DNA of 64,000 nucleotides. Origin: Bacteroidia bacterium (GTDB lineage Bacteria > Bacteroidota > Bacteroidia > UBA8524). The notes beneath the pieces are model-generated. The model saw only the letters and a list, made by a program, of their open reading frames with translations, searched no databases and was not told the origin of the DNA. Made by a program: the position numbers and the translations under genes. The stretch lies in the NCBI GenBank assembly GCA_037968475.1, contig JBBKVO010000017.1:78598-142597 (forward strand). Reading direction: 5' to 3'. Shown in pieces: positions 1 through 64,000 of this stretch (the first letter of the stretch is position 1; every line of letters starts with the position of its first letter).

Positions 1-3000
1 GAAGTTGGCTGATAAGTTGAATCTGTTGCAGATTGGATAGTACTCCATGTTATTGAATCACTGGAGCTTTCCCATTGATAATTAAAAGATGAAGTGCCGC
101 CAATAGGAATTGTCCCCGTTAATTTTGAAGGAGTAAAACCCTGACAATTTGCTTGAGGAGCTGTGATTGAATTATTAGTAACCCCTGGTGTAACTACAAC
201 CTTAACGATATTAGACGTATCTGAACAATCTCCTGAAGCAATAATTCTTCTGTACCAAGTCGTAATTGAAAGTGAGGGAGGCAGATAATCCGAAGATGTA
301 GCCCCTGATACATTACTCCATGAGATAGAATCGGTTGAAGATTGCCATTGATAGTTATAAGTGTTATTTCCACCAATAACAGTGCTATCTGATATTAATT
401 TTTGCGGTTGTGCCCCTGCACAAATACTTTGGGGCGTTTTAATTTTATTACCCCCAATATTTGGGTTAACGATGACCTGTTTGGTTAATGAGTCTTTGCA
501 GCCTCGATTTGACGTTGTCATCAACTTTACTTGATATGTATTACCAGCCGAATATTGTTTTGTGGGATTGGCTTGGATTGAAGTATCATTAACAATACTT
601 GAAAACATCCATAAGTAGTTTAAAGTTCCTGATGATATAGAAGAACTGTTTGTGAATACAAATGAGTTACCCCTCAAACATTGGAAAGTATCATTAATAG
701 AAAAAGTAGGTGTGGGTTTAGGAAATACATACACATTTTTAAATGTAGTGTCTTTACAGCCGTTGAATGTGGTTACAATTAACCGCACCAAAAAAGTATC
801 AGTAGTTGTGTAGTTTTTTTGAGGATGTTGATTGGTTGATGTGCTGTTATCCCCGAAATTCCAACTCCACTGATTAATGGAATATCCACTAGGAATAGCA
901 GATGTATCTCTAAATAAAAAGTTGTTACCATTAATACACTGCATAGAATCAGTTATGCCAATGCGAGCAATAGGCTCAGGCCATACATATACATTTTTAT
1001 ATGCCGTATCACGGCAGCCTTTATCAGAAATGGCAATAAGTCTTACGGATCGATTACCGTAGTTTGAATACACTTTTGACGGGGAAATAACATTAGAAGT
1101 ATCAGCAGCGCTAGAAGAAAATAACCACTTATAACTTAATGTTCCCGCTGATATTGAGGAAGAATTTGTGAATTCAAACTTATGACCTCTCTCGCATTGG
1201 CCACTGTCGTTTACTGAAAAAACAGCAACAGGTACAGGAAAAACAACTACTGTTTTACTAATAGAATCTTTACACAAAGAATCAGTAGTAACGATCAATT
1301 TAGTGGTATAGCTGCCCGCAGCAGTGTATGCTTTGTTAATGTTTTTGCCTGTATTGGATGTGTTATCACCAAACGTCCAATTATAAGCGGTTATACTACC
1401 TGATGCCACAGAGGATGAATCAGCAGAAAATGCAATCGGGTTACTTTTACAAGTATCTCTAAAAGAAAACTTGGCAACTGGTTTAGGGAGCACATAAATA
1501 GTTTTAGCTAGCGAATCCTTACACCCATCTGTAGTGGTTACAACCAGTTTGGCTGTAAACTGGCCACTGTATGTGAAACTCTTTGCCAATGAGCTAGCCG
1601 ATGATGTAGTTGTATCAGAAAACGTCCAGCGATATTGAGAAATAGTACTACCCGTAACGGTTGAGGTTGAAGCAAAATTTATAGCAAAACCATAACAAGC
1701 ATTTGGGGCAGTGAACGAAGCAGTTACTTTTGGATAGATACCTATTTTGATGAAATTAGAAATACTTGTGCAAGTGCCTGATGTTACATTTCTACGATAA
1801 TAAATAGTGTTACTAAGAGTTCCGGGTTGGTAGCTGCTATCATTAGCTGAAGTTATTACATTCCATGTAATAGAATCGTTAGAACTTTCCCATTGGTAAG
1901 TAAATGTAGAAATTCCACCCGATGGAGTGGTTCCTGTAAGTTTATTGGGAGTAAAATTAGTACAGCCTGATTGTGCTGAAGAAATAGTATTGTTATTTAT
2001 TCCTGTTGTTACAGTTATCTTAATTTTATTTGAAGTGTCTGCGCAATCTCCGGAAGCTATAATTCTTCTGTACCAAGTTGTAACTGATAATGAATTCGGT
2101 TGATAATCCGTAGAGGTAGCCCCAGACACATTATTCCATGAAATAGAATCTGTCGAAGACTGCCACTGATAGCTATATGTGTTATTTCCACCAATAATAG
2201 TACTATCTGATATTAATTTTTGTGGTTGTGCCCCTGCACAAATACTTTGAGGTGTTTTAATTTTATTACCTGCAATATTTGGGTTAACTATAACCTGTTT
2301 GGTTAAAGAATCTTTACAACCTCTATTTGAAGTTACTATCAACTTTATTTGATACGTGTTACCAGCCGAATATTGTTTTGTTGGGTTGGCTTGGCTCGAA
2401 GTGTCGTTCGCAATACTTGAAAACTTCCATAGGTAATTTAAAGTTCCCGATGTAATAGAAGAGCTATTAGTAAGAGTAAATAAATTCCCTCTTAAACACT
2501 GAAAAGTATCATTAATAGAAAAAACTGGGACAGGTGTTGGAAATACATACACATTTTTAAATGCAGTATCCTTACACCCATTGGCAGTTGTAGCAATTAA
2601 ACGCACCAAAAAAGTATCGACAGTGGTATAGGTTTTTTGAGGATGCTGGTTAGTAGATGTACTATTATCACCAAAACTCCAACTCCACTGGTTAATAGAA
2701 TATCCACTAGGTATAGTTGATGTATCTCTAAACAAGAAATGATTTCCATTGATACATTGCATAGAATCAGTTATGCTAATGCGAGCAATAGGTTCAGGGT
2801 AAACATACATGGTTTTTGCTAAGGTGTCTTTACATCCCTTATCCGTAGTTGTAATGAGCCTTACAACATAATTTCCGTATGTATTATATGTTTTTGATGG
2901 GCTTGTTTGGTTGGATGTATCACCAGTTGATGTTGAAAACAACCATTTATATGTGAGCGAACCCGAGGATACCGTTGATGTATTTGTAAAATCAAATTTA

Positions 3001-5933
3001 TTTCCTTTAAAACATTGGTCGCTATCATTTACTGTAAAGATGGGGTTGCCTTTTGGAAATATGTATACGTTTTTAGTAATAGAATCTTTGCACCCATTGT
3101 TTGATGTTGCTATGAGTTTTACTGCATAAGTACCTGCACTGGCATAGCTTTTAGATGGATTTTGTTGATTTGAAGTATCGCTTGTGGTAGAGCTAAATCG
3201 CCATAAATAATTTAAACTACCTGAGCTTATTGTAGAGCTATTTGTAAATGTAAATAAGTTGCTATTTCCACATTGGTCAGTATCGTTTACAGAAAATAAA
3301 GCTACGGGTTTAGCAAATACTATCACCTGTTTAGTAATAGAATCTTTACACCCTTTATCAGAAATGGCCAATAATTTTACTGAATACGTCCCTACTGATG
3401 TATATGTTTTTGTTGGATTTTTTATTGATGATGTGTCGCTTGCTGTACTTGAGAATTTCCACAGATATGTTAATGTGCCAGTGGAAATACTTGAGTTATT
3501 AGTGAAATTGAATACGTTTCCGTTTACACACTGGTCAGTATCATTTACTGAAAATGAAACGGATGGATTATTGTAAACCGTAACATTTTTTGTAGTAGAG
3601 TCTTTGCATCCTAAATTACTTGTAAGTACTAATTTTACAGTATATGAACCAGCACTTGAGTATGAGATATTGTGACTTACGGTTGAAGCTGTTGTGCTGT
3701 TTCCAAAAGTCCATAGCCTAGTACTTATAGAACCCGATGCTATGCTACTACTATCGATAAAGGTAAAACTATTTGTATTTAGACATTGGCTTGAATCATT
3801 TACAGAAATTTTGGGTATTGGTAAAGGATTAATAAATATAGTTTGTATAGCCGTATCGCTACTACACTCATTACTAAAAATTATTTGAACCTTAAATGAA
3901 CCTGAACTATTAAACTTTACTGTTGTTGAAGATGATATTGAATCACCACCAACAAACGTATAGCTACCTCCTGTTACCTTCCATTTGTAACGTAATGTAT
4001 CGCCATTATTAGTTGTATAAACGGGTTTATGCGCAGTGTCTGATGCTGCGGGATTAAACGTTATTGTTTTAGGCTCACAATAGGTTTTAGGGGCGGGTAA
4101 TGTAACCGATGGTTTACCTTTAATATTAATATTTTTAGAAGCAGTATCACTGCCACAATAATTGCTTACTTTTTGTTGAATAGTGAAGGCTCCACCTCCT
4201 GAAAATAATATAGAAGGATTTGCAGTTGTTGAACTTCCTGATGAATAACTAAAACCTGTGTTGGGGTTTATCGTCCACAAATAACTTCTATGTACCCCTT
4301 TTGAGGTATCTACCATATTTAGTGTAACAGGGGCACATATATTTCCGCCTCCGGGATTATTAAATTTAAAACCTGCAACTGGCTTTTTGTGTATGCGGAT
4401 GGTTCTAATAGCGGTGTCGTTTCCACAAAGCCCTTGTGAAGTGTTATTGGTGGTATTACCCGTTACTAATTTAATAGTAAATAAGCCTGTATCAGTAAAT
4501 TTAATTGACAATGTGTTTGAGCCCCAATTAGATGAACTTCCATAATTGGTTTGTGTCCCAGTGTCGCCGCTACTAATTGTCCAGCCAGTATTTGGACTAA
4601 TACGCCAAATTAGTCGCTTAGTATTATCACAAGTGAAAGTATTTTTAATTGAGTTCCCCGCTGTTGATGTATCAGTAAACTTAACTATATCATTTAAACA
4701 GGCAGAATCTTTATCTTTTGTAAACCCTGCTTTTGGTTTTTCGCTAATGAGAATACGGGGTAAAATAGCAGGATTAGGACCACAACCATTTTCAGCAATT
4801 AATGTGGCCTGAAAAGAATTATTATACGATACTGAATTAGAACCGCAAGATGACTTTGTAAATGTTTTTACATAAGTTGATGGGTACGTGGTTGTGTCGT
4901 ACGATATAGGCGGAGTGCCATCAGTAAATAGTAATGTATATTTAGTGCCTGTCGTATTTTTCCGTAATCCCGTAGCTGACGAAGTATCAATGGTGAAAGT
5001 AATAGTATGAGGGGCGCAACCGTCTGTTGTGCCAAGGTTTCCAAGATTTGAAGCAGGATTGCTGCCATTGTATGGGTTATATACTTTAGTTGATTTACAC
5101 CCTACCGAATCCGTGACTGTAAGTGTAAGAGTATAATAACCAAAACCAATATAATTATGCGTAATGGTATCAAAACCATTATTAAAAGTTGCACTTGAGT
5201 TGTTGCCCCAAGTAATTTCATACAACTTGTCGGTAGTTTTTGATGTACTTATATTTTTTACTAGCAATGCAAAAACAGTATCCCTGCTACATTGGGCAAA
5301 ATTATTAAATCCTTGGTCTTCAAGTGTGGCGTCAGGTCTTGTGCGTACAAGTACAGTTTTGGTAGTAGTGCTTTTACATCCATAAGCATCCGTTACTGTT
5401 AGTGTTGTAGTGTACGATACTTTTTTGCGTGTTCCAACGGTGTCAAACTTATGTGAGGGGTTTGTGAGCAAACTGGTATTGGAGGTGCTACTGCTATTTC
5501 CAAAATTCCATGATGAGCTTAGCCCTGTTCCCGTTGAGGCGTTTGTAAAATTAACTGCGGTGAGTGAGCAAGCACTATCGGGTGAAAATGTAAATGAGGC
5601 TGTTGGAAGTGCGAAAACTGAGTATCTTTTGAAGGAGGAATCTACACAAGAAGGCGAACTAAAATAGCGGTACATCCACACAGTATCGTTCGTTACTGTT
5701 GAAGTATATGTTTTGGTTATAGAACTGGCTTTGGTTCGGGTGTTTTTATACACCCAAACAACAGAATCAGCAGCGGGTGATGGTGTTGTAGTATCAGTAA
5801 AAGTTATAACTTGATTAATACATAAGGGTGATGATGTTGTGAACCCATTAGTACCCCTACATTGTGTAAAAGCTTGATTACTAAAAAGTAAAGCAAGTGC
5901 AGTAAAAGACAGTATTTGTTTAAAACTTGGCAA
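1..5933 (-). CDS. Giant secreted PKD-repeat surface adhesin (SprB-like 'GG..Y.YQW' motifs). The N-terminal part is in the window; the C-terminus runs off the left edge.
   Basis: I translated the minus strand from ~5933 downward. It gives a signal-peptide-like N-terminus (LPSFKQILSFTALALLFSNQAFTQC) followed by >1900 aa with no stop. The body holds many ~80-aa repeats of the PKD pattern (FS.NDT.QC..N.F.FTN.S.I..G.L.YLW.F....DTS...NP.K.Y...G.Y.VKL......GCKDS..K.V.V.P.P). The only in-frame start after the upstream TAA (5937-5939) is TTG at 5931-5933. The ORF track omits this gene because it is edge-truncated. Confidence 0.7.
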   Translation of the reverse strand, partial: MPSFKQILSFTALALLFSNQAFTQCRGTNGFTTSSPLCINQVITFTDTTTPSPAADSVVWVYKNTRTKASSITKTYTSTVTNDTVWMYRYFSSPSCVDSSFKRYSVFALPTASFTFSPDSACSLTAVNFTNASTGTGLSSSWNFGNSSSTSNTSLLTNPSHKFDTVGTRKKVSYTTTLTVTDAYGCKSTTTKTVLVRTRPDATLEDQGFNNFAQCSRDTVFALLVKNISTSKTTDKLYEITWGNNSSATFNNGFDTITHNYIGFGYYTLTLTVTDSVGCKSTKVYNPYNGSNPASNLGNLGTTDGCAPHTITFTIDTSSATGLRKNTTGTKYTLLFTDGTPPISYDTTTYPSTYVKTFTKSSCGSNSVSYNNSFQATLIAENGCGPNPAILPRILISEKPKAGFTKDKDSACLNDIVKFTDTSTAGNSIKNTFTCDNTKRLIWRISPNTGWTISSGDTGTQTNYGSSSNWGSNTLSIKFTDTGLFTIKLVTGNTTNNTSQGLCGNDTAIRTIRIHKKPVAGFKFNNPGGGNICAPVTLNMVDTSKGVHRSYLWTINPNTGFSYSSGSSTTANPSILFSGGGAFTIQQKVSNYCGSDTASKNINIKGKPSVTLPAPKTYCEPKTITFNPAASDTAHKPVYTTNNGDTLRYKWKVTGGSYTFVGGDSISSSTTVKFNSSGSFKVQIIFSNECSSDTAIQTIFINPLPIPKISVNDSSQCLNTNSFTFIDSSSIASGSISTRLWTFGNSTTASTVSHNISYSSAGSYTVKLVLTSNLGCKDSTTKNVTVYNNPSVSFSVNDTDQCVNGNVFNFTNNSSISTGTLTYLWKFSSTASDTSSIKNPTKTYTSVGTYSVKLLAISDKGCKDSITKQVIVFAKPVALFSVNDTDQCGNSNLFTFTNSSTISSGSLNYLWRFSSTTSDTSNQQNPSKSYASAGTYAVKLIATSNNGCKDSITKNVYIFPKGNPIFTVNDSDQCFKGNKFDFTNTSTVSSGSLTYKWLFSTSTGDTSNQTSPSKTYNTYGNYVVRLITTTDKGCKDTLAKTMYVYPEPIARISITDSMQCINGNHFLFRDTSTIPSGYSINQWSWSFGDNSTSTNQHPQKTYTTVDTFLVRLIATTANGCKDTAFKNVYVFPTPVPVFSINDTFQCLRGNLFTLTNSSSITSGTLNYLWKFSSIANDTSSQANPTKQYSAGNTYQIKLIVTSNRGCKDSLTKQVIVNPNIAGNKIKTPQSICAGAQPQKLISDSTIIGGNNTYSYQWQSSTDSISWNNVSGATSTDYQPNSLSVTTWYRRIIASGDCADTSNKIKITVTTGINNNTISSAQSGCTNFTPNKLTGTTPSGGISTFTYQWESSNDSITWNVITSANDSSYQPGTLSNTIYYRRNVTSGTCTSISNFIKIGIYPKVTASFTAPNACYGFAINFASTSTVTGSTISQYRWTFSDTTTSSASSLAKSFTYSGQFTAKLVVTTTDGCKDSLAKTIYVLPKPVAKFSFRDTCKSNPIAFSADSSSVASGSITAYNWTFGDNTSNTGKNINKAYTAAGSYTTKLIVTTDSLCKDSISKTVVVFPVPVAVFSVNDSGQCERGHKFEFTNSSSISAGTLSYKWLFSSSAADTSNVISPSKVYSNYGNRSVRLIAISDKGCRDTAYKNVYVWPEPIARIGITDSMQCINGNNFLFRDTSAIPSGYSINQWSWNFGDNSTSTNQHPQKNYTTTDTFLVRLIVTTFNGCKDTTFKNVYVFPKPTPTFSINDTFQCLRGNSFVFTNSSSISSGTLNYLWMFSSIVNDTSIQANPTKQYSAGNTYQVKLMTTSNRGCKDSLTKQVIVNPNIGGNKIKTPQSICAGAQPQKLISDSTVIGGNNTYNYQWQSSTDSISWSNVSGATSSDYLPPSLSITTWYRRIIASGDCSDTSNIVKVVVTPGVTNNSITAPQANCQGFTPSKLTGTIPIGGTSSFNYQWESSSDSITWSTIQSATDSTYQPT

Positions 5934-6150
5934 GTTTTATAAAATTAATAGAGGCAAATGTATTGCAATAAATTTATCAAATTGTAAAATAGATATTTTT
6001 TTAAAGCTTTTTATTTGTTTTTAGAAAGAAAAAAAATAAATATATAAAAAATATGGATAAATGAGTGGGTGTTTTTAGTTAGTGATGTGTACATAGATAT
6101 AACTACCAAGGTTAATTTAATAAAAACAAAAGATAAATTTTTCAAATTCA

Positions 6151-6188
6151 TAAATCTAAACTATCCTCTAAAGAATAGTTTAGATTTA
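6151..6188 (-). terminator. Hairpin with a 14-bp perfect stem (taaatctaaactat...atagtttagattta), downstream of the minus-strand OMP gene.
   Basis: The inverted repeat was read directly. It sits in the AT-rich spacer between the OMP gene end (6233) and the giant adhesin start. Confidence 0.45.
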
Positions 6189-6232
6189 ACATGTAACCAC
6201 AAAATTGTTTTGGTTTATAAAAAATTTTGAAT

Positions 6233-6940
6233 TTAAAAATTATAGCCAATACCCACTGAAGGAATAATATTTCTAACCTTTATATATCCATCAAGTGAGG
6301 ATCGACTGGTATAATTGCCATTCGTATACTGAGTAAACAAAACATTTTCAAATGTTGGTTTAGCAAACATATAATCCAGCGAAGCTAAAAAGCTAAAGTT
6401 ATTACTAAAATTACTTTTAAGCTGAATACCTAATGTACCTGTTAAAGCACTAATGGCAGATGAAGCGGTAATAAACTTAAATGTATTTCCTCCACCTGAT
6501 AAGGTGGTTTGCAGTTCTCCAATACCATAGCTTAAATAGCCGATTTTTAAATGGCCACCAACCACAGTATTGCCCGACGAGTAAAAATTATATCCCCATG
6601 TTGCTGATATACCCAGCCCTGCATACCCCCCTCCATTTGTTGAAGATAAAAAACTGGCCGATTGCTTTTCTATATTTGCATCATACTCATCAGTATTAAA
6701 GCCATTGGTAAAAAGTGATAACTGGCCACCTATATACAATTTGTTAATTGTATGCAAAAAGTCGGCTTGCAAATAAATACCTGTGGTGGCATAACTTGCA
6801 TTGTTTGAATTGTCGGTTTGTGAGTATTGACCGATTGGTATGGCTGAACCCACCTGAAAATTGATGCTGTTTTTTAGCTCTTGGGCTGAGCTATTTAATG
6901 CGAAAAAAAATGCAAGTAAAATTGTTAATAGTGATTTCAT
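6233..6940 (-). CDS. Outer-membrane beta-barrel (porin-like) protein with a signal peptide.
   Basis: N-terminal MKSLLTILLAFFFALNSSAQ. The body has alternating Gly/aromatic-rich beta-strand character and ends in a C-terminal aromatic (..GIGYNF). An 8-bp gap separates it from the upstream gene. Confidence 0.55.
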   Translation of the reverse strand: MKSLLTILLAFFFALNSSAQELKNSINFQVGSAIPIGQYSQTDNSNNASYATTGIYLQADFLHTINKLYIGGQLSLFTNGFNTDEYDANIEKQSASFLSSTNGGGYAGLGISATWGYNFYSSGNTVVGGHLKIGYLSYGIGELQTTLSGGGNTFKFITASSAISALTGTLGIQLKSNFSNNFSFLASLDYMFAKPTFENVLFTQYTNGNYTSRSSLDGYIKVRNIIPSVGIGYNF

Positions 6941-6947
6941 AGGTTTA

Positions 6948-9608
6948 TTAATTTGTTTGTCTTATTTTATTAATTCTAAATATCCAACGTGCTACTCTAT
7001 TAGTTTTTCCATCATTTCTTCTCAAAAGATTATGACCTAAAATCCCCATTCCTTCAATATCAGCTGTAAAAGGGTGTTGAAGTAGTGTGCGGATGTATTG
7101 TTTTATTAGTACCCTGTTTTCTTGATTTTCAAACAACAGTAAAATAAAAAATAGTATCTTATTGTATAATGATATATAAGGCTCAACAAGATGTGTAGGG
7201 CTACGTTTAAATGTATATTCAGGTGCTTTTTGGCTATAATTTGGTTTTATTGTAGAACTGTTAAAATTTAGTGTCTGGTACAATATTGGTTCTGTTCTTT
7301 TTTCTTTTTTGTCAAAATCAATGGCAAAGTAGGCTAAAGCCAAAACGGCTATATCTTTTATTAATGGTTCGCTTGCATTCATCCACCTATACATGGTTTG
7401 TTCAATGCCTGTGAGTGGTCGGCTTGAATACCAAAACGGATATCTTTCACCATCAATAATGGTATATGCAGGCGCGTTCTCTAGCCCTTGTCTTTGATGC
7501 CTATATATAGGCGTAAAGCATTTTATTATTTGTTGCCTATCATCAACTGCTGAATAACTAAATAAAAATTTTACTAATGGTAATGCCGCTTCAGTATCAA
7601 TAGCTATAAGCTTGCTTATAATTGCATAAAATAATGCTGGGTTCACTCTATCTTTACCCAATACATATAGCTCTTTTATAGTTTCGCACAATTGCAAAAA
7701 ATTTTGCTCGTTATTAATAGGTAGCTTTATGTATACGTTTAATACTGTTTGTAGTAATAACCCCGAGCTATTGTTTTCTTGTAAACAAATATTTGCCCAG
7801 TTGTTAAGCCATTCTTCAACCTCATCAGTATAATTTTCGTATGCCTCTAATAATCCATTAACAATAAATTCGCTTCGCTTTTCATTAGTTATAAATTCTG
7901 GCGTAAATAGGGGACGTATTTGGTAAAAATGATTTAATAATAGTTTTGATACTAAAACTTTATAATGCTCCGCAGTCAAATCAATAGGCTTATCAAGTAT
8001 GTATTCCACAAGCTTTATTACTTCTGCCGACAATTGGTTAGGGGCTTCATCTTCTGTAATATATTGTAGGGCACGTATAACTACATTATACAAATACCGT
8101 TTTGCACGTGGGCTTATAACTCCGCTAGTATTACCCTCATCACCATCGTGCAGTATATCCTCAATTTGTTTTCCCGCCTCATCATTTTCAAGCCATCGCC
8201 ATATCAACTTATACAATTGCTCTTCTTTGCCAAGTGATTTCCAGCGCACAATAGCCTTTGCTACAATGCGTTGCAAGCTGTCGTCGTTTGTTGCTGCCAG
8301 CTTAAGTAACTTGCTCTCAACAGCGGGTAGATACTCTAAACCTATGTCGCTAAAAGTTTCAGCAATGGTTTCTCTTAGTACCTGCCTTTTATGGCGAGTG
8401 CTGTGTAGCTCTTGCTTCATGTAGCTTTTATAGCGTGATTGTTGGGCAGCAGTTTCTAATACTGGTATAGCCGCAGCTATATGCCTACGATGGGTTTGCC
8501 AAGCGCAATGCAAAATTTCTGCCCGTTGAAAGGGGAAGCGGCTTTTGATTAATGTTCCTTTACCCGTTTCTCCGTCAAATTTAAAAAAGCCTAAAAGAAA
8601 ATCTAAATCAACATAATCTAAAGCATATAACGATGAATCACGATAATGCCAAAACTCTTCTGTTATCCGCCTCAACACCTCAAAAAACTGGTCTTCGTAT
8701 ACGCCATCTAATAATGCCGCAGCAATAACCATTAATTTTTCTTTTTCAGTATTAATGTTTTTAAACCAACGTGCAACAAGTGTATCTGTTTTATCTGAAA
8801 AACTATTCAGCAACGTATTAAGTGCATCAGCCAAAATGGGCTGTGGCTCTGCGGATAGCAAATCAATAAAGAACCTTACCTGCTCGGGAGTTTGAAATGA
8901 TGTAGCTATTTGAGCTATTGTTTTATTACCCGATAGTGTGGCATTGGTATCAATTTTTTTAGGCTTATTTTCAAAAGTTAAATGATATTTAGTTACACTA
9001 AGCTCGTATGCAAGCACATTAGCAATAGCTTCTTGGCTATAAAGGTTAGTAGAGGGAATTTGAAACCAATATTTTTTTTCTTGATGTGCCTTAAGTTGCC
9101 ATGTTTTTAATTCCAAATCAGTAATTAAAATAATATAATGCTTTCCTCTTGCTGCTTGGCACAACTCATCAGCATCAAACCCAATATTTTTTGGCGCAAA
9201 TTCATTTAAAATAAAAACTGTTGTGTCTTGTTTTTCTTTGATAAAAGAAAATAGTTCTTTCGGTTTTTTGTCTCCGGCAATTTTCTCTAATGTCGATTTA
9301 GATTCAATATCTTGCTCTAACAAATAAGCCAAATGTCGTGCAAATGCATCTTTATCAAACCCGGTTCCACCTGCTAAAATGATAAGGTTATTTTCTGTTA
9401 ACTGCCCAAGTAATAATAGCGTGAATACGGGGCTAATATAATTTTCAGGCGAGTACGAAGCGGTGTTAACAGTAATCCACTCTGTATCATAATAGTTTTC
9501 ATTAATCTGATCCCCACCAATTGCATTTTGGGCATTAATATTAATATTTCCTTCTGCTACAAACCCCACATTATTTATATTGGTCTCACTTATGTTATCC
9601 ATTATCAA
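6948..9608 (-). CDS. Large (886 aa) hypothetical protein. It has an N-terminal Gly/Asn/Ile hexapeptide-like motif, a degenerate P-loop-like segment (LIILAGGTGFDKD ... VFILNEF) and a long alpha-helical repeat region.
   Basis: Long clean ORF that starts 7 bp after the stop of the TIR gene. The Walker-A-like motif has G-x-x-G-F-D-K-D instead of GxxxxGK[ST]. The remainder is helix-rich and matches no family I recognise. Confidence 0.6.
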   Translation of the reverse strand: MIMDNISETNINNVGFVAEGNININAQNAIGGDQINENYYDTEWITVNTASYSPENYISPVFTLLLLGQLTENNLIILAGGTGFDKDAFARHLAYLLEQDIESKSTLEKIAGDKKPKELFSFIKEKQDTTVFILNEFAPKNIGFDADELCQAARGKHYIILITDLELKTWQLKAHQEKKYWFQIPSTNLYSQEAIANVLAYELSVTKYHLTFENKPKKIDTNATLSGNKTIAQIATSFQTPEQVRFFIDLLSAEPQPILADALNTLLNSFSDKTDTLVARWFKNINTEKEKLMVIAAALLDGVYEDQFFEVLRRITEEFWHYRDSSLYALDYVDLDFLLGFFKFDGETGKGTLIKSRFPFQRAEILHCAWQTHRRHIAAAIPVLETAAQQSRYKSYMKQELHSTRHKRQVLRETIAETFSDIGLEYLPAVESKLLKLAATNDDSLQRIVAKAIVRWKSLGKEEQLYKLIWRWLENDEAGKQIEDILHDGDEGNTSGVISPRAKRYLYNVVIRALQYITEDEAPNQLSAEVIKLVEYILDKPIDLTAEHYKVLVSKLLLNHFYQIRPLFTPEFITNEKRSEFIVNGLLEAYENYTDEVEEWLNNWANICLQENNSSGLLLQTVLNVYIKLPINNEQNFLQLCETIKELYVLGKDRVNPALFYAIISKLIAIDTEAALPLVKFLFSYSAVDDRQQIIKCFTPIYRHQRQGLENAPAYTIIDGERYPFWYSSRPLTGIEQTMYRWMNASEPLIKDIAVLALAYFAIDFDKKEKRTEPILYQTLNFNSSTIKPNYSQKAPEYTFKRSPTHLVEPYISLYNKILFFILLLFENQENRVLIKQYIRTLLQHPFTADIEGMGILGHNLLRRNDGKTNRVARWIFRINKIRQTN

Positions 9609-9614
9609 TATTTT

Positions 9615-10184
9615 TTATTTCTTGTTAGTGATAATATCTCTGCCTGCTACGTTTTTGCCGGTAATATTTATGTCGCCACCTATTGATACTGTGCCTGCAT
9701 CAGTTATATTTACTGCTGGTATTTGAGAAGGTTGTGATGTTTTTTTTGTAGATTTTACTATTTTTGGCTTGCAAGCACTAACTATTTGGCGTACAGCTTT
9801 GTCTGTATCATCACTTAGCTTTATAGCAAAATGGTTTTTTTGTAAAGGGAAATTTATTTCTACATCCTCAAAAGGGATATTGAATAATACCGGAATGATA
9901 ATTTTTTTATGCTTTGTTTCTAGGGCTACAGCTGCATTAAACTCTGTGCGTGTCCAAACACTTTTTATATAATTTTGGCTAATAATGGCAATAAAATATC
10001 TGCTTCGTGGTATAGCTTGCTGCAATATCGCCTCTTCCATATCATCCCCCGCATTTAAGTCTGAGCCAGAATACCAAACAGAAAGACCCGCCTCGCGTAA
10101 CTTGGCATTTAGCTCATTGGCTATAGCTGCCTTATCTTTATATGCGTGCGAAAGAAAAATATCGCATTTTTTGTGTTTAGCCAT
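9615..10184 (-). CDS. TIR-domain protein (189 aa) with a C-terminal extension ending in the motif VSIGGDINITGKNVAGRDII.
   Basis: DIFLSHAYKDK...LREAGLSVWYSGSDLNAGDD...AIPRSRYFIAIISQNYIKSVWTRTEF matches the bacterial/plant TIR consensus (D[IV]F[IL]SH, G..V[FW]..., S.W...E[LF]). The glutamate in the S.W..E motif (candidate NADase catalytic Glu) is retained. Confidence 0.8.
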   Translation of the reverse strand: MAKHKKCDIFLSHAYKDKAAIANELNAKLREAGLSVWYSGSDLNAGDDMEEAILQQAIPRSRYFIAIISQNYIKSVWTRTEFNAAVALETKHKKIIIPVLFNIPFEDVEINFPLQKNHFAIKLSDDTDKAVRQIVSACKPKIVKSTKKTSQPSQIPAVNITDAGTVSIGGDINITGKNVAGRDIITNKK

Positions 10185-10205
10185 TTATTAATTTATTTAA
10201 AAAAA

Positions 10206-10229
10206 CCTTTCGGGAATACACCCGAAAGG
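10206..10229 (-). terminator. Intrinsic-terminator-like hairpin (cctttcggg/cccgaaagg) followed on the minus strand by a U7 run. It sits 5-20 nt upstream of the TIR start codon.
   Basis: Read directly: 9-bp GC-containing stem, 6-nt loop, then A7 on the plus strand (T7/U7 on the minus strand). Confidence 0.45.
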
Positions 10230-10404
10230 CGAGGTTTAGATGTGGCTACTCAGAGCGCGATATAGCCAACACCTAATGTTTTTATAACTTCTTTGCGTCA
10301 AGTTTACCATTGGGTTCTTTGATAGATTAATCTGTTTTCCGAATGGTGGTTTGTTCTTTCCGAATAAATGGAGGGTTGCTATGTTTCCTGTGGGTAGACA
10401 GTTT

Positions 10405-10668
10405 CTACCCTTTAATGATATTTATTGAATATTTGATGTTAGCACTCCCTCCCCCAAGATCAATCACAATATTCCAATTACCTTTATGTGGAACTGATAT
10501 TCTTGCAGGAAGTATTTCATAGAAGCCTCCATAATATTTACAACTTCTACCTGATTTATAATTTGAGTAATTAGTATCATCCATAAGTTTGATATTACAT
10601 TGATGTGTGCATTTAACTTCTACAATATCACCAATGTTTAAATATTCTCGTTTATGTAAGAAATTCAT
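10405..10668 (-). CDS. Small hypothetical protein (87 aa), DUF1883-like.
   Basis: ORF with the pattern IGDIVEVKC.H.CNI.LMDD.NY.NYK.GR...YYGG......ARISVP..G.W..VIDLGGG. This resembles my recollection of the DUF1883 small beta-rich family; the assignment is from memory only. Confidence 0.4.
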   Translation of the reverse strand: MNFLHKREYLNIGDIVEVKCTHQCNIKLMDDTNYSNYKSGRSCKYYGGFYEILPARISVPHKGNWNIVIDLGGGSANIKYSINIIKG

Positions 10669-10685
10669 GATAATTTTTATAGTTT

Positions 10686-11258
10686 CTAAATTTTACCAAG
10701 TTCTTTTAAACGCCAAAAACATTTTGCAGTAATCGCAATATCAATAGATGCATCATGTGCATCTTCAAATTCTTCTCCAAACAACGTATAATGAAGCTCC
10801 TGAAGTTTAGGCCATTTATAGCCTCCAAAACTTCCGGGAATTGCACAAAAACCTGTGGTACTCATCATAGTGCATACTTTGATTTTAGCAGGGATCACGT
10901 TGATCATTCCTTTTCGTATAAATTCAGCACCAACAATTTTTTCATCAAAACTCATATTATGAGCAACTAAGACTTTAGAATTATCAAGTTGATTATTGAA
11001 GTTTTGAAGAACTTCATACAGACTCTTGCCTTCTCTTCGGGCACGTTCAGTTGAAATTCCATGGATGTTAGTTGATTCAGCTGGAATCGAAAAACCTTCT
11101 GGTTTTATAATAAAATTCTCTTCAAGAAGTTTTGTTCCTGCATCATCGTATAAGAGATAGGCTAATTGCACCATACGTGGCCAATTATTAACATCAGTTA
11201 CTGGTGATTTCCAATTATTGGGTAAACCAGTCGTTTCGGTGTCAAAAAATAGATACAT
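10686..11258 (-). CDS. DEDD-family 3'-5' exonuclease (DnaQ/epsilon-like, standalone).
   Basis: Exo I FFDTETTGL, Exo II LVAHNMSFD and Exo III (Y-x3-D) HDASIDIAITAKCF are all present. Confidence 0.8.
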   Translation of the reverse strand: MYLFFDTETTGLPNNWKSPVTDVNNWPRMVQLAYLLYDDAGTKLLEENFIIKPEGFSIPAESTNIHGISTERARREGKSLYEVLQNFNNQLDNSKVLVAHNMSFDEKIVGAEFIRKGMINVIPAKIKVCTMMSTTGFCAIPGSFGGYKWPKLQELHYTLFGEEFEDAHDASIDIAITAKCFWRLKELGKI

Positions 11259-11277
11259 TTTATTTATTTTAATTAAA

Positions 11278-11715
11278 TCAATAACAAATTTTACAAGCCC
11301 TATAGCCTGAGTTTTGCGCTTGGGTTTTGGTTACATTACTGGTGCCAGCCTTGCATCGATTTAGCCCGTGGCAGTAGTGTGAGTGATATGCATAGGCACT
11401 TTTACTATTACAAATAATTACGGTGGTTTCCTTTGGGGGGGCTTGTTTTGCTGCACTTGGTTTTTGTGTGCTTAGATGCTCTTTGGCCACATAGCCCTTT
11501 AGAGTGTCGTAAACCGTAATATTTGCCCAATCACCCGTTTCAAAATTCACAGTAACCCCAGCCCCTTTGTTAAGAGTAGTTTTTATTGTGGCTGTTGTAT
11601 TGGGTTGGCTTCTAACGTTTAGTTTATCAGCAGTTACATAATGGGTTATTACTGCCTTTACTGTAAATGCTAAAAAAAATAATGAGCCAAAAAATATTAT
11701 TAGTTTCGTTTTCAT
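11278..11715 (-). CDS. Secreted SH3b-domain protein with a C-terminal Cys/His motif (YH..YCHGL..C...A...GY..CK.C).
   Basis: Signal peptide MKTKLIIFFGSLFFLAFTVKA. The bacterial SH3-like segment is LNVRSQPNTTATIKTTLNKGAGVTV...WANI. The Cys-rich tail is shared with the next gene. Confidence 0.55.
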   Translation of the reverse strand: MKTKLIIFFGSLFFLAFTVKAVITHYVTADKLNVRSQPNTTATIKTTLNKGAGVTVNFETGDWANITVYDTLKGYVAKEHLSTQKPSAAKQAPPKETTVIICNSKSAYAYHSHYCHGLNRCKAGTSNVTKTQAQNSGYRACKICY

Positions 11716-11722
11716 AGTAAAT

Positions 11723-12004
11723 TTATTTAGTTATGGTTGGTATTGGTGCATTGCAACGCTTGCAGGGCGTAAACCCTTTTTGTTTTGCAAGTGATAAGCT
11801 AAGCGGTGTTTTGCTGGATGCTAAAGCACCGCAGTTTGCTGTATGATATTTTTTACCTGTTTTGGTAATGTATACTTGCTGTTGAGTTTTAACCGAACTA
11901 GCCGTACACGAAGCTATTGATAGGGCAATGCTGCATATAGTAATAAGCCTTGCCACTTGTTTTTGCACTTTTGATGCGCTTGCTATTTGGTTTTGATAAA
12001 ACAT
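11723..12004 (-). CDS. Small secreted/lipoprotein-like protein (93 aa) with the same C-terminal motif (KKYH..NCGAL...A...GF.PCKRC).
   Basis: ORF in a 7-bp-spaced tandem with 11278..11715. Hydrophobic N-terminus. The C-terminal motif can be aligned to its neighbour. Confidence 0.5.
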   Translation of the reverse strand: MFYQNQIASASKVQKQVARLITICSIALSIASCTASSVKTQQQVYITKTGKKYHTANCGALASSKTPLSLSLAKQKGFTPCKRCNAPIPTITK

Positions 12005-12108
12005 TCTATTTTACTGAAATCAATAGCAAGTTCACTTCTTTGTATTTCAGCAGATAGTTTGTTTTCCTAAAGGGTTACTATTTTTTCCTAATAGACTTTT
12101 TTAATTTT

Positions 12109-13242
12109 CTAACGTATTTGCTGCAAAAACCAGTAGCTCCCTTTTTTTTCAAACACCAAGGTTTCTTGAGGTTTAAATCCCAAAAGGGTTACTGTTCGGT
12201 TTTGCCGGTGGTTTGAAGGCGAAAGTTTAAGATTTATTTCAGCGCACCTTAAAAATTGAGTATAAGCAATATCAATCTCACACAGTCCGTTACCTATTCT
12301 TTTACCCACAATTTCATATTGAACAGGCTCAATATTTATAAGGCTATACAAAAGGCTACTATCGTTTTCTTGTTTAAATATATAGGGGCGATATTGTAAT
12401 AAACCAAAAGGTGCTTCGGCTAATGAGGTATTACTAATTATTCCATTGCTTTTTAAACCTGTTAATGATTGTATATGCTCCATACCATTATAAAAATTAT
12501 AATGGTTTCTGTGTGATGTAATCGTGTGTTGGAAATATAGGCCTTGCTGTTTTTGATTTATAGCTTCAAGCGTGCTTAGCTTGCCGTTTTTTAATACTAA
12601 AACTTCTTGAAAATGGTTTTTAACAAGGGCATCCATTTCTCCTTTACGTTTTTCAACAACTTGATTTATTTCAGTTTTTGATGGCTGTAATGATTGCCTA
12701 TGTGATAGAAAAAGTGCTAGTAAATAAAAAAGCCCCAGCACTATAAATAAATTCCGTATAAATATTTTTTTCTTTTTTATAAAATGCAAACCAAATGCAC
12801 AGTTGTAGTAAACTGCTGGTTTTGGTTCAATTTTTTTAACAATTTCGCTAATTATTGTGTCAATATTAGTTTCTACTACTGCCCATCGATGAAGCAAATC
12901 AGGTTTCTCAGCAGTTACTTCCTCAATAGTTATGTTGTATAATATGGGTACAAATTTTTTGTTTTTTCTTTTCAGTTCTTCCAGTTCTACATGCGCCCAA
13001 TAACTATTATAGTTGTGGGTAATAAGTGCTATGCCTAATCTGTTGTTTTTTAGCCCTTCATAAATTCTATCGGCAATATTATCGCCGGGTTCAAATTCTT
13101 TTTTAGCATACCAAACCCTTAGCCCATGCTCGGTTAGCTTGTTGTATATTTCATTAACAAGCTCTCTGTCTTCTATAACATAAGAGATAAAAATATCGTG
13201 GGTTTTGGGTCCTTCAAACAACATATAGTATATATTGTTCAA
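12109..13242 (-). CDS. TIR-domain protein with a central transmembrane helix and a ~200-aa C-terminal domain of unknown function.
   Basis: The N-terminal HDIFISYVIEDRELVNEIYNKLTEHGLRVWYAKKEFEPGDNIADRI...GIALITHNYNSYWAHVELEEL is a TIR domain and retains Glu in the SxW..E motif. A strong hydrophobic segment follows (IFIRNLFIVLGLFYLLALFLS). The true start may be the internal M at MLFEGPK. Confidence 0.75.
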   Translation of the reverse strand: MNNIYYMLFEGPKTHDIFISYVIEDRELVNEIYNKLTEHGLRVWYAKKEFEPGDNIADRIYEGLKNNRLGIALITHNYNSYWAHVELEELKRKNKKFVPILYNITIEEVTAEKPDLLHRWAVVETNIDTIISEIVKKIEPKPAVYYNCAFGLHFIKKKKIFIRNLFIVLGLFYLLALFLSHRQSLQPSKTEINQVVEKRKGEMDALVKNHFQEVLVLKNGKLSTLEAINQKQQGLYFQHTITSHRNHYNFYNGMEHIQSLTGLKSNGIISNTSLAEAPFGLLQYRPYIFKQENDSSLLYSLINIEPVQYEIVGKRIGNGLCEIDIAYTQFLRCAEINLKLSPSNHRQNRTVTLLGFKPQETLVFEKKGSYWFLQQIR

Positions 13243-13314
13243 AAAGAATATTTATAAGAATAATTTAAGCAATATTATTTCCTAGGGGGTGGTTTTTTTT
13301 TCCAAAAAGATATT

Positions 13315-14064
13315 TTATATCAATGGAAGGTGTTTAAAAACATCTTCTTTAAAAGTATCTCCAACGGCAATTTCATAATCGCCCAGCACTAATACATTGC
13401 CTTTAACTGCATCAACATTGTTAATGTTTACCACGTGCGACCTATGGGCTCTTATAAGACTATCGTGATTGATTTTAATGTTTAATGCCCCCATACTAAT
13501 GCTTTGTGTAAGTTTGGTTTTATTTGTAAGGTATATATGGCAATATGCCCTATCGGCTTCAATAAATAGTATATCAGCTATATCATACTTTTTGTAAGTA
13601 TCATTGCTGTCTTTTAAAAATAACTTTCCTTTTCGCACTACGGCATTTGGATGCTCGGGCTCAATATCATCAATAGATATTTTTCTTTTTTCAGCACTAT
13701 TGTTAATGGCTGTGTGTATACTTACATGCAGTTGATTGGCCGAAAATGGTTTTATTAAATATGCCGCAGGGTTTGTTGCCAGTGCTTTTTGCAAGGTTTT
13801 GCTATCACTTAAGTTTGTAAGAAAAATGATAGGAAAATCATCAATAGCCTTTAGCATTATAGCGGTTTCAATGCCATTTTTTTTGCCTGCTATCATAATA
13901 TCTAAAAAAATCAAATCGGGCAGGTTATTTTTAACTGATTGCAAGGCACTATCGCAATTATCAACACAATCTGTAATTTCGTAGCCTAGTTTGATTAGCT
14001 GATTTGCCATGTCATCGGCAATAAGCTCTTCATCCTCAACAATTAATATTTTTATTGATGGCAT
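13315..14064 (-). CDS. Response regulator, LytTR family (CheY-like receiver plus LytTR DNA-binding domain).
   Basis: KILIVEDEELIADDM...DLIFLDIMIAGKKNG carries the receiver acidic pocket and phospho-Asp. C-terminal ADILFIEADRAYCHIYL...LIRAHRSHVVN is the LytTR signature. Confidence 0.85.
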   Translation of the reverse strand: MPSIKILIVEDEELIADDMANQLIKLGYEITDCVDNCDSALQSVKNNLPDLIFLDIMIAGKKNGIETAIMLKAIDDFPIIFLTNLSDSKTLQKALATNPAAYLIKPFSANQLHVSIHTAINNSAEKRKISIDDIEPEHPNAVVRKGKLFLKDSNDTYKKYDIADILFIEADRAYCHIYLTNKTKLTQSISMGALNIKINHDSLIRAHRSHVVNINNVDAVKGNVLVLGDYEIAVGDTFKEDVFKHLPLI

Positions 14065-14117
14065 TATGCTAATGATAATTTTTCTGTAAAATTAGCTTAT
14101 TTTTTTAACTTTATACA

Positions 14118-15974
14118 ATGAGACTAACCCTATTTGCTTGCCTTCTCCTGTTTTTTCACAACTTTGCTGCTGGGCAAAACAGTATTATTACTGATGCAAA
14201 AAGTCTTAGTGATTCAGCTATAAAATTGTTAGGAAATAATGAATATGATTCAGCCCTATCAATTATTAACAAGGCTATTGCAATTTCTCAAAAAAATAAT
14301 GACTCACTCCAAACAGCTAAATGTTTAAACAATATTGGGTTGATATATAGTAGCAAAGGCGATCCTGTAAAAAGTCTTTTTTACTACGAGCAATCGCTGA
14401 AGCTACTTAGGCAGCTTAATAATAAGGAGGATTTTCCTACAGCGCTTTTAAACATAGGTATTTCATACAAAGAACAAGGTATATACGATAGGGCGCTTAA
14501 AAATCTTTTTGAAGCGGTGGCTTTTTTTGAGTTGCGAGGCGAAGCCAAAAAACTATCGTCAGCTTATAATGCTATTGGAAATATTAATAGGATTGAAGGG
14601 AATTATAATTGGGCTTTAGAATACCACACAAAGGCGTTAAAATTGAGGCAAAGCATTAATTATACACAAGGTGTAGCAGCTTCGCTAAGCAGTATTGGGG
14701 TTGTATATAAAGAACTGGGTAAATACGATTCGGCACTATTTTATCTTGGAAAATCTTTGGCATCAATAGAGGTAGGCAAAACAAGGGATGATCACTATGC
14801 CAACACATTATCACACATTGCTGAAATATATGAGATTGAAGAAAGCTACCCAAATGCAAAGAAATATTTTGACAGTGCTTACGCTATTAGAAAGAAAAAT
14901 GATAGTAAAAAAGGAATAGCATATTCGTTATTTGAGTTAGGACGGTTGTATTACTCAACCAATGAGCATACAAAGGCTGAAACATATTTATTAAGAAGTA
15001 TTGATGAGGCTAATAATGTAAAGGCTTTTGATATTGTGCTAAATGCCTATGAAATTTTACGGAAGCTATATAAAAGCAAAAAAAACTACATAAAGGCTAT
15101 TTTGTATGATGATTTGTTTATAAAACTTAATATGCAATTGCTGGGCGAAGAGAAACAAAAATCGCTTACCCAAATGCAGATTAAGTACGAAACTGAAAAA
15201 AAGCAAGAAGAAATTGATAATCTAAATCAAGATAAGCAAACACGCGAAGCTATTTTACAAGCAAAGGAAGCACAACTTGAATCGAAACGAGTTCATAATC
15301 AAAACTTAGTAATTGTTATTGTGTCACTTACACTAATTTTAACATTAGTTTTAGTCTTATTTGTTCTTAGGCTTCGTTATGCAAAAAAACTTGACATTGT
15401 AATGCGTGAATTACACCACAGGGTGAAAAACAATTTTCAGGTATTGTTATCTCTTTTTAATCTTCAACTAGAGGATATAAATGATGAGGAAGCTAAAAAA
15501 GTTATTGCTAGTAACAGTAATCGGATTACGGCCATGATGCTGATACATAGAAAGTTGTATTTTGATAAAGAGATAACAACAGTAAAGGTGGCTGATTATA
15601 TACAAAACATAGTTGAGAACTTGCTTGTGGTTTATGGGCTAAAGAAACGGGGGATAGAAATAAAATACACAATTGATGATAAAATTAAAATTAGTGTTGA
15701 TAATGCCATTTCACTGGGTCTTTTAGTAAACGAATTAGTAACAAACTCTTTTAAGTATGCTTTTGATGATAGGAATAAAAAGCCCCTGCTTTTTATCGAG
15801 CTAACTAAAAATAAGAATAATATTTTACTAGTACAAGATAATTGTACAAATTCAACCGAAGTTATATTTAAAAATTCGTTTGGGTTGAAATTGGTAAATA
15901 CGCAAGTAAAACTTCTAAAAGGCAATTTGCAAAGAACAACTGATAATGGTATTAAATATACAATTGTTTTTTAG
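14118..15974 (+). CDS. Sensor histidine kinase with a periplasmic/N-terminal TPR repeat region, one TM helix, a HisKA_2-type H-box and a HATPase domain.
   Basis: Signal peptide, then multiple 34-aa TPR-like repeats (A..LNNIG.IY...G....SL.YYEQSL). TM helix LVIVIVSLTLILTLVLVLFVL, H-box HHRVKNNFQVLLSLFNLQ, and a C-terminal ATPase region. It is transcribed divergently from the LytTR regulator. Confidence 0.85.
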   Translation: MRLTLFACLLLFFHNFAAGQNSIITDAKSLSDSAIKLLGNNEYDSALSIINKAIAISQKNNDSLQTAKCLNNIGLIYSSKGDPVKSLFYYEQSLKLLRQLNNKEDFPTALLNIGISYKEQGIYDRALKNLFEAVAFFELRGEAKKLSSAYNAIGNINRIEGNYNWALEYHTKALKLRQSINYTQGVAASLSSIGVVYKELGKYDSALFYLGKSLASIEVGKTRDDHYANTLSHIAEIYEIEESYPNAKKYFDSAYAIRKKNDSKKGIAYSLFELGRLYYSTNEHTKAETYLLRSIDEANNVKAFDIVLNAYEILRKLYKSKKNYIKAILYDDLFIKLNMQLLGEEKQKSLTQMQIKYETEKKQEEIDNLNQDKQTREAILQAKEAQLESKRVHNQNLVIVIVSLTLILTLVLVLFVLRLRYAKKLDIVMRELHHRVKNNFQVLLSLFNLQLEDINDEEAKKVIASNSNRITAMMLIHRKLYFDKEITTVKVADYIQNIVENLLVVYGLKKRGIEIKYTIDDKIKISVDNAISLGLLVNELVTNSFKYAFDDRNKKPLLFIELTKNKNNILLVQDNCTNSTEVIFKNSFGLKLVNTQVKLLKGNLQRTTDNGIKYTIVF

Positions 15975-15981
15975 CAATAAA

Positions 15982-16009
15982 AAAGCCTTGCCATATACGG
16001 CAAGGCTTT
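15982..16009. terminator. Bidirectional hairpin (aaaagccttgcc-atatac-ggcaaggcttt) between convergent genes.
   Basis: An 11-bp inverted repeat flanked by A-run and T-run, read directly. Confidence 0.5.
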
Positions 16010-16032
16010 AAATTATTTCTTTTTATTAAAGA

Positions 16033-16425
16033 TTAATTTAGTGAAACATTAACAGTTTGCGGTGTGCCGCTTATTGTTATGGCTGTTGTTTTGGGTGAGT
16101 AGCCGGGGTAAGATACTTTTAAGTAATAACTACCATTACTTACTGAATTAAAGAAGTAGTGGCCTACACTGTTGGTGCCTATAATGGCTACTAAAGTGCC
16201 GCCTGAGGTTCTAATTTCAACACAGGCATGGTAAAGAGCCCCACCAGCCGAATCTGTTACTGCGCCGCTAAGCATGGGTTGCGGATCTTCGTTATCGCCC
16301 TCATCACAATAGGTTTCAGTGGCAGCTAAAGGAGCTGAGTCAATATTAGTTTTGGTATCAACAAGGCTGTTAAATGAACCTGACAACAGCAACAAAGGGA
16401 ATATAACTTCAATTACTTTTTTCAT
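16033..16425 (-). CDS. Small secreted protein with a carboxypeptidase-regulatory-like (CarbopepD_reg) beta-sandwich fold.
   Basis: Signal peptide. G.V.DS.GG.L..A.V.I...GG.....T...G.Y.F..V..G.Y.L.VS..GY pattern. Confidence 0.45.
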   Translation of the reverse strand: MKKVIEVIFPLLLLSGSFNSLVDTKTNIDSAPLAATETYCDEGDNEDPQPMLSGAVTDSAGGALYHACVEIRTSGGTLVAIIGTNSVGHYFFNSVSNGSYYLKVSYPGYSPKTTAITISGTPQTVNVSLN

Positions 16426-16940
16426 AACATTAAAAATTTAATTGTTTTGATTTCCCGACATGACACGCCTTTCCCAATACCACATGTTGCGGGTTATACA
16501 GTGGTTTAACTAGCTGAAATGTTTACAGCAAAAAGGCATGAAGGAGATAGGAGAATTCCCTGTTTTACTAAGCCTTTTACTACTCTCCCAAATAGTTAGG
16601 CTTAGTTTGCAGGATAGCACTTGCTAATTTTTTAACAACAATTAAATGGGGTTTTGCTAGTGGCTTTCGCCAAGGCCTTCCTGACCTTTGTATGCCATTT
16701 TTTATTGTTAATATTTAGCCGGTGCTGTTGTTTGGTTGCGCTACCAGTTAATTAACAATACAAAGGTGGGGCATATAATTAGGCTGTTTATACACGTTTC
16801 AGGTTAGTTCACACAAGGTTCGGATGGATTTCACGAGTTTTTCACGAGTTTGGGAAAAGCCTTTATCGTATATGGAAAATAGAAATGTCAATTAGGAAAT
16901 ATTTTTAATTAAACAAATACCTAAAGACTTCCTTTGATTT

Positions 16941-17708
16941 ATGGCATCAAATACATTACACGTATTAAAACTAATTGAGCTATTGGCTGAAGACCGTAAT
17001 CAGACTTTAGACTATGCAGGTTTTGGTGCTATGAGTAATGTGCTGGATGAGCCTGTATCTCAACGGTATTTAGATGATTTATACAGAGATACAAAACAAA
17101 AAATCTCAAAAGAGATATTCACTACACGAAAATCAAAATTATTTTTAGACAAAATAGCACAGTATTTAGGCTTCAAAAATTTTGATGAATTCTCTGCTAC
17201 GTGTAATAAGGAGTTTTCTGAAATAATAAAAGCGTGTATCGGGTATTGGTGGAGTTACGTTAGAGCAAACTCTGGCAATTATATCCTGAAAGCACCTGTG
17301 CGGATTTTTTTGGATGACAATAAGCAGAAAATAATGATGGAGTTAAGGGGAGCTGAAAGAACGTTTATAGGTGAGATTGTTGAAAAAGAGGGATGTATGA
17401 CAGGCTTTTTAAACTCTGGCACTGCTAAAAGACTTGGAGTGTGTTTTAAACTGGGTTTAAGCAAGCAAATTCAAGTTACTCAGGGTGTTTTTTGTGGAAT
17501 TTCTTCAACAGGGAACCCTATTGCAGGGAAAGAAATTTTAGTTCGTGAAGAAAGAATACCATTTGAAAATATGAGATGGGAAAAATTTCCCATCACTGAT
17601 GATAGAATTGACGAGAATATTCGCAACTATTTTACAGAATACAATAAAACCTGTATTCAGGTTAAAGATGTAAGCGGTTTTGACTTAGAGAGCCTAAACA
17701 GTATTTAA
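16941..17708 (+). CDS. Hypothetical protein (255 aa).
   Basis: ORF only; no family I recognise. Confidence 0.4.
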   Translation: MASNTLHVLKLIELLAEDRNQTLDYAGFGAMSNVLDEPVSQRYLDDLYRDTKQKISKEIFTTRKSKLFLDKIAQYLGFKNFDEFSATCNKEFSEIIKACIGYWWSYVRANSGNYILKAPVRIFLDDNKQKIMMELRGAERTFIGEIVEKEGCMTGFLNSGTAKRLGVCFKLGLSKQIQVTQGVFCGISSTGNPIAGKEILVREERIPFENMRWEKFPITDDRIDENIRNYFTEYNKTCIQVKDVSGFDLESLNSI

Positions 17709-17728
17709 TTATTAACACTTAACTTATT

Positions 17729-17944
17729 ATGAAAACCAAACTTGTTTTAGTAATGCTATTTGCTTTAGCTTTTAGCCTCAGTAATTGTTCAAAAGATGAT
17801 GCTCCTACTGCTTCAAATTCTGATTGCCATACTGACCAAAGCAAACGTAGAGGAGCAATGTGTAAAGATGGGTCAACAAGCAATTCAACTGGTTCAGGAG
17901 CTTGCTCTGGTCATGGAGGAGTTGATTATTGGTTGTGTAAGTAA
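17729..17944 (+). CDS. Small Cys-rich lipoprotein (DUF3761-like; C.DG..S.S..GACS.HGGV.YW).
   Basis: Lipoprotein signal (LSNCSK) and a C-terminal GACSGHGGVDYWLCK motif. Confidence 0.45.
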   Translation: MKTKLVLVMLFALAFSLSNCSKDDAPTASNSDCHTDQSKRRGAMCKDGSTSNSTGSGACSGHGGVDYWLCK

Positions 17945-18059
17945 GCATGATTCTTTAATCGTGCATTAGCTTTCCTGTTCTTCTCATACTGCATTCAGTT
18001 CTTTACCTCTTTAAATTTGAATAAGAGTATCTATAAATTATAGAAATACTTTTATTCTG

Positions 18060-18506
18060 TTGCACTTCATCTTAACTTCGCATAACATGAAAGTTCGCCT
18101 TACCAAAGAACAAAAGATAAAGATTGCCAATAGTGATGATGTATTTAAGGTAATGCAAGCAGTATTGCTTAGGCAAAACAAATTACACCGCAGGAAAGAA
18201 TACTTTTGGTCGATAGGATTGAATACAGCTAATGACATTCTTTATATTGAGTTGGTAACTTTAGGAGTACTTAATAAAGTAAATGTTGACCCTGTTGAAC
18301 TATTTAGCTTTGCTGTACAGAAAAAGTGTAAGAAGATTATATTGGTGCATAACCATCCTTCAGATAATGTAACCCCCAGTGCTGATGATATTGCTTTAAC
18401 CCACCATTTGGTAACGGGAGGTAGTTATCTGAGTATAGAAATATTAGACCACATTATTATTACTGAAGAGAAGTTTTACAGTATGGCTTCAAGTGGGTTG
18501 GTGTAG
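18060..18506 (+). CDS. RadC-like JAB/MPN domain protein (DUF2466); the start is probably at the internal Met, 18087.
   Basis: HNHPSDNVTPSADDIALTHHL...LDHIII matches the RadC JAB metalloprotease signature (HNHPSG..PS..D). This family is frequent on mobile elements. Confidence 0.75.
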   Translation: MHFILTSHNMKVRLTKEQKIKIANSDDVFKVMQAVLLRQNKLHRRKEYFWSIGLNTANDILYIELVTLGVLNKVNVDPVELFSFAVQKKCKKIILVHNHPSDNVTPSADDIALTHHLVTGGSYLSIEILDHIIITEEKFYSMASSGLV

Positions 18507-19738
18507 AGTCTTTGAGCTCAACAACGTGTTGTTGCATCCTTTGTTTCATCCAATATCCCACATCATAGGATATGGAAATCAGTCAGAGCCAAGCCTTTAA
18601 ATCGGCTAAATCAATTTCGTAAGCCTTCATTTCTAATATTGCATTAGTCCTAAAAAATCAGAAACACTAACATCCCTCCTTTGGTAATAAAGTTGTTGTG
18701 CCTGTCGTTGGCTATACATCTACAATACCAATAGCAACATCTTAACCCCTTTATTTAACTGGTAGAGTTCAAATAAGCATTGCTTCAAATAAGAATTGCC
18801 CTTACCTCACCACTTTTTTGCAACTGCATATGCTCACACATCTACTGTAGATATAAAAAATACTGTATTGCTATCTATAAATCCCCTGTTTTTGTTCTGT
18901 TGCAACACTGCGTTGCTCTTTATTCAACCCTTTGTTTTTATAGTGTTTTAAGATAGTTTATATATACAGCATTCTTTTTCTCCTTAGCTCTGACATCGGT
19001 CTGATACGGTTTTTACTTTACAGTTTTTGAGATGTTTTTATCAAACTGACGTGGACTTTTTGCAAAGAAAGCATAGGGTATTATATTATAAGTATTTGAT
19101 TTATTCGTCTCAGTTAAATTCTTAATCGATATAACACAGCTTTATTTTTCACACAAGTATCCTTTTCCAACAACTCGTTGCTGCCTTTCGAATGACCTGT
19201 TGTCTTCTCTTCTGAGAATTGTCACGTCCTTTAAATACCGCTGAAGCTGCGAAATATATTGATGTGGCTAATGGGACGAGGTATAAATTCACACAAAGTA
19301 GAGCTATTCCATATTTAAAAGGGGGTAAGCGTTCATGTGTTCTTTTTTATTGCTGACCTTTAACAATTGGATACGCGCCTGTAAGCAAATGACAGTTAAG
19401 GAGATTGAAGATGAAGCATCATATCATTGAAACGAGGGAGTTATAAGATATACCTTCAATTTAAACGAACTAAAATTTTTAAGGAAAAATGTTAGAAACA
19501 ATAATTTTACAAGCTGATTTTTTTATCGGATATTTAATTAATGGAGATTAAAATTATATGACAAGATATTCAAGAGCATGAATGATATTTTGTAATTCAA
19601 AACTTCGACAGTTATATCCTTTGGATGACAACGCGCTCCTTCTAATTCGTCCATAATCATAACGCACTTTAAGTGGTTATTTTCAAATCTTATCATTGGC
19701 ATATTAGCACATTCACTAATCAGCACATTGAAGAAGAA

Positions 19739-20083
19739 TTACCCTGCTTTTTTGGTTTGGCTATATCCGTTATCCAGCAACCATTTTAGTACTTTGTCTC
19801 TGTGGTCGCCTTGCACTAATATTTCACTGTCTTTGGCACTACCTCCGCTACCGCAAAGATTTTTCAGTTTTTTGCCTAGTGTAGCAAGGTCGTCTTCGTT
19901 ACCAATAAAACCCGTTACAAGGGTAACGGCTTTGCCTGCACGGTTTTTCTTATCCAGCATCACCCTAAGTTTTTGCTGTTGTGGGGGCAAAGTGTTTTCC
20001 TGTTCGGGGCTATCGTCTTCGTAATTAAAATCGTTACTAGTACTATATACAATCCCCGATTTGTTTTTGTTCTTATTACTCAT
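19739..20083 (-). CDS. Translation initiation factor SUI1/YciH family.
   Basis: VTLVTGF...DL..LGKKLK..CGSGGS....EI.VQGDHRD.V...L...GY matches SUI1. The start was chosen at the internal MSNKNKNK. Confidence 0.75.
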   Translation of the reverse strand: MSNKNKNKSGIVYSTSNDFNYEDDSPEQENTLPPQQQKLRVMLDKKNRAGKAVTLVTGFIGNEDDLATLGKKLKNLCGSGGSAKDSEILVQGDHRDKVLKWLLDNGYSQTKKAG

Positions 20084-20173
20084 AAAAATATTTTTCTGCT
20101 CTTTGTTGTGCTGTCTCAATAAACATCAATATTGACGATGAGATGCTGAAATAAGTTCAGCATGACTGCACAA

Positions 20174-21049
20174 TTACACCAACAAATTAAGCGAAGCAGG
20201 GTCTATTTTAAAACTAATTTCTGTACCCATTTCGGCAGGTTCGCCATCAAAATGCACAGCGCCTTTGCTATTGCGTTGTATCAGCACATTACTGGCTTTA
20301 AAAGAAAGTATACGTTTGTTTTTATCTATCGATTTTGAAAACATTTGCAAGGCAAGTTGTGGCACATCGTAAAACTTAAACGGTTTCATTACCACCACAT
20401 CCATCAACCCGTCGCGAGTGCTGGCATGAGGCGCTATGGTAGCATTATTGCCCCATTGCGAACCATTGGTAACCGAGATAAGAAAAGCATCTTCTTGGTA
20501 TACCACGCCATCAATGGTAAGTGTATAGTGTTCAGGCTTAAAACTGCTTAGTTCTTTCATTACTATTTTGGTATAGGTTTTAAACCCGCGCGATTGCGCT
20601 GTGGCAAACAAATAACCAATATGGGCATCAAAACCTATGCCTGCTACATTTACGTAGCGTTGGCTGTTTATTAACACCGTATCTACCTTTTTTATGGTAG
20701 GGCGGTTTAGCAATTGCAAGGCTTTTTCAGCATTCATGGGTATACCGTTGTGGCGTGCAAAACCATTGCCCGAACCCATAGGGATAATACCCATCAGTTT
20801 TTCAGTACCAGCCAGTTGGCTGGCTACTTGATTTATTGTCCCGTCTCCGCCTGCAGCCACTATAATATCAAAGTTTTTGCTAAGGGCTTTGCCTACCATT
20901 TGCTCTACACTATCGTTATCGCCCCACTCTTCAATATCGTAATCATATAAATCTAGGTTGATATTGGCGTTTACCAACGTATGAAAGTTGTCTTTATTTT
21001 TTCCACCCGATATGGGGTTGACTAAAAAATATATTTTTTGTTTTGCCAT
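20174..21049 (-). CDS. Lipid/diacylglycerol kinase catalytic-domain protein (YegS/BmrU family).
   Basis: IYFLVNPISGG...IVAAGGDGTINQV...GIIPMGSGNGFAR are DAGK_cat motifs. Confidence 0.8.
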   Translation of the reverse strand: MAKQKIYFLVNPISGGKNKDNFHTLVNANINLDLYDYDIEEWGDNDSVEQMVGKALSKNFDIIVAAGGDGTINQVASQLAGTEKLMGIIPMGSGNGFARHNGIPMNAEKALQLLNRPTIKKVDTVLINSQRYVNVAGIGFDAHIGYLFATAQSRGFKTYTKIVMKELSSFKPEHYTLTIDGVVYQEDAFLISVTNGSQWGNNATIAPHASTRDGLMDVVVMKPFKFYDVPQLALQMFSKSIDKNKRILSFKASNVLIQRNSKGAVHFDGEPAEMGTEISFKIDPASLNLLV

Positions 21050-22066
21050 TTATATAAGGTTTACCTCTGCAACAAGCTGAATACCGAAATGTTGCTTTAC
21101 TGATGCTATTACGTTTTGTGCGTGTGCATACACCTCACTACCAGTAGCACCGCCATAATTTACCAACACCAATGCCTGTTTTTTGTGGTTGCCTGTATGG
21201 CCTACTACTTTACCCTTCCAGCCCAGTTGCTCAATAAGCCAACCTGCGGGAACTTTAGTATGTGTAGGGCTAACGGTGTAACCTGGCATATCGGGGTGTT
21301 TTTCTTTCAGTGCGGTATAGTCAACAGTTAAAATTTCAGGATTCTTAAAAAAACTACCCGCATTACCCAATTCTTTGGGGTTAGGTAGTTTGCTTTGTCG
21401 TATGGCAATAACAGCATCACTTATTACCTTAACGTTAAGCATTTTAACGCCCATTTCGTCAAGGGTTTCTTGTATCGCTCCGTAGCTGGTATTAAAAACA
21501 GGTTTTTTGCTTAGTTGAATAGTGATAGAAAGTATAAATACCTTGTTTTTTAGCTCACGCTTAAAAATACTTTCTCGGTAGCCAAAATCACACTCGGCAT
21601 TGCTAAGGGTGCACACCGTTTGGGTGTCAAAATCAAAATAATCAACACTAAGCAAAACGTTTTTTACCTCTACCCCATACGCACCAATATTTTGCATGGG
21701 TGCTGCGCCCACTGTGCCGGGTATTAACGATAGGTTTTCAATCCCTCCAAAACCACGCTCTACACTATACATTACCAATTGGTGCCAATTTTCGCCCGAT
21801 GCAGCTTTTATCACCACGTTATCATCAGTTTCGCTCACAATTTCAATCCCCTTAAGTTCATTTAGCAGGGTAACGCCTTCCCAATTTTGGGTAAACAATA
21901 CATTGCTACCACCGCCCAATACCAAACGAGGTAATTGCGATAGGGTAGGGTGTGAAGTAAAACTTTGTAAATCAGCCAATGATTTTATGCTGATAAGGTA
22001 TCGGGTAGAGGCCTCTATACCAAAGGTATTAAAGGGTTTTAGGGCTGCGTTTTCCTGTATATCCAT
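21050..22066 (-). CDS. murB: UDP-N-acetylenolpyruvoylglucosamine reductase.
   Basis: FAD-binding LVLGGGSNVLF and C-terminal MurB motifs (PGTVGAAPMQNIGAYGVE, GSFFKNP). Confidence 0.85.
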   Translation of the reverse strand: MDIQENAALKPFNTFGIEASTRYLISIKSLADLQSFTSHPTLSQLPRLVLGGGSNVLFTQNWEGVTLLNELKGIEIVSETDDNVVIKAASGENWHQLVMYSVERGFGGIENLSLIPGTVGAAPMQNIGAYGVEVKNVLLSVDYFDFDTQTVCTLSNAECDFGYRESIFKRELKNKVFILSITIQLSKKPVFNTSYGAIQETLDEMGVKMLNVKVISDAVIAIRQSKLPNPKELGNAGSFFKNPEILTVDYTALKEKHPDMPGYTVSPTHTKVPAGWLIEQLGWKGKVVGHTGNHKKQALVLVNYGGATGSEVYAHAQNVIASVKQHFGIQLVAEVNLI

Positions 22067-22139
22067 TTAAGAAGTACGAAGGTAGTAAAATGTTATCGGC
22101 AATTGTTTTTTGATGTTTATATTGGCTGAAAATTAGAGG

Positions 22140-22658
22140 ATGGGATTTTTTGATGCTGTAATTGATGTGTTTAAAAAACTTGGTAATGCTCGTAAGGAAA
22201 AAATGGCTAGGGGAGCAAATAGGGATAAAATATTTGTGAATGACGATTTTTTTGGAAAGATGGAGTATAAAAAAGGTGATGAATATTTGGGCAATTCTTA
22301 CCGCGCAGATTATTATGAGCCACAATTTAAAAAACAAATTTCTGTTTTGATTGAGAGCGATACCCCTATAACCAATGAACAAAAAGAGCTTTATAAATTG
22401 ATAGTTAGCAGGTTTGAAGAGTTAGAGTCAAAAATGTTTGAAAACCTATCACACAAGATAGCTATTACCTTAGAAGAGTTTCATTCAAATTTTGAGTTTT
22501 TTCAAATAACCATTAATAAGCCATTGCTAAATAAACGTAGATGGTTTGCGAGTTATAGTCATATAAAAGAGTTTGATTATCATTATTTAGGTTTTTCATT
22601 TGAAGAGTTTGAGGTGGTTGAAGTAGTAATAATTAATAATAAAGGAGAAGAGATTTAG
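22140..22658 (+). CDS. Hypothetical protein (172 aa).
   Basis: ORF only. Confidence 0.4.
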   Translation: MGFFDAVIDVFKKLGNARKEKMARGANRDKIFVNDDFFGKMEYKKGDEYLGNSYRADYYEPQFKKQISVLIESDTPITNEQKELYKLIVSRFEELESKMFENLSHKIAITLEEFHSNFEFFQITINKPLLNKRRWFASYSHIKEFDYHYLGFSFEEFEVVEVVIINNKGEEI

Positions 22659-22661
22659 ATT

Positions 22662-23828
22662 TTGTCTATTAAACCATTTCTTTCGAACCTATGGAAAACC
22701 ATTTATAAAAACCCTCGCAACAGGGTAAAGGAAGAGCGTTTTTTAAAAAACAGGTTAGCTTTTGTTGATAGCATAAAGCAAACCACGCAAACCTTTGATA
22801 AAGAAGTACTGATTATCCGTACCGATGATATTGGCGATTATATACTGTTTAGAAACACGCTTGAGTCTATTCGTAAACACTATGCGGGGTATAAAATCAC
22901 ATTGATAGGTCATGCCCTTTGGCGACCCATAGCGGAGAGTTGGGATGGTAATTTTGTAGATGAATTTATTTGGATAGAAAAAGGCAGGTTTTTAAAAGAC
23001 GATGCTTATGCCCACCAATTTTTGCAGCAAATAGCCCACAAAAAGCCTGAGCTTATTTTAGCCCCCTCATACTCGCGTAGTACATTTATTGATGGGGTTA
23101 TAGCAGCCCTTATTCCTGCTCAAAGCAAATATTGCTGGCAACGCAACGATAGAGAGGTGCGCCAATGGTTGCGCAAATATTGCGATGCTCCGTTTACCAA
23201 AACCTTTCCTATTCCAAAAGATTTACACGAGTTTGACCTTAACAAACAGTTTGTAGAGTTGGTAACGGGTGAACAATTAGAAATTACCAAGCCTGAAATC
23301 AATCAGCAAAAGTTACAGCAAATAGAGGGCTTACCGCAAAACTATGTAGTGCTGTTTGCAGGGGCGGCAGCCAAGCGTAAGCGTTGGGCTACCCAAAACT
23401 TTGCCCAAATAGCTGATTATATATATACCAGCTACCAATTGCCCAGTGTGGTTTGTGGCGCAAAAGGCGATGCACCGTTGGCGCAAGCAATACTTCAATC
23501 AGCCAAAAACAAAGAAGCAATAATTGATTATACAGGCAAAACCGATTTGTTGCAATTGGCCACAGTGATAAACCAATGCCAATTAATAATTACCAACGAT
23601 ACCAGTGCCGCACACTACGCTGCTGCTTTAGATAAAAACACTATTACCCTACTAAACGGCAATAGCTACGGTCGTTTCTTTCCCTATCCAGTAAACCATC
23701 ACCCCAATATAAAAGCTATTTACCCGCCTACGGTTACACAACCCGTATACGATTGGGTAGGCATGGGCGATATTGATAAAATAAGTGTTGGTAGGGTGGA
23801 GAAAGTGGTGGATGGGGTTTTGAAATAG
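22662..23828 (+). CDS. Glycosyltransferase family 9 (heptosyltransferase-like).
   Basis: ILIIRTDDIGDYILF..., C-terminal GNDTSAAHYAAAL; GT9 architecture. Confidence 0.7.
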   Translation: MSIKPFLSNLWKTIYKNPRNRVKEERFLKNRLAFVDSIKQTTQTFDKEVLIIRTDDIGDYILFRNTLESIRKHYAGYKITLIGHALWRPIAESWDGNFVDEFIWIEKGRFLKDDAYAHQFLQQIAHKKPELILAPSYSRSTFIDGVIAALIPAQSKYCWQRNDREVRQWLRKYCDAPFTKTFPIPKDLHEFDLNKQFVELVTGEQLEITKPEINQQKLQQIEGLPQNYVVLFAGAAAKRKRWATQNFAQIADYIYTSYQLPSVVCGAKGDAPLAQAILQSAKNKEAIIDYTGKTDLLQLATVINQCQLIITNDTSAAHYAAALDKNTITLLNGNSYGRFFPYPVNHHPNIKAIYPPTVTQPVYDWVGMGDIDKISVGRVEKVVDGVLK

Positions 23829-24086
23829 TTTTTTGTTATCCCCCTAGCCCCTTCTTTAGCGTGCTTTTCAACCCATAAGTGGGACTTGAATCGGCAAAAC
23901 TTATTGCCTTTTTTTAAATTTAAAATATAGGTTCAGTTTTGGATTAAATACTATCTACCAAAAGAGAATACTCACAGTTATTGCTTTACACAAATGATGA
24001 TTGTGCAGCGGCTACCGAACTGATTATTATGGCTAAAACTACTACTATATAGCGCATTGCTGCGAAGATAGGAGATTTTACAAAGA

Positions 24087-24533
24087 CTATTTCGCCTTCC
24101 TTTGCTCGTATTCACCAATGAGTAGACTTAGCGTTGCTGCTTGCTCAGCAGTAATTATGCCTTCTTGTTGGTAAACAACTAAACCATCAGTAACAAAATC
24201 ATACTCATGTATATTGCTGATTTTGTTTTTAGCTAAAATTTTCTCCAGTTTATTTTCACTTTCATAAGGCAGGTTGTTCTCTTTTATAAGAGACCAAAAA
24301 TAGTTCACGTCTTCGCCCGCACCTTCATTATAGTAAGTAAATAGTGCTTCTTCAAGATATTTTAAACTGCGGATGCTTTTAAACTGTGGCTCCGCATTTT
24401 CAGCCATTTGCTTTAAGCCCTCTTCGTGCAAAATATCTTGTTCGGGGCGGTACTTTTTCTTTGTTTCTATTGATAAATCAACGGCTTTTACAAACTCTTT
24501 AACAGCATCGTTATAGTTTCTTCTTTTGCTCAT
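24087..24533 (-). CDS. Hypothetical protein (148 aa).
   Basis: ORF only. Confidence 0.4.
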   Translation of the reverse strand: MSKRRNYNDAVKEFVKAVDLSIETKKKYRPEQDILHEEGLKQMAENAEPQFKSIRSLKYLEEALFTYYNEGAGEDVNYFWSLIKENNLPYESENKLEKILAKNKISNIHEYDFVTDGLVVYQQEGIITAEQAATLSLLIGEYEQRKAK

Positions 24534-24542
24534 ATTATTTAT

Positions 24543-24797
24543 TTAATCGATACCCAAATCACTTGTAAAACTGTGGTAGAGTTCAATTTTATATACGGGG
24601 ATACCTGTTTTTTCAGAAGTGAGTTTTATGACATCTTGCTCTACTAATACTTTATCAATTTTTTCACTGGATTTTACAGTATAAATGTAATCTACAACTT
24701 GTTGTACTGTATACATTTTTTCAGCCTCAATATCGGGAATTTCAATATCAAAATGCTTTTCGAACTCATAAATTAGTTCTACAGAATCTAAACTCAT
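24543..24797 (-). CDS. Acyl-carrier-protein-like small protein (atypical).
   Basis: [37 protein letters not shown] resembles ACP helix II-III including the DSL phosphopantetheine site, but it starts at the DSL motif. An extra ~45-aa tail ends in ..SDLGID. Confidence 0.4.
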
Positions 24798-24947
24798 TAT
24801 ATTTTACAAAACTACAAATTAATGCTAATAGTATAAAGTTACGAAATAGAGGATTAATGATACGAGTGCTGTGTCCCCCTTGTGTGAAGGAATATTGAGC
24901 TGTGCGAAAAATAAGTGTGCCAGCGAAGGGGTTAGGGGGATGAAAAA

Positions 24948-25214
24948 TCACTCCTCTGTTTTATCCTTTTCTTTAATTGGCGATATAAGTCCGCTTATAT
25001 AGGTCGAGCATCCGTATTTTTTTCGAGCCCACTCGGCAAAAGCAATGCCTGATATTATTCCCGCAATAACTAAAAACACAGAGATAGGAAGCAAGCTATT
25101 ATCGGATTGGTGAACTATAAAAGCAATAATACTAAAGCCCACAAAGGGGGATAAAAATATCCTTATCCAAAACAAGGTTTCTGATATCCACTCTATAAAT
25201 CGTAACATTAGCAT
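24948..25214 (-). CDS. Small two-TM membrane protein.
   Basis: ORF with two hydrophobic helices. Confidence 0.35.
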   Translation of the reverse strand: MLMLRFIEWISETLFWIRIFLSPFVGFSIIAFIVHQSDNSLLPISVFLVIAGIISGIAFAEWARKKYGCSTYISGLISPIKEKDKTEE

Positions 25215-25323
25215 AAATATAGTATGATTTTAGCTTAAACAAATGCTCGTTCATCTATATTAAGCAACATTTTTACTTATGCACCCGTTCAAGTATTAAC
25301 AAAATCACTAATTTTGACCTTTA

Positions 25324-27348
25324 ATGAGTTGGCTATACCCTTTGTTTTTTGCCGCACTGGCATCCATAGCAATACCTATCATAATACACCTTTTCAATTT
25401 CAGGCGTTTCAAGCGTATATATTTCACCAATGTAGCTTTGTTGCAAGAGGTGCAACAAGAAACCCGCTCGCAGCGAAACCTTAAACATATTTTGGTGCTA
25501 ATGGCGCGCATTTTTGCCATTACCTTTTTGGTGTTGGCCTTTGTGCAACCTTATATACCTGCTGCTACGGGAGGTAATCAACAAGGAGTAACTGCGGTAA
25601 GTGTTTATATTGATAACTCGTTTAGTATGAGTAGTGTAGGCAAAGAAGGCGAGTTGTTGCAAGCTGCCAAAAACAAAGCCCGCGATATAGCCTCGGCCTA
25701 TTCATCTACCGATTTATACCAATTGCTAACGGCCGATTTTGAAGGCAAACACCAACGTTTGGTAAACCGTGAAGATTTCTTACGCATGGTTGATGAAGTG
25801 CAGGTATCGCCTGTATCGCGCAAATTATCTGATATTATTTCTCGCCAAAAAGAAGCGCTTAATAAAGACCCTTACGCGCAGCGTATTGCCTATATACTTA
25901 GCGATTACCAACAAAATATGGTGGATGTAAGTGCTATAAATGCCGACACTACCATAGTAACCGAATTGGTGAAGTTGGAAGCCAACCCCAAAGCCAACTT
26001 AAGTATTGATTCGGTGTGGTTAATAACCCCTTATGTGCAGGCTAATAAGTCGGCGCAATTAATGGTACGGGTAAAAAACTTTGGCGATGAGCAAGAAAAC
26101 ATACCCCTTACCCTAAAAATAAACAACGTACAAAAGGGTTTGGCCAACTTTAGTATTGGCAAAAACGAAACAAAAAATTTAGAACTCACCTTCACCGCCT
26201 CAACCACAGGTTGGCAAAATGCTGAGGTAGCGGTGATGGACGCTCCCATTACTTTTGATGATAAATTGTTTTTTTCTTTCGAGGTGAAACAAGAAATAAA
26301 AATACTTTCCATTTATCCTGATGAACCCTCCAACTACATAGGTGCGGTGTATGGCAAAATTGACGAGTATTATAAGCTAAACCAAGTAAGCGATAAACAG
26401 CTAGACTATTCGGCCTTTCCACAATACAGCTTAATAGTTTTGGATGGAGTAAAAACCATTTCGAGCGGATTGAGCGAGGAGCTTAAAAAGTTTACCAATT
26501 CAGGTGGGTCATTAGTAGTATTTCCCCCCGCTGTTGATAAGCTAGATGCTTCGTTAAACAGTTTCTTAGCTTCACTTGGGACAGGGCAATGGCAAGGCTA
26601 TACCGAGCAGAACGAAAAGGTGGTATACTTAAATGCCGAACATCCTGTGTTTAGAAATACGTTTGAAAAACTAGCTGATAATATTGATAAGCCCATTGTT
26701 CAAAAATATTTCAACCTAGCTGCTACCAGTGGCGAGCCTATAATGCGCCTGCAAAACGGCCAACCTTTTCTTACCCATTATACAGCACAAAACGGGCATG
26801 TATACCTATTCAACTCAGCACTAAACGGCCAGTGGAATAACTTCGCCTCACACGCCTTGTTTGTCCCCATAATGTTTAATATGGCACTGAATAGTGTTGT
26901 CAATCCCGATTTATTTTATACCATTGGCGATGGCAAACTGGTAAAATTAAACCTTGCAGGACAAGGCAAAGACCAAGTGTATAAGCTAAAATTAGATAAA
27001 GCGGAGTTGATACCACAAATGGTGATAAAAGAAAATAAACTAAACCTTGCCGCAGGGCCAGAACTGAAAGAACCCGGAAATTATACCCTAATGACCAGCA
27101 ATAAAGATGCAGGGGTAAGGGTAGCCTTTAATTACGATAGAAGCGAATCGGCCAATAGTTATTTTAGCGAAGAACAACTTACTGAAATAATTACTTTGCC
27201 CAATATTAGGGTGTTGAAAAATACCCCCAAAGGCATAGCGCAAGCCATTGTTGAGGCCGATAAGGGTGTGCAATTGTGGCGATATTGCATAATGTTTGGC
27301 TTGTTTTTCCTTTTATGTGAAGTATTATTGCTAAGATTTTTAAAATAG
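25324..27348 (+). CDS. BatA-like protein with an N-terminal double-transmembrane domain (Bacteroidetes 'aerotolerance'-type family).
   Basis: MSWLYPLFFAALASIAIPIIIHLFNFRR is the hallmark N-terminal double-TM motif. It is followed by a ~600-aa region and a C-terminal TM. Confidence 0.65.
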   Translation: MSWLYPLFFAALASIAIPIIIHLFNFRRFKRIYFTNVALLQEVQQETRSQRNLKHILVLMARIFAITFLVLAFVQPYIPAATGGNQQGVTAVSVYIDNSFSMSSVGKEGELLQAAKNKARDIASAYSSTDLYQLLTADFEGKHQRLVNREDFLRMVDEVQVSPVSRKLSDIISRQKEALNKDPYAQRIAYILSDYQQNMVDVSAINADTTIVTELVKLEANPKANLSIDSVWLITPYVQANKSAQLMVRVKNFGDEQENIPLTLKINNVQKGLANFSIGKNETKNLELTFTASTTGWQNAEVAVMDAPITFDDKLFFSFEVKQEIKILSIYPDEPSNYIGAVYGKIDEYYKLNQVSDKQLDYSAFPQYSLIVLDGVKTISSGLSEELKKFTNSGGSLVVFPPAVDKLDASLNSFLASLGTGQWQGYTEQNEKVVYLNAEHPVFRNTFEKLADNIDKPIVQKYFNLAATSGEPIMRLQNGQPFLTHYTAQNGHVYLFNSALNGQWNNFASHALFVPIMFNMALNSVVNPDLFYTIGDGKLVKLNLAGQGKDQVYKLKLDKAELIPQMVIKENKLNLAAGPELKEPGNYTLMTSNKDAGVRVAFNYDRSESANSYFSEEQLTEIITLPNIRVLKNTPKGIAQAIVEADKGVQLWRYCIMFGLFFLLCEVLLLRFLK

Positions 27349-27353
27349 CAGAA

Positions 27354-28616
27354 ATGCACCTGCTGATACAAAACACAACCATAGCCGACCCAAACGGCCC
27401 TCACAACGGGCAAACCCTTGATATTTTAATCGAGAATGGGCAAATAAAAGCCATTGGCAAAAATTTAAGTAGTACCAATACCGAAACGGTAGACGGAACG
27501 GGCACCTATACCTCGACAGGGTTTATGGATATGCGCGTTCAATTTGCCGACCCTGGTTACGAGCAACGAGAAGATATACTTAGCGGTTGCCGTGCCGCGG
27601 CCGCAGGTGGTTTTACGGGCGTGGCAGTATTGCCCGCTACTTATCCGCCAATACACTCAAAATCAGAAGTAGAGTATATAATAAACAAAGCCAAAGGGCA
27701 GGTAACCAGTGTATACCCTATGGGTTGCATTAGTCAAAAAAGAGAAGGCGAAGACTTGGCCGAGTTGTATGATATGCACACCGCAGGAGCAATAGCCTTT
27801 ACTGATGGAGACGAAGCCATTGCCGATAGCGGACTAATGCACCGTGCTATGTTGTATGCCAAAGGCTTTAACGGCTTGTTGTGCGTACATGCACAAGATG
27901 CAGGCCTATCTGTAAGCGGGCAAATGAATGAAGGCGAAATGGCGGTTCATTTAGGCATGAAGGGTATACCCCACCTTGCCGAGCAGCTGGTAATTGCCCG
28001 TGATATAGAACTGGTAAGATATAACAATGCAAAAATTCACTTTTCGCACCTGTCTACTGCACAAGGGGTAGAGTTGGTTCGTCAAGCTAAAAAAGAAGGA
28101 TTACAAGTAACTGCCGATGTGGCTATTGCCAACTTAATTTGGGATGATAGCGCATTGGAAGAATACGACACCAACTATAAACTAACCCCTCCACTGCGTA
28201 CTAGTGCCGATAGGGAGGCTTTGATAAACGGATTGAAAGATGGTACTATTGATGCCATTTGCAGCGACCACAACCCACAAGATGCCGAAAGCAAAGTGGT
28301 AGAGTTTGAATACGCTGCCAACGGAATTACAGGCTTACAAACTTTTTTACCGCTAGCACTTCAACTAAAAGATAGTTTGGGAATAGATACCCTTATAAAT
28401 GCCATTAGCCACCAACCCCGCAAAGTGTTGGGTGTTGAGGCAGCAGGCATACAAGAAGGCAACACGGCAAACATTACCGTGTTTAACCCTACCGAAAAAT
28501 GGCCGTATAATAAAACTGCTAATTTTTCAAAATCGGTAAACTCACCCCTTTGGGGACAAACCCTTACGGGTAAAATAATTTTAACAGCAAACAATAATAA
28601 AACACTACGGTTTTGA
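27354..28616 (+). CDS. pyrC: Dihydroorotase-type amidohydrolase.
   Basis: Amidohydrolase metal-ligand motifs (F.D.RVQ, HLSTAQ, DHNP..). The length and order fit the DHOase multifunctional-complex type. Confidence 0.7.
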   Translation: MHLLIQNTTIADPNGPHNGQTLDILIENGQIKAIGKNLSSTNTETVDGTGTYTSTGFMDMRVQFADPGYEQREDILSGCRAAAAGGFTGVAVLPATYPPIHSKSEVEYIINKAKGQVTSVYPMGCISQKREGEDLAELYDMHTAGAIAFTDGDEAIADSGLMHRAMLYAKGFNGLLCVHAQDAGLSVSGQMNEGEMAVHLGMKGIPHLAEQLVIARDIELVRYNNAKIHFSHLSTAQGVELVRQAKKEGLQVTADVAIANLIWDDSALEEYDTNYKLTPPLRTSADREALINGLKDGTIDAICSDHNPQDAESKVVEFEYAANGITGLQTFLPLALQLKDSLGIDTLINAISHQPRKVLGVEAAGIQEGNTANITVFNPTEKWPYNKTANFSKSVNSPLWGQTLTGKIILTANNNKTLRF

Positions 28617-29356
28617 GTACAGAAGATATGCAACCCCAAATTTTTGCACCTGTAAAAGATGCCTTGCAGGCAATGATAACAGGTTTTTTAGACGGAAGTA
28701 ACGCCGATGGCAAAGCTGTGAGTAATACAGGGCATCAACCTTTGTTGGGCGAGTTGGTTACGGCATTTAGTCAAATGGATAATTTTGTAGTAAAGTTAGC
28801 CAGTGTTGATGCTGCCTTTGATGCTAATCCTACTTTTGAGCCGATAAGAGAGTTTTGTTTTGATTTATTGATGGTAAACTTTTTTGCTTCCGATTCTGTA
28901 CGTTTGGGAGCAGATTATCTTGAATCGGCTGAATGGGCAGAGATAGAAGACGGTATACTTGACCGTGGAACAGAACTTCTAAACCTGTTGCTATACATAA
29001 ACGAGTGTAAAGAAGCCGATGCCGAACTTTCTTTAGATGATTTTTTAAAGGAGTTTTTACTTACTGACGACGACCTATACCAAGATGAGCACGTGATATA
29101 CGAGCCCATAATAAAAAACCAAAACTTGGTGGATGGTGAAGTAAAAGACATTGTTGATAGCGCCGCACAGGTAGATGATGAAGACATACAAGAAATATAT
29201 GTGCCTTTGATGGTGTTTTTTAATGTTGCCGATGAGTATGAAGAACGCTACCAACAGCTATTAAAATACTCAGACAACAAGGCTACTGATGTAGCCATAC
29301 TTGCAGGTATACAAACCTTTGCCGAAAGTTTAGGCGAAGATATTGAAGGTGAATAG
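28613..29356 (+). CDS. Acidic hypothetical protein (247 aa).
   Basis: ORF overlapping the dihydroorotase stop by 4 nt (operonic). Confidence 0.5.
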   Translation: MSTEDMQPQIFAPVKDALQAMITGFLDGSNADGKAVSNTGHQPLLGELVTAFSQMDNFVVKLASVDAAFDANPTFEPIREFCFDLLMVNFFASDSVRLGADYLESAEWAEIEDGILDRGTELLNLLLYINECKEADAELSLDDFLKEFLLTDDDLYQDEHVIYEPIIKNQNLVDGEVKDIVDSAAQVDDEDIQEIYVPLMVFFNVADEYEERYQQLLKYSDNKATDVAILAGIQTFAESLGEDIEGE

Positions 29357-29491
29357 TTGCTTTCTTATTATTGCTAGATTGACTTCTTAGGCTGTTGAAG
29401 CAATCTTGCAGAAACAACACAAACAGATTGCTTCGGAAGACCTTGCAATGACGCGACGTTGGGCAGTCATCCTGAACTTGTTTCAGGATCT

Positions 29492-29845
29492 CATTCCCCA
29501 ATTCATGTGTAATGCATATCGAGATCTCGAATCCCGAATACTTTCGGGATCAGCATGATGGGAGGCTTCTCTTATGGCAGCAACAAACTGCTATCACCAT
29601 AGCTAAGAAAACCGGAAGTTCCTTCAAGCGTCTGCGCTTGAAGACTGTGAATTGTAGCGTCCCGCTACTAGTAAGCAAGCGGTAACGCTTGTATATATAA
29701 TCCTTAAGCGAGGACGCTTAAGGGAACGAGCGCATTTCATTCCCCAATTCATATGTAATACATATCGAGATCCTGAAATAAATTCGGAATGACAGGCGGC
29801 TGATTACGGCAGCAACAAACTGCTATCGCCATAGCTAAGAAAACG
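29492..29845. repeat. ~246-bp direct duplication (copies at 29492-29615 and 29738-29845). Copy 2 includes the queA 3' end, so copy 1 re-creates the last 8 codons plus stop of queA.
   Basis: Both copies contain cattccccaattcat[g/a]tgtaat[g/a]catatcgagatc and ggcagcaacaaactgctatc[a/g]ccatagctaagaaaac; read directly. Confidence 0.7.
29622..29723. other. Array of four consecutive stem-loops with related stems ((c)aagcg-N4-cgctt(g), gtagcg-tcc-cgctac), one with a GNRA (gtaa) loop.
   Basis: Inverted repeats at 29622-29643, 29654-29668, 29675-29692 and 29702-29723, read directly. Confidence 0.5.
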
Positions 29846-31021
29846 ATAATCGTTTTCAAGCGCAGCGTTGTAAATCGTTTTCCAGTTCCCACCCACAAGT
29901 GCATCAACCAACAACAGCAGGGTAGAGGTAGGCTGATGAAAATTAGTAACCAAACCTTTGCATATTTTAAACTCATAACTAGGGGCGATTAAAAGTTCGG
30001 TTTCGCCAATCAACTGTTCCAATTGGTGCTTTTGCATAAAATTTAAAACAGCTTGCAAGCTTTCCGTCGCATCAATATTTTTAGCAGTAGTATATGGGCT
30101 TAGTTTATCAATTAAAAACTCGTGGTTAGTTTCCGTTAGCAATTTTACGCCATACCAATACAAGCTTTCAAGTGTGCGCATACTAGTTGTTCCTACAGCA
30201 ATAGTGTGGGCATGGTGTGCCAATACGTTCTCAATATTTTGACGGGTATATACCACCTGCTCGCGGTGCATAGGGTGAGTGCTTAGGTCTTTCACCTTCA
30301 CAGGTTGGAAAGTGCCCGCGCCAACGTGCAGCGTTAAAAAATCTTTGCCAATTCCTTTCTTCTCTAGCGCATCAAAAACAGCATCCGTAAAGTGTAAACC
30401 TGCTGTGGGTGCCGCTACCGAACCATCGTTTTTGGCATATACCGTTTGGTAGGTTTCGCGGTCGCTATCTGTGCTTTCACGGTTTAGGTAGGGCGGTATG
30501 GGTATTTGTCCCACTTGTCCCAATAATTCTGATAAGGTAATATGTTCAGGTTGCCAGCTTATTTGTACGTGCAGTCTTTCTCTGTTGCTTAGTTGGGCTT
30601 GTATATTAATCTCTTCGCCGTTAAGTTGCAGTTTACGCTCAAGCACTTCGTCGTTTTTCCATTTTTTTAGGTTACCCACCAAACACTCAAACGTAGCACT
30701 GCCTTGGGCAGCCATAGTTACCGATGTAATGCGAGATGGCAATACAGGGTGTAGCAAAAACACCTCAATTAGCGCGCCTGTAGCCCTGCGAAAATGCAAA
30801 CGGGCAGGTATTACCTTAGTATTATTAAAAAATAAAAAACTGTTTGCAGGCAGTAAATCGGGCAATTGGGCAAACTGTTTATGCTCAACCTTTCCACCCT
30901 TGTATAGCAATAACTTCGATTGGTCTCTAGCCGCCAACGGATATTTGGCTATTCGTTCATCGGGCAGGGGGTAGTTATACTCCTCAAGGTCTATTTGTTG
31001 CAGTTGTTCCAGTTTATTCAT
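29804..31021 (-). CDS. queA: S-adenosylmethionine:tRNA ribosyltransferase-isomerase.
   Basis: MNKLEQLQQIDLEEYNYPLPDERIAKYP... is a typical QueA N-terminus and the full length is conserved. The start was taken at the internal Met rather than the ORF-track Met at 31087. Confidence 0.85.
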   Translation of the reverse strand: MNKLEQLQQIDLEEYNYPLPDERIAKYPLAARDQSKLLLYKGGKVEHKQFAQLPDLLPANSFLFFNNTKVIPARLHFRRATGALIEVFLLHPVLPSRITSVTMAAQGSATFECLVGNLKKWKNDEVLERKLQLNGEEINIQAQLSNRERLHVQISWQPEHITLSELLGQVGQIPIPPYLNRESTDSDRETYQTVYAKNDGSVAAPTAGLHFTDAVFDALEKKGIGKDFLTLHVGAGTFQPVKVKDLSTHPMHREQVVYTRQNIENVLAHHAHTIAVGTTSMRTLESLYWYGVKLLTETNHEFLIDKLSPYTTAKNIDATESLQAVLNFMQKHQLEQLIGETELLIAPSYEFKICKGLVTNFHQPTSTLLLLVDALVGGNWKTIYNAALENDYRFLSYGDSSLLLP

Positions 31022-31125
31022 TGCTGGGCGCAAAAATATCTCGCCGCAGGCTATAAAAAAAATAGCAGATCTTTTTAGGTGCTGCAACTATTATCTGATT
31101 GGATTTGAAATCCTATTCTATACTA

Positions 31126-31174
31126 AAATTACAATGCGAAGCGGAACTTAAAGTTCCGCTTCGCATTGTAATTT
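31126..31174. repeat. 48-bp perfect palindrome (aaattacaatgcgaagcggaactt|aagttccgcttcgcattgtaattt).
   Basis: Read directly. Its arm termini are shared with the palindrome at 57771-57818. Confidence 0.7.
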
Positions 31175-31306
31175 AAAAACGGGGGGACCCCACCGCCTTC
31201 AATACATATTATCCTACTAAAGACTACGGGGCACACAAGGATTTTAATCCCCATGTGCCCCGTATCAAATTAAAAGCAGTTTAACCTGCTGAGTATATCT
31301 GTTTAA

Positions 31307-32101
31307 TTAAAACTTAGCTACTTTTTGTACTACTGCTATGCTACCTGTATTTACACTAACAACATAAATGCCTTTAGCCAGATTTTCTGTATTTAAAGTG
31401 TAGTTATCACCAACTATTACAGTATTCAATACCATTTTACCATCAAGGGTAAATACTTTTACATTAGCACGTTCAAAATTTTGAGTGCCTTTATCAATAG
31501 TTAGAGTGTTTGTAAAAGGTACAGGATAAATATTCATACCCGCAGCATCAAAACTTTTTACGCTGTTGGTGCCTGATTCGCTAATAACTAAACTTGAAGT
31601 TTTTACAATATCACCCGCATCTGATACGCCATTACCATTAGCCGCCATTACAGCCGCATTAAACGTAACATCACCTGTGCCTACTGCGGGCGCAGTCCAA
31701 GTAAACGTCCACGATTTTGAATCTGTTGCTTGTGTGCTAGCTAACCTATGGGTAACATACGCACCACCGCCTACTAATTGTGTTGCTGACGATGCAATTA
31801 ATGTTCCTGCCGATGTACGGCATTGGAAACCAAAACGAGGACGACCTACTTCTGCCGATGTAACGGTGATATTGTACGTAGTGCCTGAAACATAACCACC
31901 TACGGGAACATCAGAAGTAATGGCATTGGCTACCGTGCCTGCAGTACCACCATGGCATCCAGCTTGTGCACAAGTGGTTTCGCCTGCACCTGTATTACCT
32001 GCGGGAGCACCTGTTGAGTTTGAATGCCCTGTTTGTGGGTTGATAGAAATAATGGCCATGCTTACAAATGCCATGACGATAAGAGTGTAGATGTACTTCA
32101 T
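31307..32101 (-). CDS. Secreted protein with an N-terminal C-x4-CH (CAQAGCHG) motif and a T9SS C-terminal sorting domain.
   Basis: Signal peptide. The C-terminal ~80 aa (MNIYPVPF...VKVFTLDGKMV...GIYVVSVNTGS..VQKVAKF) match the Por/T9SS CTD pattern. Confidence 0.6.
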   Translation of the reverse strand: MKYIYTLIVMAFVSMAIISINPQTGHSNSTGAPAGNTGAGETTCAQAGCHGGTAGTVANAITSDVPVGGYVSGTTYNITVTSAEVGRPRFGFQCRTSAGTLIASSATQLVGGGAYVTHRLASTQATDSKSWTFTWTAPAVGTGDVTFNAAVMAANGNGVSDAGDIVKTSSLVISESGTNSVKSFDAAGMNIYPVPFTNTLTIDKGTQNFERANVKVFTLDGKMVLNTVIVGDNYTLNTENLAKGIYVVSVNTGSIAVVQKVAKF

Positions 32102-32210
32102 TGATTTTTGTTAGGGTTTAAAAAAGTTGAAAATAAATAAAAAATCCTTGTCAACGAATATTGACAAGGATTTTTTGTGAAGCGTTGTATCTACAACTAT
32201 AAAATTTTTA

Positions 32211-32855
32211 TTACTTGTGTGCAGTAAGATATTTGGCTACACCATCAGCGTCGGCCACCATACCTTCTTGTCCTTTTTCCCAGTTTGCAGGGCAAACTTC
32301 ACCCTTTTCTTCAAAGAAAAGTAAAGCATCAATCATACGTAAAGTTTCGTCGATATTGCGACCAAGTGGCATATCATTTACTACTTGGTGGCGTACCAAA
32401 CCTTCTTTATCTATAAGGAAAAGACCACGATATGCAACAGCTTCATCACCTTTATCACTTACAAAAACCATTTCGCCTTCTTCGTTATAATCGTAATGGC
32501 CCGCCAATACACCATAATTCATAGATATAGTTTTTTCCAAATCGGCAACCAAAGGATATTTTACACCTTCAATACCACCTTTTTCTTGTGGGGTGTTTAC
32601 CCAAGCCCAGTGCGAAAATTTAGAATCTACTGAGCAACCAACTACTTGCACACCACGACTTTCAAAATCGGCAATGCGTTTTTGGAAAGCAATAATTTCG
32701 GTAGGGCATACAAATGTGAAATCAAGAGGGTAAAAGAAAAACACAACGTGTTTTTTACCTAGATATTGGGTTAGTGAAAAATTTTCTGCAAATTCACCGT
32801 TCACTACGGCATCTGCACTAAATACAGGAGCTTTTTTTCCTACTAATACTGACAT
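32211..32855 (-). CDS. Peroxiredoxin (typical 2-Cys, AhpC/TSA/Prx1 family).
   Basis: FFFYPLDFTFVCPTEI peroxidatic-Cys motif, plus the C-terminal resolving-Cys region (GEVCPANW). Confidence 0.85.
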   Translation of the reverse strand: MSVLVGKKAPVFSADAVVNGEFAENFSLTQYLGKKHVVFFFYPLDFTFVCPTEIIAFQKRIADFESRGVQVVGCSVDSKFSHWAWVNTPQEKGGIEGVKYPLVADLEKTISMNYGVLAGHYDYNEEGEMVFVSDKGDEAVAYRGLFLIDKEGLVRHQVVNDMPLGRNIDETLRMIDALLFFEEKGEVCPANWEKGQEGMVADADGVAKYLTAHK

Positions 32856-32956
32856 TGTTTTAATATTTGTTTAGATTAACAACTTAAAATGAAAATTGAT
32901 TTGCAAAAGTAGGGTTTTTGTTGCTATTGTTGATATGAACTTACAGTAATCTAGGC

Positions 32957-33952
32957 ATGAGAAGCATACTAAAATCAAAATTATATTTACTGTTTACCCT
33001 CATAGCTTTTACTCTTGCTATAGGTACCGGCGGCTATATGATTATAGAAGGTTTTGATTTTATTGATGCCATTTATATGACGGTGATAACCATCTCTACC
33101 ACAGGCTTTGGTGAGGTGCATCCGCTAACCGATGGCGGCAGAATATTTACTATACTACTACTCATCTTCGCTTTGGGTGTATTTGCCTACTCTATAGGCT
33201 CCATATCGTCCTACCTGCTTGATGGTGATTTTATGGTGCTGCTACGCAAACGAAGAATACGCAAACAAGCTAAAAAAATGGAAAACCATGTTATAATATG
33301 CGGCTATGGGCGCAATGGGCGCAAAGCCGCAGAAATGTTTACCCTACACAAAACCCCATTTGTAGTTATTGAGCGTAAGCACGAGTTGTGTATGGAACTA
33401 CGCGAAAAAAACATATCGGTATTTGAAGAAAGCGCATTGGAGGATGAAGTGCTACTTTCAGCAGGAATAATGAATGCCCGCGCACTTATGTGTGCCCTGC
33501 CCGATGATACCGATAACTTATACGTGGTGCTATCAGCCAGAGAGATGAACAAAGAACTTCATATTATTAGCCGTGCCAGTAACGATAGTGTAGAGAAAAA
33601 ACTGAAAATTGCAGGCGCAACCGAAGTAATAAAACCCGATTTTTTGGGAGGTATGCACATGGCCTACCTAATTATAAATCCCGATGTAAAAGAGTTTATT
33701 GATTTTGTAACCCATGATGCCGAAAATATGTTTCACGAGATTGACCTTGAGTTATACATGAAGCTTTGGGATAAACCTATACGAGAATTACGCAAACACA
33801 GCGCACTTGATATTAGTATTGTGGGGTTAAAAAATAATACGGGCGCTTATACAGTTAACCCACCGGAAGATACCTTAATGACCCGCCACCAACAATTAAT
33901 AGTATTAGCCACCACACAACAATTAGAAGCCTTTAAGCACAACTTTGCTTAA
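32957..33952 (+). CDS. Potassium channel with an RCK (TrkA-N/TrkA-C) regulatory domain.
   Basis: Two TM helices flank the selectivity-filter-like TISTTGFGEV. A Rossmann-like VIICGYGRNG (TrkA-N) follows. Confidence 0.7.
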   Translation: MRSILKSKLYLLFTLIAFTLAIGTGGYMIIEGFDFIDAIYMTVITISTTGFGEVHPLTDGGRIFTILLLIFALGVFAYSIGSISSYLLDGDFMVLLRKRRIRKQAKKMENHVIICGYGRNGRKAAEMFTLHKTPFVVIERKHELCMELREKNISVFEESALEDEVLLSAGIMNARALMCALPDDTDNLYVVLSAREMNKELHIISRASNDSVEKKLKIAGATEVIKPDFLGGMHMAYLIINPDVKEFIDFVTHDAENMFHEIDLELYMKLWDKPIRELRKHSALDISIVGLKNNTGAYTVNPPEDTLMTRHQQLIVLATTQQLEAFKHNFA

Positions 33953-33965
33953 TTAATTAAATACC

Positions 33966-35453
33966 ATGCTTGCACAGTTACAGCAAAATTTTGAGCAATA
34001 TGCAGCTCAAAATGCGTTTTATATTAAAGGTACATTTTATACCTACAATCAACTAGCAAAAAAAACATATACCATTGCTAATTGGCTAAAAACAAACAAC
34101 CCAAACCATCAACCCGTTGGCATAATAGCCGACGACCATATTGATACCTACGCGGCACTTTTGGGTATATTACTAAGTGGCGCAGCTTATGTGCCTATAC
34201 TCCCCGATTATCCTAAAGACCGTAGCCAAAGCATTATTGCCCAAGCAGGGCTGCACATACTACTTAGTCCACACCCTGCTGCACAATTGCAAGCAGCTAT
34301 AAGCAATACTAACGTTATAACAGAAATAGCAACATTGCCCACTTTTGATGGGGCATATACCCTACCAAAAATTAGTGAGAGTGATTTTGCGTACATACTT
34401 TTTACTTCGGGTAGTACTGGGGTGCCTAAAGGCGTACCGTTAACCCACCAAAACCTTTGGGGTTTTATGGATTCGTTTTTTGCTTTGGGGTATGAGTTAA
34501 GCCCCGAAGATCGTTTTTTACAGATGTTCGACCTTACGTTCGACCTCTCTGTAATGTCGTACCTAGCGCCATTATTAGTGGGCGGCTGCGTATATACCGT
34601 TAATCCTGAAGAAATTAAATACATGGCTATTTATAGCTTGCTAGAAGATCATAAACTCACCTTTACCCTTATGGTTCCTTCTATGCTTAGTTATTTGCGC
34701 CCTTATTTTGAAGATATTGAATTGCCCCACCTGCGACACTCGCTGTTTTGTGGCGAAGCATTGTATGCCGATATAGCTAAAGAATGGCAAGCCTGCTTAC
34801 CCAATGGGCAAGTGCAAAACGTATACGGCCCTACTGAGGCTACTATATTTTGTCTTACCTACAACTGTGGCGAAACCATAAAAAGCTATAACGAAATGGT
34901 GTGCATAGGCCAGACTATGAAAAACGTAAAAGCCATAGTAGTGGGTGATACTAACCAACCCGTAGTAAAAGGCGAAAAGGGCGAACTATGCGTAACGGGT
35001 GCACAAGTAACCCCTGGCTATTTGCACAACTCCGAGAAAAACCAAGAAGCATTTTTTGAACTGAACAATACACGCTACTACCGCACGGGTGATATTGTAT
35101 ACCAAGACGAAAGTGGCGATTATATGTATTGTGGCCGTGTTGATTATCAGGTGAAGGTAAAAGGCGGTTTTAGAGTTGAACTGAATGAAATTGAAGCCCA
35201 TGCCCGACACCATACCCAACTTAGCGGAGTAGTGGCCGTAGCAGTGGCTAACAGCATAGGTATAGCTCAAATATTTTTATACTTAGAAGATTATAAGGGC
35301 GATATAAACCAACTAACAGGCTACCTAAAAACCCAAATGCCCGATTATATGTTGCCCGAAAAAATTATTAATATCCCTATTTTTCCTCTAAACGATAATG
35401 GCAAAGTAGACCGCAAACAACTTACCATTTTGTTATCATCAAAAGCATTATGA
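33966..35453 (+). CDS. AMP-binding (adenylate-forming) enzyme; the adenylation domain is DltA/NRPS-A-like.
   Basis: Core motifs LFTSGSTGVPKGV, YGPTE, YRTGD and VKVKGGFRVELNEIE. Confidence 0.8.
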   Translation: MLAQLQQNFEQYAAQNAFYIKGTFYTYNQLAKKTYTIANWLKTNNPNHQPVGIIADDHIDTYAALLGILLSGAAYVPILPDYPKDRSQSIIAQAGLHILLSPHPAAQLQAAISNTNVITEIATLPTFDGAYTLPKISESDFAYILFTSGSTGVPKGVPLTHQNLWGFMDSFFALGYELSPEDRFLQMFDLTFDLSVMSYLAPLLVGGCVYTVNPEEIKYMAIYSLLEDHKLTFTLMVPSMLSYLRPYFEDIELPHLRHSLFCGEALYADIAKEWQACLPNGQVQNVYGPTEATIFCLTYNCGETIKSYNEMVCIGQTMKNVKAIVVGDTNQPVVKGEKGELCVTGAQVTPGYLHNSEKNQEAFFELNNTRYYRTGDIVYQDESGDYMYCGRVDYQVKVKGGFRVELNEIEAHARHHTQLSGVVAVAVANSIGIAQIFLYLEDYKGDINQLTGYLKTQMPDYMLPEKIINIPIFPLNDNGKVDRKQLTILLSSKAL

Positions 35454-36106
35454 AGAAAATAAATATTGTACCCTCAGCAACTAGCGATATTGATTTTATT
35501 ACCACTGCCGTTTTTGCAGCCGTAAAAAGTGGTACTGATATTCTTACCTACTCAACCCTTTTTGAAAAAAGTGAAGAAGAACTTCTACCCTTGTTTAAAG
35601 AAATGATTAAAGAAGATATAGAGGGGCAAGAACTTTGGCTAAGCGGCTTTTTATTAGCCGAAGAGTACGACGGCACACCTGCTGCTACTTGTTGTGCTTG
35701 GATAGAGGGAGAAAAAGGTCCATCTTCTATGCTGACGGCACAGTTACTCTCGTTTACATTAGGTACTGAAACCTATAAAAAAGCACTTGAGAAACAGGAG
35801 GTGATAGAAAGTATGAGGATAGACCGTGCGGAAGGTGCAGTACAAATAGAACACGTATACACCGCCCCTAACTATAGAGGTAGAGGCTTGGCGGCGCGGG
35901 TAATTGAAAAGCAAATAGAGCTTTATAAATTCATACAACCTGAAATACAAAAAGCACAAATTATACTATTTAAAACCAATCAAAACGCACTAAACGCCTA
36001 TACCAATATGGGGTTTAAAATAGTAAAAGAGCAGCATAGCAATCATCCGCAAGTGCTGGATTACTTCCCTGCCAATACAAGGGTATTGATGGAAAAAGAT
36101 ATTTAG
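35450..36106 (+). CDS. GNAT-family acetyltransferase-like protein.
   Basis: VYTAPNYRGRGLAARVI is the acetyl-CoA-binding motif A (R/Q-x-x-G-x-G/A). The ORF overlaps the upstream stop by 4 nt. Confidence 0.5.
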   Translation: MKKINIVPSATSDIDFITTAVFAAVKSGTDILTYSTLFEKSEEELLPLFKEMIKEDIEGQELWLSGFLLAEEYDGTPAATCCAWIEGEKGPSSMLTAQLLSFTLGTETYKKALEKQEVIESMRIDRAEGAVQIEHVYTAPNYRGRGLAARVIEKQIELYKFIQPEIQKAQIILFKTNQNALNAYTNMGFKIVKEQHSNHPQVLDYFPANTRVLMEKDI

Positions 36107-36121
36107 CTCAAAAATTTTCGA

Positions 36122-36440
36122 TAGGTATAAAACCCATCGTTTTGAAGTTACACCATAGCTGGCGCGCGCGTCCGCTCGTGCCAAGAATAATAGAGCGTCC
36201 GCTCGACAGTGAAATGCTATTGGTTGTTTTTTTCATCCCCCTGCCCCCCTTCGCTTACGAGCTTATGTTTCACTCCTTCGACTCCGCTCAGGATGACAGC
36301 GCACAAAGAGGATAATGCAGGGCTTATCATCTTGATAAAAGACGCAAAACCAAAGGGTAGTGGCGTGGCTTCCCTCCTTGTGCCGTCGTCCTGAGCGAAG
36401 TCGAAGGGTTGTGTACTGATAAGGAGGGATTGAGGGTGGT
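36122..36440. repeat. Composite intergenic repeat element (modules M1-M3). Module M3 is present in direct (36271-36320) and inverted (36384-36412) orientation and forms a long imperfect hairpin.
   Basis: M1 is ggtataaaacccatcgttttgaagttaca and M2 is gagcgtccgctcg (twice). M3 is ctccttcgactccgctcaggatgacagcgcacaaagagg. Homologous copies lie at 39543-39665, 42005-42100 and 57745-57780. Confidence 0.65.
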
Positions 36441-36500
36441 AGAGAAGTTGACGTATTGATTTTAATAAGTCTCTTAACCCAAACTTCCCGTTATTTAAAC

Positions 36501-37760
36501 TTACCTATTCAAAATAGCTTTGGCGTAGTTTTCCCAACTTAGTAATTTAGCAGTTTCAGTAATGTTTTGACGCGGTATGGGGTGTTCAATAAATCGTTCC
36601 ATTTGTGCCGCCATACTGTCAATATCCTCAGCTTCGGCAAGGTAGCCGTTAAAACCGTCTTTTATAGTTTCAGGAAAATGTCCCACTTTGGTAGCCAGCA
36701 CAGGCACATTAAAATTGTACGATAAACTTTCTACACCCGATGGTGTGGCCGTAAGATAATACAACAGCACTACATCACTCACCTGCCAATATTTATTCAC
36801 CTCTTCGTTAGGCACAAATCGGTTCACAATCACCGTGCGGTCTTGTAAATTCAATTCATCCACCAAATCAATAGGTCTATAATCCTGCTCGTTATCACTG
36901 TTTTTCAGTACTAACGATTTTGCAAATTTGAATAGGTTTTGTTTTATCCGTGTGCCTAGTTTTTTATTGTCCAGCGTATTCCAAAACGATTCGCCCACAA
37001 TAAGTAAACTCACATCATCACGCTTATCGGCCACCTTTTTAAATGCTTTTATGGCATTGTGCAACCCCTTGTATTTACGTATAAACCCAAAATACAAAAA
37101 CACGTATTTGCGTAGGCCAAGTTCAGTTTTTACCGCCTCCATATTAAAATTGGGGTCGGGTTGGTATAAATCGTATATGGGGTGGTATAGTTTTATTACC
37201 GTATTTGTGCCGTCTTTAGCCCTATCGCCCGTTTCGTTTACCGTTATTTTTAGTTCGGGTAAAGTACTGGTTAGTTCATCCACCGTTTTATAGGCATGGG
37301 TGAGGTAGGTATTGGCTTTTTTTAGCCCGTAGCGGGTAAAAAATTTATCTACGCTACTGCTCTCTTTTTGCACCACAAGGTGGCAATCAAAAATCACCTC
37401 AATATTGGTTTTCAGCAATCGGCGCGCCATCCAGCCCATAGGTAAACCCTGCAAAGCAATAGCCCACTGAAAAATAACCATATCGGGCTTTAACCCTTTT
37501 ATCAAACTAACTGTTTTTGCCCAACTAAAAGGGTTATTATAGTTGGTGATGTAAGTTACCTTTATGTTAGTCCCTTCCAAATGGTCGGTTTTACTGCTAC
37601 GATCAATAAAATCTCGCGGAATAATGGCAGGGTATTGTTGTGTCCACGATACTATGTGTACCTCAACCCCCAACTTATCCAAAGCCTTTGCCAGCGATGT
37701 ATTGTAATTACTAATTCCTCCTTTAAACTGTGGGCCGGGCCCAAATAAAACTGCTTTCAT
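36501..37760 (-). CDS. Glycosyltransferase (GT4/GT1-like).
   Basis: Two Rossmann-like halves. C-terminal ..VGHFPETIKDGFNGYL is a GT-B donor-binding motif. Confidence 0.65.
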   Translation of the reverse strand: MKAVLFGPGPQFKGGISNYNTSLAKALDKLGVEVHIVSWTQQYPAIIPRDFIDRSSKTDHLEGTNIKVTYITNYNNPFSWAKTVSLIKGLKPDMVIFQWAIALQGLPMGWMARRLLKTNIEVIFDCHLVVQKESSSVDKFFTRYGLKKANTYLTHAYKTVDELTSTLPELKITVNETGDRAKDGTNTVIKLYHPIYDLYQPDPNFNMEAVKTELGLRKYVFLYFGFIRKYKGLHNAIKAFKKVADKRDDVSLLIVGESFWNTLDNKKLGTRIKQNLFKFAKSLVLKNSDNEQDYRPIDLVDELNLQDRTVIVNRFVPNEEVNKYWQVSDVVLLYYLTATPSGVESLSYNFNVPVLATKVGHFPETIKDGFNGYLAEAEDIDSMAAQMERFIEHPIPRQNITETAKLLSWENYAKAILNR

Positions 37761-37782
37761 CCTTAACTGCGAAGGTAAAGTA

Positions 37783-38586
37783 TTGAAACTAAGTTTTAAA
37801 AATGAAAATATTCAAGTAGATTACATTAAATTTCTATCTATGGTATTACTCTTTCCAAAAAAAGATATAGCTCAACCTCCTTTTCATCTTTCGGAGGGAA
37901 TGTCAAGTTTTACTATTGTTATTACTGTAGGGCTGATTACAATTGTCACTGTAATCATTTTAAGAATTCTAAATAAAAGGTTAATAAAAATTGAAGATGA
38001 ATCAAATGTTACTGAAAATATTATTAATGATGATGACTACGAATATTATTTAAAAACTAATGTTCTCGATGATATTGAAGAAAATATATCTGAATACAAT
38101 ATCTCCCAAAAAGAAGCAAAAAAAAGAGCATACAGCTTTTTATATTTAGGCTTTCTGATTGCAACTATAGGTCTAATTATATTTCTATTTTTAATAATTG
38201 TTCCTATTAGCTATTTCTTTAACCTGTATTCTTCCTCAGAAATAAGCAATATTGCTTTGCTTTTTATAAGCAAGTTTAGTGTTTTTATATTCATAGAGTC
38301 CATCGCGTTTTATCTATTTAGACAATACAGACTTAATATGGATGACTATAAATATTTTGATTCCCTTAAAAGACAAATAATTGGGAATAAAATTTTATTC
38401 AAAATAAAACACCAATACCCAGAGGCGTATAATGATTTAAAAATAGATATGAAGTTGTTTGACAATCCCGATAAACTGCAAAATGGGGAAACTACAATTA
38501 GTGTAAAAAACAGACGACTTACTCAAAACGATGACGTTTTTATCAATAAACTAACCGAATCCATATTGAACAAATTAGGAAAGTAA
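37783..38586 (+). CDS. Hypothetical membrane protein.
   Basis: ORF with several hydrophobic helices; the start is uncertain. Confidence 0.35.
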   Translation: MKLSFKNENIQVDYIKFLSMVLLFPKKDIAQPPFHLSEGMSSFTIVITVGLITIVTVIILRILNKRLIKIEDESNVTENIINDDDYEYYLKTNVLDDIEENISEYNISQKEAKKRAYSFLYLGFLIATIGLIIFLFLIIVPISYFFNLYSSSEISNIALLFISKFSVFIFIESIAFYLFRQYRLNMDDYKYFDSLKRQIIGNKILFKIKHQYPEAYNDLKIDMKLFDNPDKLQNGETTISVKNRRLTQNDDVFINKLTESILNKLGK

Positions 38587-38588
38587 CC

Positions 38589-39023
38589 TTATAAACTATC
38601 GTTGTGTGTTTCTTCTTTCGCCAAGCATCTTTCAAGCGCAGCCTGCCACTCCATCGCCTTCACATTATATTTTTCAAGTATTTCTTTAAACTCTTTCAGG
38701 TTTTGGGCTGCATCATCGGTTTTCACTTCATCGTTTTCAAACTTCACCTTCCAATCGTCAAAGGCCTTTCCTGCTATGTTCCATTCTATTAATGCCGTAT
38801 AGTACTCTGGCTCAAGTTGCGGGCAATTTATTGTTATGCTACTATCAGCCGCTACTTTTTGTTTAAGCTCAAGCCCCCAATTGTTTACAATATCGTTGGT
38901 AGCTGCCCAATCTCTATCAAAAGCACCAATTTCAGCTTTTATAGTGGTGCGTTTTTCATCGCGGGGCTTGCACGCAGTCAGTAAAACTACAGCTGAAAAT
39001 ATTAAAACTACTACTCTTTTCAT
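38589..39023 (-). CDS. Lipoprotein, hypothetical.
   Basis: MKRVVVLIFSAVVLLTAC is a lipobox signal. The start is taken at the internal Met. Confidence 0.5.
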   Translation of the reverse strand: MKRVVVLIFSAVVLLTACKPRDEKRTTIKAEIGAFDRDWAATNDIVNNWGLELKQKVAADSSITINCPQLEPEYYTALIEWNIAGKAFDDWKVKFENDEVKTDDAAQNLKEFKEILEKYNVKAMEWQAALERCLAKEETHNDSL

Positions 39024-39102
39024 ATCACAAATATTTGTCTCAAAATTAAGGCACACATTTTAAGGGTGCAAACAAGTTTTGAACGACTTATTTTTGCGAA
39101 CT

Positions 39103-39522
39103 ATGGAAGAAAGCAAAATCAACTCAAGCAAAGCCCCCGAACCTGTGGGTTTATATCCTCACGCCCGCCGTGTGGGCAATTTATTATTCCTTTCAGGCGT
39201 TGGCCCTCGCGAGCGTGGTACTAAAAAAATACCGGGTGTTGACTTGGATGAGAACGGAAATATTGTGAGCTACGATATTGCCGAACAATGCCACAGCGTG
39301 TTTAGAAATGTGCGTTATGTATTGGAAGATGCAGGTAGCAGTTGGGATAAGATTGTTGATGTAACTGTTTTTCTTACCAATATGAAAGACGATTTCCCTA
39401 TTTATAACAAACTTTGGGCTGAGTATTTTAAAGATAATTTGCCTTGCCGCACTACGCTTGAAATTAATTGCCTGCCCACCCCAATAGCTATTGAGCTAAA
39501 GGTTTTGGCTACTATTGATTAA
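39103..39522 (+). CDS. RidA/YjgF (Rid) family reactive-intermediate deaminase.
   Basis: The length, the ..GNLLFLSGVGP.. core and the C-terminal pattern are typical of endoribonuclease L-PSP/Rid. Confidence 0.75.
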   Translation: MEESKINSSKAPEPVGLYPHARRVGNLLFLSGVGPRERGTKKIPGVDLDENGNIVSYDIAEQCHSVFRNVRYVLEDAGSSWDKIVDVTVFLTNMKDDFPIYNKLWAEYFKDNLPCRTTLEINCLPTPIAIELKVLATID

Positions 39523-39542
39523 TTTTTTAAGCTAATGAAATT

Positions 39543-39665
39543 CTGCTGGCATGAGCGTCCGCTCGGAAGTGGGATTGTTTTTTCCTGCGCTGTCTTTCGC
39601 ACTCCTTCGACTTCGCTCAGGATGACAATGCACAAGGGAGACAATGCTGTGCTTTGAACATAGAG
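39543..39665. repeat. Copy B of the dispersed intergenic repeat (M2+M3).
   Basis: gctggcatgagcgtccgctcgg ... cgcactccttcgacttcgctcaggatgacaatgcacaagggag. Confidence 0.65.
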
Positions 39666-39758
39666 AGTACAGAATATTTACGAGTAGGGCTTAACCTCAC
39701 ACCAAAAACAGGACAAGCAACCGCTTGCTTTGCTTTTAGATTGGATTACAAAATTTGA

Positions 39759-40898
39759 CTAGGCATACTCGTTTGCTTTAAAAAAATGCTGACCGGGGAA
39801 GCTAATAAGCAAAGCCTCCGACAATTTGAGTATGCGAAACGATAGCCAATAGATAAATAACTTTATTGGGCTTTGCTTGCCCAAAAATTCATTTTTTTGC
39901 ACCTGCACACAGCTTGTTGATAGTAAACTATTTAGGTATTGCGCAAATTGGACTGAAAATTCTTCATCCAACACACTAATATTAAATTCTATACTGGCGT
40001 ATGCACTAAGGTAGTTAAGGTTGTACGAGCCTACGGTGCACCACTGCCCATCAATACAAGCAATTTTACCATGCAATACGCTGGGCATCCACTCGTATAT
40101 TTCAATATTATTGCGCAGCAAAAAACGGTATAGGTAGTATATGGCTTGCTTGGCCAGTGGCACATCTGATATTCCGGGTAAAAGTATTTTTACTTTTACG
40201 CCGCGTTTGGCAGCATCTTTTAGTAGGTTTCTAAAAAAACCACCGGGCAAAAAATAGCTGTTGGCAATAATAATTTCGTGTTTTGCTGCTTTTATGGCTT
40301 TGGCATAGGCTTGTGCTATTTGGTTTTTGCTACGCAGCCAATCGTTTTGTTGTAACTGTATTTTTATGGCTTTATTTTTGGCATCAAAGTGATGAAACTG
40401 CTTATAGCCTTGTTGCGGCTGCACAAACCACTGACTATACACTTGTTTGCATATTTTCACTATTTGCTGCACTGCTGTACCCTCTATTAGCAAAGCAAAA
40501 TCAAGCCATGCTTTTTCGCCGTAACCTGCATAGCGGTTTGATACATTTATTCCCCCCACTAATGCCCTACACCTATCTGCAACTATAATTTTGTGGTGCA
40601 ATCGTCTACCCCAAGCCAAGCTGCCTGCTGCCCCAATAGCACCAAAAAAACGCAGTTTTATACCTGCTGCTTTAAGTTGCTGCTGCATTTCTTTGGTTAG
40701 TTTATCGGTGCCATAGGCATCTAAAACCATAAAAACAGTAACGTCCCGCCGCGCAGCCTGTATAAGGGCATTGGTTATGCGTACGCCTGTTTCATCACTA
40801 TCAAAAATGTAGGTTTGTAGGTGTATTTCGTGTTCAGCACTGTGTATCAGTTCTTCCAGTCGGGCAAAATAATCATCACCACTGTGCACCAACTGCAC
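39759..40898 (-). CDS. Phospholipase D / cardiolipin synthase-like protein (two HKD motifs).
   Basis: HHKIIVADRCRALVGGINVSNRY and HGKIACIDGQWCTVGSYNLN. Confidence 0.8.
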   Translation of the reverse strand: MQLVHSGDDYFARLEELIHSAEHEIHLQTYIFDSDETGVRITNALIQAARRDVTVFMVLDAYGTDKLTKEMQQQLKAAGIKLRFFGAIGAAGSLAWGRRLHHKIIVADRCRALVGGINVSNRYAGYGEKAWLDFALLIEGTAVQQIVKICKQVYSQWFVQPQQGYKQFHHFDAKNKAIKIQLQQNDWLRSKNQIAQAYAKAIKAAKHEIIIANSYFLPGGFFRNLLKDAAKRGVKVKILLPGISDVPLAKQAIYYLYRFLLRNNIEIYEWMPSVLHGKIACIDGQWCTVGSYNLNYLSAYASIEFNISVLDEEFSVQFAQYLNSLLSTSCVQVQKNEFLGKQSPIKLFIYWLSFRILKLSEALLISFPGQHFFKANEYA

Positions 40899-41183
40899 AT
40901 TATGGGTAGCAAATACTTTTGCTTTGGTTTTATATAAATAGTTTTTACTGATAGTGCTAATTTACAACCTCTGGGGCACTGTTGGTACAATTAAATTCAT
41001 GGGTTTAAAAACCAATACTATTTGTTACCATTGGCAACCCTAAATTACCCACTTGATTGGTCGATAGATTTGAAAACCCACTCTAGTAAAATTACAGCCC
41101 GAAAGAAGATTTAAATCCTCTTTCGGGCTGTAACAACAAAAGCTTTATTTAAATGATAAATATTTACTGTTAAATGAGAAAAA

Positions 41184-41960
41184 CTATTGCCCTTTAAACT
41201 CAGGCTTGCGTTTTTCTACAAATGCAGCCATGCCTTCTTTTTGGTCTTCGGTGGCAAACAGCATATAAAAGTTTTTACGCTCAAAGTACAACCCTTCTGT
41301 TAAGTTACTTTCAAACGATTTTAAAACACTTTCTTTTGCCATTTGCACAGCTATGGGCGAGCGTTCGGCAATATCTTTGGCTAGCTTCACCGCTTCTTGT
41401 AAATACACTTCTACGGGTACTACACGGTTTATAAGACCTGCTTGCAAGGCTTGTTCGGCACTAATAAAATTACCGGTAAGCACCATTTCCATAGCCAATG
41501 CTTTGCCTACAGTGCGGGGTAAACGTTGTGTGCCACCTGCACCGGGCATAACACCTATTTTAATTTCGGGTTGACCGAATTGTGCGGTTTCAGATGCTAT
41601 TACCATGTCGCAGTGCATTACTAACTCGCAACCGCCACCCAATGCAAAGCCTGATACGGCTGCTATTATTGGTTTTTTTGTACGCTTAATCTGATCCCAT
41701 GTGCTAAACTGGTCAATCTTTAGCATATCAATGGCATTTTTGCCACTCATTTGCTTTATATCGGCACCAGCGGCAAAAGCACGTTCGTTTCCTGTAATAA
41801 TTATCACACGCACATTATCATCTTCGTCCAAAGCCTTTAAAGCATCGCGTACCTCTAGCATCAATTGCAGGTTTAGTGCATTTAATTCTTTTGGACGATT
41901 AAGGCGTATAAGGGCTATGTATGGCTGATACTGGGGTTCTACTATTATAAATTCGTTCAT
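41184..41960 (-). CDS. Enoyl-CoA hydratase/isomerase (crotonase family).
   Basis: Crotonase-fold motifs (VIIITGNERAFAAGADI, AAVSGFALGGGCELVMHCD). Confidence 0.85.
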   Translation of the reverse strand: MNEFIIVEPQYQPYIALIRLNRPKELNALNLQLMLEVRDALKALDEDDNVRVIIITGNERAFAAGADIKQMSGKNAIDMLKIDQFSTWDQIKRTKKPIIAAVSGFALGGGCELVMHCDMVIASETAQFGQPEIKIGVMPGAGGTQRLPRTVGKALAMEMVLTGNFISAEQALQAGLINRVVPVEVYLQEAVKLAKDIAERSPIAVQMAKESVLKSFESNLTEGLYFERKNFYMLFATEDQKEGMAAFVEKRKPEFKGQ

Positions 41961-42004
41961 GGTTGGTTATTAGTTGTTTGTGATTGATAAACCAGTGTGA
42001 AGAA

Positions 42005-42100
42005 TCATCCCCCTGCTCCCTTCGCTACCGCACTTATCCTTCATCTCCACTCAGGATAATACCACACAAGGGGGACAATGCTTTGCAAGCACCGCCTATC
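42005..42100. repeat. Copy C (degenerate) of the dispersed intergenic repeat.
   Basis: catccccctgctcccttcgctaccgcactt...ctccactcaggataataccacacaagggggacaatgc aligns to 36235-36330. Confidence 0.55.
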
Positions 42101-42159
42101 AATTGCACAATAATAACTTCTTAAAATTAAATCTGTAAACAGAAACCCAAAAACTAAAT

Positions 42160-42897
42160 CTAATGGTGAAGCAACAGGTTTAATACTCCTACTACAATGC
42201 CTATCATTATGGCGGTTAGCTTCATACGGTTGAAACGGTGGTTCTCACTGGTTTCAAACAATATAGTGGTTGATATATGAAGGAATGAACCTATTACTAT
42301 GGCTAAGATGTTAGTAAGCGCGGCTTCGCTAATGGTATTGTATTGGTTTACATAATGGCTAAACAATGCCCCCAATAGCGACATTGATGCGTATAGCAAC
42401 ATTAACGGCAATACTATTTTATTTTTTAGATGATTGGCGCGCAGTATGCTAACCAGCACAAAGGCGGCGGGTATTTCGTGCAGGGCTATGCCTGTTATCA
42501 TAGCAGTGCCAAAACCTGCACTATCATAAGCACCCGTGCCTACGGGTATACCTTCTATAAAGCTATGCAGGCTAAGTGCTGCAATTAGCGAAATGGGTAT
42601 GCGGTGGGGTTGTTTTTTACCGTCGGCATGAAAATGGCCGTGATCGGCACCACGCGTATAAAAATCAAGAAATACTTGTAACAGAAAGCCTCCCAATACA
42701 AACATACCTGCATATTGGTTGTCGTGCTCGCTAAACACATGGGGCATTAGCACCAATATAGATAACGATAGCAAAAACGAACCGCTAAATGCCAGTAATA
42801 GTTTGGTAAACGACTCTTTCCCTCTATTAAGAAAAAAGCCCAATACACCGCCAACAAAGGGGGCTAAAAACAAAACTGCGTACCAAAAAAAACTCAT
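42160..42897 (-). CDS. ZIP-family metal (Zn/Fe) transporter.
   Basis: Multi-TM with a His-rich loop (GADHGHFHADG) and the HEIPAAFVL/HSFIEG ZIP signature. The start was taken at the internal Met abutting the upstream stop. Confidence 0.65.
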   Translation of the reverse strand: MSFFWYAVLFLAPFVGGVLGFFLNRGKESFTKLLLAFSGSFLLSLSILVLMPHVFSEHDNQYAGMFVLGGFLLQVFLDFYTRGADHGHFHADGKKQPHRIPISLIAALSLHSFIEGIPVGTGAYDSAGFGTAMITGIALHEIPAAFVLVSILRANHLKNKIVLPLMLLYASMSLLGALFSHYVNQYNTISEAALTNILAIVIGSFLHISTTILFETSENHRFNRMKLTAIMIGIVVGVLNLLLHH

Positions 42898-43466
42898 GTA
42901 TATATGCCCTTCACACTTTTTTGTAGTAGCCAATAGGCTAGTATACCTAGCAAACTGCCTACTATTGCACCCGTTATCACATCAAGCGGATAATGTTTGC
43001 CTACATACACCTGTGCATAGGCAATGGCTGCCGCCCAAAAAAGCAGGGCAAAGGTAGCCCAACGAAAACGTTTTTTTAACAGTAGGCTAAAAAACAAAGC
43101 CAGCGCAAAATGGTTGGTAGCATGTGCCGAAAAATAGCCATACATACCGCCACAGCCCACACGCTCTACCATTTTATCTTTTAGGGCTTCTTCTTGGCAG
43201 GGGCGTAAGCGTTTAAAACCATCTTTGGCAGTATCGGTAATAAGGCTATTGCCCACAACTATCATTAAAATAGTAAATAGTGCAATGTATAACGTACCTT
43301 TTAACTTGTATAGTTTATAAAAGGTAATAAGAATTATTATGTATAGAGGTATCCATGTTAGTTTGTGGCGCAAAATGGGCATTAGCACATCAAAAAACGC
43401 ATTGCTACCTTGCTTGTTTATAAGCAAAAAAACATTGGTATCCCATTGCAGCAGTTGTTCTAACAC
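42894..43466 (-). CDS. PAP2-family phosphatase (phosphatidic acid phosphatase type 2).
   Basis: KRLRPC, SFFSAHATN and YVGKHYPLDV are the three PAP2 motifs. Confidence 0.75.
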   Translation of the reverse strand: MLEQLLQWDTNVFLLINKQGSNAFFDVLMPILRHKLTWIPLYIIILITFYKLYKLKGTLYIALFTILMIVVGNSLITDTAKDGFKRLRPCQEEALKDKMVERVGCGGMYGYFSAHATNHFALALFFSLLLKKRFRWATFALLFWAAAIAYAQVYVGKHYPLDVITGAIVGSLLGILAYWLLQKSVKGIYT

Positions 43467-44200
43467 GTAGCTAAAGTTTTTTGTACAACAAATATAATAC
43501 GGTCTGATGTTTGGGCATTGTAGGGCAATAGCTGGTAATTACCAAACACTTCTATAATTTCAAAATCGGTTTGGGCAAACAGGCTTTCAAACTGTGTTTT
43601 GCTTATAGCTTCTACCTTTTCGGTGTAGGAATATGAGTTGCCCTCGGCCTCAAAACTTATGTTTTTTATAATTCTTTGCCCTTCCATTTTTTTATTAATG
43701 GTAAAAGCTATACCATCAATGGTTTTGGTTTCGTGCGGCACTATTTGTTTTAATATTCTTTCGGCATTAAAAAAATCGAGCACAAAACGTCCATTAGGCT
43801 TCATGGCCTTACAAATATTTTGTAGTGCCAACAAATTATCCTGCTCGCACTCAAAATAGCCAAAGCTGGTAAACAGGTTTAGTGCAATATCAAAATTATC
43901 TTTGGCAAAGGGCTGGCGCATATCGGCCACCTCAAAATGAAGGGTTTGGTTTTGGTATAATTGAGCTTCCTCAATACTTTTGGGGCTAATATCTATCCCC
44001 GTAACATTATAGCCTTTGCTGTTTAGGTATATACTGTGGCGACCTTTGCCGCAAGCCACATCTAAAAAGTGGTCGGAAGGTAGTGGCGCAAGGTAACTTA
44101 CCAACTTATCTATAAATGCCGATGCTTCGCTATCGTCTCTGTTTTTATATAAAATGTGGTAATATTTCGTATTAAACCACTCTTTAAACCACTCGCCCAT
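43460..44200 (-). CDS. Class I SAM-dependent methyltransferase.
   Basis: FLDVACGKGRHSIYL is motif I; operonic with PAP2 and ZIP. Confidence 0.7.
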   Translation of the reverse strand: MGEWFKEWFNTKYYHILYKNRDDSEASAFIDKLVSYLAPLPSDHFLDVACGKGRHSIYLNSKGYNVTGIDISPKSIEEAQLYQNQTLHFEVADMRQPFAKDNFDIALNLFTSFGYFECEQDNLLALQNICKAMKPNGRFVLDFFNAERILKQIVPHETKTIDGIAFTINKKMEGQRIIKNISFEAEGNSYSYTEKVEAISKTQFESLFAQTDFEIIEVFGNYQLLPYNAQTSDRIIFVVQKTLATC

Positions 44201-44331
44201 TGGCGCAAATTTATTACTTGCTAAGCTGTGCCACTAATTTTTTTTGCTTTCGATTTAAACCTTTTTCATTTCTCTATATCAAATAAGCAAACACAGTAAA
44301 TAATTCATATTCACCATAATTTTTAAAATCC

Positions 44332-44736
44332 ATGAAAAAAATACTCGTATTAGCCTTTGCAGCTCTTTTTACCATGAGCGCATTTGCACAAGACAAACGC
44401 CAAAGTACCCCCGAAGCTCGCGCCGAAAAGGTTACTAATAAAATGAAAGAAAAACTAAACCTTAGCGATGAGCAGGTAACCAAAATAAAAACAATAAACC
44501 TTGATGCCGCCAAAAAGAAAGAAGAGCTAAAAGGTAAGGGTAAAGACGAACGCAAAGAGATGCGTACCAAAATAAAAAATATAGAAAGCGACCGTGATAG
44601 TCAAATATTGGAAGTGCTTACCGACGAGCAAAAAGCACAGTACAATAAAATGAAAGAGAATGCCAAAGAACACCGTAAGGGTAAAGGCAAACAAAAGAAA
44701 GGCAATGATGCCGACGAAACCGAAGACGAAGGTTAG
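44332..44736 (+). CDS. Periplasmic Lys-rich protein with two LTxxQ-like motifs (Spy/CpxP-like).
   Basis: Signal peptide; LSDEQVTKIK and LTDEQKAQYNKM. Confidence 0.5.
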   Translation: MKKILVLAFAALFTMSAFAQDKRQSTPEARAEKVTNKMKEKLNLSDEQVTKIKTINLDAAKKKEELKGKGKDERKEMRTKIKNIESDRDSQILEVLTDEQKAQYNKMKENAKEHRKGKGKQKKGNDADETEDEG

Positions 44737-44857
44737 TATTGGTTAGTATAATGCGGTTTGTGGTGGGTTTTCAAACCCTATCGAGCACAAAAAGAAAACG
44801 GGTTAGCACATTTATGTGCTAACCCGTTTGTATTAGGAATAGAAATACCAATAGGGA

Positions 44858-45772
44858 TTATCTCAATTCAAATTTTTTAGTCCCAATCAAAAAACCTTCG
44901 CAATATATCTCGGCAGTGTATACGCCTTCTTCCCACTCAGTAGTACCACGTGCGTAGTAAAAAGTAATAGTAGGTTGTGTATTTTTAAAGTTGATACGTT
45001 GGCGTTGACTATACAAAGCTTCATCGCCCATATATTCAAACTTACCACCGCCCGAAGTAGCTGTTGATATAGTAGCACCTTCAGGAGAAAGCACACGTAA
45101 ATACACCTCTTTGTCGCCAGCTTGCGCGGTTGGGTTATCACCAATAACAAACTGAACTTTTATTTGGTCTACACGTTTGGCACGGGTAGTTTCTCTTTCA
45201 CGTCCGCTACTGCGGTTTTGTACACCTATAACAATCATACTTTCTACACGAAGACGAGAGGCAATATTAAGCTGATTGTCTTTCTTAATATTTTCCATAG
45301 TAAGGTCTTCAATCTTGTTAGAAGCCTTATTAAGTTTTGTTTTAGTTTGTTGCAGGTCTTGCACTAAAACCTCATTTTCTTTAGCCAAAGAATCTATTTG
45401 ACGTGAGTATTTTTGGGTATAGTAACGCAGTACATCCAATTCGTCTTTTACTTTCAGCAATTCTGAAGCACTTACTTTATTACTGCGTAGCAACGCTTTT
45501 ATTTTATCGGCTTGCGCTTGTATTTCTACATTTTTTAGTTGAATAACAGAATCCAATTCGGCATTTTGTCCTACATAAGAGTCCAATTCTAATTTTGTCG
45601 ATTTCAATAACTCGTCAAGTTCTTGGCGAGCATTGTCAGTATTTACAAGTTCTTCAGTTACTTTTATTACTTCTTTGCCTTTGGTAAAATATAAATAACC
45701 AAAAACTCCATTGCCAATAAGCAGCAAAATGATGATGATAATGTAAATTGCCCTGCTGTTTTTGTTTTCCAT
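44858..45772 (-). CDS. Membrane-anchored coiled-coil protein with a C-terminal beta-rich domain; paralog of 57923..58810.
   Basis: N-terminal TM, ~150 aa of heptad-rich sequence (NAELDS...LKVKDELDVLRYYTQKYSRQIDSLAKENEVL), and a conserved tail (..Y.R......G......G.Y...I...G). Confidence 0.5.
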   Translation of the reverse strand: MENKNSRAIYIIIIILLLIGNGVFGYLYFTKGKEVIKVTEELVNTDNARQELDELLKSTKLELDSYVGQNAELDSVIQLKNVEIQAQADKIKALLRSNKVSASELLKVKDELDVLRYYTQKYSRQIDSLAKENEVLVQDLQQTKTKLNKASNKIEDLTMENIKKDNQLNIASRLRVESMIVIGVQNRSSGRERETTRAKRVDQIKVQFVIGDNPTAQAGDKEVYLRVLSPEGATISTATSGGGKFEYMGDEALYSQRQRINFKNTQPTITFYYARGTTEWEEGVYTAEIYCEGFLIGTKKFELR

Positions 45773-45838
45773 TAGGTGTTTTTATTCTTTTGTGCAAAAA
45801 TAGATATTTAAATTTGCCCTGCCTTAAAACTTAACGAT

Positions 45839-46381
45839 TTGGAAGTAACGAATATTTTTATTGATGGCCCTTTAGTGCTACAACCCAAAGTTTTTTATGA
45901 TGAACGCGGGTATTTTTATGAAAGTTATAATAAACAAGCCTTTGAAAAGGCAGGTATAACTGCCGATTTTGTGCAAGACAATCAATCACTATCGCAAAAG
46001 GGAGCGGTGCGTGGGTTGCATTTTCAAGCAGTGCCGTTTGAGCAAGGTAAATTGGTACGAGTAATACAAGGTGCTGTGTATGATGTAGTAGTTGATGTGC
46101 GCAAAAACTCGCCTACTTACGGCAAACACTTTGGTATTGAACTTACTGCCGAAAACTTTACCATGTTTTGGATTCCCCCCGGTTTTGCACACGGCTTTTC
46201 TACATTGAAAGACAATACTATTTTTAGTTACAAATGCACCAATGTATACAACAAACAAGCCGAAGGTGGCTTACTTTGGAACGATGTTAGCTTAGGTATA
46301 AATTGGGAGGTAGAGCAACCTATTGTCTCCGACAAAGACAAATTATTGCCTACTTTTGAAAATTTTATTTCACCATTTTAA
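45839..46381 (+). CDS. rfbC: dTDP-4-dehydrorhamnose 3,5-epimerase.
   Basis: RGLHFQ...KLVRVIQGAVYDVVVD.R..SPT.G......L......WIP.GFAHGF. Confidence 0.85.
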   Translation: MEVTNIFIDGPLVLQPKVFYDERGYFYESYNKQAFEKAGITADFVQDNQSLSQKGAVRGLHFQAVPFEQGKLVRVIQGAVYDVVVDVRKNSPTYGKHFGIELTAENFTMFWIPPGFAHGFSTLKDNTIFSYKCTNVYNKQAEGGLLWNDVSLGINWEVEQPIVSDKDKLLPTFENFISPF

Positions 46382-46401
46382 GGGATTATATTGCGACCAT
46401 T

Positions 46402-47352
46402 ATGAAGACTGAGGAGACAATAGAGATAACACCACGTATACATGATTTGCTGAACCAGCTAGAGAAAAAATACGATGCAATGGGGCAAAGTATGGAATCG
46501 TATCTTGAGGGCTTATTGCACGCTGATTATACTACTTATTGGGATTATATACATACCGACGCATTGCTGGCTTTGCAAACAACAAAAACCAGTTTTCCTG
46601 ATGAAGTGGTATTTATAATGTACCATCAAATTACCGAGTTGTACTTTAAACTTTGCTTGCATGAAATGGAGCAAATTTGCAAAAAAACCAATTTGGATAA
46701 TGCGTTCTTTTTGGCACGCATGAAACGTATAAACGCTTACTTTGATAACCTTACCGCATCGTTTAAAATAATGATTGATGGTATGGAGCCCGAGCAGTTT
46801 CTTAAATTTCGTATGTCGTTATTACCCGCTAGTGGTTTTCAATCGGCACAATATCGCATGATAGAAATTTGCAGTACCAATTTTTATAATTTGGTAGGTA
46901 AAGATTATAGAAGCCGTTTTAATGGTGATGAAGATATAGAATCGATGTTTGATTATATCTACTGGAAATCAGGTGCAACTGAATTAGCTACAGGTAAAAA
47001 AACATTAACACTTACACAATTCGAGCGTAAGTATACTTCGCAGCTTAAAAGAATGGCTAATGAATATCGCCATAGAAACCTTTGGGAGCGATTTAGACAA
47101 TTGCCTGATAAAGATGACGAATTGTTAAAAGAAATGCGTCATTTTGATTTAAGTGTAAATGTAAGCTGGCCAATGATACATATGCGTTCGGCAGCCCGTT
47201 ATTTGCAAAAACCCGAAGGTGAAATTGCGGCAACAGGCGGAACCAACTGGCAAAAATATTTATCACCTCGTATGCAACTCCGCATTTTCTACCCAGAATT
47301 ATGGACAGATGAGGAAAAAGAAAACTGGGGAACATCTTCAGTAGAATATTAA
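46402..47352 (+). CDS. kynA: Tryptophan 2,3-dioxygenase-like protein.
   Basis: Y..YWDYIHTDALL.LQ.....DE..FI.YHQ.TELYFKL..HEM matches the TDO helical core motifs. Confidence 0.7.
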   Translation: MKTEETIEITPRIHDLLNQLEKKYDAMGQSMESYLEGLLHADYTTYWDYIHTDALLALQTTKTSFPDEVVFIMYHQITELYFKLCLHEMEQICKKTNLDNAFFLARMKRINAYFDNLTASFKIMIDGMEPEQFLKFRMSLLPASGFQSAQYRMIEICSTNFYNLVGKDYRSRFNGDEDIESMFDYIYWKSGATELATGKKTLTLTQFERKYTSQLKRMANEYRHRNLWERFRQLPDKDDELLKEMRHFDLSVNVSWPMIHMRSAARYLQKPEGEIAATGGTNWQKYLSPRMQLRIFYPELWTDEEKENWGTSSVEY

Positions 47353-47417
47353 GAAAATACAGAAAAGAAGGAATAGAGAGGGGCAACAAATACCCCTCTT
47401 TTTTATTTTATAGCATT

Positions 47418-47861
47418 ATGATACTACGCAAAGCAACTGCTACCGATATTGATACTCTTGCCCAACACAATAATATGATGGCGCAAGAAACGGAAAACAA
47501 GAGTTTAGATTGGGTTACTGTGCAAAATGGCGTAAAGGCAGTGATAGACGACCCTATGAAGGGTTTTTATTTATTGGTAGATATTGATGGGCAAATAGCC
47601 GCAAACCTAATGATAACTTACGAATGGAGCGACTGGCGCAATAGCAATATTTGGTGGGTACAAAGTGTATACGTGCAGCAACAACACCGCCGTAAAGGCT
47701 TGTACAAAATGTTGTATACCGAAATTAAACGATTGGCCAAGCTAGAAGGTATTGGCGTGATACGTTTATATGTTGAGCAAGAAAATACAGTTGCTCAAAA
47801 AACGTACTCAAGTTTAGGTATGCAACATAGTTATTACCAACTGTACGAGGAGAGTATTTAA
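47418..47861 (+). CDS. GNAT-family N-acetyltransferase.
   Basis: VQQQHRRKGLYKML is the acetyl-CoA-binding motif A (Q/R-x-x-G-x-G/A). Confidence 0.65.
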   Translation: MILRKATATDIDTLAQHNNMMAQETENKSLDWVTVQNGVKAVIDDPMKGFYLLVDIDGQIAANLMITYEWSDWRNSNIWWVQSVYVQQQHRRKGLYKMLYTEIKRLAKLEGIGVIRLYVEQENTVAQKTYSSLGMQHSYYQLYEESI

Positions 47862-47869
47862 GTTATCGT

Positions 47870-48667
47870 TTAAAAAGAGTTTTTTGATAGTTTGCCCAGT
47901 GCAAACGATAACAAGGGAGAGGGTATAATTGCTTTTAAGATTATATTTAGTTTATCACTAAAGGTAGGCAGTATTACTGCTTTGTTTGCTAAAACTCCTT
48001 TAACGGCAATAGCGGCTATTGTATCAGGTTCAGTAATGCTGGTAACATACTTGCGCCAACCTATATGTTTTATTCGTTCGCGCACCTCGTCATTAGTTAT
48101 CATAGGGCCCGGGGTTATACAGCTTACATTTACCCCTTTTTCTTTAAACTCTTGTCGCAACGCTTTTGAAAACGAAAGCACAAAGGCTTTTGAAGCCGCA
48201 TATACAGTTTTATAAGGTAGAGAGAAATAAGCGGCCATGCTTGCTACATTAAGTATAAAGGCAGGCTTATTGGCCAATAATTTGGGCGCTAGTATATGGG
48301 TGAGGTTGTTGGTGAAAATTACATTTAGTTGCAGTAGGTTGTTTATAAAGCCACTATCGGTTTTTTCATACTCGCCTGCGTAGCCAAAACCTACATTGTT
48401 TACCAACCCATGCAGGTATATTTTTTCATCATCAACCCATTGTGCTATAGTTTGGTGTGCATTGGTTTGCAGCATATCTACAGCAATGGTTTTCACAGAA
48501 ATGGCAGCATACTTAGCCTCAATTTCTTTTTTCACTTCTTCAAGTTCATTAGCCAGCAGCGATGCAAGGGCAAGACTATATCCTTTTTGGGCGAAGTTTA
48601 GGGCAATATATTTTCCCAAGCCTGAACCTGCACCTGTTATCAGTACGTATTTTTTAGTAGTTGTCAC
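47870..48667 (-). CDS. Short-chain dehydrogenase/reductase (SDR).
   Basis: LITGAGSGLGKYIA and a YxxxK catalytic motif. Confidence 0.8.
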   Translation of the reverse strand: MTTTKKYVLITGAGSGLGKYIALNFAQKGYSLALASLLANELEEVKKEIEAKYAAISVKTIAVDMLQTNAHQTIAQWVDDEKIYLHGLVNNVGFGYAGEYEKTDSGFINNLLQLNVIFTNNLTHILAPKLLANKPAFILNVASMAAYFSLPYKTVYAASKAFVLSFSKALRQEFKEKGVNVSCITPGPMITNDEVRERIKHIGWRKYVTSITEPDTIAAIAVKGVLANKAVILPTFSDKLNIILKAIIPSPLLSFALGKLSKNSF

Positions 48668-48704
48668 AGTAAGTCGGTTTCAATAGTAAGTTAAGTACGA
48701 GAAT

Positions 48705-49694
48705 CTATTTCTTTTCGGGCGGATTCTGTTTTAGCCACTCAACAGTTTTTTGCATTCCTTCTTCAAAGGGGGTAAAGCTAATACCTAATTCGGTTTTGGC
48801 TTTAGTATTATCCAATACCCAATTATACATATAACGTCTTACCCAAGGAGGAGTAATAGTTGGAGTAATACCTAAAGGGGCAAGCCACAACATAACCCGA
48901 GATATGCCCATAATAATGCTAACGGGTAGATTTACCATTTTTTGGGTAGCACCTGTAGCTTGTTTTGCAATGGAAAAATAGGTGTTAAAATCAATATTAT
49001 CTCCGCCGATAATATAACGGTGACCGCTTTTACCTTTTTCTACCGTTTGATAGCAAGCATCAAGCACATCATCAATGTATACATAGTTGCCTATGCTTTT
49101 CCCATCGCCGGGTATTATACGCCATCCGTTAGCTACTTGGTATATCAAACGTGTTCCTGCATTAGCCTCCGTAAGCTGACCAGGGCCAAATACGCGGGTA
49201 AGGTTTAATGAGGATACAGTAAGACTATCACTACTTTGTTCTAATAGCCATTTTTCGGCTTCGGCTTTGGTACGTTCGTACTCGTTAAAATAGGGGGTGG
49301 TGCGCGTCGTATCTTCATGCACAGGCATATTATCACTAGGGCCTAGTATGCCTGCTGATGATATGTATATAAATTTTTTAACGTTTGCTTTTTGTGCTGC
49401 CGCAAAAACGTTTTGACTTCCCTTTATATTTATCTCGCCATATAACACTTCTTTTGGAGTATACAATGCCGAAAAAGCTGCCGAATGTATAACAATATCA
49501 CAATCCTGCATTGCTGTTTCAAGTGCCTCAGCTTGATGTACATCACCTGTAAAAAGTAAAATATTATCATGCACCAAAAGGGTAGCCTTTTGTTTTGATC
49601 GCACCAATGCGTGTACCGTAAATCCTTTATTGGCAAAATGGAGGGCAATGCGGTTGCCAATATAACCAGTACCACCCGTTAAAAACACCTTCAT
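48705..49694 (-). CDS. NAD-dependent epimerase/dehydratase family protein.
   Basis: VFLTGGTGYIGNRIALHF Rossmann motif; YxxxK. Confidence 0.8.
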   Translation of the reverse strand: MKVFLTGGTGYIGNRIALHFANKGFTVHALVRSKQKATLLVHDNILLFTGDVHQAEALETAMQDCDIVIHSAAFSALYTPKEVLYGEINIKGSQNVFAAAQKANVKKFIYISSAGILGPSDNMPVHEDTTRTTPYFNEYERTKAEAEKWLLEQSSDSLTVSSLNLTRVFGPGQLTEANAGTRLIYQVANGWRIIPGDGKSIGNYVYIDDVLDACYQTVEKGKSGHRYIIGGDNIDFNTYFSIAKQATGATQKMVNLPVSIIMGISRVMLWLAPLGITPTITPPWVRRYMYNWVLDNTKAKTELGISFTPFEEGMQKTVEWLKQNPPEKK

Positions 49695-49721
49695 AGTTTC
49701 TTCTTCTAATAAAAATGCTTG

Positions 49722-50426
49722 TTAAAATTTTTTCCAGTCAATTTTCATTTGGGGATTGGCATATATAGCCACCATACTGTTGGACAGTGCCAATGTAAGG
49801 TGTATAAGCCATGCTGCCCAAAAACTACCTGTAAAATAGCTTACCAAGCATAGCACAACCCCAAAGGGTATCGACGCTATTATTTCTAATCTCCCTTTAG
49901 GCAAATGTGCCACTGCATATAATATGCAGTTGATGGTAATATTAAGCCAAAGGGGTAAAATTTCTATTCCTGCAAAAAACAATATACCTCTAAACAAAAA
50001 TTCGTAGCCCAGTAGGTATATAGCCCAACCAAAAATGTAGTAGCCAAGTAAACTTACCGGCCATGCTTCGGTACGTATTTGTGGGTATAGGTTATAATTG
50101 GCAGGTTTGCCCGCACGAATTATATTTATGGTTAATACTATTGCCCCAAATATACCCCACCATAACAATACTTTTTGTGGGTGTATAAATGCTATACCCA
50201 ATGCTTCAGGATTGTACAAGCCCATTATTAGCAACACTATAAGTGGTAGGATAAGCATAAGAACGAAGCCCGCAAATTTTTCAAGACCAACGTACAAGAC
50301 ATTGGCTTTAGAAAAACCGTATTTAATGCTGAATTTGTTTTCTACTTTTTTACGACTATACAATAGCCAAAAGTAAAAGGCAAAGGCAACAAAGAATAGG
50401 GCGTATACTGAAATTATGGTTTGCAA
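49722..50426 (-). CDS. CPBP-family intramembrane metalloprotease (CAAX protease-like).
   Basis: EFLFRGILF (EExxxR-type) and YAVAHL motifs in a multi-TM protein. Confidence 0.6.
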   Translation of the reverse strand: MQTIISVYALFFVAFAFYFWLLYSRKKVENKFSIKYGFSKANVLYVGLEKFAGFVLMLILPLIVLLIMGLYNPEALGIAFIHPQKVLLWWGIFGAIVLTINIIRAGKPANYNLYPQIRTEAWPVSLLGYYIFGWAIYLLGYEFLFRGILFFAGIEILPLWLNITINCILYAVAHLPKGRLEIIASIPFGVVLCLVSYFTGSFWAAWLIHLTLALSNSMVAIYANPQMKIDWKKF

Positions 50427-50508
50427 AACAGTTGCTAAATTAGTGGTTTACCCTGTTTAAGCCACATTAAATATTGATGTAATGCAACTTTTGTGCGATG
50501 AAACGTAG

Positions 50509-51240
50509 TTAAGCTACTTCAAAGTAGAACTTTAGCAATAGTGATACACCTATAGCAAATACTAAACCCAGTATTATTTTTTTGAAAAGTGATTGACTGA
50601 TTTTATCGAGCAATTGCTTGCCTATCCACGAGCCGATAAACGATACAATTATAAGAAAGGGGATAAGAAAATATAAATCACTACTCAAATAACCATTGCC
50701 TAAATAGATAAACGAGCGGCTAACATCAACCCCCATATCTATAGTGGCCGATGTAGCAATAAAAACTCCTTTTTCAAAATTAAAACCCGCTAATAGCAGC
50801 CCACGCAGTGGGCCACCCGTACCAATAAATCCTGCTAAAAAGCCTGCCAGCCCTCCACCCACAATGGCGTTTGTTTTTGTTGGGGCAAGTGCCCAGTTGG
50901 GTTTTAGCCAAAGTGCGGTGCTAGTAACAATTAATACAATACCCAAAGCAGCCTCAGCCCAAGTGAGGCGAATATAGGTGGTGAGCCATGCACCAACCAA
51001 TACCAATAGCACACCCGGTATACCTAGCAACAAGCTAATTTTCCAATTGATATGTGTACGGAAAAGCCACATTTTGCTGCCGTTGCTAAAAACGTGCATT
51101 AGGCCTGTAATGGCCAATACCGTTTTGAAATTAAAGAAGAATTGTGAAAGGGAAACCATGAAAATAGAAGAGCCAAACCCACCAACGGTGCCTAAAATTT
51201 CTGCTAATAGTGTGATAAGTAAAAACAGCAGATATTTCAT
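50509..51240 (-). CDS. Sulfite exporter TauE/SafE-family membrane protein.
   Basis: Internally duplicated 4+4 TM architecture with Gly-rich helices (GGFGSS.., GTGGPLRG). Confidence 0.65.
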   Translation of the reverse strand: MKYLLFLLITLLAEILGTVGGFGSSIFMVSLSQFFFNFKTVLAITGLMHVFSNGSKMWLFRTHINWKISLLLGIPGVLLVLVGAWLTTYIRLTWAEAALGIVLIVTSTALWLKPNWALAPTKTNAIVGGGLAGFLAGFIGTGGPLRGLLLAGFNFEKGVFIATSATIDMGVDVSRSFIYLGNGYLSSDLYFLIPFLIIVSFIGSWIGKQLLDKISQSLFKKIILGLVFAIGVSLLLKFYFEVA

Positions 51241-51256
51241 GGGGCAGGATTAGAAG

Positions 51257-51817
51257 TTAGGTATTGCAAATATTCATAGTGCGCTCTAAGCCAATAGCTG
51301 CGTAAGATAATACCGCATCAGCAGCACGTTGTATATGGGCATCAATATCTTTTTGTTCTTCAATGCTCCACTTACTAAGCACATAATCAACTTGGCGGCC
51401 TTTTGAAAAATTATCGCCCACACCAAAACGAAGGCGGGGATAATCGGCAGTTTGTAATACCTCAGTTATGCTTTTTAGTCCGTTGTGTCCGCCATCGCTG
51501 CCTTTGCCACGCATACGCAGTTTGCCAAAGGGCAAGGCCAAATCATCAGTAACCACTAGTATATTGGCTAAATCAACCTTGGCTTCTGTTTTCCAATAGG
51601 AAACAGCCTTGCCGCTCAGGTTCATATAAGTAGTGGGTTTTATTAAATGTATGGTGCGGCCTTTGTATTTTCCTTCGGCATGGTAGGCCAATCGGCCAAC
51701 TTCAAACTGAATATCTAACCTTTTAGCCACTTCATTCAGTACCTCAAAACCAATATTGTGTCGGGTAAACTCATAGTCAGCACCAATATTGCCCAATCCT
51801 GCTATTAAAAACTTCAT
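51257..51817 (-). CDS. pth: Peptidyl-tRNA hydrolase.
   Basis: MKFLIAGLGNIGADYEFTRHNIGF is the canonical Pth N-terminus. Confidence 0.9.
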   Translation of the reverse strand: MKFLIAGLGNIGADYEFTRHNIGFEVLNEVAKRLDIQFEVGRLAYHAEGKYKGRTIHLIKPTTYMNLSGKAVSYWKTEAKVDLANILVVTDDLALPFGKLRMRGKGSDGGHNGLKSITEVLQTADYPRLRFGVGDNFSKGRQVDYVLSKWSIEEQKDIDAHIQRAADAVLSYAAIGLERTMNICNT

Positions 51818-51820
51818 AAA

Positions 51821-53047
51821 CTATTTACCAAAATACATTTCTTGTTGCGATGATTTTAGGGCAGGGTATAGCGATGTAACTGCGCCTAAAAATAAGGTGG
51901 TAAAAAATACCAAAACAATATCAAAAATCTTCATTTTCACAGGGTAGTTATTTACTACAAAAGTGCCTGCACCACCCAGTTTTATAAAGCCGTAGGTTTG
52001 CTGTAACCAGCATACTAATATGCCCAATGCTATACCTACAAGTGCACCTATAAGAGCTATAATAATACCTTCTTTAAAAAATATTTTGCGTATTAGTCCA
52101 TTGGGTGCACCCATACTTTTCAGTACCGATATATCTCCTTTTTTATCAATCACCAACATAGTTAGCGAGCCTATAACATTAAAGGCAGCTACCAAAAGTA
52201 TAAAGGTGAGAATGAAATAAGTAGCCCAACGTTCTGTATTAAACACGCGATACAAAACCTCTTGCAATTGGTAGCGGTTTTTCACCTCGTAGCTTTCGCC
52301 CAGTAGTTCTTGTATTTGACTTTGTACTTTTTTAGTATCGGCACTAGAGGTTAGTAGTATTTCAAAACTGCTTATTTCCCTATCGTATTCTAACAACTGA
52401 CGTGCAAAATCAAGGGGTACTATTACGTATTTGTCGTTTATGTTATCCTCAACACTAAATATACCCGATGGTGAAATGTATTTTTTCACCATAGCATTAT
52501 CAAGATCAAAGGTAGTAGTGTTGCCTCTTTTGGGAGTGTATACGGCTATTTGGGTGAAATAATTATCAATATTAACCGATAGAAAACGGGCTATGCCATA
52601 GCCCAATATGGCAAAGTTATTTCCATTTTCAGTAAGCACCATACTACCTTCCAGCATCATGGTATCTAAACCGCTGTATGTTTCAAAGCCTTTGCTAACT
52701 CCTTTTATTGTAGCTATGGTTTGCTTGTCGTCGTACTTTAATACTGCGTTTTCTTCCAGTACTTCAGTTATGTGTAATACACCTTTAATATTCCTTAGCT
52801 CAGCATATTTAGTAGTATCAGGGTTAAATACTTTGCCCTGTGCGGGTGTGATTTTAATATCAGGGTCGAAGGTGTTGTATAGCGATACCACCAAATCTTC
52901 GAAACCATTAAATACCGAAAGTACCACCACAAGCGCAAACGAGCCCACTGCAAAGCCAACAATGGATATGCCTGATATAATATTGATGGCGTTTTTGTTG
53001 TTTTTTGAAAACAAATACCGCCGAGATATGAAATTGGAAAGATTCAA
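51821..53047 (-). CDS. FtsX-like ABC transporter permease (LolC/E-type lipoprotein-release permease).
   Basis: N-terminal TM, large periplasmic domain, C-terminal three-TM FtsX domain; MNLSNFISRRYLFSKNN is a typical LolE start. Confidence 0.75.
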   Translation of the reverse strand: MNLSNFISRRYLFSKNNKNAINIISGISIVGFAVGSFALVVVLSVFNGFEDLVVSLYNTFDPDIKITPAQGKVFNPDTTKYAELRNIKGVLHITEVLEENAVLKYDDKQTIATIKGVSKGFETYSGLDTMMLEGSMVLTENGNNFAILGYGIARFLSVNIDNYFTQIAVYTPKRGNTTTFDLDNAMVKKYISPSGIFSVEDNINDKYVIVPLDFARQLLEYDREISSFEILLTSSADTKKVQSQIQELLGESYEVKNRYQLQEVLYRVFNTERWATYFILTFILLVAAFNVIGSLTMLVIDKKGDISVLKSMGAPNGLIRKIFFKEGIIIALIGALVGIALGILVCWLQQTYGFIKLGGAGTFVVNNYPVKMKIFDIVLVFFTTLFLGAVTSLYPALKSSQQEMYFGK

Positions 53048-53126
53048 CCTGCTTTGTGTTTAGGGCAAAAATACGTTTTTAGCTCATTGCAGGGATATGA
53101 ATTATCGAAATAAAGGAGTGTTTTGA

Positions 53127-53933
53127 TTATTTATAGGCTTTTACCAACATACCGGTACCCGTTAAGTGCCCTACGTGCGTATCAATATAGTTTAATAACA
53201 AGCAGAGGGGAGCCATTATAATGTAGTATAGTGGTAGTATGAATAAAAACCAACGAGATATATTTAATAGCTTAAAAGGTAATTTCATTGATAAACTCCA
53301 CGAAAGTTTACCTGCTTTACCATACGAGTATCGTGCGCGCACTTTTTTAAAGCCCAGTTTTTTAAGGCGTTGTTTCAAATCGCGCATATCATAGCCTACC
53401 CTCACTTTTTCGCCGTGCAGGCCTGTACTTAAACATTCAATAGGTTGTTCATTCTTTTTGCAGGCTTGGGTAAATAATAGTAGGTTACCGTCGTCCTTTA
53501 AATCGTCATAAAAAACCTTTAACATATCGTTGTCTTCGGCTACGTATTCAATCACATCAACAGCCAAAATCAAATCAAATGCTTTTGGTTGCTTTAGGTC
53601 TAGTATGTTGCCACTACGGCAAAACACATTATCAATTTTCTTTTTCCTGAAAAAATTATTGCATTCGCAAATAGCCTGTTGGCGAATATCCATTGCCGTA
53701 ACATTGTATTGCGAGTTGAGTTGGCTCATATAATAGCTATACTGCCCATATCCTGAACCTGCATCTAAAATGTGAGAAGGGTGTTTGTTAGAATTGGCCC
53801 AAATGCGCAGTTCTCTGTGCACGTGCCAACTTTTCAGCATAAAAAAATCTATTAGCCAAAAGAAAATTCTTTTCTGTCGAGCATTGCTACCAAAAATGGT
53901 AGCTAAAGTGCCTTCAATACGCTGGCAGTCCAT
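53127..53933 (-). CDS. Class I SAM-dependent methyltransferase.
   Basis: ILDAGSGYGQYSYYM is motif I. Confidence 0.55.
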   Translation of the reverse strand: MDCQRIEGTLATIFGSNARQKRIFFWLIDFFMLKSWHVHRELRIWANSNKHPSHILDAGSGYGQYSYYMSQLNSQYNVTAMDIRQQAICECNNFFRKKKIDNVFCRSGNILDLKQPKAFDLILAVDVIEYVAEDNDMLKVFYDDLKDDGNLLLFTQACKKNEQPIECLSTGLHGEKVRVGYDMRDLKQRLKKLGFKKVRARYSYGKAGKLSWSLSMKLPFKLLNISRWFLFILPLYYIIMAPLCLLLNYIDTHVGHLTGTGMLVKAYK

Positions 53934-54326
53934 CTATTTCTTTTCTATTTTTTCTGTGGAATTTTCGGCTTGTGGTTCGTCGCTTTTAATATTTTTAAAA
54001 ACTTCTTCCATATGCTCTACATAATCAAGGCTATCATCAATATAAAACTCCAATTCGGGAATTTTTCTAACCTGATTTTTTATTTTAGCTGCCAATTCGT
54101 GCCTTATCTCTTTTTTGTGCAGTTGCACTAAATTTAATAAGTCATTTTTGTTACCAACTTTAAAGAAGCTAAGGTAAACCTTAGCATAGCCCATATCGGG
54201 CGATACGCTTACACTGCTAATGGTGATGAAGTTTCCTTTAAACAAAGAGGGTGTTTTTTGTAAGAAAATATCACCTAAATCTCTTTGTACCAACTTCGCA
54301 AATTTTTCCTGCCTACGGCTATTCAT
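53934..54326 (-). CDS. rbfA: Ribosome-binding factor A.
   Basis: RRQEKFAKLVQRDLGDIF... and the length match RbfA. Confidence 0.8.
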   Translation of the reverse strand: MNSRRQEKFAKLVQRDLGDIFLQKTPSLFKGNFITISSVSVSPDMGYAKVYLSFFKVGNKNDLLNLVQLHKKEIRHELAAKIKNQVRKIPELEFYIDDSLDYVEHMEEVFKNIKSDEPQAENSTEKIEKK

Positions 54327-54448
54327 ATAACTAACTTACAAATATCAAATACTTTTAGGTTTTATTACTACATATAACACGCCGTTGTGGTAAAGTGTTT
54401 TGTATGAGGTAGATAAATTTATGTATCTACAAGTTTTTGTAGCTTAGT

Positions 54449-55150
54449 ATGTATGTGTTATTTGCTTTGGCACTTTGTTTATTTGTTATAATTATTGAGC
54501 AAATAGTATCTTCGCCGCAAGTGCAAACGCTAGATATAATACTAAAGGGCTTTTTGGCAGGTTTGATGCTGAGTTTTGGTTTAGGGGCTGTTTTTTTTGC
54601 TTTAATACAGAATAGTATTAAGGGTGGGTATAAAACAGGCATTGCCATTGCGTCAGGCGTTATTTTATCAGATATAATTTTTGTGAGTTTTGCCCTTTTG
54701 GGCACCAGCTTGTTTAGTCAGGGCGATTTGCGCAGTCGCTGGGTACAGCTTTTAGCCATATCGTTTTTGTTGTTTTTGGGTATTTATACTTTTATCAATG
54801 CAAAAAAGCCACTGGATAAAACCTCTAGCGATAACTCGATAAGTTTTGGAAATGTGATGAAGTATTTTGGTAAAGGGTTTTTGCTAAACGGACTTAACCC
54901 TGCTAATTTTTTTGCATGGACGGTTATATGTACGTATACCACTGGTACACTAGGCTATACTATTAACAACAATATCTTATTTTTTTCTTTTTCTTTATTA
55001 GCTATATTTTTAATGGAAAGCGCTATTTCTTTTGGGGCACACTCTATTAAAAGACACCTAACTGATAAAATAATGCTGTGGATTAATCGTATTAGTGGCA
55101 GCATATACATAGCCGTAGCTATATGGCTTGTTATCACTTTGTATTTGTAG
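54449..55150 (+). CDS. LysE/RhtB-type amino-acid exporter-like membrane protein.
   Basis: Six-TM ~210-aa topology with the N-terminal LKGFLAGL..G pattern. Confidence 0.5.
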   Translation: MYVLFALALCLFVIIIEQIVSSPQVQTLDIILKGFLAGLMLSFGLGAVFFALIQNSIKGGYKTGIAIASGVILSDIIFVSFALLGTSLFSQGDLRSRWVQLLAISFLLFLGIYTFINAKKPLDKTSSDNSISFGNVMKYFGKGFLLNGLNPANFFAWTVICTYTTGTLGYTINNNILFFSFSLLAIFLMESAISFGAHSIKRHLTDKIMLWINRISGSIYIAVAIWLVITLYL

Positions 55151-55221
55151 GCACTCTTTTTTTGGGGTTGCTAAAGTATTTTTTTTTATATCTTGCCCAC
55201 TACGTTATTTATTAGATAGAT

Positions 55222-57726
55222 ATGAAAAGAATTTTACTTGGATTTTTATTAACTACCCTCTCAGTTTCTCTTTCCATTGGCCAATGTATGCTTGTTCCTG
55301 TATCGCTGCAAGACCGCACAAAAAGTGCTTCGGTTGTTGTAGAAGGAGAAGTAATAGCTAGTCAAAGTTATTGGAATAAAAGCCACACATGCATTTATAC
55401 TTTACATCAAATACGCCCTACCAAAATATTTAATTGGGATATTAGCGGCGCAATTCCTCAAGGCTTTTATGTAGTTACCGAAGGCGGCATGGTGGATAAT
55501 ACTATGCTAAATGTTACCTCTACACTTGAATTGAAAAAAGGTGATGTAGGCATTTTCTTTTGTCAAACCTCGCAAGTTGTTATTGAGAATGAAAACATTG
55601 AACCTTATTGGTATAAGTTTGAGGCCTATGCAGGCCCTCAAGGTTGTATAAAGTTTGATACTAAAAAGATAAATGCTACCGACCCTTTTGCTAGCTATAG
55701 CATTAACCCCGATTTATACAATCAGATAACACAACTGACAGGCAAAAGCTATACTGTTGTGGGTGATTATAAACAACCTTACCCAACTATAAATGTAGCT
55801 CCAACAATAACATCGTTTAGCCCTGATAGCCTAAGTGCGGGTACTAAAAGTGTACTAACTATTACAGGTACAGGTTTCGGATCATCTCAAGGGTCTGGAA
55901 GAGTTAGGTTTAAAGATGCAAACAGTGGCGGAAGTGCGCTATACGATCCTGAAGATGTGGAGTATGTTTCGTGGACTGATACTGAAATAAAAGTTGAGGT
56001 TACAAGCAGGGCAGGTACAGGCAAGTTTACTGTTGATAATGGCTCAGGCAGTACACAATCAGCCACAAATCTTACAATCACTTTTTCGCAACTTAATGTG
56101 GTTGACGGTAACAATATAACCTACCAACCTATACATATTGGTGAGAATGGTACAGGCTATACTTGGCAATTTTATACTGATTTTGATGCTAACTCGGTAG
56201 CAAAACAATCGTTTTTACGCGCCTTTCAAAACTGGCGTTGTGGTACACTTATTAACTGGAATATTGGAACAACTACAACTGTAAATACTATTGCACGAGA
56301 CAATGTGAATGTAATCCGTTTTGATATTGGTAGCGAGTTACCCAATGGAGTTTTGGGTCGTTGCAGCAGTTGGTGGAGTGGTTGCACACAAGGTGGAACA
56401 ACTAAATGGTATGTAGCCGAGTTGGATATTGTTTTTGACGACGGTGCAAACTGGAATTTTGGCCCCGGAAACCCTGCATTTTCTCAATACGATTTTGAAT
56501 CGGTGGCTGTGCACGAGTTGGGACATGGACACCAATTAGGGCACGTGATAAAGAGCACTGAAATAATGCACTATTCCATTTCCAACGGACAAAAGAAACG
56601 TGATTTGAGTACTGAAGGCGACCTTACGGGTGGTAATTATGTTATGGATTTAAACCTTAAAGGTGGGGTATGTGCCCAAAGTGTTATGAAAGCTCTTAAC
56701 CCTAACTTTTGTTCACTTATTCCTGTTGCAGGTTTTTCATCATCGGCTACATCAATATGCCCTTCAAATACTATAACTTTTACAGATACTTCGGGTGGAA
56801 GCACCAATAGTTTTTCTTGGAATTTTGGTATAGGTGCTGCACCAGCAACAGCTGTTGGCAAAGGCCCGCATAGTGTTACATACACAACAGCAGGCTTAAA
56901 AACAGTGCAGCTTATTGTAGGTGGCGTGATTGGTAACGATACGAGTACGAAGGTTGATTTGGTAGAGGTAATGCCAGATAAACCTACAAAACCAGTGGCT
57001 ATTTTTGGGACTGATACTGCTTGCGTAGGTTCGCAACAATATCAAATTGACAAAGTAGCAAACACACTTACTTATGATTGGGGTGTGGTAGGTGGAACCG
57101 TAAATAAAACCACTGATACTTTTGCTTTTGTATCGTTTGCTGCAAAAGCAGCTACAGCAAGTATATGGGTAAAAGCTACTAACTCTTGCGGTAGTTCTGA
57201 TTCTGTAGTGAAACAAGTACCTGTGTTGGATAAACCTTCAGCTGATTTTTCATTCACCATACAAAACGATACTATATATTTAACCAATGCCTCTACAGAT
57301 GCACTTAGCTATTTATGGAAGTTAGGGAACGGGCAAACCGCCTCTTTCCAAAACCTTAATATTATTCCGGCTCAAAGTGGTAATTATACGGTAAAGTTAT
57401 TGTCAACCAATTTTTGTGGTACTGATAGCACAGAGAAAACGATAAACTTTATAAAATCATCAATAGGGGAGGTGGTAAACAAAATTGGAGCCAGTGTATA
57501 TCCCAACCCGTTTACCTCAGTTACTACTGTTAGGGTGAATGATATTTACAGCCACTCTGATATGATGTTTGAGATGTATGATATTACAGGCCGTAAAGTG
57601 CAAGCTACCGCATTGCACGATGTTGAAACTACTATTGCTAAAGGTAATTTGGCTACAGGTATGTATGTATATAAAATACAAAGCAATGGTGAGTTGCTTG
57701 CCACAGGGCGTTTAGTAATAGAATAA
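55222..57726 (+). CDS. T9SS-secreted zinc metalloprotease with IPT/TIG and PKD domains and a C-terminal Por-type sorting domain.
   Basis: Signal peptide; VAVHELGHGHQLGH is the HExxH..(+His) zinc site. An IPT-like block (TITGTGFGSS.GSGRVRF) and PKD-like blocks follow. The CTD is VYPNPFTS...MFEMYDITGRKV...GMYVYKIQSNGELLATGRLVIE. Confidence 0.75.
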   Translation: MKRILLGFLLTTLSVSLSIGQCMLVPVSLQDRTKSASVVVEGEVIASQSYWNKSHTCIYTLHQIRPTKIFNWDISGAIPQGFYVVTEGGMVDNTMLNVTSTLELKKGDVGIFFCQTSQVVIENENIEPYWYKFEAYAGPQGCIKFDTKKINATDPFASYSINPDLYNQITQLTGKSYTVVGDYKQPYPTINVAPTITSFSPDSLSAGTKSVLTITGTGFGSSQGSGRVRFKDANSGGSALYDPEDVEYVSWTDTEIKVEVTSRAGTGKFTVDNGSGSTQSATNLTITFSQLNVVDGNNITYQPIHIGENGTGYTWQFYTDFDANSVAKQSFLRAFQNWRCGTLINWNIGTTTTVNTIARDNVNVIRFDIGSELPNGVLGRCSSWWSGCTQGGTTKWYVAELDIVFDDGANWNFGPGNPAFSQYDFESVAVHELGHGHQLGHVIKSTEIMHYSISNGQKKRDLSTEGDLTGGNYVMDLNLKGGVCAQSVMKALNPNFCSLIPVAGFSSSATSICPSNTITFTDTSGGSTNSFSWNFGIGAAPATAVGKGPHSVTYTTAGLKTVQLIVGGVIGNDTSTKVDLVEVMPDKPTKPVAIFGTDTACVGSQQYQIDKVANTLTYDWGVVGGTVNKTTDTFAFVSFAAKAATASIWVKATNSCGSSDSVVKQVPVLDKPSADFSFTIQNDTIYLTNASTDALSYLWKLGNGQTASFQNLNIIPAQSGNYTVKLLSTNFCGTDSTEKTINFIKSSIGEVVNKIGASVYPNPFTSVTTVRVNDIYSHSDMMFEMYDITGRKVQATALHDVETTIAKGNLATGMYVYKIQSNGELLATGRLVIE

Positions 57727-57744
57727 ATTTAATAGGTATTTACG

Positions 57745-57818
57745 GTAGGTATATAAAACCCATCGTTTTGAAATTACAACGCAAAAGAGGGCTTTAAGCC
57801 CCCTTTTGCGTTGTAATT
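57745..57818. repeat. M1 repeat module followed by a 48-bp near-perfect palindrome (aaattacaacgcaaaagagggcttt|aagcccccttttgcgttgtaattt).
   Basis: M1 is ggtatataaaacccatcgttttgaaattaca, the same module as at 36124. The palindrome arm ends are identical to the 31126-31174 palindrome. Confidence 0.65.
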
Positions 57819-57873
57819 TTTAATAGAATAGAATTTAAAATTCTATTAGTTTACATCCTCACTGAATAATACT

Positions 57874-57901
57874 AAAAAAGCCCGCAATTGCGGGCTTTTT
57901 T
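57874..57901. terminator. Bidirectional intrinsic terminator (A-run, gcccgcaattgcgggc, T-run).
   Basis: A perfect 16-nt palindrome flanked by A6 and T6, between convergent genes. Confidence 0.7.
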
Positions 57902-57922
57902 AGTTTGTAGTGTAAGACTATT

Positions 57923-58810
57923 TTATTTCAAATCGTAGTAACCGCTAGTGTGCAGTTCGCCATCAATAAAAATATCTATAATGTAAGTACCTTTTGGGAA
58001 ACGGTATTTTTCATCAGTAAAGTTAAAACAAAAGTCTTTTTTACTTTTGTTATAGCCAAATGTTTCTGACGCTGTATAACCTGTTTCTACACCGTTGCTT
58101 TTTACTATAAACTTGCCTTGCTCGCCCAATACACCTTTATCTTCAGGTTGCATAATACGTAGGTATGCAGTATGTTCTTTCTCCTCAGCATATTTGTTAT
58201 CCATCACACTAAAACATACTTCCATTTTTTCAGCACGGCGTGCCAAGCTGGTTTCAACAGGTTTGCCATTATAACGTAGTTTGTATGAGTTTACAGTAAC
58301 GTATTGCACATTTAGTGCTCCTGCATTTTTCAATTCGCCTGTAAGTGAATCGTTGCGTTGGCTCACAATTACTATTTCAGTTTTTAGTTTTTCGTTTTCA
58401 GCAGTTAGCTCGTCAATTCTCTCCAAGTATTGGTCGCGCATTACTTTTACATCTTCCAATTCTTTTCTCAAATCAGCTAATAAAGCGTTGGTTGATTTTT
58501 TATCGCGCAAAAGACTCTTTATATAGCTTTGGCGTTCTTTTAGTTTAGTTTGTGCATCATTTAACAAACTGTCCAATTCAGCATTTTTACCTCTATATGT
58601 TTCTAATTCCGCCAATGCCACGTTCAACTCGGTTTCTATACTCACACGGGCATCTACCAAGCTATCTATCACTACTTCTTTTTCTTGTATAGTAACCACA
58701 CCTGTATTTCTAGCTTTATACAAATAAAAGTTACCTGCCAACGAGCCTAAAAGCAGCAATGCCAATAGTATAAGCATCGCCTTGTTGCTTGATGATTTAT
58801 TCTCTTCCAT
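57923..58810 (-). CDS. Membrane-anchored coiled-coil protein; paralog of 44858..45772.
   Basis: Same architecture and alignable blocks (GKNAELDSLL..., ..YLRIM.PE......G.F......G......F..). Confidence 0.5.
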   Translation of the reverse strand: MEENKSSSNKAMLILLALLLLGSLAGNFYLYKARNTGVVTIQEKEVVIDSLVDARVSIETELNVALAELETYRGKNAELDSLLNDAQTKLKERQSYIKSLLRDKKSTNALLADLRKELEDVKVMRDQYLERIDELTAENEKLKTEIVIVSQRNDSLTGELKNAGALNVQYVTVNSYKLRYNGKPVETSLARRAEKMEVCFSVMDNKYAEEKEHTAYLRIMQPEDKGVLGEQGKFIVKSNGVETGYTASETFGYNKSKKDFCFNFTDEKYRFPKGTYIIDIFIDGELHTSGYYDLK

Positions 58811-58902
58811 AGTTCTTAATTATAATGTTTTACAAAACTACTATTTAGTTTCACTATTTGTGAAAAATACTGATGTGTTAGTTTGGGTTTTAATATGCGC
58901 AT

Positions 58903-59817
58903 TTATAAATTGAAGCGAATACCGTAATAAAACTCTTGGTACTGCTGCAAAAAGTCGAGCCCTCTACCATTGCTATTATTATAGCCTGCAAAAACACTTA
59001 AATTGTTTTTGTTTTTAGGGTGGGCTAAAAACAGCCCAAGCTCATACCGTCTATAAATAAAAGGTTGCTTGTTCCAAAATGAGCGATAGGGGCTGGTTAC
59101 GCCAACAAAATCATTCAATACCTGCTCGTAAAAAGTATGCAGGTAAAACAGGTGGTTTTGTTTTTTAGCAATTTTATACTGTATACCTATTTCAACAGCG
59201 TAAGCACTTTTTTGTTGGCGTATAGCAGTGGGTAATATAGGTTTTGAGAAGTAGCGAGCAGTTAATGCTCCATATATTTTCAGTCTTGTTTCGGGTATGC
59301 TGTACTCATCTTTCACCTCAAACCCTATAAATTCAAACGAGCGAGCCGATGCATAATCAAAATAAAATGCAGGTTTTAAAAACTGATCCGAAAAGGTATA
59401 CAAATCGGTAACGTGTTGGCTTTCATGGTGTAGCAAGGCCGTTAATGAAAAGGTATGTTGGGTGTTATTTTTAAAAGGAAAAAATTTAATATCAAAACCT
59501 AAGTGCCCCCGCCACATTTGCCACGACATTAATTGATTATCAGAAATATCGTGCAGATTAATAAACCCTGCCATAGAAAGCGATAGGTATTTTTTTGGAG
59601 TAGAATATCCCACCAACGGTATGGTAGCCCCTACTGTGTTATCCCAACGGTATCCTGTGCGCATTAGTTTTACACAAGCAAAATCAGGATTTATACTTAG
59701 TTGTCTTTGATATTGTTGGGGCAGAAATGTAACTTTTAAACTATCGGTTTGTGAATAAGAATACGTAGTACTTATTATGCACAACAGCGCACATAGCTTT
59801 GTTTTCATATATGCCAT
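58903..59817 (-). CDS. Hypothetical outer-membrane-type protein with a signal peptide.
   Basis: MKTKLCALLCIISTTYSYSQ signal; aromatic/Gly-rich body ending in ..GIRFNL. Confidence 0.45.
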   Translation of the reverse strand: MAYMKTKLCALLCIISTTYSYSQTDSLKVTFLPQQYQRQLSINPDFACVKLMRTGYRWDNTVGATIPLVGYSTPKKYLSLSMAGFINLHDISDNQLMSWQMWRGHLGFDIKFFPFKNNTQHTFSLTALLHHESQHVTDLYTFSDQFLKPAFYFDYASARSFEFIGFEVKDEYSIPETRLKIYGALTARYFSKPILPTAIRQQKSAYAVEIGIQYKIAKKQNHLFYLHTFYEQVLNDFVGVTSPYRSFWNKQPFIYRRYELGLFLAHPKNKNNLSVFAGYNNSNGRGLDFLQQYQEFYYGIRFNL

Positions 59818-59844
59818 AAACGATGTTCGACGGCAAAAAATTGC

Positions 59845-61011
59845 CTACTCAACCCAAAGCAGTAGCCCTTTTAGGTATTCGCCTTCAGGGTGAAAGATAT
59901 TTACAGGATGGTCGGGTGTTTGAGACAGGTATTGCAATATGCGTACATTTCTGCGTGCATCGGCAGCAGCTCCGAACACTATTTTCTGAAAAAGTGATTT
60001 GTCGATATTTTGAGAGCAAGAGAAAGTGAAGATTAAACCTCCTGCTTTTATTTTTTTTATAGCTACCATGTTTAGTTCTTTATAGCCGCGTGTGGCGTTG
60101 GGAACTGAACGGGCATTTTTGGCAAATGCGGGAGGGTCTAAAACTATTATATCGTATTCTTCTTGGGTGTGCTTTAAATACTCAAAACAATCCATAGCAA
60201 ATGATTGGTGTGCACCTTTACCACTATTTTGAGCTACGTTAGCATCACACTGGGTAATAGCATCTTTTGATATATCAACTGAATGGACTTGGGTGGCACC
60301 ACCTGCCAAAGCATACACACTAAAACCTCCTGAATAGCTAAAGGTGTTTAGTATTTTTTTGCCGTTGGCAAAACCTTTAAGCAATTCGCGGTTATCGCGT
60401 TGGTCAATAAAAAATCCTGTTTTTTGACCTGTTTCTACATCAATAAAAAACTTTTGTCCGTTTTCCATTGCCAATAGTGGCATTGGTTTGGGTTCAGTAC
60501 GCCAGTTTTGGGCATTTATGCCTTCAAGTACTTGCGAGCTGCTTTTTGTTTTTAGGTAAATGTGCTTATAACCTAAACGCAAAAACTCGGCTTCTATAAT
60601 GGGTAATAGTTGTTCAGTGCCTTTTATAAGTATTTGGGCAACAATGGTATCGTTATATACATCGGCTATTATACCAGGGAAAAAATCACCTTCGGCGTGC
60701 AGTAGTCGGTAACAGTTGGTGTGGCTAAAATCAATAATTCTTTGACGTAGCTTGTATGCGTTTTCTATTTTTGTGCGCCAGTATTCTTCGTCTATTTCAA
60801 CAGGTGTTTGGCTAAACTCGAACAAGCGGCAGCATATTTGGCTGTTGGGGTTGTAAAAGCCATAACCAAGCAATCCTTTTTCATTACTAACTACTTGTAC
60901 TATTTCGCCATTTTCAGCATCAGGAAATTGCTGCACAGCACCTGTAAACAACCACGGGTGGCGGTTAATAAGTGCGCGTTCTTTTTTTGGCTTTAGTAGT
61001 ATAGTTTGCAT
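59845..61011 (-). CDS. rlmI: 23S rRNA (cytosine-C5) methyltransferase RlmI-like (PUA plus class I MTase).
   Basis: N-terminal KPKKERALINRHPWLFTGAV (PUA-like); the C-terminal DPPAF motif is typical of the RlmI/RlmL family. Confidence 0.75.
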   Translation of the reverse strand: MQTILLKPKKERALINRHPWLFTGAVQQFPDAENGEIVQVVSNEKGLLGYGFYNPNSQICCRLFEFSQTPVEIDEEYWRTKIENAYKLRQRIIDFSHTNCYRLLHAEGDFFPGIIADVYNDTIVAQILIKGTEQLLPIIEAEFLRLGYKHIYLKTKSSSQVLEGINAQNWRTEPKPMPLLAMENGQKFFIDVETGQKTGFFIDQRDNRELLKGFANGKKILNTFSYSGGFSVYALAGGATQVHSVDISKDAITQCDANVAQNSGKGAHQSFAMDCFEYLKHTQEEYDIIVLDPPAFAKNARSVPNATRGYKELNMVAIKKIKAGGLIFTFSCSQNIDKSLFQKIVFGAAADARRNVRILQYLSQTPDHPVNIFHPEGEYLKGLLLWVE

Positions 61012-61060
61012 GGCAAAGGTTTGGCAAAATAAAGCTTATGCTACAAGTAGCAAGGCTGCT

Positions 61061-61369
61061 TTATTGTTGAGCTTCTTTTTTAAATAGTAAGGCATCAGCT
61101 ACAAAAGTGCCGGCAGGTAGTATAGAGGCAACAAGAGCCAATAAGGTTTTTTTCATACCCCAGCCCAGTTCTACTTTTACTTGTAAAACACCCAAAAGGT
61201 ATAGTATAAACAAAATACCATGCGCCATACCCACTCCTTGTACAGCCTCCGGCATTTTCCAGATATATTTTAGCGGCATAGCTATAAGTAGTAGTACAAG
61301 AAAAGATATACCTTCTAAAAAGCCTACAATACGTAAGCGGCCTAGTGCAGTGGTGAGGCGAATTTTCAT
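61061..61369 (-). CDS. DUF3817-family small membrane protein.
   Basis: LRIVGFLEGISFLVLLLIAMPLKY pattern; two to three TM helices. Confidence 0.55.
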   Translation of the reverse strand: MKIRLTTALGRLRIVGFLEGISFLVLLLIAMPLKYIWKMPEAVQGVGMAHGILFILYLLGVLQVKVELGWGMKKTLLALVASILPAGTFVADALLFKKEAQQ

Positions 61370-63261
61370 TATTTCTTTTTAGTGGGTTTAGCTGAGCCTG
61401 CATCAAGACCACGTTTTTTGGCCATATCCTCCAAACGTTGTTGGAATGACGATTTTTTAACGGGCTTTTTCTTGTTCTCTTGTATTTTACGGTGCAGCGC
61501 ATCTTCATCAACAAAACTGCGTATTAAGAATTGTTGACCTATTGATACTACGTTGGTAAGAAAATAGTAATAGGTTAAGCCCGCTGCATAGTTGTTAAAG
61601 AAACCTAAGAAGAATATTGGCATGATATAGCCAATGTATTTCATTTGGCCTGTAGCACCTGTAAGTTGATTGTTTAGTAGGGTATAAATAAGCGTGGTAA
61701 CCGTCATTAGTATGGTAAACAAACTAACGTGGTCGCCATATATAGTACTAATTAAAGGCACATTTCCAAAAGTCCAAATGCTATCAAATGTACTTAAATC
61801 GCTTGCCCAAAGGAAACTTTGCTGCCTTAGCTCGATAGAGGAGGGGAAGAACTGGAACATAGCAATAAGAAAAGGCATTTGTATAAGCAATGGTAAACAG
61901 CCTCCTAATGGAGATACGCCAGCTTTTTTAAACAGAGCCATTTGCTCTTGTTGGAATTTTTGAAGATTCTCGCCGTGTTTCGCTTTTAGCTCGTCAATCT
62001 CAGGTTTCAAAATTCTCATTTTGGCCGATGACAAGTACGATTTGTATACCAAACCAAACAGCAAACCTTTAATAATAATGGTCATTAACAAAATAATGAT
62101 ACCAAAATTGCCGGTTAGCTTGCTTAGGTATTTAAAAATAGGCAAAATCATGCCTTTGTTTATCCACCCAAAAACGCCCCAGCCCATGTTTACCAGCCTA
62201 TCCATATCCATACCTACTTCTTTAAGTTCGTGGTATTTATTGGGGCCGAAATAAAACTTCATGGGTATGGTAGCATCATCAATAAGTGCTGCTGCTACTA
62301 TGGTATTGGTTTTTAAAGTTTTTACATAGTTAGGGTCGGCGTTAGCTTCAGTAACTAAACTTGTTCCTGTAAAACCTTCAGGGTCTAGCGATACAAGAGT
62401 TGAGTTAAAGAACTTTTGTTTGAAAGATATCCATTGCAAACCACCTACGGGTTTTTCCTCTTCATAAGAGGTTTCGCCAATATTATCTACTGATTCATCC
62501 AAGCCCCTATAGTATATTGTTGATGTTTTTTCTTCACTTTCAAGCGAAGGTTCTTGCAAAGGCAGTGTTATCTTCCAATCTACCGACATAAAATTGTTGT
62601 TTTGATTCAACAACTTGTTAATGCCTTTTAGGCGAATAGTATAGTACAGCTCGTAGCTATTGGGTTTAAGCCAATACACTTGCTCAAAATATTGGTCGTT
62701 GTTAAACGCTGCTTTTAGTGATAGCACCCCCGAATCTTTAGATACTTTAACATCTTTTGCTGATGGTGTAAAGTATAAACGTGAAGTAGAATCGGTATAT
62801 CCTTCGGCAGTGATAAAGCTAATATTAAACCTGCTTTCTTTTCCTTCAAACAAAAGCAAAGGTTGTTTTTCTGTTTCTCCTTCACGCAAAGCTCTTTTGT
62901 AGTTTTTAAGTTCTACAGAGTATGGATGCCCGCCTTTGGTAGAGAATTTTACTTTTATAAGATCATTCTCAAGCGATACTATTTCTTCTTCACCTTGTGC
63001 AAACTGAGCAAAAGCACCAGAAGGGCGAACAGCAGGAACTACTATTTGGCCGCTATCGGTTGTAATAGTTTGTGCACTATCGGCAACAGCAGGTACAGTT
63101 GTTGCTTTAACTGTGTCGGCCATGCTTTTATATGCGTTTGCAATAGAGTCTTGCTTTCTTTTTTGCGCCTCAATCTCGCCTACATTATCTTGGGTAAGAA
63201 AAAAATACCCAACCATAATTATCATTATCAGCGATAAACCTATTATCGAATTTCTATCCAT
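61369..63261 (-). CDS. yidC: Membrane protein insertase YidC (long Bacteroidetes form).
   Basis: N-terminal TM, large periplasmic domain, and a C-terminal five-TM insertase core (..GWGVFGWINKGMILPIFKYL.., ..GCLPLLIQMPFLIAMF..). Confidence 0.85.
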   Translation of the reverse strand: MDRNSIIGLSLIMIIMVGYFFLTQDNVGEIEAQKRKQDSIANAYKSMADTVKATTVPAVADSAQTITTDSGQIVVPAVRPSGAFAQFAQGEEEIVSLENDLIKVKFSTKGGHPYSVELKNYKRALREGETEKQPLLLFEGKESRFNISFITAEGYTDSTSRLYFTPSAKDVKVSKDSGVLSLKAAFNNDQYFEQVYWLKPNSYELYYTIRLKGINKLLNQNNNFMSVDWKITLPLQEPSLESEEKTSTIYYRGLDESVDNIGETSYEEEKPVGGLQWISFKQKFFNSTLVSLDPEGFTGTSLVTEANADPNYVKTLKTNTIVAAALIDDATIPMKFYFGPNKYHELKEVGMDMDRLVNMGWGVFGWINKGMILPIFKYLSKLTGNFGIIILLMTIIIKGLLFGLVYKSYLSSAKMRILKPEIDELKAKHGENLQKFQQEQMALFKKAGVSPLGGCLPLLIQMPFLIAMFQFFPSSIELRQQSFLWASDLSTFDSIWTFGNVPLISTIYGDHVSLFTILMTVTTLIYTLLNNQLTGATGQMKYIGYIMPIFFLGFFNNYAAGLTYYYFLTNVVSIGQQFLIRSFVDEDALHRKIQENKKKPVKKSSFQQRLEDMAKKRGLDAGSAKPTKKK

Positions 63262-63409
63262 TGGTCTTTTTTAATCGAGGCGCAAAGGTATTGTTTTTTG
63301 TAAAAGATGGGGTGCTTTTAACTATAAAATAATAGCCGTTGTTTATGCACTTTGTATAATAGTTTGGTGGGGATGCTTCAAAATGTATATTTTTATATTT
63401 TAGTATGCA

Positions 63410-64000
63410 TAGTTGGCAAAAATATTTTCTTCTATTACTACTGCTTCAAGGTAGTTTGGGCTTGTTTGCGCAAGACTGTGAATGGCTTGATTTGATTGGT
63501 GAAGAATCTAAGTCGACCGTATTTGGCTATGGAATTACTTCATATAAAGACGAGATTATAGCCATAGGAAAATTTCAGGACAGTGTGGAAATAAATAATA
63601 CTGTATACAAAGTTCAGGGAAAGTACAGTACAGCAGGTTATGTGATTAAATATAAGCCCGATAGCACAATTTTATGGTCTAAGTATTTCTATAGTACCAA
63701 TAATGGTAGGTCAAATTTGGAGTTTTTAGATGTAGAAACCGATGCAAACGGTAATATTTTTATTTCAGGTACTGTTAATGGAACAGCAGATTTTGGGAAC
63801 GGTGTAATCATTTCTACACCATCTGTTACATCTCATATTGAAAGTTTTATACTGAAACTTGATTCTAATGGAAAAGCTAAATGGGCAACTACAATACGCA
63901 CTGTTACCACAGGTAGTTTTCTTAATGATTTATCCATTACCGTAGATAACAATGGCGATGTAATAGCAGGGATAATGTTTACTAATGATATTACATTTAC
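63410..64000 (+). CDS. Partial secreted hypothetical protein (continues past the window end).
   Basis: ATG at 63410 and signal peptide MHSWQKYFLLLLLLQGSLGLFAQ; the ORF is open to position 64000. Confidence 0.4.

Follow-up and report, generated by a model that had tools for sequence, protein, structure and literature searches.

A mosaic of palindromic repeats in an intergenic spacer of a Bacteroidia bacterium and the probable link of its tagged hairpin to small GIY-YIG nucleases

Introduction

The spacer at 36107-36500 of a 64,000-nucleotide stretch of Bacteroidia bacterium DNA (contig JBBKVO010000017.1; the window) raises the question of whether the short repeats that crowd it are pieces of one mobile element or repeats of different origin, and of what might recognise them. 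A sequence-only reading had described three modules, M1, M2 and M3, which recur in different combinations in at least four copies, as one modular family of MITE/REP-like repeats. The spacer is a patchwork in which at least three unrelated kinds of small palindromic repeat are combined. We consider it probable that M3 belongs to the CGTC/TGTC-tagged REP superfamily and serves, most likely, as the recognition repeat of small GIY-YIG nucleases.

Repeat copies in the window

The recurrence of the three modules at 36122-36440 (site A), 39543-39665 (site B), 42005-42100 (site C) and 57745-57780 was borne out far beyond chance, and one further, decayed copy (copy E) is to be added to the four (Table 1). 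The M3 core, CCTTCGACTYCGCTCAGGAYGAC, is found at 36275-36297 (+), 36385-36407 (-) and 39604-39626 (+), while shuffled sequence gives no match, and a degenerate copy at 42034-42088 retains 67% identity over 55 nt. M2, GAGCGTCCGCTCG, is located at 36166 (with one mismatch), 36193 and 39553 against an expected count of 0.16, and the M1 pair at 36126-36152 and 57752-57778 is identical in 26 of 27 bases against an expected count of 0. The gene context confirms the intergenic placement of all copies, with convergent 3' ends flanking sites A and B and the second M1 copy, and site C forming the spacer of tandem genes. The first M1 copy begins 16 nt past the stop codon of a GNAT gene, and the second overlaps a terminator-like palindrome with 24-bp arms (57771-57819). 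At both sites A and B the polymorphic M3 block starts directly after an M2 copy (copy b in the case of site A). Spacers related to the one at 36107-36500 lie at about 39.5, 42.0, 24.9 and 29.4 kb, and fragments of the 'pre' module are present near 23829 and 61146. The tRNA scan found no tRNA genes in the window.

Table 1. Repeat features of the window, in order of position
Feature	Position	Strand	Remark
Tagged hairpin aGTC-ATGCTGAA-cttat-TTCAGCAT-CTC	20140-20167	-	8-bp stem starting AT, 5-nt loop
Composite copy E	24860-24945	-	pre and post kept, core unrecognisable; absent from the sequence-only reading
Tagged hairpin cGTC-ATTGC-aaggtcttccgaa-GCAAT-CTG	29424-29453	-	
Tagged hairpin aGTC-ATCCTGAA-cttgt-TTCAGGAT-CTC	29465-29492	+	canonical
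Tagged hairpin tGTC-ATTCCGAA-tttat-TTCAGGAT-CTC	29767-29794	-	imperfect
M1 copy 1 (ataggTATAAAACCCATCGTTTTGAAGTTACA)	36122-36152	+	short repeat, outside the tagged-hairpin family
M2 copy a, imperfect GC-rich palindrome GCTGGCGCGCGCGTCCGCTCGTGCC	36157-36181	.	L133 and L134 have it at this position too
M2 copy b, GAGCG-TC-CGCTC(G)	36193-36205	.	L133 counterpart GAGCGTCCCGCTC
'Pre' module of composite unit, GTTTTTTTCATCCCCCTGCCCCCCTTCGCT...CTTATG	36226-36270	+	common to copies C, E and L133
M3 core hairpin, left arm, TGTCA-TCCT-GAGCGGAGTCGA-AGGA-GTG on minus strand	36271-36298	-	
85-nt spacer between facing tags	36299-36383	.	ends 36301-36311 and 36373-36383 lengthen the inverted repeat
M3 core hairpin, right arm, CGTCG-TCCT-GAGCGAAGTCGA-AGGG-TTG	36384-36410	+	
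M2 copy, site B, CTGGCATGAGCGTCCGCTCG	39546-39565	.	L133 same place: TTGGTGCGAGCATCCGCTCG
M3 core hairpin, site B, TGTCA-TCCT-GAGCGAAGTCGA-AGGA-GTG on minus strand	39600-39627	-	
'Post' module (ATGCACAAGGGAGACAATGCTGTGCTT)	39628-39654	+	common to copies A, C, E
Composite copy C: pre, decayed core, post	42003-42088	+	old copy
M1 copy 2	57745-57778	+	overlaps start of terminator-like palindrome

The sequence at 29466, which had been taken for a diverged inverted M3 fragment, is instead a complete and separate hairpin, aGTCATCCTGAACTTGTTTCAGGATCTC, sharing only its first 10 bases, GTCATCCTGA, with M3. Its 8-bp stem opens with AT and closes on a 5-nt loop, a C follows the palindrome directly, and the hairpin folds as DNA at -6.1 kcal/mol (z = -4.0). 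The three minus-strand tagged hairpins beginning at 20140, 29424 and 29767 extend the inventory of the sequence-only reading. The first of these carries a compensatory change in its stem relative to the hairpin at 29465 and folds as DNA at -6.7 kcal/mol (z = -4.7).

Structure of the M3 hairpin

Three parts make up the M3 core, a directional and tagged DNA hairpin: the tag TGTCA, a covarying stem of 4-5 bp and an invariant 12-nt top, GAGCGNAGTCGA. Covariation was assessed on 63 hairpins gathered by means of the 12-nt top only. Pairing is present in 97% of these hairpins at one variable stem position and in 92% at the other (39% and 44% after shuffling), and 96% of stem cells pair, a proportion that falls to 32-51% when the partner is slid along the sequence. 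Both sides are changed in 92 cells against 26.9 in shuffles, and none of 500 shuffles reaches 92. Any stem sequence is accepted provided that pairing holds. The five bases on the 5' side of the stem are TGTCA in 40, CGTCA in 5 and AGTCA in 4 of the 63 hairpins, and those of the intact window copies are TGTCA, CGTCG and TGTCA. The tag varies little and is unpaired, its last base pairing no more often than in shuffles. By nearest-neighbour energies a single M3 hairpin reaches -1 to -3.4 kcal/mol, which is no better than shuffles, and it would fold only with the help of a bound protein or of non-canonical pairs within the 12-nt top.

The inverted M3 within 36122-36440, which had been predicted to form a hairpin, can do so with arms at 36275-36303 and 36379-36407 (29 nt, 86% complementary) that are lengthened by 36301-36311 and 36373-36383. 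The two core hairpins (36271-36298 and 36384-36410) form a tag-to-tag, or head-to-head, dimer that can fold into one long hairpin. As DNA the pair (36262-36422) folds at -37.3 kcal/mol with z = -7.0. Dimers in which the tags abut as GAC|GTC are found in three loci of other genomes (L005, L036 and L076).

Turnover of the modules

The relative L133, in which the genes follow the same order and the GNAT protein shares 84% identity, provides empty sites for comparison. It has no M3 blocks, which amounts to a difference of about 290 nt at site A and 137 nt at site B, yet it keeps M2 at both, and the M3 blocks have therefore been gained or lost recently. The presence of M2 at the same positions in the relative means that M2 is older than the M3 blocks. 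Copy C sits at the same position in L133 with 93% identity, which marks it as an old shared copy, and M1, with only two copies in the window, is absent from the matching site in L133 and has no copy in about 150 loci from other organisms. The mobile or recombinogenic behaviour that had been suggested for the repeats thus holds in the form of turnover of the M3 blocks. The notion of one modular family does not hold, given the greater age of M2 and of copy C and the restriction of M1. The modules are distinct repeat families with distinct histories, not pieces of one element.

Distribution across genomes

At least 119 genome stretches contain the exact 23-mer of the core. They span many phyla, among them Bacteroidota, Acidobacteriota, Verrucomicrobiota, Eremiobacterota, Planctomycetota, candidate-phylum lineages, Firmicutes and Proteobacteria. 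The flanks of the 23-mer match the composition of each locus, and conservation ends beyond about 28 nt. When the window spacers were compared by BLAST with all fetched loci, nothing beyond the core of about 25 nt matched, and none of the 12 stretches recovered in a metagenome scan contained the extended lineage-specific composite (CAGGATGACANNGCACAARGRG). The wide phylogenetic distribution concerns the core; no organism other than this one yielded the extended composite in these searches. Of 185 hairpins, 153 (83%) lie between genes or at the edge of one, in DNA whose coding share a crude ORF call puts at about 86%, and 35% of the hairpins are in convergent spacers against a background of 21%. 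Literature searches with the sequence strings returned only unrelated papers, mostly on primer or marker sequences.

Association with GIY-YIG nuclease genes

Clustering of the ORFs in hairpin-bearing loci yields one family of proteins, 83-107 aa long, that match Pfam GIY-YIG (PF01541) with E-values of 1e-15 to 1e-19, and no other protein family recurs beside the hairpins among the 119 loci listed. Genes of this family are present in loci L022, L030, L039, L070, L082, L086 and L132, and in all of these except L070 a hairpin of the family is near the gene. In a reciprocal test, five homologues were picked by protein similarity alone, from Pedobacter, Flavobacterium, Cyclobacteriaceae, Bacteroidales and Chitinophagales. 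Every one of these genes is flanked by hairpins with the GAGCGNAGTCGA top, which lie on either side or reach over the called 3' end, at distances of up to 182 nt, and 14 of the 15 such hairpins in the roughly 49 kb of these loci fall within 200 nt of the nuclease gene, although three of the five loci show one and the same helicase/GIY-YIG/methylase operon in bacteria of different orders and may not be fully independent. Hairpins bracket a small single-domain GIY-YIG gene in L022, L030, L039, L082, L086, L138, L139, L147, L149 and L150. The top varies with the nuclease group, with GAGCTTGTCGA around the L086 gene and GAGCGTAGTCGA around the Pedobacter gene. A tblastn search found no GIY-YIG gene in the 64-kb window or in the loci of its relatives. 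The nearest solved structures to the flanked nucleases are the UPF0213 proteins BH0048 and EF2693 (PDB entries 1zg2 and 1ywl), a PDB profile search aimed at an SsnA structure returned UPF0213 and Slx1-type entries only, and NCBIfam assigned the flanked nucleases to no family at its cut-off.

Comparison with known repeat systems

The closest functional parallel is the Ssn GIY-YIG nuclease with its SRM repeats (NTS in Neisseria), first described in 2025 (Chenal, PMC11893778). The SRM-ssn-SRM layout marks site-specific single-stranded DNA nucleases; Ssn binds the hairpin in single-stranded DNA only, its cut falls a few bases to the 5' side of the tag, and cutting requires the unpaired bases that precede the palindrome (PMC11893778). 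M3 is likewise directional and dispersed between genes, with a (C/T)GTC-A tag 5' of its palindrome, genes for single-domain GIY-YIG proteins of about 100 aa have the repeat on both sides in other genomes, and different nuclease groups have different repeat variants. The directional, unpaired tag is compatible with cutting of one strand, and only in single-stranded form, as in Ssn. The hairpins differ in architecture, M3 having a free stem of 4-5 bp and the invariant 12-nt top whereas NTS has a GC-rich stem of 8 bp and a loop of 4 nt. The published SRM pattern, HGTCWYN(0-2)YYVSBRHN(0-5)WNVSBRGN(0-2)RNCYNB, matches NTS as a control and matches none of eight window or consensus hairpins, no position in the window and nothing in eight GIY-YIG loci. 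In Neisseria, the C right after the palindrome is the most important base for SsnA binding (PMC11893778). This C is absent from the three intact window copies of M3, which end in AGGAGTG or AGGGTTG; AGGATC is common in M3 copies of other genomes, and the canonical hairpins of the window carry the C. The main text of Chenal 2025 (PMC11893778) does not name Bacteroidota.

In form, M3 is closest to the CGTC repeats. According to Di Nocera 2013 (PMC3733652), these have a tag that is often TGTC, stems of 8-9 bp starting with AT, loops of 4-5 nt and a 3-nt tail, occur predominantly as head-to-head dimers between convergent or same-direction ORFs in five phyla, including Bacteroidetes (Gramella forsetii), and are associated with no transposase. 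The window hairpins at 29465 and 20140 fit this definition in full. M3 shares the tag, the short tail, the head-to-head dimers, the placement in convergent and same-direction spacers, the occasional in-frame copies inside genes and the lack of a Y1 transposase, but does not have the 8-9 bp AT-starting stem and the 4-5 nt loop. The type with the GAGCGNAGTCGA top does not figure in the descriptions consulted for the four published CGTC families, the M3 core was not found in those supplements of Di Nocera 2013 (PMC3733652) that were available, and its range of phyla is far wider than the five published. The REP, REPIN and BIME elements of E. coli and Pseudomonas share with the window repeats the tagged hairpins, the inverted doublets that give long hairpins and the mosaic intergenic clusters of several repeat types. 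The designation REP-like is justified by the tagged hairpin, the covarying stem, the intergenic placement and the possible inverted dimers.

Proposed function and alternative explanations

M3 is most likely the recognition repeat for a clade of single-domain GIY-YIG nucleases of about 100 aa, in parallel with Ssn and SRM/NTS. By analogy with Ssn, the window copies are putative sites at which such an enzyme would bind and nick when the tagged strand is single-stranded, a state that may arise in replication, in repair or on entry of foreign DNA, and the spread of copies and local rearrangement may be by-products of nicking. The putative substrate of the flanked nucleases (for example P0032 and P0118) would be single-stranded DNA with TGTCATCCTGAGCGAAGTCGAAGGATC. 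From these parallels we infer that a matching nuclease is present in this genome, that the window sites would be cut as single-stranded DNA and that the repeat may have a biological role in this host. The link between gene and hairpin could, however, reflect homing of the nuclease gene into the hairpins and not an action on them.

A more far-reaching and rather unlikely extension of the nuclease reading is that the hairpin-GIY-YIG-hairpin cassette itself represents a new mechanistic class of autonomous mobile element in which a GIY-YIG single-stranded DNA nuclease takes the place of a transposase. Hairpins that stand alone, and tag-to-tag dimers like the one at 36271-36410, would descend from it as non-autonomous offspring, and the GAGCGNAGTCGA top would be a cross-phylum nuclease specificity spread by horizontal transfer. 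If true, this would account for the identical 23-mer in the native intergenic DNA of many phyla.

Less probable still is that the repeats act mainly as RNA, as terminators, 3'-end stabilisers or small RNAs at convergent gene ends, with the hairpin being an RNA motif. The copies do lie at gene 3' ends with enrichment between convergent genes, the whole site A spacer, which contains the inverted dimer, gives a strong RNA fold in either orientation (z = -4.7 and -7.1), and E. coli REPs influence mRNA decay and termination. Against this, hairpins lie on the strand of the upstream gene and on the opposite one about equally often (78 versus 77), and the single hairpin is thermodynamically weak as RNA. 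Rfam gives no match over the window at the gathering threshold and only two chance-level matches up to E = 10 on 36050-36520. The unpaired directional tag and the invariant 12-nt top point to a sequence-specific binder and not to a generic stem, and SsnA does not bind RNA (PMC11893778). The long dimer may nevertheless have a secondary effect as RNA.

The possibility that M3 is a classical REP/REPIN element whose movement depends on a RAYT- or IS200/IS605-type Y1 (HUH) tyrosine transposase would explain its general form, with a tetranucleotide foot 5' of the hairpin, inverted dimers, intergenic location and no target-site duplication, yet we regard it as quite improbable. Such elements have a GT[AG]G foot (GTAG in REP/REPIN/BIME with RAYT) and a repeat-flanked Y1 gene, whereas the tag of M3 is TGTCA and the only family recurring beside its hairpins is GIY-YIG, with no Y1 family among the loci. 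None of about 50 window ORFs has a transposase match in Pfam, and Di Nocera 2013 (PMC3733652) reports no Y1 gene flanked by CGTC repeats. RAYT-type REPs are moreover species-specific (PMC6006769), while the M3 core is identical across phyla.

The suggestion that the composite is a miniature inverted-repeat transposable element derived from a DDE-type insertion sequence can hardly be correct: the copies are short, non-coding and multiple, differ in presence from those of the relative and include an inverted repeat, but the arms of that repeat are internal, copies differ in their subsets of modules and the extended composite was seen in no other organism, neither among the genome loci nor in the metagenome scan. 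Terminal inverted repeats are lacking except for the inverted M3 pair, and comparison of the filled sites A and B with the empty sites in L133 reveals no target-site duplication at either, so the repeats are not classic MITEs. A hammerhead or other ribozyme, suggested by CUGA...GAA, was rejected on inspection because the order of the core does not fit.

Implications

The partner enzyme of CGTC-type repeats was not known before 2025, and the GIY-YIG link now extends to a different hairpin architecture and to Bacteroidota and Verrucomicrobiota. Since the M3 type is missed by the published SRM pattern, the size of the system is probably underestimated. Ssn enzymes are under development as site-specific cutters of single-stranded DNA, and a clade with a defined 12-nt recognition top and a free stem would be an obvious candidate for a new specificity in biotechnology. 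For annotation, a tagged REP or SRM-like label is more accurate than MITE. M3-type hairpins break assemblies and may seed spurious small ORFs, and a 5.4-kb contig of this locus in Logan (a public short-read assembly) stops inside the repeat.

Repeat Modules in the Window

Small palindromes of at least three kinds form a BIME-like intergenic mosaic in this region. The core that is conserved belongs to the CGTC-REP/SRM class of tagged hairpins. The sequence-only reading had described three modules (M1, M2 and M3) as a single modular repeat family. Their recurrence and mosaic arrangement stand, but the single family gives way to several palindromes, among which M2 is older than the M3 blocks. The M3 core, an exact 23-mer, occurs three times in the window and never in shuffles; M2 has three copies against 0.16 expected and M1 has two, identical at 26 of 27 bases, against 0 expected. 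By alignment, a 55-nt version of M3 scores 84% at site B and 67% at site C (42034-42088). Gene calls place every M1, M2 and M3 copy between genes, as had been proposed for this Bacteroidota genome of ~38% GC. Site A lies between convergent genes (GNAT, then a glycosyltransferase on the opposite strand), as do site B (RidA-like, then PLD-like) and the second M1 copy, and site C lies between two genes of the same strand. The hairpin proposed for the inverted M3 pair at site A was recovered, with 29-nt arms that are 86% complementary, an 11-nt extension and a DNA folding energy of -37.3 kcal/mol (z = -7). A 14-nt inverted repeat (36114-36127 and 36502-36515, 86% complementary) brackets the entire site A spacer; its right arm coincides with the final codons of that glycosyltransferase, and chance probably accounts for the repeat.

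Positions of the repeats in the window
Feature	Position	Strand	Remark
M3 core CCTTCGACTYCGCTCAGGAYGAC	36275-36297	+	sequence match
M3 core CCTTCGACTYCGCTCAGGAYGAC	36385-36407	-	sequence match
M3 core CCTTCGACTYCGCTCAGGAYGAC	39604-39626	+	sequence match
Composite unit, site A	within 36122-36440		
Composite unit, site B	~39.5 kb		partial pre
Composite unit, site C	~42.0 kb		
Composite unit, site E	24860-24945	-	
Pre fragment	near 23829		
Pre fragment	near 61146		
M2-family hairpin	29627		
M2-family hairpin	29656		
M2-family hairpin	29718	-	
M2-family hairpin	36194		
M2-family hairpin	39554		
Tagged hairpin	29465-29492		aGTC-ATCCTGAA-cttgt-TTCAGGAT-CTC
Tagged hairpin	20140-20167	-	compensatory variant ATGCTGAA/TTCAGCAT of 29465-29492
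Tagged hairpin	29424-29453	-	
Tagged hairpin	29767-29794	-	

Structure and Distribution of the M3 Core

The M3 unit is TGTCA + N2-CT + GAGCGNAGTCGA + AG-N2'. When sites were gathered by the 12-nt centre GAGCGNAGTCGA alone, with flanks unconstrained, 63 hairpins outside the selection of the original pattern were obtained. The four bases on either side of the centre are complementary (CACT/AGTG, GGCT/AGCC, GTCT/AGAC, TGCT/AGCA, GTTC/GAAC and others), and the two variable stem positions pair in 97% and 92% of these hairpins, compared with 39% and 44% after shuffling. In a formal covariation count of the 63 hairpins, 96% of cells are paired and double-sided stem changes number 92 against 26.9 in shuffles, a value reached by none of 500; sliding the partner by 1–3 columns lowers stem pairing to 32–51%. 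Immediately 5' of the stem lies the unpaired, nearly invariant pentamer TGTCA. By nearest-neighbour energies a single M3 hairpin is weak (-1 to -3.4 kcal/mol) and no better than shuffles; the stem nonetheless covaries, which points to a selected shape beyond the reach of standard energy models. Conceivably, the GAGCGNAGTCGA top has a bulged T and a C-GNA-G mini-hairpin enclosed by tandem G·A pairs, or else a protein may read the shape. The tag-side half is also found alone in tandem runs at four loci (L077, L078, L088 and L086), for example as (GTTCAGGATGACA)n or as repeated TGTCATCTCGAACTCCCACC, and this half-site itself appears to be a unit of copying.

In a scan with one genome per species, the 23-mer was present in at least 119 genome stretches from a very wide range of phyla. 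Hosts among the matches listed include Flavobacterium, Pedobacter, Chryseobacterium, Sphingobacterium, Chitinophaga, Acidobacteriaceae (with the isolate KBS 146), Verrucomicrobiota, Eremiobacterota, Scalindua, Peregrinibacteria, Saccharimonadales, Clostridia, Gammaproteobacteria, Chloroflexota, Gemmatimonadota, Fibrobacter and Spirochaetota. The flanks are unrelated between hosts, each with the composition of its own host, and conservation ends after ~28 nt. Of 185 hairpins in the fetched loci, 153 fall between genes or at a gene edge, against a coding share of ~86% for the same DNA (crude ORF calling), and convergent spacers hold 35% against a background of 21%. The tagged strand matches that of the upstream gene in 78 cases and opposes it in 77, and this lack of strand preference speaks against an RNA role tied to one strand. 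A minority of core hairpins lie within long ORFs (L115 at ~1375-1398, also L057, L073, L042 and L100); the L115 23-mer, seemingly in frame near the protein C-terminus, resembles the in-gene REP copies described for Rickettsia.

GIY-YIG Nuclease Genes beside the Hairpins

Clustering of all ORFs from the 119 hairpin-bearing loci gave no recurrent transposase family and one standout cluster, proteins of 83–107 aa that belong to GIY-YIG by Pfam (E-values 1e-15 to 1e-19). The tblastn search located such genes in L022 (frameshifted), L030, L039, L070, L082 (Spartobacteria), L086 (a MAG labelled Ruminococcus) and L132, amid family hairpins in all but L070; the L086 gene is surrounded by TGTCATC half-site arrays and GAGCTTGTCGA-type hairpins. 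In the reciprocal test, homologues were picked by protein similarity only and their contigs then fetched. All five genes, from Pedobacter, Flavobacterium, Cyclobacteriaceae, Bacteroidales and Chitinophagales, had GAGCGNAGTCGA hairpins on both sides or overlapping the called 3' end, and 14 of the 15 such hairpins in ~49 kb were within 200 nt of the GIY-YIG gene. Three of the five belong to one helicase/GIY-YIG/methylase operon that is found in different bacterial orders, and may thus share ancestry. In these loci (L139, L147 and L149; also L140-L146 and L148) the hairpin-flanked gene sits between genes for a type I-like restriction helicase and an N6-methyltransferase, an arrangement found in three Bacteroidota orders, and in one locus AbiE genes adjoin it. 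A nuclease cassette can therefore be embedded in a restriction-modification operon.

Neisseria SsnA, a 94-aa single-domain GIY-YIG protein, binds its NTS repeat (CGTCATTCCCGCGMAVGCGGGAATCYRG) only as single-stranded DNA and cleaves only one strand, a few nucleotides 5' of that repeat; cutting requires the bases immediately 5' of the palindrome, and binding requires the C directly after it (Chenal et al. 2025, PMC11893778). Across bacteria, Ssn homologues have 'Ssn-related motifs' (SRMs) of their own on their flanks, and in Neisseria the system reduces integration of transforming DNA; the authors of that study raised an insertion-sequence-like origin, and their main text makes no mention of Bacteroidota (PMC11893778). 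M3 is like an SRM in all respects testable here: tag, direction, hairpin and flanking of a small GIY-YIG gene. The published SRM definition does not cover it: the pattern matches the NTS control, no hairpin of the window and none in eight nuclease-bearing loci. M3 is thus set down as a variant of SRM-type repeats. The nearest solved relatives of the flanked nucleases are UPF0213 proteins. By analogy with SsnA, an Ssn-like GIY-YIG nuclease most probably recognizes the M3 core; tblastn found no GIY-YIG gene in the 64-kb window, so that activity of such a nuclease in this host is an inference. In addition, the long tag-to-tag dimer may hinder transcription between the convergent genes, which would be a side effect and not the cause of the sequence conservation across phyla.

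Other Tagged Hairpins

A tagged-hairpin search of the window gave four additional hairpins. That at 29465, taken in the sequence-only reading for a diverged M3 fragment, is really a complete hairpin with only its first 10 bases, GTCATCCTGA, in common with M3. CGTC-tagged REPs, whose tag is frequently TGTC, have a stem of 8–9 bp beginning with AT, a loop of 4–5 nt and a 3-nt tail; they are mostly head-to-head dimers between convergent or same-direction ORFs and occur in five phyla including Bacteroidetes, with no dedicated transposase found (Di Nocera et al. 2013, PMC3733652). This description applies exactly to the hairpins at 29465 and 20140. M3 shares the tag, AT start, dimer habit and location but differs in stem and top. 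A tandem duplication of ~240-bp period (29485-29630 and 29731-29862) covers 59 nt at the 3' end of queA (29804-29862 against 29572-29630, 83% identity) and a block of 44 nt (89% identity); its interleaving with tagged hairpins suggests repeat-associated rearrangement.

History of the Repeats in This Lineage

In the window the M3 core forms the middle part of a larger, lineage-specific unit (~95 nt), in the order 'pre' (GTTTTTTTCATCCCCCTGCCCCCCTTCGCT..CACTTAT), core in reverse orientation and 'post' (GCACAAGGGGGACAATGC). Site E had been missed by the earlier reading. The flanks are better kept than the core in the old copies C and E, and were not found in any other fetched genome or metagenome stretch. 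The window shares its gene order with a relative, L133, and with the shorter contig L134 (site A only). At site A both M2 palindromes are present in L133, and ~290 nt are missing between the end of M2 and the stop codon of the glycosyltransferase gene; the gap at site B, ~137 nt, likewise starts directly after a retained M2; at site C L133 has the decayed copy in the same position, 93% identical. M1 is absent from L133. By this comparison M2 is an old element that stays put, and M3 blocks were gained or lost after the split from the L133 lineage. The suggested check for target-site duplications found none at polymorphic sites A and B against L133. In both polymorphic cases, the only two, the M3 block adjoins an M2 palindrome on the same side. 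M2 itself belongs to another family of small hairpins, in which the inner AGCG-TC(n)-CGCT is fixed and the outer stems vary between copies yet pair (TTCA/TGAA, GT/AC, CTTA/TAAG). Two further palindromes (31126-31174 and 57771-57819), with 24-nt arms 100% and 96% complementary, have the outer stem AAATTACAAYGC in common and different centres; both are downstream of genes and terminator-like, and the second M1 copy runs into the latter.

Other Features of the Window

A minus-strand ORF cluster at 6233-13242 is a possible defence island, with two TIR_2-domain proteins (9615-10184 and 12109-13242), an 886-aa ORF without Pfam match (6948-9608), an RNase_T-type exonuclease (10686-11258) and an SH3 protein (11278-11715). 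An AT-rich 267-aa ORF (37783-38586, plus strand), with hydrophobic membrane-segment-like stretches and no Pfam match, lies between the glycosyltransferase gene and a 155-aa gene; as these are 9 nt apart in L133, it represents an insertion of ~810 bp in this lineage. The stretch 16941-19738 is possibly a remnant of an integrated element: a RadC-like JAB gene (18060-18506) is followed by 1232 nt without credible ORFs, containing a 45-aa excisionase-type DNA-binding-like fragment (19219-19356).
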